DNA of 64,000 nucleotides from Takakia lepidozioides (lineage: Eukaryota; Plantae; Bryophyta). How positions within the stretch are numbered: position 1 is the stretch's first letter; the number at the start of each line of letters is the position of its first letter. The translations under genes and the position numbers were made by a program. The stretch lies in contig CM060732.1 of the NCBI GenBank assembly GCA_030704615.1, positions 66,216,001 to 66,280,000 on the forward strand, given 5' to 3'. Shown here one piece after another: positions 1 through 64,000 of this stretch. The notes beneath the pieces are model-generated. The model made no database searches. It was given only the letters and a program-made list of their open reading frames with translations, and was not told the DNA's origin.

Positions 1-636
1 ACATATCCAATAGTAGATGCAGAATTATGACTCAAATTATTATTACTGGCTGAGGCTACGGCAATGGAAGTTGGCAGATTGGCATGTGATGCTACCGTGC
101 CCATGGGGAGAGCAGGTGACACCATATTTGGCTGAGCAACAGGGTGGGCTGACTGCAAGTGGGGTTGCGGCATTCCACTCATGGGAAGAGTGGATGCCAC
201 TCCCACCGGCTGTATTGACATTAATCCTATACTGCTTGCTAGCAGGAACATTGCCATACCATGGGAGAAGGCTTTGATAGATTTCTTTAGATGTTTGAGG
301 TCATTGCTAGTGTAAATGGAGTGCTTGAGAATTTCAAGATGGCTATCTTTAGGATGAAGGGACTAAATTGTTGTATGCAGCTGTCATGGATGATCCCAGC
401 CTCAACTCTTGTGGATTGGGCAAAGACATTGTTCGAACCTCCTGAGAGGCCTCTAGACTGCTTTACCAAGCTATCTGCCAAGACTTACCAACCTGGGGAT
501 CATCCTTGTGGAAATATTACATGGATCTCAAATTTGCTGATGTTGAGAATATCATATACCCAGCAGAGAGAGATCGTATGGTTAAGAGGTATTTTCTCCT
601 TGGGCTACCTTCTACTATTCAGAGTTGGGCTCAGCG
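1..636 (+). pseudogene. 5' part of gag of a decayed Ty3/Gypsy element (continues at 18991 after the DNA-transposon insertion)
   Basis: Frame ...MVKRYFLLGLPSTIQSWAQR (578-637) resembles the gag F-x-x-GL helix. Removing 637-18990 gives a continuous frame (…SWAQR-RHFVNDKTMLVEVNLKMTDLADSKSMQYHAKL), followed downstream by a CCHC knuckle and protease. Confidence 0.65.
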
Positions 637-666
637 AACCCTATTTTAACTAATTCTGGACTTTTG
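637..666 (+). repeat. Left terminal inverted repeat
   Basis: 27/30 identical to the reverse complement of 18957-18986. Confidence 0.85.
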
Positions 667-2099
667 GCTTAAATCCGGACCAAAGTTAATATATATTTTA
701 ATTCAAATTAATTCAAATGTTAACAATATCTTGGATAGTAATGTGTGATTGAACTTTGTGAAATTACAAGTGATGTCATACTTGCTTCAAAATATAACAC
801 ATTGTAGATGAATAGAACTGAACGAATGCTTGCTATGGCATATAGACCATCCACCCACACATTAGTAGGGAGGACAAGAGAGCGCCAAAGCCAAGCACCC
901 CTGAAAACAGTTTTGGGCCTTCCAAAATTCCTTCAATCAACCCTTTTGCTGCCACTTAAGATATGTAAAAACAGAAAAACCCAGATTGCCTTTAAACCAA
1001 CTTTTGCTAAAAGTTACAATGGATACAAGAACTCACCCCAAATTTTGGACCAAGGAGGGTTAACCGTGAAGACTCATAATGATACGAGCAAAGAGAGAAG
1101 TGTGGTAACACTTTATTTGGGACTTGCGGCGAGGGCATCCCTCCTACGCAAGGACGCTTACGACACTGACTGGACCGCAATTGGAAAATGGTCACCTCGC
1201 CTCATGGATCATTTACTATGTTGTTCCATTTGCTACTTTCTTGTTTGAAAGTACCTATCGCTTAGTTGCACTTTCGACTTTCCTAAAGGACCCTTGGGAT
1301 ACTCCTGGAGTACCACTTATTGACATAGAGGCTTGTGCACCTGAGAAAGGAAATCATCAAAACAAGGACAAAAGAGTACTTCGCTTGCTGTAAAATTCTG
1401 GCCATTGAGAAACATCCAATTTTGAGAGGGAGAGAATGAGTACCACAGACTGGAAACAAGTTCAGGGAAGTTTTCTGCCTAACTTCATTGTCATCAGACA
1501 ATTTCCTGGCAATAGACATGCTTTGGACACTATAGCCTCTAAGTCATATTTATCCAGTAGGGTCAAGACTTTGTGGAATTCGATTCAGATCCTTGAAAAT
1601 CTCTTCTACCCTCTTCCGCTAGGATTTGCCTGTTTGACAGGGCGATCCTGCTTCCAAGATATAGAGTCGATTAACTTAGGATATCTGATATTACTCATAC
1701 GTTGCAGCTGACCCCACCATCAAACCTTGAATTCATCTTGTCGGGAGCTTAAGGGAGGAATGCCAAACCCACCCCAAACAGCCACATTAGCTGTTTTGGA
1801 GATAAGATGTCCATTTGACATTGAAGTGCTTGTGAAGTTGCAGTGTAACTGAACAATTCATTGAACGTCCACTGGGAAGTCGAATGATGTAATATTACAT
1901 GATTATGTAATCACGATAAACAAATGTGCCGAATCGAACATGGGATAGACTCATAGTACTCTACCATACTTGATATAAGTTGATAGTAATTTTGATTGAA
2001 TCTTCATGTTGACAAGCACAATATTCATAGACAATGCCATTGGAATGATGTTTTGGGTGTGAGAAGGGCAGTAAAATATTAAAATAGCTTGAAACATTA

Positions 2100-3070
2100 G
2101 GAAGATGACCTATTAGGGTAGTAAAATAAGGTTTGGGGTGTAACTAGATATATTAAGTGCAATAAGGTCCAAGTTTGTGGTGACTCGGAGAAGGGTTTAG
2201 GGTTTTAAAGGGTTTAAGATAAAAAGAAAGAAACAAATATGGACGACTCCGAACCTCTGTAGAATGTAAAAATGTAAGAGGAATTTGATATCCATGTAAT
2301 CATTCTATCATACGTTATCCAACAAAATTAAAGAAAACATTAAGAGAATGATACAAAATTTTACAAGATGTAAATGGTAGTACAATAAGGTTTGGAGTTT
2401 AAGTAGGGTACTACACTAAGGTTTTTGGTATATGGTAAAAGTAATGGTTTAGGGTGCTAAGGGTCAAGTTTAAGCTTGGGGTAAGGATTATTAAGGGAAG
2501 AGTAAGGGTTTAGGGTTTGGATTTAGGGTAGAAAGGGACAAACAAATATGGAAGACTCACACATGGTAGTACAATAACTTGGTTTGGTCCAGTGTAAGTA
2601 GGGTAGTACACTAACCTGGTTTTTGGTATATGGTAAGAGTACTAATGGTTTAGGGTAGTAAGTGTCAGGCTTAAGCTTAGGGTAAGGATTTAGGGTTTGG
2701 ATTTAGGGTAGTTCAAAAGAACAAACAAATATAGAAGACTCGCACATGGTAGTAGTACAATAACTTGGTTTGGAGTGTAAGTAGGGTAATACACTAACCT
2801 AGTTTTTGGTATATGGTAAGAGTAATGGTTTAAGGTAGTAAGTGTCAGGTTTAATCTTAGGGTAAGGATTAAGGCCATGGTAAGGGTTTAGGGTTTGGAT
2901 TTGTGGTAGTACACAAAGGTTTTTGGTATATGGTAAGAGTAATGGCTTAGGGTACTAAGTGTCCGGCTTAAGCCTATGGAAGGCTTAAGGGAAGGGTAAA
3001 ACGAAGGGTAAGGATTTAGAGGTGATGGTAAAGGTATAAATGGACAAACAAATATGGAAGACTCACAATC
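2100..3070. repeat. Degenerate subterminal tandem repeats (~180-320 bp units) rich in TTTAGGG-like words
   Basis: ACAAATATRGAMGACTC recurs at ~2233, ~2542, ~2725 and ~3048. GTTTTTGGTATATGGTAA and TTTAGGGTTTGGATTT blocks also recur. Confidence 0.75.
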
Positions 3071-3399
3071 ACTAGAACGAGACATTGGAAAAAAAAACAT
3101 TTAGACCGGATTGGAAAAGAAAGAAACCAGGGGTTGTGCCAGCATTTTTATTTATTTTTGGTGCACTGTCTGTTTTGTAAGCCAGAATCCCCCGTGTCAC
3201 GAATATATGTAGATTAACAGAATGTATAGACTGCTGCAGTGCAGAGTCCAACACGACAAAAAGAAAATAGATGAACGTCCACTGCCCACTCAAGGTTCAG
3301 TGCAACAGAAAAAGAAGACAGGAAGGATTACCCAACACAAACACGAAGGGAAAAAAACGTAAAGAATTTTTTTTATCTTAAAACGAAAGACCGGAAATG

Positions 3400-5560
3400 A
3401 CCTCAACATTTAGTCCATGGATGGAAAGTGGTTCGCAAGAAGGAAACCTTCAAGTATCTGGCTGATGATTAGCCACCTCCAAATTCGCGCGCACCTTCAC
3501 TGCTTCCACCACTGTAATTCTCTTGGTGCTATTTTTTGTCGTATTTTTTCATGGTGGCATTGTCCACACGACATTGTTCACGTGGATCCATTGAGCAGGA
3601 TCTGATGGGTTGTACTCCCAAACTTTTGACCAACAATCCCTGTACCTCTCAAAGTTTGAGGGGTTACCTCCTTTCTTCGGTCTCCACCACTCCACCTTCA
3701 CTTTCTTAAAATTAGGATCTTCTCTTTATCGGATGACATCTGAAAATTGCCATTCCCATCCAGACCAGGCACGTCGTTGGATCATGAGGGTGAACGAGCA
3801 CAAAAAACCCTTTCTCAATATCCTTGAACGGATTCAAGGGTATCATTGGACGCTCGCACCTAGGGCCACAATAGGTTCTGGAACTTCATCCTCATCTTCC
3901 ATATCTTCCAGTATTTGTGGCTGGATGCCATCCCTCTGATAGTTTGAGGACCAATTTATTTTCGGCCAAAATCCCTCAAGAAGCTGAATACGATGTGGAA
4001 TGTCCTGCATTGGCTTATCAAGATCGGCGAGAATATTTCCCCAGTATTGGTCATATTGTTCCATCACACCCCGGTAATGATCGTCAAGCAACATTCATTT
4101 GGTCCAAAAATCTCTATATTTGTTAATACCATTTTTTATGAATGACTGTTTTTCTGAGGAGTCGTCCCCGACTCCCCATATCGGTCTTCTTGGAACGGCA
4201 CCTGGGTCTCCTTCAGGGAGTTTGGAGTCTTATCAGGGTTGGACATCCACATCTTAACGTTAGAGTTTGTAGGAAGCCACTCCGAATCAGTAGCTGACTT
4301 CTTATACTTCATAACCGGCCAGCCATCCGCATCCTTAAAAAACCGAAAGACGTGCATCTCTGAGATCCCGACCAAAGCCTCATTTCCATCATTTCCATCA
4401 TGAATACAACCCTTAACAAACTTCTTGAAGTCAAGAACCTCCTGAATGATTTGAGGAATGAATTGCATATCTTGGGAGATCATGAATGACCTCATCAAAT
4501 CCGGAAGAATGTAGGTGATGCGTTTCTTTAGCTTCTTCGAGAGATAGCTAAAGAATCCGTCAATAGCCTCATGGGTGTGCCCGACCATGAGAAAACCAAG
4601 CTGGATCTCTTCGAAGACATCTTTGGCAGTGAGGAGGGATATGAAAGCAAACATCCATCTGTTCTTATTGTCCTTGGAGGATTTGTCCATCTGCAAATAA
4701 AGTCGTCTAGGAAGTGATCGAACACCACGTTTATCGTGCGGCCTGCAGGGTTTCAGAGCCTCCAAACATCTCGATTTACCTCTCATGAGCGTTTCAAAAA
4801 AATCATTTTGAACTTCAGTGTTGAAAATGTTTCTGGATTTCCGGCATGTCGGCTTTTCCAGTTGGCGCATGCACCGAGCCAGCGACCCAATTGTGAAGTT
4901 AATCAAAATACTGGCAGCACTAAAGCTTACAACAAGGTTTGCTGCTCACCGACCTCACTTCATCCAAAGTAAGATTTTTCTTGCACTTTTTTGAGTCCTC
5001 CATATTGGATGGTTTCTTCTTCCTAGTAAAATGCTTGTATGTTGCTTTCTTTACGCTTGCACCATGGTCGTCATTCTCCATGTCACTGCATGATCGTAGG
5101 AAATTTTCGAGATCAACGGAGAGTATCCGGCCATTTTCAAGAAGTCTTGTTTTTGTTAACGGCCATTTCACAATGAACATCAGTGAACCGGATTCTCCAG
5201 AGATTGTTCTGGTGACCAGAACCCAACATCGTCCTCTCCGAATTTGTCATTCAGAATTATCTCGTTAGGAATGCATGCCTGAATTTAGCCTTCGAACAGG
5301 GCATTTCCGTCCTCCCCAAGAAGAAGACACTGCAAGTTTCTCAAACAATCTCTCCCCAGACCTACAGCCAGATCCCCTCAGTCTCTCCGTTGGACGGAAT
5401 TTCATTGCTTTCAGTGCTTTGTCCTTGGTAATCACTATCTTCTGTGATGGAATGACATCCTGGGTTTCTTTGGGATGTTGAATCCACAGTTTCATGCATG
5501 CGAACACAGGACACGTCCCATACAACTGGAGTCCCAATCGCCTCCTTCAATGTGTCAACA
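3400..5560 (-). pseudogene. Sola-like (GHTH-x-x-ID type) DDD transposase, frameshifted and internally deleted
   Basis: ORF 4136-4906 has LYLQMDKSSKDNKNRWMFAF…FLMVGHTHEAIDGFFS (family consensus LxLQxDNCxxxNKN…FLxVGHTHEDID). N-terminal fragments lie at 4920-5540 and C-terminal fragments at 3400-4094 (…KVKVEWWRP…). Confidence 0.75.
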
Positions 5561-8500
5561 TCCATGTGTCGATAAGGCAGAGGACAGGAGCCGAATGCGT
5601 CATCACAAAAGATCAGGGAACTGAAATGGTGGATGAACACAAGTGGTGTCCGTGGCAAGTTCCTTCTCCAGAAACATTAAGGCAATCTCCTGAGGCAACC
5701 ACTGAAGGAGATCTAGGAAGCGACAGAAACACCCTTTGGCCTACTTGGAACCCCATGAAGTTAGTAACCTCCACTGGGCAGTAAAGGTTCAGTAAAATCC
5801 TATTACACGACGGAAGATTAACTGAAGGAAAGAACGTCGTGCCATCGAAAGGAGAAACTTTAAGTATAACTTTTTCGACGGTTTTGAATGAGAAAAACAA
5901 TATGGTTTGAAAAAGTAAAGTCAATGTTTGGATATACACTGGGACTGATGAAAAACAATTGGAATTAAAGTGGAGTATGAGGGCGGAGTATAGACTACAT
6001 CTATCTGAACTGTCAAATGAAGTCACAAATGCCAACCTCCACTGGACAGTGGAGGTTGGATGATATCTGTTGATGAAATCAACCACATGGATGAACAATG
6101 GATAATGAAGAAGCCATCTGTAGATGAAAAATTGATTCTGTGGATGGATGAATATTAATGTGGCGACTGCCCAGTGGAGGTTTGGGAGTAACTTTAGATA
6201 AACAAAAGCAAGTTGAGCTGGTGCACATGAAGAATACACAAAAAAATGAGTATCATATTACCCTACGTGAGAAATGTGCAGTTGACACCTGAGACTAAGG
6301 AAGCAGGGAAAGACTCAGAGGCTGCTTCAGAAGTACCCTATGGGCAGAGTGGTGCAGGACAGGCAAAGAGGTACACGTTGTCCAGAGAGATGCAGGATGT
6401 CCAGAGAGGTGCGTGAGAGAAAAGAAGCAAGTGAGAGGTTCACAGTGGGAAGTTGACGTTGTGTGGAGTCGGACGTTATATAGAGGTGACAAGTAACTTT
6501 CATATTTGAATCGCTCCAATGGCAGTGTGGTATGCTTTCTCTCCCGGATCGATTGTGGCCACCGTGGATTAAGGCAGAGTCAAACGGCTTATTTCAACTC
6601 GCGAAATCACGGCTTGACAGTGTGCACAATTTTCCATTTATTGACAGCAGCCATTGTCACATTAATAATTATGGAACAAACGATAACGGCCGCGATCGGA
6701 CTAAAATATATTGTACTTGTACGTTAGTAGGACTACATGTCTGGCATTATTATCGTGCGGCTCTGACAGCAAACTCTGGAATAAGCGTGAAGGATGTCGA
6801 TTCTGACAAGTGGCCTGGAGAAATAGTCAGGCGGCTAATCGCCACAACTAATTCTGGACCGCACATTAACAATCCGGAGGTGAACCATAAAGCACTTTGA
6901 GATTGTTCTGTTTATATTTATCTTGCTCTTACAGTGAATAAAACACTTGGGCAGGGCGGGGCATTACATGCCGGAACATTGCATTGGATAGCGAGGGCGG
7001 TGCATTACAGGTGTGTGGAATGCTCTGCCTTGCCTTGCTTGCTTGCACATGTTTAATGTAGGGATGAACCCCTCGTGTCGGGTATCCCTCGATAAATGGG
7101 TAGTCCCTATGGTGGCTCTGGACCTTAAAACGAGGAATGTCCGACACGAGGGGCCATCTACTATCCTTAAAGCCGTATCACATGGCACTTGCGGGTATTT
7201 TCAAGGAATATTGACGCCTGGCGGCTAACAGCCGAAAGTGATTGTGGATGGCTCATAATGAGACAATGATTATAGAGTGTGACGAATCTGTAGGTACAGC
7301 GCTGTGTCCTCTGGCAGGTTGAGTTCGAAACGACTACCTAGGCGTGTCACGTGGGTGGTCACATGGGCGTTTGGGGCGTGGGTTAAGGTTTGGCGGCTTT
7401 GAATCTATTTTAAGATTTTTGTAAGCGTGAGGGTTGCAGAGTCTGACCAATGGCGTCATTACAGTCATTTTGTCCTTTTTTCATTCGTCTGTCCAGTCGT
7501 CTTTCCAAACGTGTGTGCATTCGTCATTCAATTTGGAACAAAAGTTGAACTAATATCATCTGTGTGGATGGACAATATTAATGTTAGTTTGCGTGGATGG
7601 GGCAGAACATCCATGTGGGCCGCGCGACCGTTCGATTTCGGACGGAGGCGATGGTTCAGATCATTCTTGAAGGTCGCTTATAAGGGGTGCGTTCTTTGAG
7701 CCCGACTTTTGGGCTTCCTATTTTATACGCGTAAGCGCTGCGCGAGTGAGAGCTTGACTGTTGAGAGAGGAGAGCGTGAAAGGAAAAAGTTTTGGAGCGC
7801 GTTTTGTAGCGACTGTACACTAGAGCGTGGAGAGAAATAGAGCAGATTTGGCCGAGTGCAGAGAGATCAAGCAGAGGGTGAAAGGTGAGAGAGTGAAATA
7901 GGTGAAATTTGAAGAGCGGGGAGGAGAGACATGACAATGGCGAGTGGAGATTGACGAGTGCAGACTCGGCGAGAGCATAGTGCAATTACCGGCAGGCGAA
8001 GGTGCGGAAGAGAGTATCAAACGAAGGACTATGGTTGCAGGGGCCACTAAAATGGCCGGCACAAGCAGGTACAGCATTGAAAACTCCCTCTTTTCGTCTA
8101 ATGTTTCATGTTTTGTGTTGGCCTGTTCTCAATTCGTATGGCCTGCTCTCGATTCATGTGGCCTGTTCTCGATTCAATTCATTTGGATCCTGCTTCATTC
8201 TATGTTGCACTGCACTGTCTTCAGTGCACTCTCATCTCTACTTCAGAGCTTCAGCCCGTGCTTCGGTGCACATTAGGTTTATGTTTCATTGTCTGCTTCG
8301 TTGTTTGCTCCATTCCTGCTTCATTCTCTGTCAATTCATTTCACTCCTGCTCCATTCTGTGCTTCAGTGCACTCCTGCTTCATTGCTTCACTGTTGTTGT
8401 TCAATTCACCGATGGTTTGTAGGGTGGTTTTGTGTGCAATAGGGTTTGTGTTGTGCTTGTTCTGGTCGATTAGGGTAATGGTTTAGGGTGGCGGGAGATT

Positions 8501-9697
8501 ACCGTGCTGGTTGTATTGCTTGTTTTGTTCAATGTGGTGGTTTTTTTAGGACACTGGTTTCGGAAATGTCCGGATGTTTATTTCTCAACCGTTTTCTTGA
8601 TCCCCAAATCCAGCATTAGTTTGATCTTGTCAATAGTTGATGCATTTCTTCCCATTCAAATTCAATTCTGAATGGCAATTTTTATTTCTTATCCAATTTT
8701 GTCGAATTTTGCAATTATGAAAAACCACGATAGCCTAGTCTAATTGTATTCTACACTAGATATAGGCTAATAGTAGGCTTCGTGCAGGCCAGAGTAGACT
8801 ATTCGTAGACCAATGTCATGCACATGAGGAAACAAAAACTGGAACCTCCACTGCCCAGTGGAGGTTCGCGTGAATTCTGTATGGGGAAGCTGAAAGACAT
8901 TTTTTAATGTTAGGACGAAATCAGATAATTCCGGGAAAAATGAAAATCAGTGTGAGACGATGTGGGAACGAGTGATGGAATCATATGTGTAACATTGTAA
9001 GTGTGACACATACTTTCCAACGAGACTGAAATACGATAATTGGGAACCTCCACTACCCAGTGGAGGTTCGATATATCTTTGGGTCAGCCAGTTACACACT
9101 CTGATTAGTTTTCATGTCAGTATGAGAAAGAGGAGCGAGGGTGGGGAACCGGTGTCTAACAATGAATACAAGACCGTCAGCTTAAATTGGAGCAAGAGAT
9201 GGTGTTTGGTAGACGTGATGGAAGCGGACCATCCAGATCAAAAACATGGAAACATTCCTTGCGAATTTTGGCTATGACATCATTGAGGGATCGCCGCAAG
9301 ATACTAATCGAGCCAATTGTGATACTCCCACTAGTTTATAAGGGAAGGCAGAATTCATTCAATTCTTGTTTTTCGAGACTGTTCTCTCATTTTATAAGGT
9401 GTTTCAAGTGCAGATGGCATCAGTTGTGGTTTAATCGTGGTCTTTGGGACAAATGTGCACATCACTTAGCCCACAGGTGCCGAGACGGCCTTCAAGATCT
9501 TCGACCAGGGCTAAAGCAGTCTATGCTGGGCCTTGCAAGCTATGGCCACCGCCGGGACATGGAAGAATTACATTAGAGTCTAAGGTCTATGTAGCCTGCA
9601 TCTCCTTTACAAATCTCAGCCGTCCTATTAAGATTGTGATGGTGACATTTCGGAACCAGATGAAAAATCCAGTTGGGGGTCTACCGAGCTGAACAAC

Positions 9698-10171
9698 GTG
9701 TCTAGGATTGACGAAAATGTGACTGTAGAATCCTCGCGAAACGTATCTGAATCTCCCAACAATACACCTCAAGACATCTCCAAGGATACCCTGGCAGAAA
9801 TAAGAGAAAGCGTTTATGTAAACAATGATGTCAACGGATCTCCTGCCTACTCCCAAGATTATCCAAGATACACCCCTCCAGACTATTCCCCGGACACATT
9901 GGCGGCGATACGAGAGACCGTTTTTGGATATCCCGCATCTCCTGGTTACTCGCCAGCATCTCCTGAATCCACAACAGGATCTGCAGGATATTACCCTCCA
10001 AACTTCTCCCTGGACACTACAATGAGACAGGGAGTCCTGGAACTCCTGGACGTCTCCGGATCTCCAGGATACTCCCCTGCGTCATCTAATAGTATCACCG
10101 GATCCCCAAAATATACCCCTCTAGACTATTCGCATGATACATTCAGAGAGATCAGAATGAGCATTTTGTAG
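9698..10171 (+). CDS. Transposon cargo exon with four imperfect ~33-41-aa repeats (YTPxDYSxDT…SPGYSPAS)
   Basis: 157-aa open frame with internal repeats, including SPGYSPASP and SPGYSPASS. Same frame as the decayed upstream exon starting at ~9399. Confidence 0.5.
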   Translation: MSRIDENVTVESSRNVSESPNNTPQDISKDTLAEIRESVYVNNDVNGSPAYSQDYPRYTPPDYSPDTLAAIRETVFGYPASPGYSPASPESTTGSAGYYPPNFSLDTTMRQGVLELLDVSGSPGYSPASSNSITGSPKYTPLDYSHDTFREIRMSIL

Positions 10172-10496
10172 TTCTTGGGTATATAATCTAGAATCGTCTG
10201 GATATAGTGCGAGAAGTCCCTGAGTATTTTTTGGACGAATTAGGTTCGAAGATTTCTATTGTAGATTTGTCTTGTTTCAGGATGATGTACTCAATGGCTC
10301 CTGAGCCTCATTTTCATTAAAGTTTTTTTCTACAACATCTGTAAAATATGATGGATTTCCCATTTCATGTAGAAAGCCTCGTACATACGAACCTCCACTG
10401 TCCAGTGGAGGTTCTTATATCTAGAATGATGGATGCTAGTAAGAGATGCTAGTAAGTTATTTGATTATCTAATGAATTTGTGTTTGGTTGTAACAG

Positions 10497-13400
10497 AAGA
10501 CATTCTACACCACCAGATTGCGTCCCGAGATTGATTGGAGATATTTGTGGCGCATTCGTATGCCGAAAGTCCTCAAATTTCAAACTGAGCATACCGCAAT
10601 TTTTGAGCTTAACCCAGAGGTGACAGATTGGGGCATCGTGCCTGTCGGTACACCTCCTGATCACAAGCTGTCTTTTCATTACAGAAGTCTTGGAGTAATA
10701 ACAGACTTAAAATACGCAGAAGCTCTCGATATAGAGCTTGAATCTGAAGAGGAAAACCTGATGTTGGTTTTGTTCCTGCATGAGGATGCGAGAACCCCCA
10801 GGATGTTTGGTTTCAAAGTGGAGGTGGGTCGTGTGAACAAGTCGTTGATGAGTGAATGCATTGCACTGGGTTTTAGATTTCCAGACGAGGGCTCAGTATT
10901 TACTGACGTAGGTTTGTCGAGGGCCTGGAGTATTTTTCTGGAGCTTCTGCACGCAATGGGGAACGACATTCGCAAGAAGCGAGCACTACAAGAAGCATCA
11001 AAGCTGAAGAAGGGAAAACGCGAGTCGTCGACAGCCGGCAATGATGACATTGAGGCCGGGACTTCCGCAAGAAAGAAGAAACAGAAAGAGGATCAGGATC
11101 CAGCATTGATGTCAGATAATAAGAGACCTAAAGCTGGGGAGATTTTCGACAAGGAAAAATGCGAGAAGATGGAGGAAAGGCTCACGAAGGAATACAATGA
11201 CGTATTTCCATTCGGTTTCGAGAGTACCTTCCTTGTGAAGGTTTCCATGATGGAACTAGCTCCAAGGAGCATGGTTTACAGGCCGTTAAATAAGGACGAA
11301 GTGAAAGCGCGACTCTTCCAGCTTCATTTGTTCAACTCCAAACATCTGGTGTATCTTGCGCCAATCAACCTTCCAATCCCGAGAAGATTGCTTCAGTGCG
11401 ACCGAAGCAATGGAAGAAAATGGACATATCCAAGTTCTTCGTCATTGGTGGACAACACACCATCGTGGCAGCAAAGGTAATGGACTTCATTCCCCCCCAG
11501 ACCTCTCTTTTAAAGAACCTCCATTGGGCAGTGGAGGTTGGTGTTGAACAACAAAATTGGATATGGCCCTACATTTTCAACTCTCTCATCCATTTTACAT
11601 TAACTGTAGCAGGAACTTCTCGAGGATCTTGCCCACAGCGAACTGAAGGAGTACTACCGGGAGTGGCTTGCGAAGATTGTATGGTCTACCGATGAACAAA
11701 GGCTCCTGAAGTTGTCAAAGCTCCTCAACGATCCCAATAAGGCGCAAAAGTTTGATACAACAATGCCGGAGAAAGTTGCGCATGCGCGAATATTATTCAA
11801 CTTGAGGGGGAAGCCAAAGAAATACAACGATCACACCACCAAGTCCGAGACGAAACAATGGAAGGTATGCATTTATGGAATGAAAATCTCACATTCATTT
11901 ATGCTAAAGAATACTTCTGTTGTCGGAGTGGCACATAAATTTTTCCGTTGATGAATGTGCAGGAGTTCATGTTTGTCTGTCATTTGATATTTGAAATGGG
12001 TAGCATTAAGGAGGCAATGGTCTTGGTACTTTGCGACGACGACGTTTGGAAGATCTGGGAAGATGTTTTCAAAAACTGGGAGCAGGGAAAGCTACTCGAC
12101 CTGCTTAGGATACAGTACAAAGGGTGAACAACAATAGCTCACGAAATCTGCTATGGCAAAGCTGCAAGGGTTGAACAGATGGCAGCTGATAAAAGTTGCG
12201 CAGAAAATCCTGGACCTGAAATTGACTATTCGAGATTACAAAGGACAAAACAAATCAATTCAAGGCATGAACAAGTCCATAGACGACATGAAAATGCGCC
12301 GGTTTATTGTCGACGATGTTATGGAAGTGTTGGGGTGGCCTCGGAGGAGCAAACAGTGCACGGAACCGTACACTAAGGACGAGTGGCGTGAAGTGAAGAA
12401 AAAGTACCACTTCAATAAGGCATAGTTCTCAACATTTAAAAATAAACTGGGGACGGATTACATCCAAAGCAAGATCAAGATGAACATGGAGACAAAACCA
12501 CTCACGGCCGCTTTTGTTAAGTACGGTCTCCTCCATCAAGAAAGCTTATGAGGATAGAGAGGATGCCATGGCGATTATTTCAGCAAGTTTCAAGTCTCAT
12601 TACGCTCTCTGGGGGGGGGGGGGGGAACAAATTTCACCGATGCCAAGTCCCGTCTGCGACTCGCACCGAAGAAAAGGTAGCAATGGTGTTCGTCAATACA
12701 ATTTCTGAAGATGACTCTGTGGTATTTGAGTCCAAAGATTATGTGAACATACTGGAGGCTTTTGTGGCTCAGAAAATGAACACGAGTGATTTTGTTTTCT
12801 TCTCGACGCAACCGTCCTCGGCCAATCTCGTCTCCTACATCCAAAATGGTCCCGGAAGAACATCGTATCTTGTCCGGCAGGGATTTTATGTTCCGGGGGA
12901 GTATGAAAATGTTTACAAAAACAGCACGAAGACTTTCTTTCGACTGTACTGTGCCTGGACTATGTTTTTCCAACTACACCTGAGGAGATGCAGAATCCGG
13001 ACGAGCACATCGCCACCGTACTCTTAATCGAGCCAATACAGCCGATTCTAGAAGGGCCTTCTGAGAAGCCATTAGCTTTTGAAGAAGAGTGCAGGACTTA
13101 TATTCATGAGCTACGAGTTGACACATACGACTATTTGGCTTCCATGTTTTGTCGAGACGGGATGTCCGTTGTCAACATCTTCGGAGGTGTGATGTTGACG
13201 TACGCCCTTCATATAAGTATAAAACCTTTTTGCATTTTAAATACGATTTTTACATTTTTGATCGAACACATCTTCTGTTTTACTGATTGGGTTTATCTGC
13301 AGGCAAGAAACATTCGAGTGCTTGACATCAACCACTTAACCAAAAAAAAAAATTGCAAAACAAAATTTGAAGCGAATTTTAAGAAGCTTCAAATTGAGAA

Positions 13401-14050
13401 TGACAATGTTGCTGAAGAGGTTGACGGCGGAGACGATGATGAGGATGAAGAGGAGGAAGATGAAGACTTGGAAGAAGGAGGCGGATATTCCGAATACGGA
13501 GAGGAGGACGAGGGCATCGATGGTAACGAAGACAACGAGGGCCACAATGGAGACAATGCAGACCGTTGGGAGGCTGGACACCTAGATGTGATTCAGGACT
13601 TCAAAACTCAGTCACTGGATGGACTTGATAACATCACGCAAGACGTTGCGGTCCACAAGGTTGTGATTCTGGATGGGGATTCCTTGAGTTCAAGCGAGAG
13701 AACTAAGAGTAATCCTGCTTCACCCTCAAGGGGTGCGGAGGCTAGCTCAATCGAGGTGGGCGGCAATATTGTTGAGAGTGCAAAAGACTGCTTTAAACCT
13801 GTAGAAAGGGACGAGCCGGCGCCTATGTCACCGTCTCCCGCAAAAGAGAGGGTAGAGAGAGCGAGGACAAAGAGCCCGTGTCCCACAAAAGACAGCGGAC
13901 ACATAGCGAGGACTAAGAGCCCGTCTCCCGCAAAACGGGACAGTGGTGACAGAGCCAGGACTAAAAGCTCGTCTCCCGGAAAAAACAGCGGAGGCAGAGG
14001 CCGATCTCAAAGCCCAACTTACTCTCAAAGTGTCTCCCAGCATGTCAATT
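10497..14050 (+). pseudogene. Multi-exon cargo gene: ParB/Sulfiredoxin-like domain, helical region, degenerate amino-MTase-like fold, acidic and SP-rich tail
   Basis: YRPLNKDEV (11277) and FFVIGGQHTIVAAK (11435-11476). GT-AG introns at ~11477-11612 and ~11863-11962. ELRVDTYDYLASMFCRDGMSVVNIFGG…ARNIRVLD at 13107-13326. D/E-rich tract at 13430-13540 and RTKSPSP repeats at 13830-13980. Several frameshifts and stops. Confidence 0.6.
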
Positions 14051-14639
14051 TGGATGTAGGTATTTATGGTGTCTTTAAGTATATAAATGGAACAAATTGT
14101 GTGTATTGCATCTGGTTGTGTTCTGGTTGTGTTTTTGCCAATATCTAATTTGTATCTTGATATTTCCCACCTTCTTCAATTTAACATGTGACTGACGGTT
14201 ACGAAAACTCGTATAGATCCATGAACGGAAATTGGAGGAAATCACACAGACCCGGACAAAATCCATCGCGACTCAAACAGTGAGGAGGCAGGTGGCCTTA
14301 ACAATAAGGGTCACCTGATCCGGTCATACAAGCAACCTCCACTGCCCAGTCGACATTGCGAGATGGAGGAAATGAGTCGGAGATTGTCATTGCTCAGCGC
14401 GAAGGAAAAGAGAGCGAGTAGCCATAGCAGCAAATTCGGAATCCCTCCCCGAAACGGGTATACACTTCATAACCATCTTAACTATGTTCTTTTTTTTCCT
14501 TCTTCTAGTTTTCAAAATAAATTAATTGTTCAGTTATTCCATAGGATAATATGATTCACCCTCCAATCGACTATCACAAATCTATGAACCCACAGGATGG
14601 GTATCGCCTCTCTGAGGGACCGAAAGGATGTCGACTAGG

Positions 14640-15278
14640 ATACCACGTCCTGGTTCTTGACATCGGTTACCTTGGCGAGGTTTAGCTCCGAGATGGCCCG
14701 AGATCCCCTCCCGCAACCCATCCTTGTGTGTGCGTTGGAAAATTCAAGCTTGCAGTCCAAAATGGGTTGGACGACTTCCTGAAATGGATCCTTAAGCATT
14801 TTAAGGTCTACTTTTGGAACACTGGACCGTTAGAAAATGTCCTGGATATAGGGTTGGCTTTGTTTGGAAGAAGGTTTTACAAGGTCAGGGAATTCAGCAA
14901 TGAGAAAAGCATAGACAGACTTTCAGTGACGAATGGCCCAAATATCCGAGAGCGCCAATATATCTTAAACGTCTCTACGACCTTTTCACTGTAGACGACA
15001 CTGTAGCGTACAAATCAAACACACTTCTTATCGACACTGTAGAAAATATGTATAAGTCCTACTTGAACCCAAAGTCGATCGTTATCTTCCTTCCAAAATA
15101 TAAAGCGCTCGTCGACCCATACAAGGACAAGTTTCTTCTGGATGAACTCAAACTGCACCTGGAAGAGTTGCGGTTATCCAGAAAAGACGCTGATATATTC
15201 AACGTGGAAAAACCCATAGGATGTCGACCGTATAATGACCCAAAGGTCAAATGCCTCTTGCTATGGGATTTGCAGTGA
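14640..15278 (+). pseudogene. FCP1/NIF-like HAD domain, copy 1 (degenerate)
   Basis: HVLVLDIGYL…GLDDFLKWILKHFKVYFWN…(frameshift)…NTLLIDT…YKSYLNP, in the same motif order as copy 2. Confidence 0.6.
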
Positions 15279-15432
15279 CAGGTTTATCTTAGAAAACAAA
15301 AATTTCTTGACGCTTCCTTGGAACAGATTGAAACGTAGATGACTACTCTAGATTTTCCTAAACCTCGACTGTCCAGTGGACGTTGCTCCCAATATCAATC
15401 TTGTTCTTGGTTTATCTTAATTACTACCTAAG

Positions 15433-16159
15433 TGCAACACCAGTTTCTCCAGTTGCGAAAGGATTGCGCTTGATAATTTTTGACCTGAATGGAGTTTTGT
15501 GCAAAGTCTTGAAACACCAGAAGAGCTACAATGTCCCCCGAATGTCCGAGACAGACTACAGGATACCAGCTCTTGTTGGATTTCGACTTGTCTATAGGCG
15601 GGAAAAATATCGTGAGATGTGGACAGAGTTGAACGAACATTTCCATCTAGGTATATGGAGCTGCATGATGTACAAGAACTTGCAGCCTGTCCTGGACTTT
15701 ATGCTTCGGGGTCTTCCTCAGCCGGCATTCGTTATGTCTCAAGAAGATTGTATCTCATGTCCTTTTGTCCACCCTCAATTTATATCAGGATACGACCCAC
15801 CGAGTCTGTTCTTGAAGCCATTGATGACGGTCTGGCAAAGATTTGGTGGTCAGTACAATAGGAGTAACACTCTACTCATTGACGATTCTACTACTAAGTG
15901 TGTGTTGAACCCGCCTGAATCCTGTCTGATTCTAAAATCATTTGAATCCGTTGATACGGACTTTTGCTATCTCCAAAAGGTTCTCCAGAAATATTTGCTT
16001 GAAATGAAGAAATCTTGCACCGTTTCCAGTTATCTCAGGGAAAAGAGGATAGGACTTAAGCCTTGTCAGAATGTTTCCACCGATCCCAAGTTTAAGCCTC
16101 TCTTGGATTATGTTGATGATTCTAATTACGGGAATCTCCGATATGATGCTTCAAAATAA
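15433..16159 (+). CDS. FCP1/NIF (CTD-phosphatase-like) HAD domain, copy 2
   Basis: LIIFDLNGVL…HFHLGIWS…SQEDC…FLKPLxxVW…YNRSNTLLIDDSTTKCVLNP, typical of plant NIF-domain proteins. The frame is open to the stop at 16159. Confidence 0.85.
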
Positions 16160-18956
16160 AGATTTTATTGATGAACCACGTCTGTGATTCAATGTATATT
16201 TTTGATTGGTTTTTCAATAGGTTGTATTGTTTTTCTATAAAAACTGTTGTCTACTGTGATTTCCATTTCAATGTGAATTGACATGGAATTGTTTGCTATC
16301 TCCTAGTCTCATCCATGCGTTTCTCCACCCTATACCATCCCGATCCTCTGGGATACACGCCTTCTCCGAAACTCGTCTCGGGGGCTTTTTCAAATCTGAC
16401 AACCTCCACTGTGCAGTGGAGATTATCCTATGTCTGTACATTGACCATGTAAGTTCGTTTCTGCAGGTTCAAGGAGATGCTGCTGATGCCAACTTCTTGT
16501 CGGGACCTCCATTGGAATCCTCCATATCATAAATTCATTGATAGAGGGACAACATTCACACTACTGTTGTGATTTATGTCAACGACGGTGAAGAATCATC
16601 TAGGCACTTGGCTTCATTTCATTTGCACGACCATCCTCTTCAGTCCATTCTTGAAAAGGATGTTCCGTCGTAGGATTGTTTAGGATGGAAGTCGAAAGTG
16701 GAAGCCAACCGGACAAATCTGTAGGGGATTTCGTGGACCTCAATCTACGGTCCTCATCACCCTCCCTTTTAAGTGTCAAGGGTTTGAAATGTACCTCGAG
16801 AATGTCAGCCATTAAGGATGCGGCTGAGGCTGCAGCTCCGCGTCACACTATTGCCTCTCTTCCCTCCTTCTCTCCCCAGCACGAAGGTTGGACATCCCAA
16901 ATCAGAAGGAGTCAGGTAAAATTACTTCTATCTGAATTCTAACTCGTCATTTTGTTTTCCTTAGTGTTGGGTCTGATGTTCTTGTTTTACTCCAGGCCAG
17001 AAAATCTGCGGATTGTGACTTTCCTGTCAAACGATGTCTTCATTGGAAATCTGTTCCGAGGTAATCCCTTCGTTATGTATGAATTCCATTCAGGATGTGG
17101 AGTGCTCAAGGGACAATGTCCATTCCGTTCCCCTTCTCCGCAACCCTTTCGACGAGGACAAGGATGAAACTTCAATTGCAACTTCTCGACTTCCCGACCC
17201 TGCAGTGTTGGCGCAATGTTCTGCACCGAGGAAGCGAAATAGGGCCCCCAAACCATTTCCATCTCTTCTACAAATCGGTTCCACCGGAGAGAAGTCCTTC
17301 GTCAGAGACAAAGCAGACTTGAGGAAGAAAATGAATACCTCGGACATACCGGGGTCTCGTCAAAACACGTCCATTGGGATGCCAAGCCTGCCAGCGAGAC
17401 TTTCCAATAAGGTGACATCGGTATTATTCGATATCATTTCTCCATTTTTTTCTCTTTTCTGTTCGTTTGGTTATGCACTAATTAACTCCATCTTTTCTCA
17501 ACAGGTGGGGATGCAGCACGATACCTTCATCAATTTCCCTCCGTACAAGGTACTTTGTTGAACCTCCACTTGGCAGTCGACGTTCCTCTTTTTAGCAATA
17601 TTAACCCTCATCTTGAAACATTCCAAGCCCACAACATTGTGCAGCATTTTGCCATTTTTTGAACAATCGTGTTGATCTTCCATACACTCAATCATTCTGG
17701 GTCATGGGTATTTTCATGGCAGAAACACTAATGTTAGTGTGTGATTAACCTGCTCAGGATAATTTTGTCTCTCATCCTTTACATGCAACAGCGGGGAAGA
17801 GGAAATGGATGTTGTTAATTTTGAGTGTCAACCGACTCCTCTACTACCGGCCACCCCCAACCGGCCGTGAACTATATATATCGGAGATGGCTGGAGCTTC
17901 AACAGTCGTTGATTACATTAGTGAGAACCGGGCAAAGTGTTCTCGTAAGCCTATTGGTCGAGACCATGCCTACTAGGCCTGGTATGGAAGATATCTTGAT
18001 CCTCGTGTTTGGATCCCACAACAAAAGGAACCTGATTACCTTGGTAGGCACGTGGATCCCATTGTTCTGTTATTTGTTCATAATTTGATTTTCCAATTCT
18101 TTTGTATTTGCATTTGCACTCTTACCTCAACAAATCTATATGCAAAACTTCCACTTTGGGCCTAACATTTGTCATTTCAATCGCTTGTCCCCAGTTACAT
18201 TTAAGGAACAAATTCTAAAAGATGAACAAGAGCTGCGTGATTGGGAAGAATGGCGGGCGTGCCGGGAGGCTTCAAGGGCATCAAGTAGAGTTGGCAGTAA
18301 CATTTCAGATGATAATGTCAGCCGGTTTCACCTTCCTGAAAGTATCTCCGTGTCCTCTGGTGCGGAGACCATTGCAAGTGGCTGTGGTAACCGGAGGTGT
18401 CTTCGGACACATGCCTTGACTGCGAGCCATTTGGGATGAGGCTCAGTATTATTAATGAGTTAGTATAAGCCGTTACGGTTCTATGGCTTCAGAATCTATG
18501 GCTTGTATGGAATTAAGTCCATGAACGGATGGACAATTGACGTTCATTTTTTTGGTGGTCCATTGTCTTGAATGATACAATCTCAAATAAAATATGAATG
18601 TTTCATATCATCAATCAGGTCCCGACAGACTCGTTTTTCCATATTGTCCTCTTCATCACATGCCATCATTGTTTCATATTTGGTTCTGCCATTGTTCCAT
18701 GTTTGTTTGTGTACGTCATTTTGGATACCGGAGCTCTCATCATTGTTTGATTCATTGCATCCTCATGAACGTCAACTTGGTAGTGGATGTTCCTCTAAGA
18801 CCACAATACATACTTGTATTTCTACGTAGAATGTGTAGAGGATTATATAATTTGTTGTTATATAGTGCACAGATAGCCAAATAATTATAGATATGTCTCT
18901 TTATTTCTATTATAGATTATATTTATTCATATATCTAATATTATTTCTGGACTAAA

Positions 18957-18986
18957 CAAAAGTCTAGAATTAGTTAAAATACTGTT
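18957..18986 (-). repeat. Right terminal inverted repeat
   Basis: Inverse of 637-666, followed by TSD AGCG. Confidence 0.85.
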
Positions 18987-20159
18987 AGCGACGTCATTTT
19001 GTCAATGACAAAACTATGTTAGTAGAAGTTAATCTTAAGATGACAGACTTGGCTGACAGCAAATCAATGCAATATCATGCCAAGTTATAAGCTCCAATGG
19101 GCTCAGAGCTTGGCACGTCCCTATGTTCCTCCTGCTATGCAATGCAAAACTGATGACTTTACTCTTCAGGGATTGGCTAATACAGTAGGAAGTCTTAGTG
19201 AATCTGTGGCTACTCAGTTTGCTGCCATGCAGGCTCATCAACAGAGGTGGCAGCCTTGACATGGCCAAGGACAAACAGGTGGTAACAATAGAGGTCGTAC
19301 CCAGTATGGGCAAGCCTATGAGGGTAATCGTGCTGCATGTTATATATGTGGGTCCTTTGAACACTGGACAAAGCATTGTCCAGACAGAGCAGGACTGCCA
19401 GAGCTGATCAAGAACAAGAAGGCTGCTAGTGGTTCTTCCCCTTCTTTAAACTAGAGAGACCTCTTGGGAAGGGGGCAAGAGGTCCACTATCTACCCACCC
19501 TACTTCTCTTGTTCCAATTCAAGCTGTTTTATCTATTAACTTAAAAACCTCGCATTGTCCTCTCAGCAGACATACTGCTGACCAGCAAATTAGTCCCCTC
19601 ATGGCCCAGTGCCATATCCACGAGCTCAGTTTTCCTTGTGTGGTTGATACATGATGTACTATATCTGCTATACCTTTGAGTATTGTAAGAGTTCTTGGTC
19701 TTAAGCTATGCCCTACCTCAGGTATTGAGGTATTGATTGCCGATGGGTCCATGTATGAGCCCCTAGGATTAGTCACTATACCCATCAGGATTCACAAGAA
19801 AGAGGTTGTCGTGACCTGCATAATTACCATTGGAGATCAAATCCTGCTAGGCCTTGACTGGATGACTGGAGCTGGTGCCACCATCAGCTTAGCAGACTAC
19901 TCTCTTCGCTTTAACAATGGTGAAGGGCATGAAGTAGTGGTTCCCTTGAAAGTAGTGAAGATCAAAGCTGGGTCTGCCACAACCAATCTATCTAGAGTCC
20001 AGGCCCTGGTCAAAGAGGTACAACAGAACTCTCACTCCAACCTCAATTGAAATGATTTATACAAGTTCCAGCCTGATCTTCAACTCTTATATCAATGGCA
20101 TATTCCTAGTGCTGGTGGTAAGACAGGGGTGCCCATAGTTATTCCAAAGAATTCTATTA

Positions 20160-21545
20160 TGATCCGTGCACCTCTCAACATCACCATCCCTGCCATGACC
20201 CAGAAAGTGGTTAAATTTGGCCTGGCCTTAATGTCCAGCTGCTCATTTCCTGGAACACTACAGGAAAAGGGGGGGGGGGGTTTAACGCCGCAGCCACGCC
20301 GCGACGTCGTAAAACAACTCTTTTTGGGGAGGGGGAGAAGAACCAAATTTGTGACGCCCCGACGTCGCAAATAGGCGAAACCGCGATTTGCGACGCTCAG
20401 GCGTCGAAAAAAAAAAAAAAAAAAAAAAAAAAAACCCTACTCTGCAATGCAGAATTAGCAACGTCTGGGGGTCGCAAAGTGCGACACCCGGACGTCACAA
20501 TTTAAGGGGGGTACATTTGAATTTAGGCGGGAAAATTTGAATTTCAAAAACTTGTTGACCATTGACTCCGGTTCTGTCTAATGGCGATATGTTCATTGTT
20601 CTACATATATATATATCATGCAATGCATACTTGAACCTAGGACATCCACGTTATAACATTTCTAAGACACTACAAACTAACCAACACACTTACGCTACAT
20701 CTATGTATCACAAAAACAATCTAAATATATATATATATATAAACTTATTTCAAGTTCCTTCAAGTTCCTTCTAAGGGGGTCTCTCTTGTGACGCCGGGGA
20801 GTTGCAACCTCCACAGCCTTAGTGCCTCGCCCCAGCCCCAACATCGTCACCGTTGTTGCACCTCCCCACCGCCAGACACCCCAAGCGACGTCCTTGTGAT
20901 GACCTAAGCTGATCACAACACCATTGCGACCCCCTGTGGCGACTCCTTGCATTGGCGTCGCAACATTGGGCGCCCCCAGTGACGCTTTTGTGAAGTTGAG
21001 GGCCGCAAAGCCGAAAAATAAATAAATAAATAAATAATTCCCGCTGTGGTGATGCTGTTGCGACGCCCTGGCGTCACAGAGGCGCTGGGGCACCCTTAGT
21101 GACGCTTTTGCGGCGCCGAGACGTCGCAACGTCCAATTTATTATTATTTATTATTATTTTGGATTTCCGACGCCGGGCGTCGCAAGAAAAAAAATCTGTA
21201 GCAGCGAGGGCCCTCTTTCCCCCTTCATGCCACCTTACGACGGCTGGGGTGTCGTAATGATGTCGCAGTGGAGGATCGGCGTCGCAAAAAAACGCCGCGA
21301 GCTCGGCGCCGCGCGGGGCGTGGGGGCGCGGCTAACGTCGCAACCCCCCCCCCCCCCCACTTGCTGTAGTGGAAGTTGAAGGATGGAGGAGACTGACTGC
21401 TCTTAAACATTGCCTGGTGGCCACTGGTGTTATAGATAGAGGATATAGGCAGGAAGTCAAGATTTTAATTGCTAATCCAGAACGCTTCCCTGTGACTATT
21501 AAGAAGGGGCATGTTCTGGCTCGCATCACCGCTCTACAGACATGC
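20160..21545 (+). pseudogene. dUTPase-like domain within the Gypsy pol, split by a CACTA MITE
   Basis: After removing 20256-21374: IRAPLNITIPAMTQKVVKFGLAL-(fs)-PAAHFLEVEGWRRLTALKHCLVATGVIDRGYRQEVKILIANPERFPVTIKKGHVLARI. This matches dUTPase motif 3 (GVIDxDYRGE) and motif 4 (GxRIAQ). Confidence 0.7.
20256..21371. mobile_element. Non-autonomous CACTA (EnSpm) element, 1116 bp
   Basis: Starts CACTACAGGAAAAGGGG and ends CCCCACTTGCTGTAGTG. 3-bp TSD GAA at 20253-20255 and 21372-21374. Many GCGACG/CGTCGC subterminal repeats. Confidence 0.92.
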
Positions 21546-24500
21546 AAGCTGGCTTTGGACTAGAGGGCATTGACATACAACATGGCCCCTTGGATGTTGT
21601 TTTTGCTTTTGCTGCAATTGCACCACCACCTGTCACTGATCTCAGTCTTGAAGGTAAGATGGCCCACACCAAAGTACTGTCTGAAATCAAGTTGGGTACC
21701 ACCATCTCTTCAGGCCAAAAGAGGAGAGTGAAGATGCTTATTGCAAAAAATCTAGATGTCTTTAGCCTGGGATACACTGATCTAGGACGCATTCCCATCC
21801 TTCAGCATGACATTGTTACTGAAGGACCTCATATTAAACAATTTGCATACCGAGAGAGTGTCAAAGAGCGTGTTATAGTCCAAGAAAAAGTCCAGAAAAT
21901 GCTAGATACTGATGTGATTAAACCATCAGTTTCTTCTTGGGCCAGTCCAATTGTCCTGGTTAGTAAGAAAGATGGCACCACCCGCTTTTGTGTTGACTTT
22001 AGGAAACTGAATGATATCGCCAAGAAGGATGCCTACCACTACCCAGGATCAATGAGACCTTGGATCAATTGCATGGTGCTCCAATTTTCTCCTCTCTTGA
22101 TCTTGCATCTGGGTTTCGGCAAGTTCCTCTCATTGAAGCAGCCAAGGAAAAGACCTCATTTGTGTGTCGCATGGACAAATACCAATATGAGACCATGCCC
22201 TTTGGTTTGTGCAATGCCACCTCTACATTCTGACGCCTCATGGACATTGTCTTGGGTAATCTTCACCGGGAATGTGCCTTAATTTATGTATATAATATCA
22301 ATGTGTACTCAGCCAATTTTGATGCTCACTTGACTGATCTGTAGCGTGTTTTCAGCAAATTGCGCACTATAGGGCTCAAAGTAAAGCCAAAGAAGTGTGA
22401 GCTGTTTATGCTTGAGCTACATTTTTTTGGTCATATCCTCTCCAAGGATGGTTTGCTTCTTGATCCTGCCAAGCTTGAGTCTGTTTAGGGCTTTCCTATT
22501 CCCATGGATAAACATTGTATCAAATCCTTCCTTGGACTGGAGGTTTGAATGGCCCTTCTCCCAACAAGCTGCCTTTGACACCCTTCGCAAGGCTTTGTGT
22601 TCAGCTCCCATCCTGATGTTTTTCAACTTTGAATTACCTTTCTTGCTTTAGACTGATGCATCAGATGTTGTCATTTCTGCAATCTTATGTCAAGTTGTAG
22701 AAGGCAAGGAGCACGTGATAGCTTATGCATCTCGTCGTCTTGATCGTCATGAAAAGAATTATTCTATATTTGATAAGGAGGGTCTAGCCCTGGTATTCGG
22801 TATGAAGCATTTCAGGCAATATTTACATGGCAGCCGGTTTGTGGTAGAGATTGATCATTTTCCACTTAAGGCTCTTGTTAAGCAAAAGTAAGTTCCTGGC
22901 AGACTTACTAGATGAGCTATGTACCTGCAGGAATTTGACATGGATATAATGTACAAGAAGGGCAGATAAAACACAAATGTCGATGTGCTTATATGGGTTG
23001 ATCTTTCTGTCAGCAGGCCTATGCTCACCTTGGATGATCTTGTTGCTGCTGATGCAGCCTCTCCTCCTGATCCAGCCCCTCTTCTCAACCTTCTTTGTGC
23101 AGATCAGCACATCTTGGCCTTGGATTCAAATGGCATATTGGCTGCTTGGGGCTGGTCTAGCCTTCTTGATGATCATGGTTGATTTATTAGTGTGTTAGTG
23201 TGTGTGGTGGAATTATCGCTTAGAGAGAATTCGGATGGTTTGGTGGAAGTTCCTTGTTGTGTTTCAGCTCTTCTCTTTTCTAGGTCTCGAGTTTCTTGTG
23301 ATTCAGCTCCTGCACTCCTGTGTGACTATTGGCTTGAGCCTCAAGGCCTGATTTGGCTGTCCATGAGTAGTAACAAATGAGGTGAAGGTATCCCTGGTTG
23401 GAGATCATAGGTGCAGGCACTCCAGACTACCTTATCTAAAGCCCATTGTCTATCTCTTATGTGCAGTGTAGTCATGGATGATCAGCTACATTCTGCGTTG
23501 TACGCCAGCGATGCCATTCAGGGCATTCGCCAACTGGCCTTTCCGAGTCATTGCGTAAACAAATTCTCTATCATGTGTCTACTTACCGTTTCATGGGTGA
23601 TAAGTTTTTCAATGAGCTCACTAGAGAGGGAGTGCCATGCTATTTGGAGGTGCTACCACGGACTTGGTGGTTCCCTTTACAGACTTGGTGCATTCCGAGC
23701 TAGTTTTTGATCTTACATGTATCAATGTGGAGGGGCGCACGGTGAGGTGATGTCTTGATCTTCTTAGTCGATCTACTTCAGCTTGATCATCTTATCTTCA
23801 GCGGCTTAGTCTTAGTTTGCGGATGGTGACTTTTATGGTCCTATGGCTTGACCTCTCTACGACTTGCAAAATTTGTAGTTTTCATGGTATATCACCATCT
23901 GTACTCCTTGCACGGTTTTCCTAGCCAAGGGTTTTGTCCTCAGCCCAATTTGCAACTGCCAGGTTTTCCCTTGGTAGGTTTTTCACCCGGCAGTGGAGGG
24001 TGATATTATCTCAATATTTCCTTATTATTTATTTTCCTTCACGGAGCTCAGGATTTTTCGTGGGGGGTAGGCTTCACAGATGCGAAGGCCTATACTTTCC
24101 TAGGCTAGAAATGTCTTTTTTCATCCAAAACGACGATACACATCCATCGTATTTTTTTGGCGTAAAGTGCCGTTAAACCGTTACAATGATATCTAGGTTA
24201 CGGTTAGTTTTGGCTGGTGGCCACATCCTGGCCCTTCATCAGATCTAGGGTGATAAAACGGCGCTGTGGGTTTTGGCTTGTGACGCCTCGCCACGCGGCG
24301 GCAACTGAAGCTAGGGCTTTTTGTATAAAGACGACGCCCTGACATAGGTCAAGGGCGGTGTACTTGGGTGTTAGTGTATATGTGAAATTGGTGTACAAGC
24401 TTTGGATGAGAGCTCCTTTGTGTCAGATCCTTGTGTTTGATCCTTCTCTTGCGCATCGCCTGCTCTTTCCACTTGCCCATTTGTTGTGAAAACTTGTTTC

Positions 24501-27476
24501 TTGAGAGAAAAGGAGCATATGCTTCAGGCTCGTTTTGAGGCTTCATAGGCCTCCAACACTCCCCTCCCCCAGCGGCAACCCCATCAAACTACCTTGCACA
24601 GGTCTTTTTGGCTGATGTGCCTTGCTCCAGAGGGACCACCTGGACAGACTTACCTTCGCGCCATAAATGCAGGCAATCGTGTTTTTTAGTCGCTCCAGCA
24701 GGTACCGGCCGGGCCTAGAGGGCCTGTATCCTGCACGAAAGTACCGGGCCGGGGGTGCGGATACCAGGGCCGGGGCTCCTCTACCGTTGCTGCGGCATTT
24801 AGGGACCCATGGTGGAGATCCCCGGTGGAGATGCTCTTAAGGGCGGACATTGAACCGCCCCTCTCTTTCACTCAATATGTGCACGATATTCCGCGTCATG
24901 AACCCGTCCTGCAACCGAGTCATGGATATATCAGAGCGTGCTGGCGCGAATGAGAAGCTTATGAGAAGGTGTCAGGGCGTATGAGAACGTCACTGGGAAC
25001 TCCAACAAGGCGGGGACATAGGATACAAGGGCGTAATGAGGGGCAAGGGTGTGGCTACGAGCAGCCGACCCCTTCACACACCTTTCGAGAGTCCTGAACC
25101 AACCTCTTCAAAACGGACGTAGAGGGGCTATTTCAGTGAGAAGGGTGGGGATGCTCTTAAAAGTCTATCAGCTAAGAACCGAACGGTCATGAGAGAAATC
25201 AAGAGCGAGACTGCTAGTTTGCTGAGCCTGATCCCCACGAGCAGTCTACGGAGTATGCTAACCAGCGGAATATGCTAACCATAATTAGCTAGCCACGACC
25301 TGTTTAATTCACTAAAGTTCTGCAAATTAGGATGAGGCGAGGATGAGGGTGCTGAACTGATCTAACCCCGATCTGACCTAACCGAATGATCCAGACCTCG
25401 CTTTCAACATTTGTGCTTCTCTATCTATAGAATATGCCGAGCGAAGATATTGTAAGGCAGGGATCTGCAACCATCTATCCACTTTGATTGTTAATACGAT
25501 GTACTACCGATCTACCTTACAGAGAGTGCTTGGCTGCTCATACTTCTACCCCCCAGCCCAGCTGCTGATCTCCTCCAAACTCATCAGACCCTATATATTT
25601 AAGGCATGCAGCAGTACTGCTAGAGGTGTGTGTATTGTCTACAGGTCTCCTGTCTGCATCTTCTGCCCAGTGTCACCATGCTTCTTTCTGTAAGAGTACT
25701 TCTGCTTCGATCAGCGGGTCTCTTGGATGGGTTCTATACTGCATGATGTTGGGGACAATTCTTCTTTCTTTGAAGCTCTCTCCAGTGGAGTCATCCCTAG
25801 CTGAAGGGGTTCGTAGTTTGGATGTGAAGAAGGCAATCACCTTTGTACATAGCCTCCAGGAGTGGAGGCCTAACGTCGCGCAGGCTAGCACAATCAGAGT
25901 TGAGAACACTCTCATACTCATAGCAAGATGCATGAAGCTGGGCCCAGTGGAATCAAGTCCTCAAACCATGGGCCAAAACTTTGAAAGGCATGGATAGGTG
26001 TGTGCTAATTCAATATGACCGAGTAAGGAATACCCTATCAAAGATGAAAGAGAGGTGTATGCATAAAAGTCGCTGCCCGGCAAGATTTAGGGATATGTGC
26101 CCTATGTCAAAGTGGGCACACAAACGAGAGAAACATTGCAAAAAAAATCAAGGCTATGAAGAATCCTTTTAACAGTAACAGCTAATTAACTGGTCTCTGT
26201 ACCAAGCACGCGGTTTCAATATATCTGAGATCAACTCTGATCTTACCAAATACGTCCTTATACGTACAGTACTGTAACAGAGATTACTTGCATTGGATAT
26301 AACATTGCAGCCGAGAGAAAAGTCAAACTTCGTCCTCTTAGTTTGAGCCGTGCGATCGTCATACGAAAACCCCAGGAAGCAAAATTGAATTGGATCATTC
26401 AATCATCGTGGGCAAGAGTCTCCACTCGTTACGAAGTCTTCTAGGGGCAGGACTTCTACACAATTTTCTAGAGATTATACATATGTGCATCTAGAGGTTC
26501 TCTAGATACTGACACGTACAAACAACTTACGAAATGTCATCATCCGTCATCATGGAGCTCTCATGGAGTGTCAGAAATCTGAGGAGACACGCCATCTGGT
26601 TCTCGGGCCTTATAAAACTGGGCAACTAATCAAGGAAGCTTCTGGATCACCGCAACGATGGTGACAATGCATGCAAGAGAAGGGCTCCACGAGTAGTGCC
26701 TGGACTACTGCGCAACGGTGGTGAGATGAAAGATGCTATAAAACCAATCAGCTAATACATCTCGTTCTTCAAGTCGCAGCTTCTAGCCTGGTTGCGCGCA
26801 ATCCTGGAACACATTTAGCTTCATATATATTTTTCCCATTCTTGCAAAATATAGCTTCAGGCATACTTGAGCCATACTTCAGCCTCTCTTCAGCCTGAAG
26901 GGTACTTGTTCCGCCTCTACTCCTCAAGAGCCCTACCTTGCACAAGGCTGGTGGTCGCTTCTGGAGTGGAGTGGGGACAAAGGCCCTGGAAGTGCAAGAA
27001 AGGAGAGGAAAATGACCTCTCAAAAGCCGTGAAGGCAAGGGGCACAGCCAAGTCGTCTTCCTCGGATGGAGGGGGGGAGACCCTTTCTTCATTCTATGAA
27101 GATTCTCCCATATTTACATGGGAGGGCCAAACCCAAAGGCAATGGAAAAACGACCGGTTAACTTACTGTAGCAAAATTTAGTGCAATTATTAAGGCGGCG
27201 TCATTAAGCATTACTACTTCTATTTACCATGGTAATAAGAACTATTTTTTTAATCATCATGAGAAGGGATGAGAGTGAAAGGGCGATTGGGAGAATGGCA
27301 TTGAGATGTCGGATCTACCAAGTGCAATCTTCCATGTATCCCAGTGCATCTTCAGCGTTGGGCAGGTAAGTCATTGAGAACATGACCTACAGCCCCGACT
27401 TGTCAATATGGAAACACATTTAAAGCCCGCCGGGCCTGGACGTATCAAGAAACAAAGATTTTTGTTGCCTTGGCGA

Positions 27477-27925
27477 ACATGCATAATCTGCACTCATTTT
27501 TTCTTAGCGGACAGGGATGTAAATGGTTTGTTGCTGACATGCATAATCTGCACTCATTTTTTCTTAGCGGACAGGGATGTAAATGGTTTGTTGCTGACAT
27601 GCATAATCTGCACTCATTTTTTCTTAGCGGACAGGGATGTAAATGGTTTGTTGCTGACATGCATAATCTGCACTCATTTTTTCTTAGCGGACAGGGATGT
27701 AAATGGTTTGTTGCTGACATGCATAATCTGCACTCATTTTTTCTTAGCGGACAGGGATGTAAATGGTTTGTTGCTGACATGCATAATCTGCACTCATTTT
27801 TTCTTAGCGGACAGGGATGTAAATGGTTTGTTGCTGACATGCATAATCTGCACTCATTTTTTCTTAGCGGACAGGGATGTAAATGGTTTGTTGCTGACAT
27901 GCATAATCTGCACTCATTTTTTCTT
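27477..27925. repeat. Perfect 60-bp tandem array (7 full copies plus a partial copy)
   Basis: Unit ACATGCATAATCTGCACTCATTTTTTCTTAGCGGACAGGGATGTAAATGGTTTGTTGCTG, identical in every full copy. Confidence 0.97.
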
Positions 27926-28099
27926 TGCCGGACATATATAACGGGTTGGCTTTTATAAAAGCCCGCGAGTCCGTGTATAAATAAGGGCAGGTCATGAATT
28001 TAGGTATTTATAAAACATATACTTTTCAAATTACTTAAAAAATATATTCAACATATTTTATTAATAAAAGAACTGAGGAAAAAATAACCTCGGGAAACA

Positions 28100-31000
28100 A
28101 CCATGGAGGTGGAAAAAAAGAGACACTGCCCCCTAACCAAAAACTGAAGAAGCTGCAAGAAGCGAAGGAAGCAGGTTCCGCTTGCAGCAAAGAGTCTATA
28201 GAGGAGAATCAATTCTACGCCTTTGAGGAGTCGGAGTCGAAGGAGAGATGGGCCTTCGATTTGCCTTTCCTCGAGGTTCGCTTCTGCCGCCAATTGACGT
28301 CGGACTCTTCCTGCTCCAGCGATTGTTGTGCGCTAGTCGAGCTCCCAACATGGCGGGAGGCTGTCGTACCAGATAATCGATGAGTCGGATGTTCTTGTGA
28401 GATGTAGTGGCCTTTCCCTCAGGTGTTATCAAAGCTAGAGAATAGCTGCAATCGCCTTCTTTGCGAACATCTAGCAGCAGCTGCACCCAAAACCCTCCAA
28501 GCCTTACGAGCCTAAGTGAACTCTGTAGAACAGCAATTTTACGCAAGGCTGCACTCCACCATAAACCAACGAACATCTACACTTCCATAAGTGCCAAAGA
28601 GAAAGAGCTCTCAAAGCAGCCCATATTACAGGGCAGCTGCTCCAGAGTACGGGCAGAGAGTCTCCCAGCTGCTATTCCTTTAGGGAGGAAAGCTCCCGAT
28701 TCCCAGAGATGGAAAAAACTGGTGATCCCTGCCTTATCCCATCCAGACCACTTCTTGGAACAGTGCAAGAGGGAATCTGAATCAGAGTTGTAGTTACCGA
28801 ATAAGGGCTGACGAAGCACTTCCTCCATTGAAGAAGGGGTGGATTGAAAAAACAAAGGGCGCATATTCAACCAGGCAGCCCAGATGGACTGCCATGCCTT
28901 TGAACCAATAGGTCTGGCTCTAGAGCTACACCCTCTTTGCACGATCTACCTTAGAGACTCAGACCAGGACCCCGAAACAGGAGAAGCGTCAAGGATGTGG
29001 CATCTAACAATGAGACTCCAGGGCGAAGAAAGATGTGTCAGCACTATAGGAACCCACTTAGCTAGCAACGCTTGAATTTGAGCGAAGGGGTCCAGTACAC
29101 CAAGTCCGCCATTTTTATTTTTTTGGGTTATTTGCAACCAGCTGACAAGGGCTCTTCTGGTCTTAATCGCCGGTGTGGCTCCCCAGATGAAGTTCCTGGT
29201 CAAGGATTTCATTTGCGAAATAATTTTAGAGCCAGGAGACCACACGGCAGCTACAAACCAAGAGGCAGCCAAAATCAGGTCCTGGTTAGCCACAAGTGCT
29301 CTGCCCGCTGTAGACAGGTGGAGGGAACTCCAATAACCCTGTTCTTACGAATCTTGGCAAGAACCACATCACAACGCTGCTCGTCTGTCAAATCGTGACC
29401 TATCAAGTGACCCAGCAAGGTGTGGGCCTGTCCGTTTTGAAGCCATGTAAGTCCGAGATCTTCCCCCAGGGGTCAATGTGCGAGCTGGCGGAATGTTCGG
29501 AGATCTTGGACAGCACACCCACGGATTTTGACCAATTGATCTGGAGCCCCGAGGCTGAAGGTCGCCAGAGCTGAGAGAGCAGCACTGACATTAGCACTGG
29601 TGGTGTAATCTATAAAGAGAACCGTGTCATCTGCATATAGAGAGGTCTTAATGGAACAAGGGGAAGGGAGGGGTCGCGGAATTCTGAGGCCTTGGATAGA
29701 ATGATTCGATGCTAGTAGGTGGCCGGGCATCCGCAGCCAACAGGAACAAGAACGGAGAAAGGGGGCAGCCTGACGGATCTATGGAGCTTGAATGAAGGGG
29801 AAAGAACCCCGTTAACCTGCACTTTGCTGGAGGCCGAGAAGGAGAATCTTAACCCACGATAGAAAAACTACCCGAAAAGCCCACCTTTTCTAAGACCCCC
29901 CAAAGGACAGCCCAGTCCACGTTGTCAAAGGCCTTTTGAAAATCAAGGATAAGCAGGGCCAGAGGCTGATTAGTGGTTTGGGCAAGATGAAGGGCCTCAT
30001 AGGTCTGTAATTGGATGTAAGATCACGATCCCCTTTTTTGTGGATTAAAGCTATCACTCCCTGGAAAGCTGGGAAGGCATGATGCCTTTAGCCAGCACAT
30101 CATTGGCCATCTGTAGAAAATCATCAGAAACTGACCCCCAAAGGTGTTTGAAAAATTCGATCGGAAGCCCGTCAAGTCCTGGAGACTTGAAAGGAGCCAG
30201 ATCTTCGATAGCTAGAACAAGCTCCATGTCAGAGAAGGGCTTATTAAGAGAGTCCAGATCCGAAGGCTCTAGGATTATAGGAACAGATTGAAGCACCAGG
30301 GCCCCCTATCAGCCAGAATGTCCTCGGAGACAGAGGGGCGGTCAAAAAGACCAGTAAAGTACACCGCAGCAGCTGCAGCCATGGCCTTGGGGTTAGTTTG
30401 AGGGATGTTCATCCCATCCGGCAGGGCACAAATGGATGTAGATGCATGCTGCTTATTTTGTTTGAAAAAATACGCTGTCATTTTCTCTTCCTACCAATTG
30501 ACGCCTACTTTTCTACAAAGGTTCTCTTCCTTGAGAGAGCAGAGCTCGACCAAATTCCGCTTAGCCAGATTGTAGGTTTGCAAAGTCATTGGGTCATTGG
30601 GCCCACCAAGTTTGCCTCCATGAGCCACTGGCAATGAGAAATGGTTTAAGAGTCTTTTCCTTACTGGATCTCCTCTCTGGATAAAGATTGAGCCTCCTTC
30701 CTAGCAGCGTCCAATTTGCGTAAGAATCTCAACGTGGGGGAAGAGAATTCGTTCCCAGAATCTTTCCAAACTGAGGCTAGCTTTTGGACCATAGCAGGAG
30801 AGCTCAGGAGGACTGGGTTTAATTAAAAAAAACCCTACCCCCTCCGATGGATCTCTGGTGGGTTGAGCTCTAGTGATACCAAAGCGTGATCAAAATCAGG
30901 GGAGATTGGAGGAAGCGGGTAGGGAATTCCAAAAAGGCCTTGATGTGAAATGCATCGCAATTCACTTGATCACCCCCCTAAAAGTGCGCAATTCAATTGA

Positions 31001-32495
31001 ATTGCAAGGGCAATTCAATTGAACTAACCCTAATTTGCAATTCAATTGAATTGTCGGCACACGATTCAATTGAATTGTGAATTGGCAATTCAATTGAATT
31101 CTCAACTCGCAATTCAATTGAATCGCTAGTTGGCAATTCAATTGAATTGCTGACTACAATTCAATTGAATTGTAATCTATAATTTTTAACTTATTTTTGT
31201 ATATAATATATAATATATATGTACATGTATATATTCAAATTATATTTATACACATATAAGAGTATAAACTAAAAATACATTTTGCCCGTCTATTCTTGCT
31301 GGCCCTCTTACTTGTGCCCTTGAGGAAATTGTGGAGTTGTGAAGCCACCCTCAGCCTCAGCGAGAAAGGGAGAGCCAGAGACGGAGACAGATCGGCAACT
31401 TCCTGTGATTCACTGGCAAAAGAAATATGGTTGGCTCCGAAAAAAACAGACAAAATCAAACCTGACAATTGATGAAAGGCTTCCCCTGCATCACCATGTA
31501 GTCCCCTAACACTAGTATCTGGCCCAGGACAAAGAAAACAAAAAATATGTTCATCTTGAGAATTATCAAAAATTTCGATACCCTTACAAAGGTATCATGT
31601 TGAAGTTGGGATGTGTGTTCTATATAAGTTTAATATATCAAACTCTTACACGTTGATACTTTACATTGGTATCATGTTTGGTATATGTACATAGCCATAT
31701 ATTGGCACCAACATCCACAAAGAGAGACAATCCCGCTTTTACAAGCGCTTCGTGACTTCCCCTCTCTCGCTCTCCCTTAGGCTTATCTTGGGCTCAAGCC
31801 TTACCACGGGCAAAGGATTGACAGACGGACAGCAAGAATAGACGGGCAACATGTATTTTTAGCTTACCTGTGTATGTATATATGTATAATTTAAATATAT
31901 ACATATATATTATATACAGAAATAAGTTAAAAATTATAGATTACAATTCAATTGAATTGTAGTCAGCAATTCAATTGAATTGCAAATTAGGGTTAGTTCA
32001 ATTGAATTGTGCACTTTTAGGGGGTGATCAAGTGAATTGTGATGCATTTCACATCAAGGCCTTTTTGGAATTCCCTAAGCGGGATCTGTTTGGCCCATGT
32101 AGCCGGCAGGGGAGAGCAGCAAAATCTGTCCAGCCTGGCCATAAATAAGTCTGGCGGAGCTCTATTATTCAACCAAGTGAATCTGAGGCCATGACGGCAA
32201 GGGAGAAAGCAATCTGGTAAGCCTACAGAGAAGCAGAGTCTCGGGGACAAACTCTGAGCAGAGGAGCCAAGCCTACCAGATAAGCAATCAACCATATTAA
32301 AATCACCTGCTACTACCCAGTTAACCACCTGGGGATTATTCAAGATATTAGAATTAAGCATGGACCAAAATTGGATCCGATCGGAGACTGCATTAGGGGC
32401 ATAAATATTAACAAAGCCCGTGGAAGGAAAAATGGAGGAAGCCGAAGTGAACGCACACTGGGCTCGCCCGGGGAGCCAGGATTCTACTTTGAGAA
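28100..32495 (-). mobile_element. L1-type non-LTR retrotransposon ORF2 (APE endonuclease + RT), decayed and 5'-truncated
   Basis: Endonuclease motifs VNIYAPN, WVVAGDFN, FTW…ARLDRF and DH (32080-32420, ~30890). RT motifs KSPGLDGLPIEF, LDFQKAFDNVDW and SLYADDT. Also W..I…K.NGGLG. Confidence 0.9.
30920..32077. mobile_element. Non-autonomous foldback MITE (TAGGG…CCCTA termini, hAT-like) inserted in the LINE
   Basis: Long TIR TAGGGAATTCCAAAAAGGCCTTGATGTGAAATGCATC… at both ends. 6-bp TSD AGCGGG at 30914-30919 and 32078-32083. About 11 copies of the palindrome CAATTCAATTGAATTG. The empty site restores the LINE frame QIPLPPISPDFDHAL. Confidence 0.9.
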
Positions 32496-33036
32496 AATCA
32501 AACAGAATAGAAGGCGCTATTAAGATTTAGGGTGATTAAGATTAGGATTTTCATTTGATCAGGTGATACTATACCATGTAGATTATACAAACCACAAGCA
32601 GTCAGTTTCCACACAGGCACCCATGCAGACTTTTGGGTCAATACCAGTGTTGGTCTGGTATCAATATTTTTTGATCCTGGTATATGGGTGGCTCTCAAAA
32701 TGACATACCAGGAGAACATGGGTACCAAGGATATTTTTCAAATTAGATATCAGTCTGGTATGGTTCCTTAGAAAATTATAATCACCTAATCAATGATATC
32801 AATACAAATGTGCTCAAGTAATACCAACTGGTATACATACTGGGATTTGGTATGAAACAAGGCTTCAATTCACTTAAAAAACACTTGATGAGTGCATTGC
32901 TCTTCGTGAGAGCATCATGCACAGCCTTGATGCAAGCCTTGATTGTTCGCCCAACAATCCACCTACCCTAACTGCAAAATGGCCGCACTCTTACCTACTT
33001 CCCATCAACAAGAATTACCACTTGCAACGAGTATCA

Positions 33037-33472
33037 ACACTAAACCCTAGCCGTCAACACCATATTGGTATGGTGTTCGCTTGTTCTCATAAACCCTACC
33101 CTAACCCAAGTAATGGTATGTAAAATGTGTATGTAAAGTTTAGGACCAGGCTGGTCTGGTCCGTGATACCAGGGTTGATACTACACTAAACCCTAGCCCT
33201 CAACACCATACTGGTAAGGTATTCACTTGTTCTCATAAACCCTACCCTAAGCCAAGTAATGGTATCGCCTTGGGTATGTAAAATCTAGGACCAAGCTGGT
33301 CTGGTCCGTGATACTAGGGTTGATACTACACTAAACCCTAACCCTCAGCACCATACTGGTATGGTATTCACTTGTTCTCATAGACCCTACCCTAAGCTAA
33401 GTAATGGTATCGTCCTGGGTACGTAAAATCTAGGACCAGGCTGGTCTGGTCCGTGATACCAGGGTTGATACT
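33037..33472. repeat. Three ~146-bp tandem repeats inside a GGTAT/ATACC-rich MITE-like repeat
   Basis: ACACTAAACCCTA…CTTGTTCTCATA…CTGGTCTGGTCCGTGATAC…GGGTTGATACT occurs three times. Related ATACCAG/CTGGTAT-rich sequence lies at 32570-32860, 34470-35150, 35490-35700 and 63400-63950. Confidence 0.8.
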
Positions 33473-33920
33473 CAGGTCTAATACCCATACCAGACCAACA
33501 TTGGTCAATACACTCTGCTAGTGATGATACATCCAACACTAGGTCATGTGACAACCATACAACACAACAACATAAGACGATCCAAATGAGTACGTAACTC
33601 TCGCGAGAGTGGATAGATTTGAAAGAAAGAATGAAAAGAAGGAATAACCTAGAGCTAGGCCAAAGAAAATAAACAAAAAGATGCTCAACTAGTCCGCTGT
33701 ACTCAAGTTGATGGACCAATTCAAGTGTGACCTCTTCCTCCTCTTTTCCCCTTGGAATAGATGTGTCCTGTTCTGAAGTCCTAAAAGCTAAGCAGCAGTA
33801 CCTACCACAGCACCGGCTATTCAGGTATAAAACAGGCTGTTAAGTAATGCTCAACAGCCACATGCAGTTGAGATAGCATCAAAGTAACCATCGGAAGCGC
33901 TGCAACACTGCATCCCAAGC

Positions 33921-34259
33921 CTAGTCGAAAAGGCTGAAACCCATGTCATCATCAGACTCCTCCTTGGCTTCCTCCTCCTTCTTTTCCTCCTTTTCTTCGG
34001 CAGGGGCAGCACCTCCACCTCTACCAGAGGAGGCCACCACAACACCGCCGCCGCCTCGGCCTGGCACAGATGCAAACTTCTCCCTTCCGGAAGCAATCAC
34101 CTCCGTAATATCTTTACCATCCAACTCCTTCAGCAAGAAGGATATTCTTTCGTCATCGCCTTCCGCACCGACTGAACCAAGAATCGATGTAAGATCCTTG
34201 GCAGAGGGAACAGGGTTGCCTCCCAGAACTGCCAACAAGTAGGCAGCAACCACCTTCAT
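33921..34259 (-). CDS. RPP2: 60S acidic ribosomal protein P2 (112 aa, intronless CDS)
   Basis: MKVVAAYLLAVLGGN…EESDDDMGFSLFD. ATG at 34259. AGCCCA/GGCCC site-II-like motifs just upstream (34345-34476). Confidence 0.95.
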   Translation of the reverse strand: MKVVAAYLLAVLGGNPVPSAKDLTSILGSVGAEGDDERISFLLKELDGKDITEVIASGREKFASVPGRGGGGVVVASSGRGGGAAPAEEKEEKKEEEAKEESDDDMGFSLFD

Positions 34260-37200
34260 ATTGCCTGGATACTTAGAGCGGCACACGGCAGCGATGTGGA
34301 CAGAGGTTGAGCTATGGCGGAGTCGATACCTCGCGAGCGAAAGAGAGCCCAATTTCCAGTTTGAAAGTTGATTTCATTTTAGAACAAAAATGAAAAGCAA
34401 AATTGGGGCGGGCCCCAAGCACAAGCAAGCCCGCCTAGGTAGGTCTTGGGGCTGTAAGAAACAAGTGGTAGGCCCGGCGGTCAGGACTGGAGATACTCGT
34501 GTACATACCAGTGTTGGACTGGTATCGTATTTTGAACACACCAGGTTGATACTGGTATATAGGCCTCCGGCCAATTGTGATACTAGGGAGGTACTGGTAT
34601 TGGCAAAAATCTGAGATTTGGATACCATGGTGCTATCAATAAAACCTGAGTGTGGTGGGTACCAATACCAAGAGTTTTTAGAAATCGATACCAGGGTATT
34701 ATCAATACTGGTCTGGTATAAAAAACACTCATGATATGTTGAATATTGAAAGGCCGACTTCTCATAAAAATGTGTACAAGCATGCTTTATTCCTCAAAGT
34801 ATTCCTCAAGTTCCTCAAAGTATTGATACCTAGGTTTTCCTCACAACAATAGTATTAGGAAGCAAATACCAAGCCAATACGGGTATATGCTAGGTAGTGG
34901 CCTGAGGTGATACCAGACTGGTCTGGTACAATGTTGGACCGGTATCATCAACATTTCATACGAGCCAGGGTATGGTATTGTCGGTGAAGAGGCCTCCTTC
35001 ATATCCTGGCAGGTAATGGTATCAAAGTAGGTATTAAGCTTTTAATGTACCAGTCTGGTATGTATATTGCTTTTGCTTGGCCTGGTATGGTATGGTATGG
35101 TATCAGTATTTCAAATTTCAAATCTTATACTGGGGGTGGTATCAATACAGTTATTTATTTATTTATTTTTAAACTGAAAAATAAAAATCTGTCCAAATTA
35201 TACCGCTGAGGTGAGCACTTCAACTGCTGAAGTGATCACCTCATGGGCTGAAGCGCTCACCTCAGTGGCTGAGTGCCACAATTCATACTAACAAGGAGCG
35301 GGATCTCACCTGCTTGGAGCATTGTCTCATTTATCAGCCTGAAATGTGGCTCTTGTAAGGTGTCCTCAAATCACCAGCAGATTTTCGCCAAAATTGCCAT
35401 TCAGATGTCTCAATCAAAGAGCCGCAACTCTCCACGCTGCACCCTAAATCCCTAAATCCTTAACGCTCCACATATTGGGTGCAAGCGACGGTGGTAGACA
35501 TAGTACTGGTATCGACAAAGCTGCGTTCCTTACGATACCAGGCTGGTATGGTAGGAGCCCAGGTATTAGCATTTCACTATATTGCCCCCAATATGTTTAC
35601 CCCGCCTCACCCCCATATACCGGTCCAACACTGGTCTGCCAACACTGGTACATACCGGATCGCAGCTGTGTTACCCGCCCAACACTGGTTGGAACTGGTA
35701 GGAACGGCGGAACCACTTGGCTGGGTTGACTGGACTCAAAAGTGATTTGCAGGCAAGGGTGTTTCACAGCTGTTAACAATATTACGGATGAATAAGGGGG
35801 CGCTTAAACAGTTCGTCATCCTGTTGTATGCAGAACTTGATTGTCAAAAACTGGGGCAAGATGCCCACTTGTCAAGTTAAATAAGCACAGTGTGAAAACA
35901 ACTAGAATAAAGCTAGTTATTTAACACTTGGATTTAGGTCAAGTGTTAAATCAGGTGTCAAGTTTAGTTTGACACCTGAACCGCCTTATCTTCACGAGAG
36001 CGGCAGTCGCGTAGCTCATCTCTCTCGAGTTGAGCCTGCGCGACCGAGCTCCTGCATCGTTTAGGACTGAGTGTGCTTATGATGGGAGTATAGGTTGTTG
36101 TGGGGTGGAGTCCCCATAGCTTGGGGTGCCCCTGGCTCGACTTCTGTTTTAACGAGTGATAGCGATGGATTTCATGTTGTTTCTGGTGTGAACAGTGTGT
36201 CTCTTAGTTTGTTTATCACTCGAGAGAGATGACGCTTGCATCTGTGAGTGCCAGAGGTGAGTTTAGTTTTAGCACTTGTGGGTTTTATTTTAAAAGTGAG
36301 AGAAGCCTATGTGAAAGAAGGTATTACTTCCCGCAACTAAGGTTAACTGGTGCATCGCCCAACACTGAAGGCTGAGCCGATTCAATCCTCACCATGGGGG
36401 CCGGTCCAAGTACTAGCGGCGCCATCTGAAATCACTGAGCGGAGCATAAATGGAAGCATGTATTGGGGCTAGTGAGGTCACCGAGAATAGTAGAGCAGGC
36501 GGTGACGGTGTGCAGAACTGCTACAGTTACGGGGAAGCGTTGTATGAGAGTTACGGTCTAAAAAGACGAGAGGTGGCACTGTTGTTGGTCATTGGACATG
36601 ATATTATGGGGCTAATCAGTATGGACAGGGCCTGTAATAACTTGGTGATGATAAGGCTAGCGAATGGGGGTTTCATACTCAGCTCGATCCAAGTTTGGCT
36701 GCTGACGGTGGACTGCTTCCAGAAGGTCTGATTTTATGATTGATCAAACGACGAGGGCAGTCCGTGCTCCAAGATAGCAGCTCGGTTTCTTCCATTGGTG
36801 CTGGGGTTAAGCATTTATTAGGATTTCGGAGTTTCAAGAAGGACTGGTCGAATTTGGGTAACCGAATTTGGGTAACCAACACATATGTGGGCTGAGGTGG
36901 CCGGAACTGCTTTGTTGATTCTTTCTATGCGATGGCGTATGAAATTAGTAGGCCAACCAACCTCAGTACCGCAGAGAATTGAATTCTCGTTGGAAGACAG
37001 AAGTTTGGTTTAAGCAAAGACCTCGATCTCGGCTCGGCTGGCCTTGATCGCATGGATCGCTCCATGCTCTGTGACGGTGCTAGTTCTTTGGATCTAGGGA
37101 CGTCTCGATAATGGCTTCTGATCTATGATCTTTGGGATTTAGTTCAAGGTTTGTGCCTGCTGGCCATGAAGTTGATTAATTGCTCTGGTAGAGGCAGCCT

Positions 37201-38629
37201 GGCAGGTAATGCAAAAGTGCAACCAATAGCCACCTAGGCTGTCCAGTCGTGGCTAGACACTTTTGACATAGCAGAGTAGGCCGCGGCAAGGGTCTATGAT
37301 TCGGCTGCACATGCCCTGCAGGGAGGTAAGACCAAGACCAACTTCTTCGTGTGACGATCTGAACAATAGTCATAGTTGTACCGTCAGGTCTTGGAGCAGC
37401 CCCAAGAATATAGACTGTTCTACCCTGCAGATTCTCATGCTAAGATTCTCATGCTAGGAATTTCTACTGATCGGAATCTCTACTGATGGTTCACATCTTC
37501 AAAAATAAAAGTGCCCGACTCGTAGTAGGGCCCCTCCCTTGCTGGAGCGGCACAAGTGATATCCTCAGCAGGGCTCATGCACAAGCGGTTGGCACTCACA
37601 CTCGTCAATGCTTCCCTACTCGGTTCCTCTACACATGCAAGATCGTGGACTGAGACAATGAGGTCAAATCGGCTTAGCCAAGAGGGAAACTGGAGACAAG
37701 GATTGGAGGAAAATTATCGTGGTTGCCACCCCAGTGACCCTTGGCAGGTGTTGGGGCATTATCGGATGCTATACTGCCTGCACGGGATATGCCACTTTCT
37801 CACGAAAGCCTTGCAGAGTTGCCCTTCACATTGTGATTATCTGGAATTGGTAGTGGCTGGCGTGGACAACGCCGTGAGGTGGAAACCGAATAGCGAAGGC
37901 AAGTCGCTCTGACTTATTTTGATACTTTTTCCCAAGCTTGCAATTCATGTTTCAACTGCACCCATGCCAGTGACGGCACATTGATATTCACGACGTAGCT
38001 GATCTGGAAGGTACAGAGAACTTGGGAACCTGCAGGGAACGGAGGGCACAATGGATAATATCACTGATATAATTATTCCATGGATCCTGTCCCCAACAGC
38101 TCCGCAATTGAACTCTGTGGCTATGCTGACCTCGAGGAAAAGAGGTTATTTGAAAACATTGGCTCTGATCAGGGTTGTGAATTGGGATAGAATTCTTGAA
38201 GTCAATCGTTGGCCTTCAGTATTATACGATTTGTGAGCAGTGGCCCGACCTGCCTTAATGCCTCCATCGTTAGTGTGGCTTTGGTTTTTGATAGTTGTTG
38301 ACCCCACAAAAACTGTTAGTTAACAGAAAATAATTAAATCAAATCAAATAGGCCTATTGTTAATTAAATGGACAAATAGTATGTTTTTGGGATTAGATTA
38401 ACTTTGGTTGGTCATATCTTTGTAAAAAAAGCTCTGTTTGACGCAGTTTTTGAGGGGATAGCTGTAGAAAGGGGAAATCTACCTATCTAGATCTGGTTTT
38501 TGTTTTTGGGACTCTGCTAAAAATCTATGGAATTTTTAGAGTGTGAATGTGCCATGAAAGATCCACAATCCTGTTTCTAGAACCTGTTCTGGTCTACATG
38601 AGAGATAAATCTGGGGATGTACTCCTTGT

Positions 38630-39376
38630 ATGGCTGGGGGAAATGAGGACGTAATTGAAGGGCAGGTCTCATCTCTTAGCCTGTGCACACAATGGGACAA
38701 GATTTATGTTTCCCAAGGAACTCAGACTGATTTGAGTGGAGAACAGTTGGACGAGTTGATTGCATACTGGGAGTCAGACATTAGCAGTAGACAACAAACT
38801 GTAGTTGGCGTTGAGGGCCTCAATATCGCCTTGGACAGTCAGAACTTTGTTGGAGCCAGCAGTTCTGCAGCTGTAGGTGAAATACCAAAGTGGGTGAAAG
38901 CTAGGCTTGGAACACAGCCAAAGACAGCCCCGGGTACCAAGGTGTTCAGCCACAAGGCCGTGGTGTACTGGAGCAGAGGAGCAAGAGCTACACAAGTGTG
39001 TGCAATCAGACATGGTTGCAGCCGGACACGCTCTACACAAGGCAATCACGAGCGGGGGTTCATTAGCAATGACAAGTTTGTTTTGCTTGAAGGAGATGCA
39101 GTCATCCGCAATGAGGACACCCGCAACCGTCTCAAAGCTTTTGAGTTGAGAGACTATTAGACTCTACCTTTGTTTTCTTTAGTGTTCAGTGAGCGGGAGA
39201 TAGGGGAGTATTGCTTTGTTTCTACCTGGCAGAAAGAGGAGGAGGGTTGGTTAGAGCGAGCTACTGTAGCTTGGGACAAGGTTAGTGGCAGGTTTCTGGA
39301 CATAGATATACCTCCTACACCTTACCATCATGCAGAGCGAGGCACTTTGAGAGAAGTCTGGCAGTTGATAGCATAG
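38630..39376 (+). pseudogene. Extra ORF upstream of gag (~248 codons, one in-frame TAG), unknown function
   Basis: ORFs 38630-39160 and 39170-39376 are in the same frame, separated by a single TAG. No recognisable domain. Confidence 0.5.
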
Positions 39377-39896
39377 ATCAGGATTAGATCTTGCTTGGGC
39401 GGGCTTCTATTCTTCCCCTCCATCTCTGTACTATTTCATTACCTTGTACTCGTAGTTGCCAAAGCCTCTCTTGGTGGAGGCCAGTCAGTCCGGGGTTTTG
39501 GGCTGGGCTATTCTGCAGGATCAGCATTGCAGCTGGATTTTGGTGTGGGGGTGTTGATGTTTTGATTTCTTGTGTTTGGACCCCCCCCCCAACACCTACA
39601 TGCTTGACTGTGCGCCATGTTGGTTTTGTGTGGGCACTTGCTTTCATAGGGATTAGGCCGGATTTGAACACCGGTCAATCCTAGAGTATGCTGTCGGTGG
39701 TGAGGCTAGAGTGATGACCAGCAAGACCACCAGTGTTTCTTCTATGGTGAGGCTGGTTGATGACCAGCCAACCATAGGAGTTCTTGCGGTGGATGCAGGT
39801 GCAGGTGCCCTGAGCCACTGGGATATGACCCTTAAACTGCAACAGGTGCCTACCCGTGTCACTTTTAGAATTAGTAATAGAGCCTTATAGTGTCAC

Positions 39897-41734
39897 GTGG
39901 GGGAGGTGCACATTGTGAGTGTCATCACGGAGTTACCCAGGGGTTCTGAGGGGAGTACGGCTACAGGCAGTAGCAGTGAGAGTGGGTTCACCAGACGAGG
40001 TGTTCGTTTCAGACCACCTTCACCTCCACCCTCAACTAGTGCAGAGTCAGACACAGACTTGGAGGTTTCATCAACAGGTGTGCAGTTTCATTCGCCATTG
40101 TTGTGGGACGACATGGAGGAGATGTATGGAGCTACCAAGGGGCCTCGTAGGTACTCTGGAGCTGTGGGCACAATCGAGTTGGATGACTTTATCCAGGAGT
40201 TCGACAGTTGGTGTGATTTGCAGCAGATGCGCAATCCACAGCTATTCACCCCATTCATGGCGTGGAAGGGACTGTCCAGCATTTGGAAGGCCCGCCTATG
40301 GACGATTACCACGAGTTCAGGCGAGGATATGAAGCAGAGATTGAGGAGTGGAGGATGTATTGGTCACTTGACTACGTCTCCATTACTCGAGGCACGACGC
40401 GACCAGTAGTTGCATCAGTACCAATATCTCCCACTGCCAGCACTAGTAGTGGAACAAGTAGTGCCGGTATTTCTGCAGGTGGTACCAGTTCAAAAGGTGC
40501 TACTACTCCTCCTGCCACGACTACAACACATGTGCCTAGATTCAACCCGGTGGTGGAGTTCTTCCAGGAGTTGCGGAGGAACTACCAAGGTGTACGGACA
40601 GAGAAACTGCGAAGTTTGCAAGACTTCCAGCGCAAACCCAGTGAGAGCTTGCGAGAGGCCTACACTCGTATGAGGCGCTTGATAAGTGTAATCCAAGGGG
40701 TTACTGAAGCTCAAGCAATCCAGTTCTGGTATGGAATTTTGGACAAGGAGCTCAGGAGAAGGGTGCGGGATGCAACCCTGTTACAGGCAGCCCAACCCAC
40801 ATTAGCAGATGTGTTTCTGCTGGCTGAGCGGATTGAGCTCAACATAGTGGAGGAGCGAGTTATTACCATTGGATTTGGCAAAGACATGCCTGCACGAGGC
40901 GCAGCTGCTAGCCCACAGGCACAAGGGACTGCCCAACAGCGTGGTCAGGGGGGCAAGGTTTCCCAACCCAAGTTCCATGGAGCTTACAGGGGACCTCAAG
41001 TGCAGAGGCCAGTAGCATCTTTTGCAAGCCAACAACAACCAAGGGTGGTATGTTGGACATGTGGAGGACCCCATGTCAAAAGAGATTGCCCAGAGAGTGG
41101 CAGAAGGCCGGCACAAGCACAGCCTACACAGTTGCAGTGTGGGCATTGTGGCAAGTATGGGCATGGAGATGCCCAGTGTTATGACTTGCATCCTGAGTTG
41201 CGCCCAGGCCAATTCCAAAGGAACAATGGTGGCCGGGGGCGAGGTGGACCAGCCCAGAGAGGACGAGGTGGTCGGGCACGAGGTGCAGGCCAAGGGCAAG
41301 CTCAACATGGCCAAGGACGCGGTGGTCAGGGTGTTGACCAAGGCATGGCCAACCGGCTTCAGCAGCTAGAGCAGAGGCTCGCTGCAATGGCTATAGCTCA
41401 GGCGGTACCGGCTCCCAGGCGGGATGGTCCACCTCCTGCTCCTGAGGGGGGAGATATGGGAGGCATGGGATTCATGTGCGGAGCAGCACTACCACTAGAG
41501 CAGGTGGAGTCTGCTGCAGCCGTGACTCGAGGAGCATCACGAGTTCCTGAGCCACGAGGTGCACAGGTGGAATTGGATCCAGAACGTGGGGAGGCAAGCC
41601 GTCAGGCGAGGCTTCCTCAGTCATTTATATTGGCGGAAACAGTGTCGACGCCACCATGGCACCTAGTTCTCGCCCGACTGTTACTGAGGCGGAGGTCACT
41701 ATGCCATTGGGGAGAGCTACACGTGCAGCACTGA
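39897..41734 (+). pseudogene. Gag with two Zn knuckles and an RGG/Q-rich region
   Basis: LDDFIQEFDSWC; FQRKPSESLREAYTRMRRL; CWTCGGPHVKRDC; CGHCGKYGHGDAQC. Frameshift at ~40275. Confidence 0.85.
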
Positions 41735-42109
41735 CACCTGCTACCAAAGCTAGTGCAGCCGGTGTGTTGTTGGGGGCAGCCACCTCTGTGTGCCAAGCCC
41801 CACTGTTCTCGGCAACCATGATTGCGACGCCGGGGGTAAGACCAGCTGCAGTGTTCAGACTAGCAACAACACTCTGTGAGAGTGGGGAGGTCATTTCATC
41901 TTCTGCGGAGTTAGTGGAAGGTGTAGTGGCAGAGGGATCCTCGGATTTGAGGATCAACGACTGCCACGGCTGCGCCCTGGCAAGCTGCAGCTGCCAGGTT
42001 GACGGAGCTGCCAGCTAGGCCAGCCTTTGAGCGCGCCATGGTGACACCTGGAGTTGTCTTATTAGACAACCAGGATGACATTTTCTCTTTGAGTGGACCG
42101 GCAGGCAAG

Positions 42110-42430
42110 AAGTACCGGCCACTGCGGGTCTTGTTGGACTCGGGAGCTCAGCCACTGATGTTGGGCAGAGCTGCTATTGCAGGTTTGGGCCTCATGGAGG
42201 CAGATATGGAGCCTTGTCCTTTCTAGATACAGACATCTCTGGGAGGATCAGAGCAGGCTCGGGGCATGACACGGCATCAGTTGGCCATTAGACTGCAGCC
42301 GGATCATCCTATCGATGGCTCAGTGATGCGAGCCAAGGCCATTGTGACAGACGCGGTCACTTACGATGTCCTCGTTGGTGGGGCAATGTTATATCCCATG
42401 GGCTTCACCCTGGACTTTTGGGAGGAGTCA
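42110..42430 (+). pseudogene. Retropepsin-type aspartic protease
   Basis: RVLLDSGAQPLMLG…YDVLVGG, with one TAG at 42224. Confidence 0.85.
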
Positions 42431-42841
42431 GCATCCTACAGGCCTGGATGGCAATCAGGGGATGGTCGTCGTGCACAGCTCCCTGTGACATTCATTGGGG
42501 GTATTGCGGCTGCCCAACGGGGCAAGATGCCAACACTAGCCGCCTTTACAGCTGCAGTTAGTTGGCCTGGAGAGTTGCTGGAAGGCAATGCCCATGCAGA
42601 TGATGTGTCACCTCTAGCAGAGCAGGATGACATGCATGGTATGGCGGAGTTGCCTGCCATGGTTGCTCATACTCCATTGTGGGGTACGAGCAAGGATTTG
42701 CAGCAGGTTGCTGATCGACGGGTGCAACAAGCCTGGGTAGAGGCTTTTGTACCGTCAGGAGAGGAGGAGAGTGCGGGTATTGCACCAGGACCACCTCAGT
42801 TGTCACCATTGGATACCACACTTATTGTGTGGCAGTATCCG

Positions 42842-43785
42842 GATGAAGGCATTTGCCTTCTGGACTTATTTGGCGGGATCAGCACCGGATTGGCTGCTGT
42901 ACTATAGGCAGGTGTGCAGGTAAGGCGTTACCTGTATGTGGAGAGGGATGAGACTGCACGACGCGTCTCACTGCGCCATGTTGCTTAGTTGGTACAGCAG
43001 TACCCTGCTTTGTTGCCAATGTCTGCAGTTCGTGGATACCAACAAGCCTTGCCAACAGACATTTCGTTGCTAGGGGCGCCGGATTTGGAGCAGGTTGGCT
43101 CCATTGATCTGGTAGTGGCAGGTTGGCCCTGCCAAGGGCATTCATCAGCCGGGCATGGCAATGGATTGCGAGACTCGAGGACGGGTCTGTTTTGGGAGAT
43201 GGTGCGGATTTTGCGCCACTTGTAGCTTCATCAAGTTCTATCGCCAGCATACATCTTGGAGAATGTGCCACTGATGGGCGATTCTCGGGCCAGGGTGATG
43301 GCCAGTGTGCATCAAGTCCGGTCGTGGCTTGGTCAGCAGTGTTGCTGGATGCAGCTGCAGTGGGATCACGGGCTCATCGTCCACGGCTATGGTGGACTAA
43401 CTTGATGCCACCCGCACTGCTCAAGCGTGCATTTGATGGGGTGCAGCGGCCAACACACCTCATAGTGGACAGCATTTTGGACAGAGGGAGGCAGTCTCAA
43501 CGTGTGAGACACGATGACCGTTCGCCTTTGGTAGTGGTCAACAGGGTGGGTCAACCACGAGCAGCATTACCTACACTGCTCAGCTTCCCAGGATCCCATG
43601 CTTTTCGGGATGGTGGACCTGGCCTCCTGTGGGATGCTCAGTTGCAACAGTTAGTGGAGCCTAATGTCGACGAGCGAGAGTGGGCTATGGGGTTTTCCAC
43701 TGGGACCACGGCGGTGCCTTCTCTTTCTGAGGCATCACGTCGTCAGGTGTTGGGGCAAGCAATGGATCTCAATTGCTTGACCTAG
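42842..43785 (+). pseudogene. C5-cytosine DNA methyltransferase domain (DNMT3-like, non-permuted) embedded in pol
   Basis: Motif I LDLFGGISTG (42859), II YVERD, IV DLVVAGWPCQG (43121), LFWEMVRIL, VI YILENV (43259), VIII AHRPRLWWTN, IX EREWAMGF, X RRQVLGQAM. Three TAG stops and one -1 frameshift at ~43333. Confidence 0.92.
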
Positions 43786-44149
43786 ATTATCAGCTTGGCT
43801 ATGGCTGAGCAACGTAGAGTGCGGAGTACACTTCCCTTGACGGTCTCTCTGCCTACCGAGACGGTACAGGCAGTGAGTGGGGGCGAGCCGGTGAGGACCA
43901 CAGGGTATAGACATCCATGGCACACGTGGGAGGTGCTCGAGGTCCAGAGGGAGTTGGCAGCCAAGGCAGCTGTGATGGATGAGGTTGGGGATTCTTCTCG
44001 GGTTGAGGAGGTTCTCAATGATGAGATGATGGGGCAGGATGAGGCCTTGTCATTGACTGAGCAGGAAGGGAGTACTGCTCAAGAGGTTGCAGCATAGCAA
44101 CCACGGGACGCGTCCTCTACCTCTAAGCCCACTGGACTTAAGGTTGCAG

Positions 44150-45260
44150 TTACGGAGGACAATTGGGAGCCTGACATTGGACCCATTGTTACCGGAAGAG
44201 AGAGACGACGTATGTGGCGGTTCCTGAGGGCTTACAAGAATTGCTTTGCCTTCAGTTTGAAGGACTTGGGAGCACTGAAGGGTCAAAAGATTCGCATTGA
44301 ATTGGCTACTGACACGCCAATCTTTCGGAGACCCTATAGATACAATGACATGGAGCGGTCCTTGATTCAGATGAGAACTCAGGATCTTTGGGAGGCAGGC
44401 TTGGTAGAGCTCTCTGGTGGAGAGTATGCTTCAGCCACAGTGATGCCAGCCAAGAAGGATGTCTACCAAGAAGGATGTCTATGGCAATTGGACGGAGAGA
44501 CGTATGTGCGGTGATTACCGGCCTGTAAATCGTCAGACCAAGTCCGATATGTATGCCATGCCGACACCAGAGGAGATCTTTGATGCCATTGGGCATTCCA
44601 AGGTCTTTAGCACGTTGGATTTACGATCCGGATATCACCAGTTGCCGATCAAGGAGGCGGATAAGCAAAAGACGGCATTCTGGGGGATCAATGAGCACGG
44701 GAAAGATTGCCTATACCAGTGGCGGTTCTTACCATTTGGGCTTAAAAACGCTCCTGCTGAGTTTCAAAGGGTCATGGACAGGATTCTAGCAAGGGTGGAG
44801 TTTGCTCGGTGCTACATAGATGACATCATCATCTTTAGTGCTACGGTGGAGGAGCATGAGAGACACCTTCAGGGGGTATTTGAGCGCTTGAGGACGCACG
44901 GATTGAAGTTACATCCGGGAAAGTGCAAGTTTTTCCACAACCAGATTGAGTATCTGGGTCACATGATATATCCTGAAGGATTGGGGGTACATCAGACTAA
45001 GGTAGAGTCCATTGCACAAGTTCCACGCCCCACGGATGTGAGCCGAGTTCGAGCTTTCATGGGGTTAGCAAACTATTACAGACGGTTTGTTAAGGGATTT
45101 AGTGCCATTGCAAAGGCTCTAACCAAGCTGACCAAGGTGGACCAGGAATGGCAGTGGGAAGATGAGCAAGAACAAGCTTTTCAAGAGCTCAAGGCGAGGT
45201 TGACCTCGGCGCCCATCTTGAGACGACCTATTAGGGGCGTCCTTTTCAGCTGCATACAGA
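44150..45260 (+). pseudogene. Reverse transcriptase of the DNMT-bearing Gypsy
   Basis: RMCGDYRPVN, FSTLDLRSGYHQ, LPFGLKNAP and YIDD (44813). A 16-bp tandem duplication at 44450-44481 causes a frameshift. Confidence 0.95.
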
Positions 45261-45267
45261 TTGGAGC

Positions 45268-47247
45268 ATGCTGGGGCTTGGAGCGGTGCTCACACAGGTG
45301 GATGATGAGGGAAGAGAGTTCGTAGTGGCTTATGCTAGCCGCTCGAACAATGCTGCAGAGTCTAAGTATAGCTCATATGAGGGAGAATGCTTAGCTGCAG
45401 TGTGGGTCGTGGCACACTTCAGGTGCTATCTATACGGCAATCTCTTCACCCTTATCACGGATCACCAACCACTCAAGTGGTTGATGGAGTCAGACAAGCT
45501 TACGGGGAAGCTTGCACGGTGGGCACTCATCCTTCAAGAGTATGACTTTCAGGTGGTGCATCGACCGGGTTTGGTCAATCGCAATGCAAATGGGTTGAGT
45601 CGCAATCCATGCACGAGCCAGCAGGATGACACTGGAGCTCGGTGGCATGGTGAGACGGACGAGGAGATGGTGCCCGGATGGCATGCATCTGCATTTCTGT
45701 GTATCTTGGCAGCGGAAGGCCAGGTTGGACCTGCAACAGGGATGACTGTACATCAAGTGTCTAAGGACCCTGAGGCCAGCAATGAGCAAGGTGGCGCCAA
45801 AGATATACATGAGGATTCAGTTGTGTTGGACTACCTCCGCACTAGAGACAATGCAGCCACTGTGACTGCCAAAGAGAGGGATCGGATCCTACAACGAGCC
45901 AAGAGGTTCAAGTGGGAGGGGACACACCTGCTCCGAGTGTGGGAGGATGGTCGAGTGAGGATTGTGCCTCACCCAACACAGCGGGCACGGTTAGTGCGAC
46001 ATGCCCATGATGAGTTGGGGCATTTTGGGGTGCGACGCACTCATAGTCTACTACAGGGGCAGTATTGGTGGCGTGGTATGCACACAGAGGTGCAACAATT
46101 TGTGGCTAGGTGCATGGTGTGTGACAGGGTGCGTGCTTCATTCAACGCCCCTACTCCACAATTGCACCCTCTTCCGATCATGGGATTGGGCTACAAGTGG
46201 AGTCTTGACTTCGCAGGGCCGTTGCCACTGACCATGCGTCACAACAAGTACGTGTTGGTGATGGTGGAGCATTTTTCCAAGTGGATTGAGTTGGTTCCAT
46301 TGCCTGATAAGGCTAGTGAGGGAGCTGCATATGCATTCTTGGATTGTGTGCTTAGCCGATTCGGTGCTCCAGCTGAGGTACTCACGGACCAAGGGAGAGA
46401 GTTCTTGGGGGAGTTTCAGGCTTTGTGTGACAAGGCCTTGATAGACCACCGCACCACTTCTCGGGATCATCCTGAGGCCGATGGCTTGGCAGAGAGAGTT
46501 GTTCAGACAGTAAAGAGGGGTTTGCGCAAGTATGGCTTGCAGAAGGGACACCTAGGAGATTGGGACCTTCAATTACCCTGGTTAGCCATGGGCTACAGGT
46601 TCAGCAAGCAAGCATCACTTGCCTCCTTCTCACCATACTTTCTTCTCTTTGACCGAGAGCCGGATTTGCCTACATCCATTCGCAGAGAAGCTGCTACAGT
46701 TCTTAACCTTGACGATCCGGACGTGTGGGCACGTGCATGTGAGCAACGTGCAGAGTTGTTCAAGAAAGTCATGCCCATGGCTTTCGAGAACCTTGCCATT
46801 GCACAACACCGTGATACGTTGAGGTATGCGCCCATACGTGATGGGGGCTATCGTCCTGGGGTTCGGAGATTCAACCCTGGTGACTATGTCTATCTACAGC
46901 AGATTGCTCCTACGACTTTGGATGTGACTGCAGGACGTGTTATTTTGAGGGTTCGAGAGGTCTTGCCCTCAGGCGTCTTGGTCTTGGAGGGTCGGGATGG
47001 CATAACTTGGAAGGACCATGTGCGTAATTGTGCGCCATGTCACCTTCCGAATGTCGATGGCAGGATAGACCCAAACTTGGCAGTGGTATCTGCAGGTTTG
47101 AGGTGCATGTTGTGTGGGTCTGTTAGAGGGGCAGCCACCATGCTGGTGTGTGATCGATGCTCTAGGGGTTGGCATATGGGATGCTTGACTCCACCTCTTG
47201 AGATGGTTCCGGATGGGGATTGGTTATGTCCACATTGCATTGGATAG
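45268..47247 (+). CDS. RNase H + integrase (HHCC, DDE) + C-terminal PHD finger
   Basis: VAYASR…TDHQPLKW; HDELGH…CMVC; SLDFAG, TDQGREF, GLAER; C4HC3 CMLC…CDRCSRGWHMGC…WLCPHC at 47104-47238. Confidence 0.95.
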   Translation: MLGLGAVLTQVDDEGREFVVAYASRSNNAAESKYSSYEGECLAAVWVVAHFRCYLYGNLFTLITDHQPLKWLMESDKLTGKLARWALILQEYDFQVVHRPGLVNRNANGLSRNPCTSQQDDTGARWHGETDEEMVPGWHASAFLCILAAEGQVGPATGMTVHQVSKDPEASNEQGGAKDIHEDSVVLDYLRTRDNAATVTAKERDRILQRAKRFKWEGTHLLRVWEDGRVRIVPHPTQRARLVRHAHDELGHFGVRRTHSLLQGQYWWRGMHTEVQQFVARCMVCDRVRASFNAPTPQLHPLPIMGLGYKWSLDFAGPLPLTMRHNKYVLVMVEHFSKWIELVPLPDKASEGAAYAFLDCVLSRFGAPAEVLTDQGREFLGEFQALCDKALIDHRTTSRDHPEADGLAERVVQTVKRGLRKYGLQKGHLGDWDLQLPWLAMGYRFSKQASLASFSPYFLLFDREPDLPTSIRREAATVLNLDDPDVWARACEQRAELFKKVMPMAFENLAIAQHRDTLRYAPIRDGGYRPGVRRFNPGDYVYLQQIAPTTLDVTAGRVILRVREVLPSGVLVLEGRDGITWKDHVRNCAPCHLPNVDGRIDPNLAVVSAGLRCMLCGSVRGAATMLVCDRCSRGWHMGCLTPPLEMVPDGDWLCPHCIG

Positions 47248-48278
47248 TGGGAGTGGATACAACCATGGAAGGCTAACAAGAAACGCAAGGCCCAGCTACT
47301 AGGAGACCTTGAACATACAAGGTCCTGGCTCAAGTTCACAGATTGCAAGACGGCGACTAACGATGGGGCTACTTTTGTACCCGGCTTCTTGGTCTATAGG
47401 GTTTTAGTGCAATAGGGACAGTGATAGAGGACTTAGTACAGCTGTGGCTATTACATCTTGTAGCTATCTAGAGGTAGAGAGACCTATCCACCAGTTAGGG
47501 GGACGATTGTGGCAGACTACTTTATTGTGCATATATGTGTGATGTGGTTTGGGCAGCGATGTAATTATGTAGCAATATGTATGCGCACGACACACTTGTC
47601 CAGAGTTTGTGAGTTACTGTCTGCAATTCTTGTGTCTGATGCTCCATATCATTAGTTTTGCACATTTGCATAACATCAAAACTGAAGAGCATCATCTGTG
47701 ACTAGAAACTTCAGAATAGTTTGCCACAAACAAGTGAAGTTTGCTCCAGGGTTCTGTCTGCCTGTAACTAATCAGCACATCATGATTTATGAAATCAGCT
47801 TGGTATCTTCAGCAGACATCCCATAGCTGAAGCTGATGCATCAGTAACAACAATATACATCAGCTAGCCTCCAGCCACAGGTGGGCACGAGATACAAGAT
47901 GGCCAGATTGTGAACTGGAAGTGGACATGACAACAGAGTCAACCGTTACATTAACAAACTCAGAAACCCAGTAACCTTTCAATGCAGACCTCCAAGGGTT
48001 TCAGTATAAATTGAGATAAGCATTATCCTGAAAAGTATTGCATAGTCCGGATATTGGAACAAAACTTGAAGTGAGTGCTATAAACTCATCATCCACATGC
48101 AATCGTCCGACCAAGACTCCAAATCTCCCGGGCAGCTGTCCTTCCCTCTTTCTACACGCGCTAGTTGTCACGGACAGCTATCCCAGGCAGGTGTCATTTG
48201 TAATCAAGTAATTGAGGTCCCTCATAATCCAGCTCTTAGCAATGGTTAAGAACTAGAATCAATCGTCACCATCTCCAT

Positions 48279-51200
48279 TTACATGGTCATACCTGGCACT
48301 TGGGGAACCAGGGGTGCCTTCTTCTTGGCCTTTTCTACAACTATAGCTTGCGTTGTGAGCACCATTCCTGCAACCGAGGCAGCATTCTGAAGGGCACATC
48401 TGGTTACCTTAGCAGGGTCAATAACCCCTGACCGCAGGAGATTCTCATATCGATCTTCCATGGCATTGTACCCAATCTCCCACTCGTTCTCCAAAATCTT
48501 CTCCACTACTACCGCACCTTCCACACCTGCATTATTTGCTATTAAAGCTGTTGGCGACAGTAGAGCCTGCATCCATTACACCCACAGTTAGGATGATAGG
48601 CACACACCGTCTGTCTGATTCTTCAATGAACATTGATCAAAGCCTCTTGACACAACTGACCTATTGTGCACACACACAGGGCATCACGTCCAATATGAGT
48701 ACTGAACTTGACACATCAAATCAATTGAGTTTACACGAGAGGTGTCATTAAGTTGTTACTTTCTGTACAATGTCAGCTCCCAGCTTCTCTTCAGCATCCT
48801 GAATAGTCTCCTTGATTGCGGGTACACATGACGACAGGTGCACCAATGCAGCACCTCCACCTGGCACAATACCCTCCTCAATAGCAGCAAATGTAGCATT
48901 CTTGGCATCTTCTATTCTCAGCTTTCGATCCTCCAGTTCAGTCTCTGTTGCAGCTCCAACCTGCACCGCAGCAACATCATGACTTGTTACCTAGCATAAT
49001 CAGTCTTTGAAAAAATTGTCATGATGAGTGAAACTTCTAGCTGTCTCATGCAGAACAATGGAGACATGCATCCCAGAATGACAGACACTGGAAATATATT
49101 GAGACCCGATAAAGTACAGCCAGTACAGCCAACTGATCCGCAACACAAAAACAGACATGTGCTATTTCAACTCTTTGACCCTATGGGCGGCCTACATATA
49201 CCAGTATATATGCAGGCAAAGGACTTGGAAGACACAGCAAACAGTTGCCAACACATCCCAACACCCTGGGCGTTTTACATAGCCTCACATCTCTCCTGTC
49301 CATATCTACAAGAATTCCTACCTTGATTACAGCAACTCCTCCTGACAGCTTGGCGATGCGCTCAGACAACTTTTCAGTATCATAGACAGAATCGGTCTCA
49401 GTCAGCTCTTTCTTGATCTGAGCAATTCGAGCCTGGATTTCATCCTTGGTAGCCATGTCTGCAATGATGGTGGTGGAGCTGTTGGTGATGGTCACTTTTC
49501 TAGCAATCCCTAGCTGGTCCACTGTTGTGTTCTCTGTCTTCAAGCCCAAGTCATTGGCAATGAACTCAGCACCTACAACCATCCAAAGGGACAATTAGCT
49601 CACATTCACCTGCACATTGACACAATTAGCTCGACAATTTATCCATCGCTGCAGGAGTCAAGCCCATCAATAGTAACAGGGACAACTGTGGAACTGTAAA
49701 CTAGCATGAAATTAAGCCGTGGAAACAAAGCACCTGTAAGGATAGCAATATCCTGGAGAAGGGCCTTGCGGCGCTTGCCGAACCCAGGGGCCTTGATGGC
49801 AGCCACTTGCAGTACTCCCCGCAGTTTGTTCACAACCAGTGTAGCCAGTGCCTCACCAGACACATCCTCAGCAACGATGAGAAGGGGTGCTTTCAGCTCT
49901 GTAGTTTTCTCAAGCACTGGGATGATATCTTTGATGGTTGTGATCTTCTGGTCAGTGACCAACACCTTCACATTCTCAAACTCTACTACCAGCTTCTCCT
50001 GGTTTGTCACAAATTGAGGTGAAATGTAACCCCTGTCAATCTGCAACAAGTATTGCAATATGTCAGTATCATTTGCTGCTACACACACCTCTACTTAGCA
50101 GTTTCTTGACACAGGTTGCGCTGAGCATGATAAATAGGCTAAGTGTCATCATCAGCTCCAGCAGCAATTACTCCGTTAAGCATCCCAAGACCAATATCAA
50201 ACGGGTATGTCCAGCTCAATATTGAAGTTATTGGAACCAACCAAGAACTTTTGCTGAGCCTCATCCATATTTTGGGAGAGTGAAAAACATTGAAGTGGTG
50301 CTTACCTCCATTCCCTCCTCGACCTGAACTGTAGTCTCGAAAGAAGAGGACAACTCGATTGATAGAACACCATCAGGTCCAACCTTGTCAATAGCATCCG
50401 CTATCATGGTGCCCACAAACTCATCATTTCCAGCAGAGATTGATGCCACAGCTGCACAAGCAAATGGCCTGTTTCAGATGCTACTTGTAGATCTTCAGAA
50501 GCACCACAACGCCAGAATAGCAGCTCCTACTATGGTCAAAATATTTGTAATTCTTACTTGTGTGACTAGCAGTCAACCTCTAAACACTGACTGAGTTTGT
50601 CGGGCCAGTACCCAATACTGGTGGACATCTTTTGGCCATCCAACTAGCCTAACACTATCTCTTTACTAAAAAACCACCCTGAAAAAAACCCAGAGCGACG
50701 GACAGATGCCTTCCCCATGCATGTCATTTAAATGGTCAATGCAGGGCTATAAAACTAAAATCATTAACTCTGTAACCAACTTGTCAAGTTTGCATGCGGA
50801 CAAGTGCCTCTGTCAGTGCCTTAATGGCAGTTAACAAAAATAAGTTTATACCTGCACCTGAGCTGTGCAGATAAGCTAAACCCCGGTGGGGTCGATAGCC
50901 AATGTTCACAGGGAACAGCATGAGTACATTCTTACCTAACAAACCAGGCTAGGCGCCAGATATGTGGGTTTTTGGCCCAGTTCCAAAACCATGGCATGGG
51001 CAGGACATGCCTAATGGCATTTGCAAATTCCATCATTTTAAAAAACTTGGCTAATGGAACCCCAGACAGGGTCGTTCGGTCAACACTATGAAGATACATA
51101 TAGGTGAACACGACTTCAGGAATATGTGGCGTCTACTTCACCTGTGCCACAGATATTGCAGGACATACAAGCTGCCCAAAATGTAACCCTAATGTGCACA

Positions 51201-53942
51201 CTAATATTCTGTGCAGCCCTGACATCCTTAAGTGCAAAAGCAACAGCACATGCTTGTCCCTTACAATGGTCAAGGTCAAAACTGTCACCTAATGTGCCAC
51301 GCTAGTGTTGTTTGCAGCCCTGACACCCTTGAGTGCGAAAGTAGTGGCACGGTGACTTTGATCAACACTACACATCAGTAACTTCCCTCTCCCTTTACAC
51401 TGGTCGATGTAACCTTTCCCCAACTGTCTTCGCTCTTTCCATAATCCCCCTTGAGTAGTTGGCCAGCTTTTGAATGAATACCTTTAATATCCTCCCGGCC
51501 TTGTACAGGCCGAGATTTCCTCTTCAACTCCTCAATGAGGCCTGCGACAGTCTTATCCATTCCCTTCTTCACTGCTACAGGGTTGGCCCCTGAGGTGACA
51601 TTCAGAAGCCCCAGCATTATAAGTTCTCTTGCTAGGACACAGGCTGTGGTTGTCCCATCACCTGCAGAGTCATTTGTCTTGCTGGCCACCTGTATGTGTC
51701 CATCATTTAGAGAATGGCACGAAGTCCTGACACCTTAATTGACACCCTAACACCCTAACACCTTAATTGACTCCTACATGTGACAACTCACCTATTAGGG
51801 CTTCTGTAGGGTTGTGTCAAAGAGTCTCCCACCTTCAAGGGGAAGGAGTTTCCTCAGAAATTTACAGACTGCAGGAAATGTTAAGAAAGTCCATAGGGAA
51901 TGCATGAAATGAATGCCTCATGAGTTAAGTTATCACTAGCAAAATTGAGGCTGTACACTGACTGCTGGTCCACATCCCAAGCACATGCTTGAATGAAAAG
52001 CTTGATCTTGAACTCAGTGTCTTGTCCTTACAAAGGGGACTGATCAGCATGTGCATTATCGAAGGTGGCCAAAAACATCATACAGGTCATGAAATAAAGC
52101 ACATTGCTACATCTAGGAGCTTCCAAAGAAACAGCTCACCTCTCGAATGAGAGATGCCCCGGCATTCTCCATGGCATCAGGCAAATCAATAGCACGGGCG
52201 ATTGTGACACCGTCATTGATCACTTTGGGTGCACCAAACTCATCCAGCACCACATTGCGACCTGAACCCACCAGCTACGCTTTAGTTGTGTACCCCTCAA
52301 ACATATGGCTGGGTAGCCACTGGAATACCACGTCTTCGCGAAAACTTGACTTGATCCTGAAACCCTTCTTAGACCCTCACACCAGCATGACCAATCACAT
52401 TACAGGCCACATGAACAACTCAACGAGCGTACTATAATGACGTCCAACAAAATCATCAGCTTGGAGGCTGGGAGCAAAAGCAAGAACATGCCTCCAAACA
52501 ACCATGACTGACTCCCTCTAACAGACTCAGAAGTAACTGCAAAGATATGCAGCAGAACCCACAAAAATTCTTTACCCAAAACCCCAGCAGTATGACTCCC
52601 TATGCACTGCAGCAAGATTCCTGCTTCAGTGATTTATAATAGCTTCTCTGTACATGTCAGTTTCCCACACTAATCGATCAGTATCTATTTACATCAACAA
52701 CTGAGTGAAAAATAGCAGCATCTACCCCAAATCCCAGGCTTTTGTACCAAGATTAGACATCATTTGTACTCGGATGGCCGCATATCCACACTACAAAACA
52801 CAATAGCGTACCTCGAGGACCCAGTGTGACACCAACAGCATCTGCCAATTTGTCAATTCCTGCTTGAAGAGATTCACGCGACTTCTGGTCAAAAGCAATT
52901 TCCTTGGCATTAGCTCTCACCAAAACTCTTCCTTTGTTTCCTCTATGTCCAGCTACCTGGCTGAGCACCCGGCCTGGATGCGGATTTTGTTCTTGCCAGA
53001 ACCCTGCCACACTCCTGCCTGACTTCAGCTGCATCAATATCCATCCACACGAAAGTATGAGATGAGACTGCACCCATGATCTACAAAGATATTGTCTGGT
53101 AACAGTGTTAACTGCAAAACCATATATAGAAACATGCCAGTATCATGTTGATGTGGTATGAAACTGCAGTCCACGGAGGGGACCAACCTAACCCAACAGG
53201 CAAACGAGGTGTCAAACATGCAAAAACCATTATAACTGCAGCTCAGAGAAGGTAAAATGTGTGCTTGCATGAGGCAGTGGCACTCAAGTCTTCAGGACTT
53301 TTGAATCTCTAGAATCCATACTGTAATAGAGCCAAAACAAACTCAGAATACCGGACCTGCACAAACCAGTTGCGACCTACCATTTCACCACATACACAAA
53401 ATTCTGAACAATTCTCAGGAATACAGCCTTCCATACATTTGGACCATTGAGCGGATAGAAATCCACCCTGATCCAGATAACCCCCTTGTAAACTGATATT
53501 TCATGGAGAGAGTTGTAAGGAGATGAAGGATAAGGATGTTTCTGGCAATTACAATGCCATTTCTAACATAGGTACTACAAAGACAAAATATCCAGAAAAC
53601 ATGAATGTGCCATTCAGACTTCCGGATCCTTCGTTCTCAGAAATGAGTATCAAATGAGGCATGCTCGTTTAATGGCATCACAAGGGGCGGGGGGGGTCCA
53701 GTGCACGATCTCCATACTAAAGAAAGATACAATCGACCGAATGCTTTGCCCCTAAACCTTCTTTCAACACAATGTACCCAACAAATGCTAAAACAGTGTG
53801 CATAAACACTGTAGAACGACAACTAAGAAACAGGCTCACACAGAACCAAGAAACTCACGGATGATGAAGAAGCCCCGCACGAAGGCACAGCGAGCGATGG
53901 AGAAGCCAGGGCTCCATTCGCCAACATTGCATCGGCCGCCAT
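48279..53942 (-). CDS. CPN60A: Chloroplast chaperonin 60 alpha subunit, 9 exons, ~607 aa
   Basis: Exons 53942-53859, 53028-52812, 52261-52140, 51689-51482, 50451-50306, 50040-49734, 49572-49322, 48960-48760 and 48566-48279, all GT-AG and phase-consistent. Motifs [38 protein letters not shown] and GIVPGGG. N-terminal transit peptide. Confidence 0.96.
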
Positions 53943-55057
53943 AACTTCCACTCAACCGCTGCTTCGAACTCTACAGCTCAGCGATCCGTGGCGAGAAACA
54001 GAAACTCAGGCAATCAGAACGTACCCAAATCGACTCTCACAAGACCATCCTCCTCCCAAGGTCAATCAAAACTTCACCCGCAAGTTCTCGCGGATTCTAT
54101 ACTCGAACAACGATAAAACAGAGGCGAAGAGGAATCTCTCGAAGTCTCAGGACGCCTCTGCACATACACATACATGCATCCATCATGTATGCCAACCATG
54201 CAAACGAAGCTCCTAGAACTCTGCCTTATCTCCAAAGCTTCTACAAAAAAAGTGAGTGAAAGTGCGCCGAACCCGGCCTGTCTTTATTTTTTCTTGCTGT
54301 GGATCCATCTAGAACGTGTTTCCGATTCCACGGCACGACATGAAATTCTCTCTGACCATGGCTTTTTCGTGTTGAGTGTAGTAGGTACGTGATGGAAGAA
54401 CCCCATGCTGATGAGTGGGAAAGAAACGGCAAGCCAAAAATATATAGAGATCTCGTTTTGGTTTAGCTAGCGCCAAAACCTTGCAGATTAGGCCCCACAC
54501 ATACAGGGAAAGAATAGTCTCGTATCAAAAACACACGCCATCAGTCAGCAGATCGATAGGTGCCTCAATCAAACTCGTGTGTGGGATCACTATGTTCACC
54601 ATCGGAAGAGGAATTGATGTTCTCAATCTCTAGACAGTACTTACTGAATCCACCTTTGGAAGAGAAGTGCTACTATCAAACTGGAGAGTCCTGAATTCAG
54701 ATATTCGTCAACAATCTTTAGACAGCAGAGGATTGAGAAAGAAACAGCTGCCCTGATCAGCCCTAGTACTTATTGGCTTTTGCACAAGGGAGTCTGTGAA
54801 GTTCGTAGTTGAGGATGTTCTCTAACATAGCACAAATGCTTGCTTCTGTCATTCCATCACTGTTCAGACAACGAAAGAGCCCATTCCTCCATTCTTTACT
54901 GAATTTTTACTGCTATCACCAATACAGTACTGCAATGTCAAGTTTTAATTTGAGCATACAGATCAGGCCCCAATGTGGAGTTCTTCAAACACACCTGACA
55001 GAATTGAGATAGTAGGTGGATCTTTGTGGAGCAACTTTTGATATACAAACAAAGTGG

Positions 55058-56180
55058 CTAAAACCTGACCCAACAACGTGTGCACTCGCCCATACAGTCA
55101 CCCTTGCAATCCACATTGTAACCAAGTACATGTGGGTTTCGCAATATCAAATTCTTCAATGTGGTTCCATTGATTCCCCATGAAGAATCTAGGAGAGTCA
55201 CATTCTCTCTGATTTCACCCTCAATAAGGCCAACAGCCTCAGGGAACTGCTTTACAACAGCAGCAAGATCTGCCTCCGAGACACCAAGCTCCCTCAAGTA
55301 AACCAGAGTGCCCAACACGGCCTCTGGCTCTGGCAAGCTTGCCACTTTTTCCTCCCCCCAATAGCTTGAGGAGGAACATCCAAACCCTTTAGCCAAAATG
55401 GTGTCAGCTTCTTCCGTGGTGAACCCTAAACCTTCTACATGTTTGCGTGCAATTTGCCACTGTTCAAGCTCCATTTCGTTGAAGCGCTTGGTCAAAGAGC
55501 TTGCTGGGGTACCAACAGTGCTTGCTTGGATGGAGGCACATGACCTTGCCCTTCGTTGAGATGGTCTGTGCGGATAGACGGATGTTCTTTCTAATTGCAA
55601 TTGTCTTGATAAAGAACTACTTTTGCTGAAAGCAATGATGACTCCATGTCCCAAGATTTCCACCCAAAGAGTCTGATTGAATTAGGAGGCAATTAGTTAG
55701 TAAGAGGCAATCTCTGGAAACAAAAACCCAAAAGATTCCCCACACAAGAATGAGGGCTTTGATGAGAGACTAGTGTTGTATTCAGACAAAAATTGAATGT
55801 ATCAGTCCATGTGGCAAATAGCAGATTACCTTTGATTCCACAAAAACTATCAAGGTGATCTAGCAAAACTACTGGAGATGAATAACATTTGAACAAAGTC
55901 ATGATGTCATGAACTAAAATGCAGTATCCTCCTGCCATAAAAAGTAGTTGTATTGCAAATCTCTTAATTTAGCCAGCAAGCATTTTATCAAGGACGCACC
56001 CTGATTAGGGTAGAGTGGTGACTGCAGCTGCAGAGTTGGAGACCCTGGATCTCTTAGTGTTGAAGAAAAACGTACTCTGTTATGAGCTTGTGTAGATTTC
56101 CAACAGTCTATTGTTTGGAGCCTCCCAGGCGCCAGCATTTGAAGATGGGCAGCTGCTGGCATGTTCCCCACCTTTTGCAT
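55058..56180 (-). CDS. mTERF-family protein (mTERF12/At4g09620-like)
   Basis: Main exon 55672-55058 has YWGEEK, mTERF-like helices (VVKQFPEAVG, LILRNPHVLGY) and the C-terminus VDCKGDCMGECTRCWVRF. A tentative first coding exon is 56180-56076 (phase 0). Confidence 0.75.
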
Positions 56181-57464
56181 ACCTGTAGAGAATCCATGAC
56201 AATCTCAGATTGCGGTTCTGAAGAACAGAAGACTCTTGCCATTCTGGACGACATGCAACAACTTCACGAAACTTAAATGTCTTGAATCGTCCATCTTTCA
56301 CTAAGAGGAATGCACATGCACCCGCCCAAGGATCGAACGCACAGTTTGCCGGAAGTATTCGGGATTCCAGTTCAACTGTTCTTACAGAGACGTCCGCTCC
56401 CATCCATAAATTATATGGAGACGCATGTACTAAAGCAATGGAAACAAATCCAGATTAGTTTGAATCTGGCTTGCAAGCTGCCAGGCTTCGACAAACCAAG
56501 AGGGTATATTCAACTGCATGAAACTTGCAGAAATAAACTCAAGAACGAACTTCAAACAGTGTAACTCAATTCAGAAAGACAACCAGATCTCAACAACCCA
56601 ATTACTAGCTACTCATCAGTTTGGTAGGAAATCCCAGACGGCATGCATTCCACCACCACCAGACTACATGTGCCCAAGGCGGAGCATCAGAAACAGGTGT
56701 TGATGCATACTTGATTCAGAAACCGGATGTTTTATGGCAATCTTCACTCTTCTGCTTGCTCCCCTCCATCTTGGAGACCAGGAGAACGAGCGGCCAGCAG
56801 CAGCTGAGGTGGATGCTGACGGCCCCCATAATTGGGAACCCCTCTGGGAACACGAAAAGATATGTAACAAGATTATGGGAACTCTTGAAGGCTAGGCTAC
56901 CTACTGTGGCATTTAAATTTGGATTACGAAACTATTTGTTGTGATGCTGTGACCACAGTGTGGAAATGCCCACATCTCGTCTGTTGCGAAGGATTCCCGA
57001 ATGTCGAGACGCACGAGATGATCCCTTGCCCTTCTCGCACAGAGCGACAATACTGCATAGAAAGAGGGAGAGTGGGGAGGCGCTTGCTGCATTTGGGAGA
57101 GGGAGACAGAAAGGAATCAGAGTGAGAGACTGTTGGGAGACTGGCATTTTGCGAGGTGTTGGGGATTATTGAGGTGAACAGTGGCGTTTGAGATCAGTTA
57201 GTTCACATAGGTCGCGTTTGTTGGGTTTGTGTAATTTCCTTGTCTTTGTGGGCTCATTTGTACTTGAGGAGGGTTCTGAGTGTGTTCTTGTGTGCGGAAG
57301 TTGTATTCAGCTATTGATTTCAGATTTGAAGTACTTGGAAGGAGAAGTATTCCAATGTACCCAATTTCAAGGAAGGAAGTATATCTTCCAAGCTGTGAAG
57401 ATTGCTATTAACTTCTTTGCGATTGAACGCAACATACTGAGTTACAATCTGCTATACAAGAGCA

Positions 57465-60400
57465 ATGACAGGCATTGCGTCGATGACTCTTGCTTCCTGC
57501 TTCGCCAAGTCCGAGAGTTGTGGTATTCACACCGCAGTAAAAATTTCATTCACCTCCCCTGCTCGATCGACAAGAGGGATGCTCCCCTCCAATGCCAGGT
57601 TACAGCTGTCGGCTCCAAAATCCTTGAGTTTCGGCATCTCTCTCGTGCAGTTTCAATGGGGGGGCGGCTGTGCACAAGGATTTGGCAGGAACACGTTATC
57701 TTTCCGGAAGGGCCAAATTAGAGTAGAGGCCTCAGATGCTGCCACCAGCCACGAGAAGGTGGAGGTACGTTGTGTTTGTTGATCATTTTTTCCAGCAGGG
57801 ACGTCTTAGCTTTGCGGTGTTGATGATGGCAGTTTTATCTCCATAGCTGAACGGATGCAGAAATTGAAGCAGCATGCTTCCGAAGCCATGTTACTCTCCA
57901 CTTAACTGTGGGAGTTTGTGGACGCAGTCTGTTCTGACCATACAGCGTGAGCTCTAGTCCGCAGTCAGTTGGTATTCCCACCCTTTTGTATAGAACTGGG
58001 ATTTTATTAGGTTGCATATTGTTCTCTGACTAGGGAGGGCTTAACATTGTTGTGCTAGTCGTTTTAACAGACAGAGGTGCTCCCTCTGGTTGGAGCATAA
58101 GCTCTCCAGGGACAGCAGAAGGATTGGACTATAATGCTGTGCCGTTTTTCTGTAATTCTTCAGTGCAGTTATTATATGTGGGATTACGGCCTAGGGTCAA
58201 CAATCCATCACATTGTGCTCCCACTTCTTTTTATGCTTTCACAGTGGGTTTAGGATTGCCAAAAAAAATGTAGTGAATTGTCCAACAACTAAATGCATTA
58301 GTTACCCATGGCTAAGGTCTGGCATCCTGGTTAAAGAATCAAGACAGCCAAATCTAGGTCTCAGAAAGTCTAGCACAAAGCCAGGTTGCAGGTTGTGGAA
58401 GTGCCAGCATTAGAGGCAAAATCTGGAATATGATTGAGAAGCCGTTGTGTGTACCATTGTCGTCTAAAAACTCAGATCCAGCTTAACTGAGCTGGAGCTT
58501 TAAGTAGCATATCTGAACAACAACTATGGTAGGTTCTGAGGCAGTAAGGACTCTGTTTTTCTCTTACCCTTCCTGTGCTTGCCCATCTCCTTCCTTGCCA
58601 ATGGTTGATGACAACCTCCAGAAACTTGGAAGTAATTACACAGGGAAAAATTTGGGTGTTATGGCATATAGGTGGTCTATAACCCACAAAAGCGATTCGA
58701 TGAGTTGACCGGGGAGCTTGACAGCTCTTCATCATTGCATCTGTCCCATTTGACCCTCTTTTCACCCTCTAAGGTATGAAGTCGGGGGTTCTGGCAACAC
58801 AGAATCTTGCTTCAGTGAGTTTGCGAGTTCCACCTTGGCTTTCTGTTGTATTGTTCTGTTGAAACTGTGCATGATGATTTTATTGCAACAGTGCATGTTT
58901 TTGCATACACTCGTCACATACTGCCAAGTTATCAGGAAACATCCGTGCCGAATGTCTCTCTTTGGCCAGTACGATGCATGGGCTCACAAATGTACCTCCT
59001 ATCTTGGCACAGGTCAATGTGTTTTTGAGGATCACAAATAAGCGACCTGATGGTTACCATGACCTTGCCTCACTCTTTCATGTATATTTCGCCCTCTTAT
59101 CCTTTGCTATGATTTATGCAAGTCTTTCAGTTTTGTGAGTTGCCAGTTTCTTGTGCGTCCCCTTGTGGATTGAGCATGCCTATACACACACACACACACG
59201 GATCTGGCATCACAAAGGACAACAGCCAAGGACACAGGTAGACAAAAATGAGGGTTTTGCTTATGTCTACCTTCACATAAAATATTGAAGTAAGAAGTTA
59301 TCTAAATCGGGGGAGCAGACCACCTGCCCTTTGGTTAGACTTGTATCATCAAATGTATTCATTTTCCTACAGACCACCTCAACATTCTAACTATTCCTTG
59401 CAGGTGATTAGCTTAGGGGACATCATCAAATTTTCAGTCTCGCCCTCTACTACCAAGGATTCCCTGACAACCAATGCATTTGGTGTTCCGCTTGATGATA
59501 GAAACTTGGTAAGCTCAAATAATTTGTCAAGAAAAGTATCGATTAGCAACATGGTAGAGATCCAATGCTTAGTGGATTCTGTTCTCATTGCCGCTTTCCT
59601 TCTTTCCTACTCTGCTCTTCCTGTTTTGTGCCAAAGTTTCCACAGTCAAGTGTTGACACCCTCACATCAATAAATTTAGTGGTAAGATGCCAGTTTTTTT
59701 TGGAAAGTGAATATGTGAACATCTCTCAGACAACCGTAGTGCCTTGCTTGTTAAGATGAAGCTCTGAACAATGTAATTGATTACAATAATATTTTTGCAG
59801 ATTATCAAGGCTTTCAACTTGTATAGAAAGAAGACAGGAAGCAACAAATATTTCTGGGTATCTTGCTTTCTCTCCTTGCAACCTGTGGAACTTCTCTAGA
59901 TGCTTTGTCTTGAAAACTGCAGTGTTGCGAAACCCCAGTGAAAACCCCGTGAAAACTCCAGTGTTGTGAGTTCTGTGATGGTTCATGGCAACCTTTAAGC
60001 ATGGGAAGAATCTGTGCAATATGATGTCCACGCTCATACCACGGAAGCTCTATGCGTATCAGAAAGAAGTAAAGGGGAGGAAGGATGGAGAAGGGAAGGG
60101 GACGGGCGTACAAGAGTTTAGAACGAGCTATTAAAACTTTACCTGTGTACAGATACATTTGGACAAGCGAGTGCCAACAGGGGCAGGTCTTGGAGGTGGA
60201 AGTGGAAATGCAGCCACTGCTTTGTGGGCAGCTAACCAACTCAACGGAAACCTTGTCAGTGAAAAGGAGCTTCAGGAGTGGTCAGGAGAGATTGGATCAG
60301 ACTGCCCATTCTTCTTCTCCAAAGGGGCAGCCTATTGCACCAGCAGAGGAGAGGTTTGCACTCCGAGGACCTATTTACAGCTGAACTTGTAGATCAGTGT

Positions 60401-62197
60401 AACAAAGTAATCCTCACTTATGGAATTCAAGAGGATCTCCTAACCTGGTTGATCATGAGCAGGTGGTGCAGGATATCATGCCCCCTATCCCTTTGGATAC
60501 TCCAATGGTGCTCATCAAACCCAAAGAGGAGTGCTCTACTGCCGAGGTTTACAAGGTACCTACCTTTCGACACCTGGTCATTTTGTGTGTTGTCTGTCTG
60601 GCAAAATGCTACTGAGGTACTTAGGAGACAATAATCATGCAAACACACTCACACATATCGACAGCAACCTCCTAGACATGAGGTCTCAACTTTGGCTTCA
60701 AGACATCCATCCATGTGCCATACACTTTTGCAAATTTGTTCCAACATCAGAATATTTGCTGTTTCAAAGTCAGTTGTTGGATGTGCAGCGGTTTTCAATG
60801 GATAGAGTGAGCAAAGTAGACCCTGAGGAGCTGTTGAAACAAATTTCAGAGAATGGAATCTCACAGAGTATTTGTGTGAATGACCTTGGTATGTGCCCTC
60901 AAATCTCCTCATAGGGTGGACCGCGGATTGTTTAATGAAATTCCTAGGTGAATTGAAGTAAGACTGCAAATTCCCCATCTACATCTCTTTTCCAATCTTT
61001 CCTTTATTGCAAGTGAGTATGTTCTTGCGCTTGGTAATTTGCTTTGATGGATCCTAACTCTCTGGCACTATGATTGAAAAATTGAGTTGGTATATTGATG
61101 GAGTGACTTGAATGAAAAAGGTAGAACCCCCTGCATTTGAGGTGTTGCCATCGTTGAGGTTGCTGAAGCAGCGTGTTACTGCTGCGGGCCGTGGCCGTTA
61201 TCAAGCTGTGTTCATGTCTGGAAGGTGCACATCCTGTCTCTTCAGCTGGTATTCATGCTTTTGATCTTTAACAAAGGTGAAGAACCTTCTCTTTATGCTC
61301 TTTCCAACAGTGGAACCTAATCCAGTGTAGGAAGATTCCAATATGGCATGGGGTCTTTCTACAATCAACACAAGAGGCAGCTATCAAGACTTTAGCACGA
61401 GCCTGTAAATGATCTGGTTGACTGGTCAAGCTTGACTGCTGGCTGTCCAAGAATGTGGCTTCCATGGCAAGCTGTGTAGAACGAGCTTCATCGAGTGAGC
61501 ATCCTGTGTTGTGCTTGGCTGTGCGCTCCATGGCAAGCCGCTGAAGGTTCTCAACTTTTCTGTTGTAAATTTTCTTGGGCCTTTGCACTCTCTGTCAACC
61601 TAAAGGTTGTTGTGGGGGACTGCAGTGGAAGCACAATTGTGGGTGTGGGCGACACCGAGCCTCCCCAATTTGTATATGATGAGGAGCAATTCTGTGACGT
61701 TTTCGTCTCAGGTTGGTAGCATCCCTCAGCTGTCGAGATTTTCCACATGAGGTTGTGTGGAATTGTGAAGCCTTTCTCACATCCGCTTGTCCCCTTTGCA
61801 AAAGTTTAACTCCAACTGGTCATGGGAGTGCAAAATGAGGAGTAGTGGTGGGGGGTAGTGGCAACAATGGGTACGAGGGCTGAAGCACCCTTGAGTGCCC
61901 AAGGCACTCAAGGAGGCGGAGGCGCGAAGGTGAATAGTGCAATGTTTGGTCCTACACAACTAGTGGCACATGCTCCTTGTCCGTCTCTTGCCCTTCTGTT
62001 TCATTATTACAGTGCTTCTCAAGATGAGAAACCAACTGAGTTCTACAGTCCAGCAGACATTAAGCACCTGTGCTCATAGACATGTTTGTGGATATGCCCC
62101 CGCAGAGGCATATTTTCTAACTCGAAAGGAGAACGAATGGTATCAGCAACCCACAGCACAGGGATCATCAACTGATGAGCTGGACAAGACTAGCTGA
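57465..62197 (+). CDS. ISPE: 4-diphosphocytidyl-2-C-methyl-D-erythritol kinase (MEP pathway), 11 coding exons
   Basis: Exons ~57465-57764, 58672-58773, 59012-59080, 59404-59508, 59801-59857, 60153-60353, 60463-60555, 60789-60888, 61125-61223, 61626-61711 and 62106-62197. Motifs SPSKVNVFLRI, DGYHDLASLF, KRVPTGAGLGGGSGNAA, IGSDCPFF, NDLEPPAF and MSGSGST. Confidence 0.96.
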
Positions 62198-64000
62198 AAT
62201 GAAGAAAAGAGTAGCTGAGGGAATCACCTGCTGCCTCGTGGATATGAGACTAAGACATGAATTCTCCTACGTATCTCGATGTAGAGGGTGGCAAGAAAGA
62301 AGAGGGGAAGGTGGAGGGCTGGAGGGCTGGAGGAGAGTAGATCAGCACTATCAATGAAGGATAGAAACAGGAGCTGTAACAAGGCTTCCTGATGAAGGGC
62401 AGAAATAATTTATGAAGCGACTAATGTGTTACAATACAATCAAGATTGTCTGAGTGAAGCTATAACCACCATTTGCTGATGGTGCCTCATCTCGCAATGG
62501 GATCTTTCAACTGCCTTAGTCAGCTAATTGCTGTTGCCTATTCAATGCACATACTTATAGTTAGTAGGTTTCAGACATGGTCATCTCTCAAGGCTTCATA
62601 GACCATGAGAAGAGCGCAAGAAGAGTAGAAGGGCTCAGACTAATTTGCAGCTAACCAGAGCTTTGCAACCACCATGCCCACTAACATACTCTTTTCTAGT
62701 GGAGCTTGGGAGAAGTCTAAAGGTTTTGCCATGGGGCCACCGCCCAAACCTTGACAGCATCACCTTCCCACTTGTGATCTAAAGCCAAAGGCCTCTTTCA
62801 CAGTAACCTCGCCATGAAGCTGTCCAAATGGGACACTGCCCAAGGGAAGGGGGAGAAGAGGATACCACACCCATCAAGTAGTAGGATTTGACCCCAGGAT
62901 TATCTGGGTGGCACTCAGTGCACTGAGCTACCAACTGTTGATTGAGATTCTATTACCGAAGTTCTTATGATTAAAAGAGTCCATGCACTTCAACTACTAT
63001 CCACAACACATTTGGAGCCTACTTCTTAACTTTACATCATTGAATGACTTTGATTGGATGGTTTGAGTTAAATATGCACTTGCTGACTATTAATCTTGGG
63101 AGGTTTGAGATAGTGACCTTTCCAATCTCAAAACTTTTTGCACCAAAATCCTCCCCTTATTTCACGTAACCGCCGCGTAATCAATGTGAATTTAATTTAG
63201 GGTGAATACACTTTCTTGGGCACGAGTCTATCGACAACTGAGGTAGCCATAGAAAAGATTCTTTCAATCTCTATCACAGTGCGGGGACATGTCCAACAAG
63301 AAAAGCAACAGTGGGGCCCTAGTTAAGATTACAGCAAAGGCCTTGGATTTGGTTTGGTTGCATGAACCCTAACTAGTAAGCCCCGGGAGTCCTTCCTGAT
63401 CTGGTATTGGACTGAGCACCTGGTATTAACCCTGATAACAACCCTGGTATTAGAGAACAGACCAGCCTGGTAGTTCATTGTTGATACTAGCTCAGTTCGT
63501 TTTGCCGCCGTTACTCCACTGGTATCGATGACGAATGAGCTTCAAATTCGAGTCAAATTCATCACGAAAACAACTAGTGAAGCATGCAAATGAGGCCAAA
63601 GTGGAATTACGAAGCTTCTCTAGGTGTATTACACAACACATTTTGGTATATAGGACACCAACCAAGAGATTCACATATCAGACACAAATCAGGTCAAAAG
63701 TCACCGCAGATTCCAAAATGAGCTCATAGTTGCCCATAGTGCACAAAATCTCCCTAAATCTCACAGCAGTAATCACACCTGTATTCATACCAGGGCATAA
63801 GTAATTCACAATGCCTTCATTATAGATACCAGACTGGTATGTAAATTCAAGCAATCCATTCCAGCAATCCTCCGGTACTTCATTCTGGCAGCCACCCATA
63901 TACCAGGATCAGCCTGTTATCACAAAATGCCAATACCAGACCAACACTGATCCTCACCCCCGGACAAAAGAATCTTGAACAGAATTAAAACTGAGAGTTT

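Follow-up and report, generated by a model that had tools for sequence, protein, structure and literature searches.

A land-plant variant of the KnitGypsy-Dnmt3 retroelement design, with a DNMT3-like domain and permuted end repeats, in the genome of a likely moss

The window, which is the whole stretch of DNA that was analysed (64,000 nucleotides), contains a dead, decayed copy of a Gypsy-type retroelement, which is a land-plant variant of the KnitGypsy-Dnmt3 design of the alga Klebsormidium nitens. In the reading that we consider fairly probable, elements of this family encode Gag, protease and a DNMT3-like cytosine methyltransferase in one open reading frame (ORF1), closed by a stop codon that is likely read through; their end repeats are permuted, they likely integrate as circular cDNA, and the methyltransferase would methylate that cDNA. 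DNMT-carrying retrotransposons are thereby extended from one alga to land plants, including the model Marchantia, where methylation mutants and published gene models allow a direct test of the question asked in 2018, what a captured DNMT does. From the anatomy one would expect expression at Gag level through a stop that leaks, reverse transcription that primes itself, and a DDE integrase that inserts a permuted-LTR circle; the last of these would, if true, be unusual among elements of the LTR type.

Anatomy of the element

The features of the window copy are collected in Table 1.

Table 1. Features of the retroelement, in positions of the window
Feature	Position	Strand	Remarks
Left target-site duplication (TSD), CACT	35866-35869	+	same 4 bases at 47593-47596
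Whole element	35870-47592	+	11,723 bp; TG...CA; form A...PPT-B
Repeat A	35870-36218	+	putative 3' portion of U3, then R-U5, in a permuted LTR; last bases ...TATCA
Predicted self-primer, Tf1-like	36016-36029	+	pairs with primer-binding position 36219-36232
Primer-binding position, directly 3' of A	36219-36232	+	not complementary to a tRNA 3' CCA end
Extra ORF	38630-39376	+	about 248 codons, one internal TAG; 5' region of the element
gag, frameshifted	39891-41734	+	two CCHC-type knuckles (41051, 41138)
Aspartic protease (PR; DSG)	42032-42472	+	one TAG at 42224; weak Pfam match
DNMT3-like C5 cytosine methyltransferase domain, broken in this copy	42842-43812	+	motifs; Pfam and PDB matches; model of a relative
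In-frame stop TAG, then CAA CCA (CAR-YYA leaky-stop context); end of ORF1	44095-44103	+	
Reverse transcriptase (RT)	44164-45229	+	YIDD at 44813; frameshifted near 44470
RNase H (RH)	45235-45600	+	RT_RNaseH, E 2e-35
Integrase (IN)	45910-46650	+	Integrase_H2C2 and rve; HHCC finger and D-D(35)E core intact
PHD finger, C-terminus of integrase	47104-47244	+	PHD, E 6.8e-10
Polypurine tract (PPT)	47497-47506	+	same place before B1 in relatives
Repeat B	47507-47592	+	putative 5' part of U3; ends ...CGACA
Right target-site duplication, CACT	47593-47596	+	equals left copy

The order gag-PR-DNMT-RT-RH-IN-PHD, proposed by the initial annotation of this DNA, was borne out by Pfam domain matches. The match of gag was below the cut-off (Retrotrans_gag, E 0.0012), and its product is homologous to the Marchantia protein P0008; the RT matched RVT_1 (E 1.6e-33) and, best among PDB entries, the Ty3 RT (E 1e-51). 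The top PDB matches of the PHD finger were CHD4, PHF12, KDM5B/5A, ATXR5 and PHF21A; the ligand of the PHD fingers of CHD4, PHF12, KDM5 (PHD1), ATXR5 and PHF21A is, we assume, the unmethylated H3K4 tail.

The extra ORF is common to many copies in the window's organism, as seen from a high summed depth over 38508-39509. It had no tblastn match in the 80 metagenome loci described below (L001-L080) and no Pfam match, and its top score in the ESM Atlas was just 0.83. Summed contig depth, which is not a copy number, amounted to 3.7e5-1.3e6 over 38508-47525 versus about 100 over the Cpn60 gene (run X1); on this basis, the family is clearly very abundant in the window's organism. A low-copy segment of about 1.5-2 kb within the element (36504-38006), with a summed depth of about 300-400 versus 1e5-1e6, is probably an insertion or a captured piece present in a few copies.

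The methyltransferase domain

The initial annotation described an intronless C5 methyltransferase with motifs in canonical, non-permuted order, and all of the motifs that it listed were found between 42863 and 43767: I (DLFGG, 42863-42877), II (YLYVERD, 42929-42949), III/IV (IDLVVAGWPCQ, 43103-43135), VI (ENV, 43259-43267), VIII (AHRPRLWWTN, 43372-43401), IX (EREWAMGF, 43672-43695) and X (RRQVLGQAMD, 43738-43767). The proposed HMM check gave a match to Pfam DNA_methylase with E=1e-12 and 48.6 bits (cut-off 22). The N-terminal half of the domain shares its frame with the protease motif LLDSGAQ (42131), as had been stated.

The assignment to DNMT3 rather than DRM was upheld both by sequence and by fold. 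Human DNMT3A/3B were the top PDB matches of the window domain, above DRM and M.HhaI (E 1.7e-6, single sequence), and again the best matches of a DNMT profile (E 4e-18). L037, a relative in which the domain is uninterrupted, was modelled by AlphaFold (pLDDT 82.5, pTM 0.86), and Foldseek matched the model to DNMT3A/3B with E 2.5e-17 and TM 0.66/0.75. A circularly permuted, DRM-type enzyme was ruled out by the canonical motif order and by DRM scores lower than those of DNMT3A/B.

The window copy of the domain is broken by TAG stops at 42905, 42986, 43223 and 43783 and by a frameshift near 43330-43338, and the motif-IX arginine kept in relatives is a tryptophan.

Relatives, selection and trees

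A search with the N-terminal half of the DNMT domain returned 43 proteins, the top ones 72-77% identical, those named coming from Marchantia polymorpha, Calypogeia fissa and Sphagnum troendelagicum; the proteins of these three genera are 65-77% identical to the window DNMT. In a metagenome scan, 123 of 151 candidates were confirmed and 80 loci were kept (L001-L080). They include repeated assemblies of the same insertions and belong mainly to one subfamily, so that counts over them are not independent. All 80 carry the DNMT domain, between protease and RT wherever the contig spans both neighbours; a one-off insertion, which the initial annotation had named as the contrary outcome, is thus refuted by the family data.

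The search for stop-free copies covered 64 full-length DNMT domains, the window included: 38 were without a frameshift and 2 without a stop, and most copies are therefore old. The uninterrupted relatives are L004, L037 and Marchantia P0008, in which the SAM-binding, PCQ, ENV and RxR motifs are intact. The catalytic cysteine, the ENV glutamate, the motif VIII arginine and SAM motifs I and X are kept in bryophyte, Klebsormidium and Scenedesmus-type elements.

Between subfamilies, where pS is 0.64-0.85 (near saturation) and DNMT pN 0.19-0.37, dN/dS was about 0.07-0.21 for DNMT, where computable, versus about 0.05-0.07 for RT. These ratios indicate purifying selection on the DNMT between subfamilies, contrary to the second outcome envisaged against the annotated proposal. 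Ratios within the main subfamily were 0.4-0.9, as expected from decay after insertion.

A profile search with the DNMT domain gave 426 clusters (50% identity) at E<=1e-30. Two architectures were found among the best 150 of the 426. The first, PR-DNMT-RT-RH-IN, includes the K. nitens protein GAQ93235.1 (P0293) and two Closterium proteins; the second, RT-RH-DNMT-IN-PHD, has one named member among the 30 proteins looked up, from Scenedesmus sp. PABB004. In a large set of Gypsy polyproteins, P0196, P0207, P0212 and P0253 among them, the same DNMT follows RNase H and precedes integrase; most of these have a PHD finger at the C-terminus, and some have a G-patch. In many algal relatives, and in many of this large set, motif IV reads GWECQ, not GWPCQ, and part of the family may therefore have altered catalysis.

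The DNMT and RT trees that the initial annotation had called for were computed by FastTree from 44 elements (DNMT and RT-RH); each requires one change of domain position, and the two agree. In a quick, unrooted DNMT tree of 38 rows, the Klebsormidium and Closterium domains grouped with the bryophyte ones (SH-aLRT 96), 24 PR-DNMT elements, including P0293, making up one side of that branch. The data point to an element lineage much older in green plants than an acquisition in the K. nitens lineage. Viral contigs contained only phage-type C5 methyltransferases, 23-45% identical over short stretches.

The stop codon between DNMT and RT

In the window, TAG at 44095 stands in frame between DNMT and RT. 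Among 58 aligned main-subfamily metagenome loci, a stop was found at this junction in 57 (35 TAG, 22 TAA, and TAC in the remaining one) and CAA next to it in 57, while the highest stop frequency in the 697 other aligned columns was 18/54. Divergent lineages have it too: the window and L037 read TAG CAA CCA, L053 TAA CAA TCA and L064 TAG TAG CCA. As the loci are mostly of one subfamily and include repeated assemblies, about five independent lineages lie behind the stop. ORF1, that is Gag-PR-DNMT, ends at this conserved stop about 65-110 residues past motif X, and the public Marchantia and Calypogeia ORF1 proteins end 90-94 residues past it. The DNMT is thus placed at the end of the Gag-PR ORF and not inside pol, as first annotated, and would be made at the level of Gag. 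Divergent relatives P0174, P0179 and P0202 have a single ORF of 2138-2240 residues.

CAR YYA after UAG is the read-through signal of TMV and works after UAA too (PMC2754532, as far as its available text goes). The main-subfamily context, CAA CCC, has 5 of the 6 consensus bases. From its conservation and context, the stop is likely read through into RT-RNase H-integrase-PHD. An AUG is located three codons past the stop in 56 of the 58 main-subfamily loci, and L053 and L064 also have one nearby, which makes reinitiation or a separate mRNA a live rival to read-through.

End repeats, priming and target duplication

The canonical Ty3/Gypsy features TG...CA ends, TSD and PPT are all present in the window element. 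The annotated term "LTR retrotransposon" has to be amended, since the repeats are split and permuted and do not form an LTR pair: no long repeat was found around the window element, and an ordinary paired-LTR element is excluded, as no two full direct LTRs flank the internal region. Among relatives with long flanks, the full layout, A...PPT-B-A-B, is seen in L032, L053/54, L055 and L062 and parts of it in L004, L023 and L038; others have A...PPT-B. Contigs from runs of the window's organism contain both joints, B-to-A (47592 to 35869/35872) and A-to-B (36210/36213 to 47506), and in these runs repeat A has a high summed depth (35502-36503). The window has a perfect 4-bp TSD, as do 6 of the 9 loci where both ends are seen; the remaining 3 agree at 3 of the 4 bases. 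The B|A junction reads CA-GC-TG in 3 of 6 loci, CA-GC-TA in 1 and CA-AC-TG in 2, and the A|B junction is exact in all 5 loci where it is seen whole.

The predicted self-primer and the primer-binding position form 14 contiguous Watson-Crick pairs in the window, and the minimum-free-energy structure computed for 36005-36245 (z -5.55) also has the self-primer paired. A complement of at least 8 contiguous pairs was found in 10 of 23 main-subfamily loci, in 9 of them at the same place; the other 13, which are decayed, failed the contiguous-pair test. In L053 the complement has 11 pairs, and the pairing is kept by three different sequences. Priming by tRNA was rejected in favour of self-priming, because the primer site has no TGG start and no tRNA gene was found in the 64-kb window.

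Since A is followed by a self-priming site and B is preceded by a PPT, the two together, as B+A, would make up the true LTR, which is permuted. Its opening at the CA-NN-TG junction makes integration from a circle likely, to judge from the sequences of the ends. Two pieces, L044:13282-13570 and L045:5531-5819, contain a partial A with the primer site behind it, then what is left of a PPT, and B; they lie beside inverted pieces and resemble a tiny, internally deleted derivative.

Proposed mechanism and alternative readings

In the mechanism that we favour, a minority of ribosomes would pass the UAG/UAA-CAA stop, and the output of DNMT would roughly equal that of Gag (about 1:1). Once the protease had released it, far more DNMT than RT and integrase would be packaged. 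Reverse transcription would be self-primed after A, with the plus strand started from the PPT before B, the structures for both being visible in the element. Linear cDNA would run B-A...B-A, and its ends would join, giving rise to the fixed A|B junction. The DDE integrase would then cut the internal palindromic B|A site, CA-GC-TG, on both strands, and the resulting CA-3' ends would insert with a 4-bp duplication. A two-repeat circle would yield A...B-A-B; a one-repeat circle, or a later B-B deletion, would yield A...B, the form seen in the window. As the weakest steps, the DNMT would carry out de novo methylation of the new cDNA, with CG as the most likely target, and the cDNA would thus bear marks like those of host DNA on entering the genome; the PHD finger would steer integration via histone H3 tails.

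The job of the DNMT is the least certain part of this mechanism. Methylation of cDNA in the particle fits the place and the amount of the domain and the activity of SymbioDIRS-Dnmt3. In old copies, C-to-T differences occur at 18% of CG, 21% of CHG and 4.5% of CHH sites, a pattern that is the mark of host silencing, and the heavy CG/CHG decay implies that any camouflage is not lasting.

It is unlikely, by our estimate, that the same element keeps its DNMT for a non-catalytic or RNA-directed job, for example to bind RNA or cDNA inside the particle or to bring in chromatin factors of the host. Abundance at the Gag level would suit such a role, and an enzyme seldom needs capsid-level amounts; the GWECQ variant of many algal relatives and the decay that copies suffer at CG/CHG anyway point the same way, as does the negative yeast assay of the Klebsormidium domain, called "inconclusive" by its authors (PMC5890265, section 10). 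Against it stand the residues kept from bryophyte to Scenedesmus-type elements (catalytic Cys, ENV Glu, motif VIII Arg, SAM motifs I and X), and the closest fold is that of DNMT3A/B, which acts on DNA, not that of DNMT2.

The circle step meets a difficulty of its own. If the circle is symmetric, A-B-A...B and A...B-A-B should be equally frequent; B before A was found at 0 of 21 visible 5' ends and B-A at the 3' end in 6 loci, which argues against the simple version. Faster collapse of A-B-A could explain the absence of the mirror form, and so could a DIRS-like (Ngaro/PAT) route, which we rate slightly less probable still than a non-catalytic DNMT: the transcript would carry A...B-A-B, A|B would be inherited and only a new B|A cut, with RT-RH-IN perhaps made by reinitiation at an AUG. 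Besides the missing A-B-A...B form, this route would account for the exactness of A|B wherever it is whole (5/5), reinitiation would agree with the AUG that 3 of the 5 lineages have no more than 5 codons from the stop, and a likeness of the repeats to DIRS is noted in the legend of Fig. 4c in de Mendoza et al. 2018 (PMC5890265). The self-priming site right after A and the PPT right before B are, on the other hand, where a conventional LTR (B+A) has them, and the DDE integrase and 4-bp TSD, with no tyrosine recombinase in the scanned ORFs of the window element, speak against it; as for reinitiation, the window and L037 have no nearby AUG, yet keep CAA CCA.

That a host DNMT3 retrocopy was captured once, as a passenger, into the window copy or a recent subfamily would agree with a DNMT3-like sequence that is broken here, and is very improbable in view of the 426 clusters retrieved at E<=1e-30 by the domain profile, the same position in Marchantia, Calypogeia, Sphagnum, Closterium and Klebsormidium, purifying selection and congruent trees.

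The mechanism favoured above can be widened to a Gypsy lineage spread over all green plants, in which the circle is opened at CA-NN-TG by the DDE integrase, an active DNMT present at capsid level methylates the cDNA before insertion, and the domain was captured a single time, before the chlorophyte/streptophyte split, and then moved between two polyprotein positions. We advance this wider version only tentatively and think it rather doubtful as a whole.

Relation to known systems

KnitGypsy-Dnmt3 was described by de Mendoza et al. 2018 (PMC5890265) from K. nitens only, with a Dnmt3-related domain, Gypsy domains and DIRS-like repeats, and was read by these authors as an acquisition in the K. 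nitens lineage; the main text names neither Marchantia nor PHD. In its section 10, SymbioDIRS-Dnmt3 domains produced de novo CG methylation in yeast, and KnitGypsy-Dnmt3 produced none, a result which the authors regarded as "inconclusive". As far as that description goes, the elements reported here share with KnitGypsy-Dnmt3 the intronless, non-permuted Dnmt3-related domain, the Gypsy set of PR, RT, RH and DDE IN, purifying selection, and the DIRS-like A/B repeats (full in L032, L053/54, L055 and L062, A...B in the window). The K. nitens protein GAQ93235.1, with the order gag-knuckle-PR-DNMT, groups with them. They differ in their hosts, which are land plants (liverworts, Sphagnum and the likely moss of the window), in their very high abundance, and in the conserved stop that splits DNMT from RT in the same frame, whereas the 2018 authors place DNMT, RT and RNase H in one ORF. 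As DNMT is not in one uninterrupted ORF with RT and RNase H, the window element was filed as a variant and not as a plain member. The text of PMC5890265 does not describe, for KnitGypsy-Dnmt3, self-priming, a TSD, the CA-NN-TG junction or a PHD.

Like the Tf1/Sushi-type and Tcn1 Ty3/Gypsy elements, the window element has a primer position complementary to its own 5' region and not to a tRNA (PMC6317226, in the text available), and it also has a Ty3-like RT. It differs from the Tf1/Tcn1 chromoviruses by the absence of paired LTRs, by a PHD finger in place of the chromodomain after the integrase, and by the DNMT domain. The REXdb survey required two LTRs (LTR-FINDER) and could not have caught such elements; neither PHD nor methyltransferase is mentioned in the available text (PMC6317226). 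Without paired LTRs, these elements are missed by standard surveys, though apparently very abundant in the window's organism.

The layout A1...B1-A2-B2 is that of the split-direct-repeat elements of the DIRS order (Ngaro/PAT). Elements of this order (Ngaro/PAT, SymbioDIRS) integrate via a tyrosine recombinase, unlike the window element with its intact D-D(35)E integrase and 4-bp TSD. A DIRS recombinase element was ruled out on these grounds and for lack of a recombinase in the scanned ORFs. In IS3/IS911, DDE transposases cut abutted ends with a short spacer on a circle, which is inserted with a TSD; these are bacterial DNA transposons with no RNA step, and the likeness is a mechanistic analogy only.

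Host plant DNMT3 of bryophytes has the same non-permuted, DNMT3-type catalytic domain, and is a heterochromatin enzyme, unlike the element's domain, which is intronless, fused to Gag-PR and part of a mobile element. The host enzyme PpDNMT3b performs de novo CG and CHH methylation, according to the text available of PMC6453930, which by analogy suggests likely contexts for the element DNMT.

In the open-access literature, most subscription papers being outside its scope, nothing was found on land-plant members of this family, on its stop codon or on the cleavage of a circle, and 'KnitGypsy' was found only in PMC5890265. DNMT3 in retrotransposons of 'streptophytes and dinoflagellates' is mentioned in the available text of PMC12344493, only by citing the 2018 paper.

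Host and other features of the window

The genes on either side are RPP2, Cpn60-alpha and an mTERF. Of 544 positions in the Cpn60 exons, 471 are identical to Sphagnum balticum, and a quick one-gene tree places Cpn60 within mosses (SH-aLRT 83) as sister to Sphagnum (91), in agreement with the embryophyte host presumed by the initial annotation; in the mTERF tree the window sequence is on a long branch. By these gene sequences, the host is likely a moss and probably not Sphagnum itself. An intronless ORF at 33921-34259 (-) presumably encodes the 60S acidic ribosomal protein P2, as named from its sequence. The CpG observed/expected ratio in 48001-54000 is 0.28-0.50 over Cpn60-alpha, lower than over the retroelement (about 0.45-0.56), and hints at gene-body methylation in the host.

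Long ORFs of 328, 168, 413, 124 and 265 aa are clustered at 10494-16159 (+); the cluster ends in a NIF-type phosphatase domain (PF03031, E 2.9e-9), the other ORFs having no Pfam match, and may be a further large mobile element. Between 6023 and 16437 there are recurrent short palindromic repeats (AACCTCCACTG...CAGTGGAGGTT). A DUF7869 domain (E 3.5e-35) is found at 4136-4945 (-), near TTTAGGG-rich, telomere-like repeats at 2393-3088. Remnants of an unrelated Gypsy element (protease, RT-like) lie at 19655-22282 (+), and those of a LINE (endonuclease PF03372, RT-like pieces) at 28946-32526 (-). At 30920-32077 there is a MITE- or foldback-like element with long terminal inverted repeats of CAATTCAATTGAATTG units (arms of 87 nt, 97%), and a perfect tandem array of about 9 copies of a 60-bp unit occupies 27417-27988.
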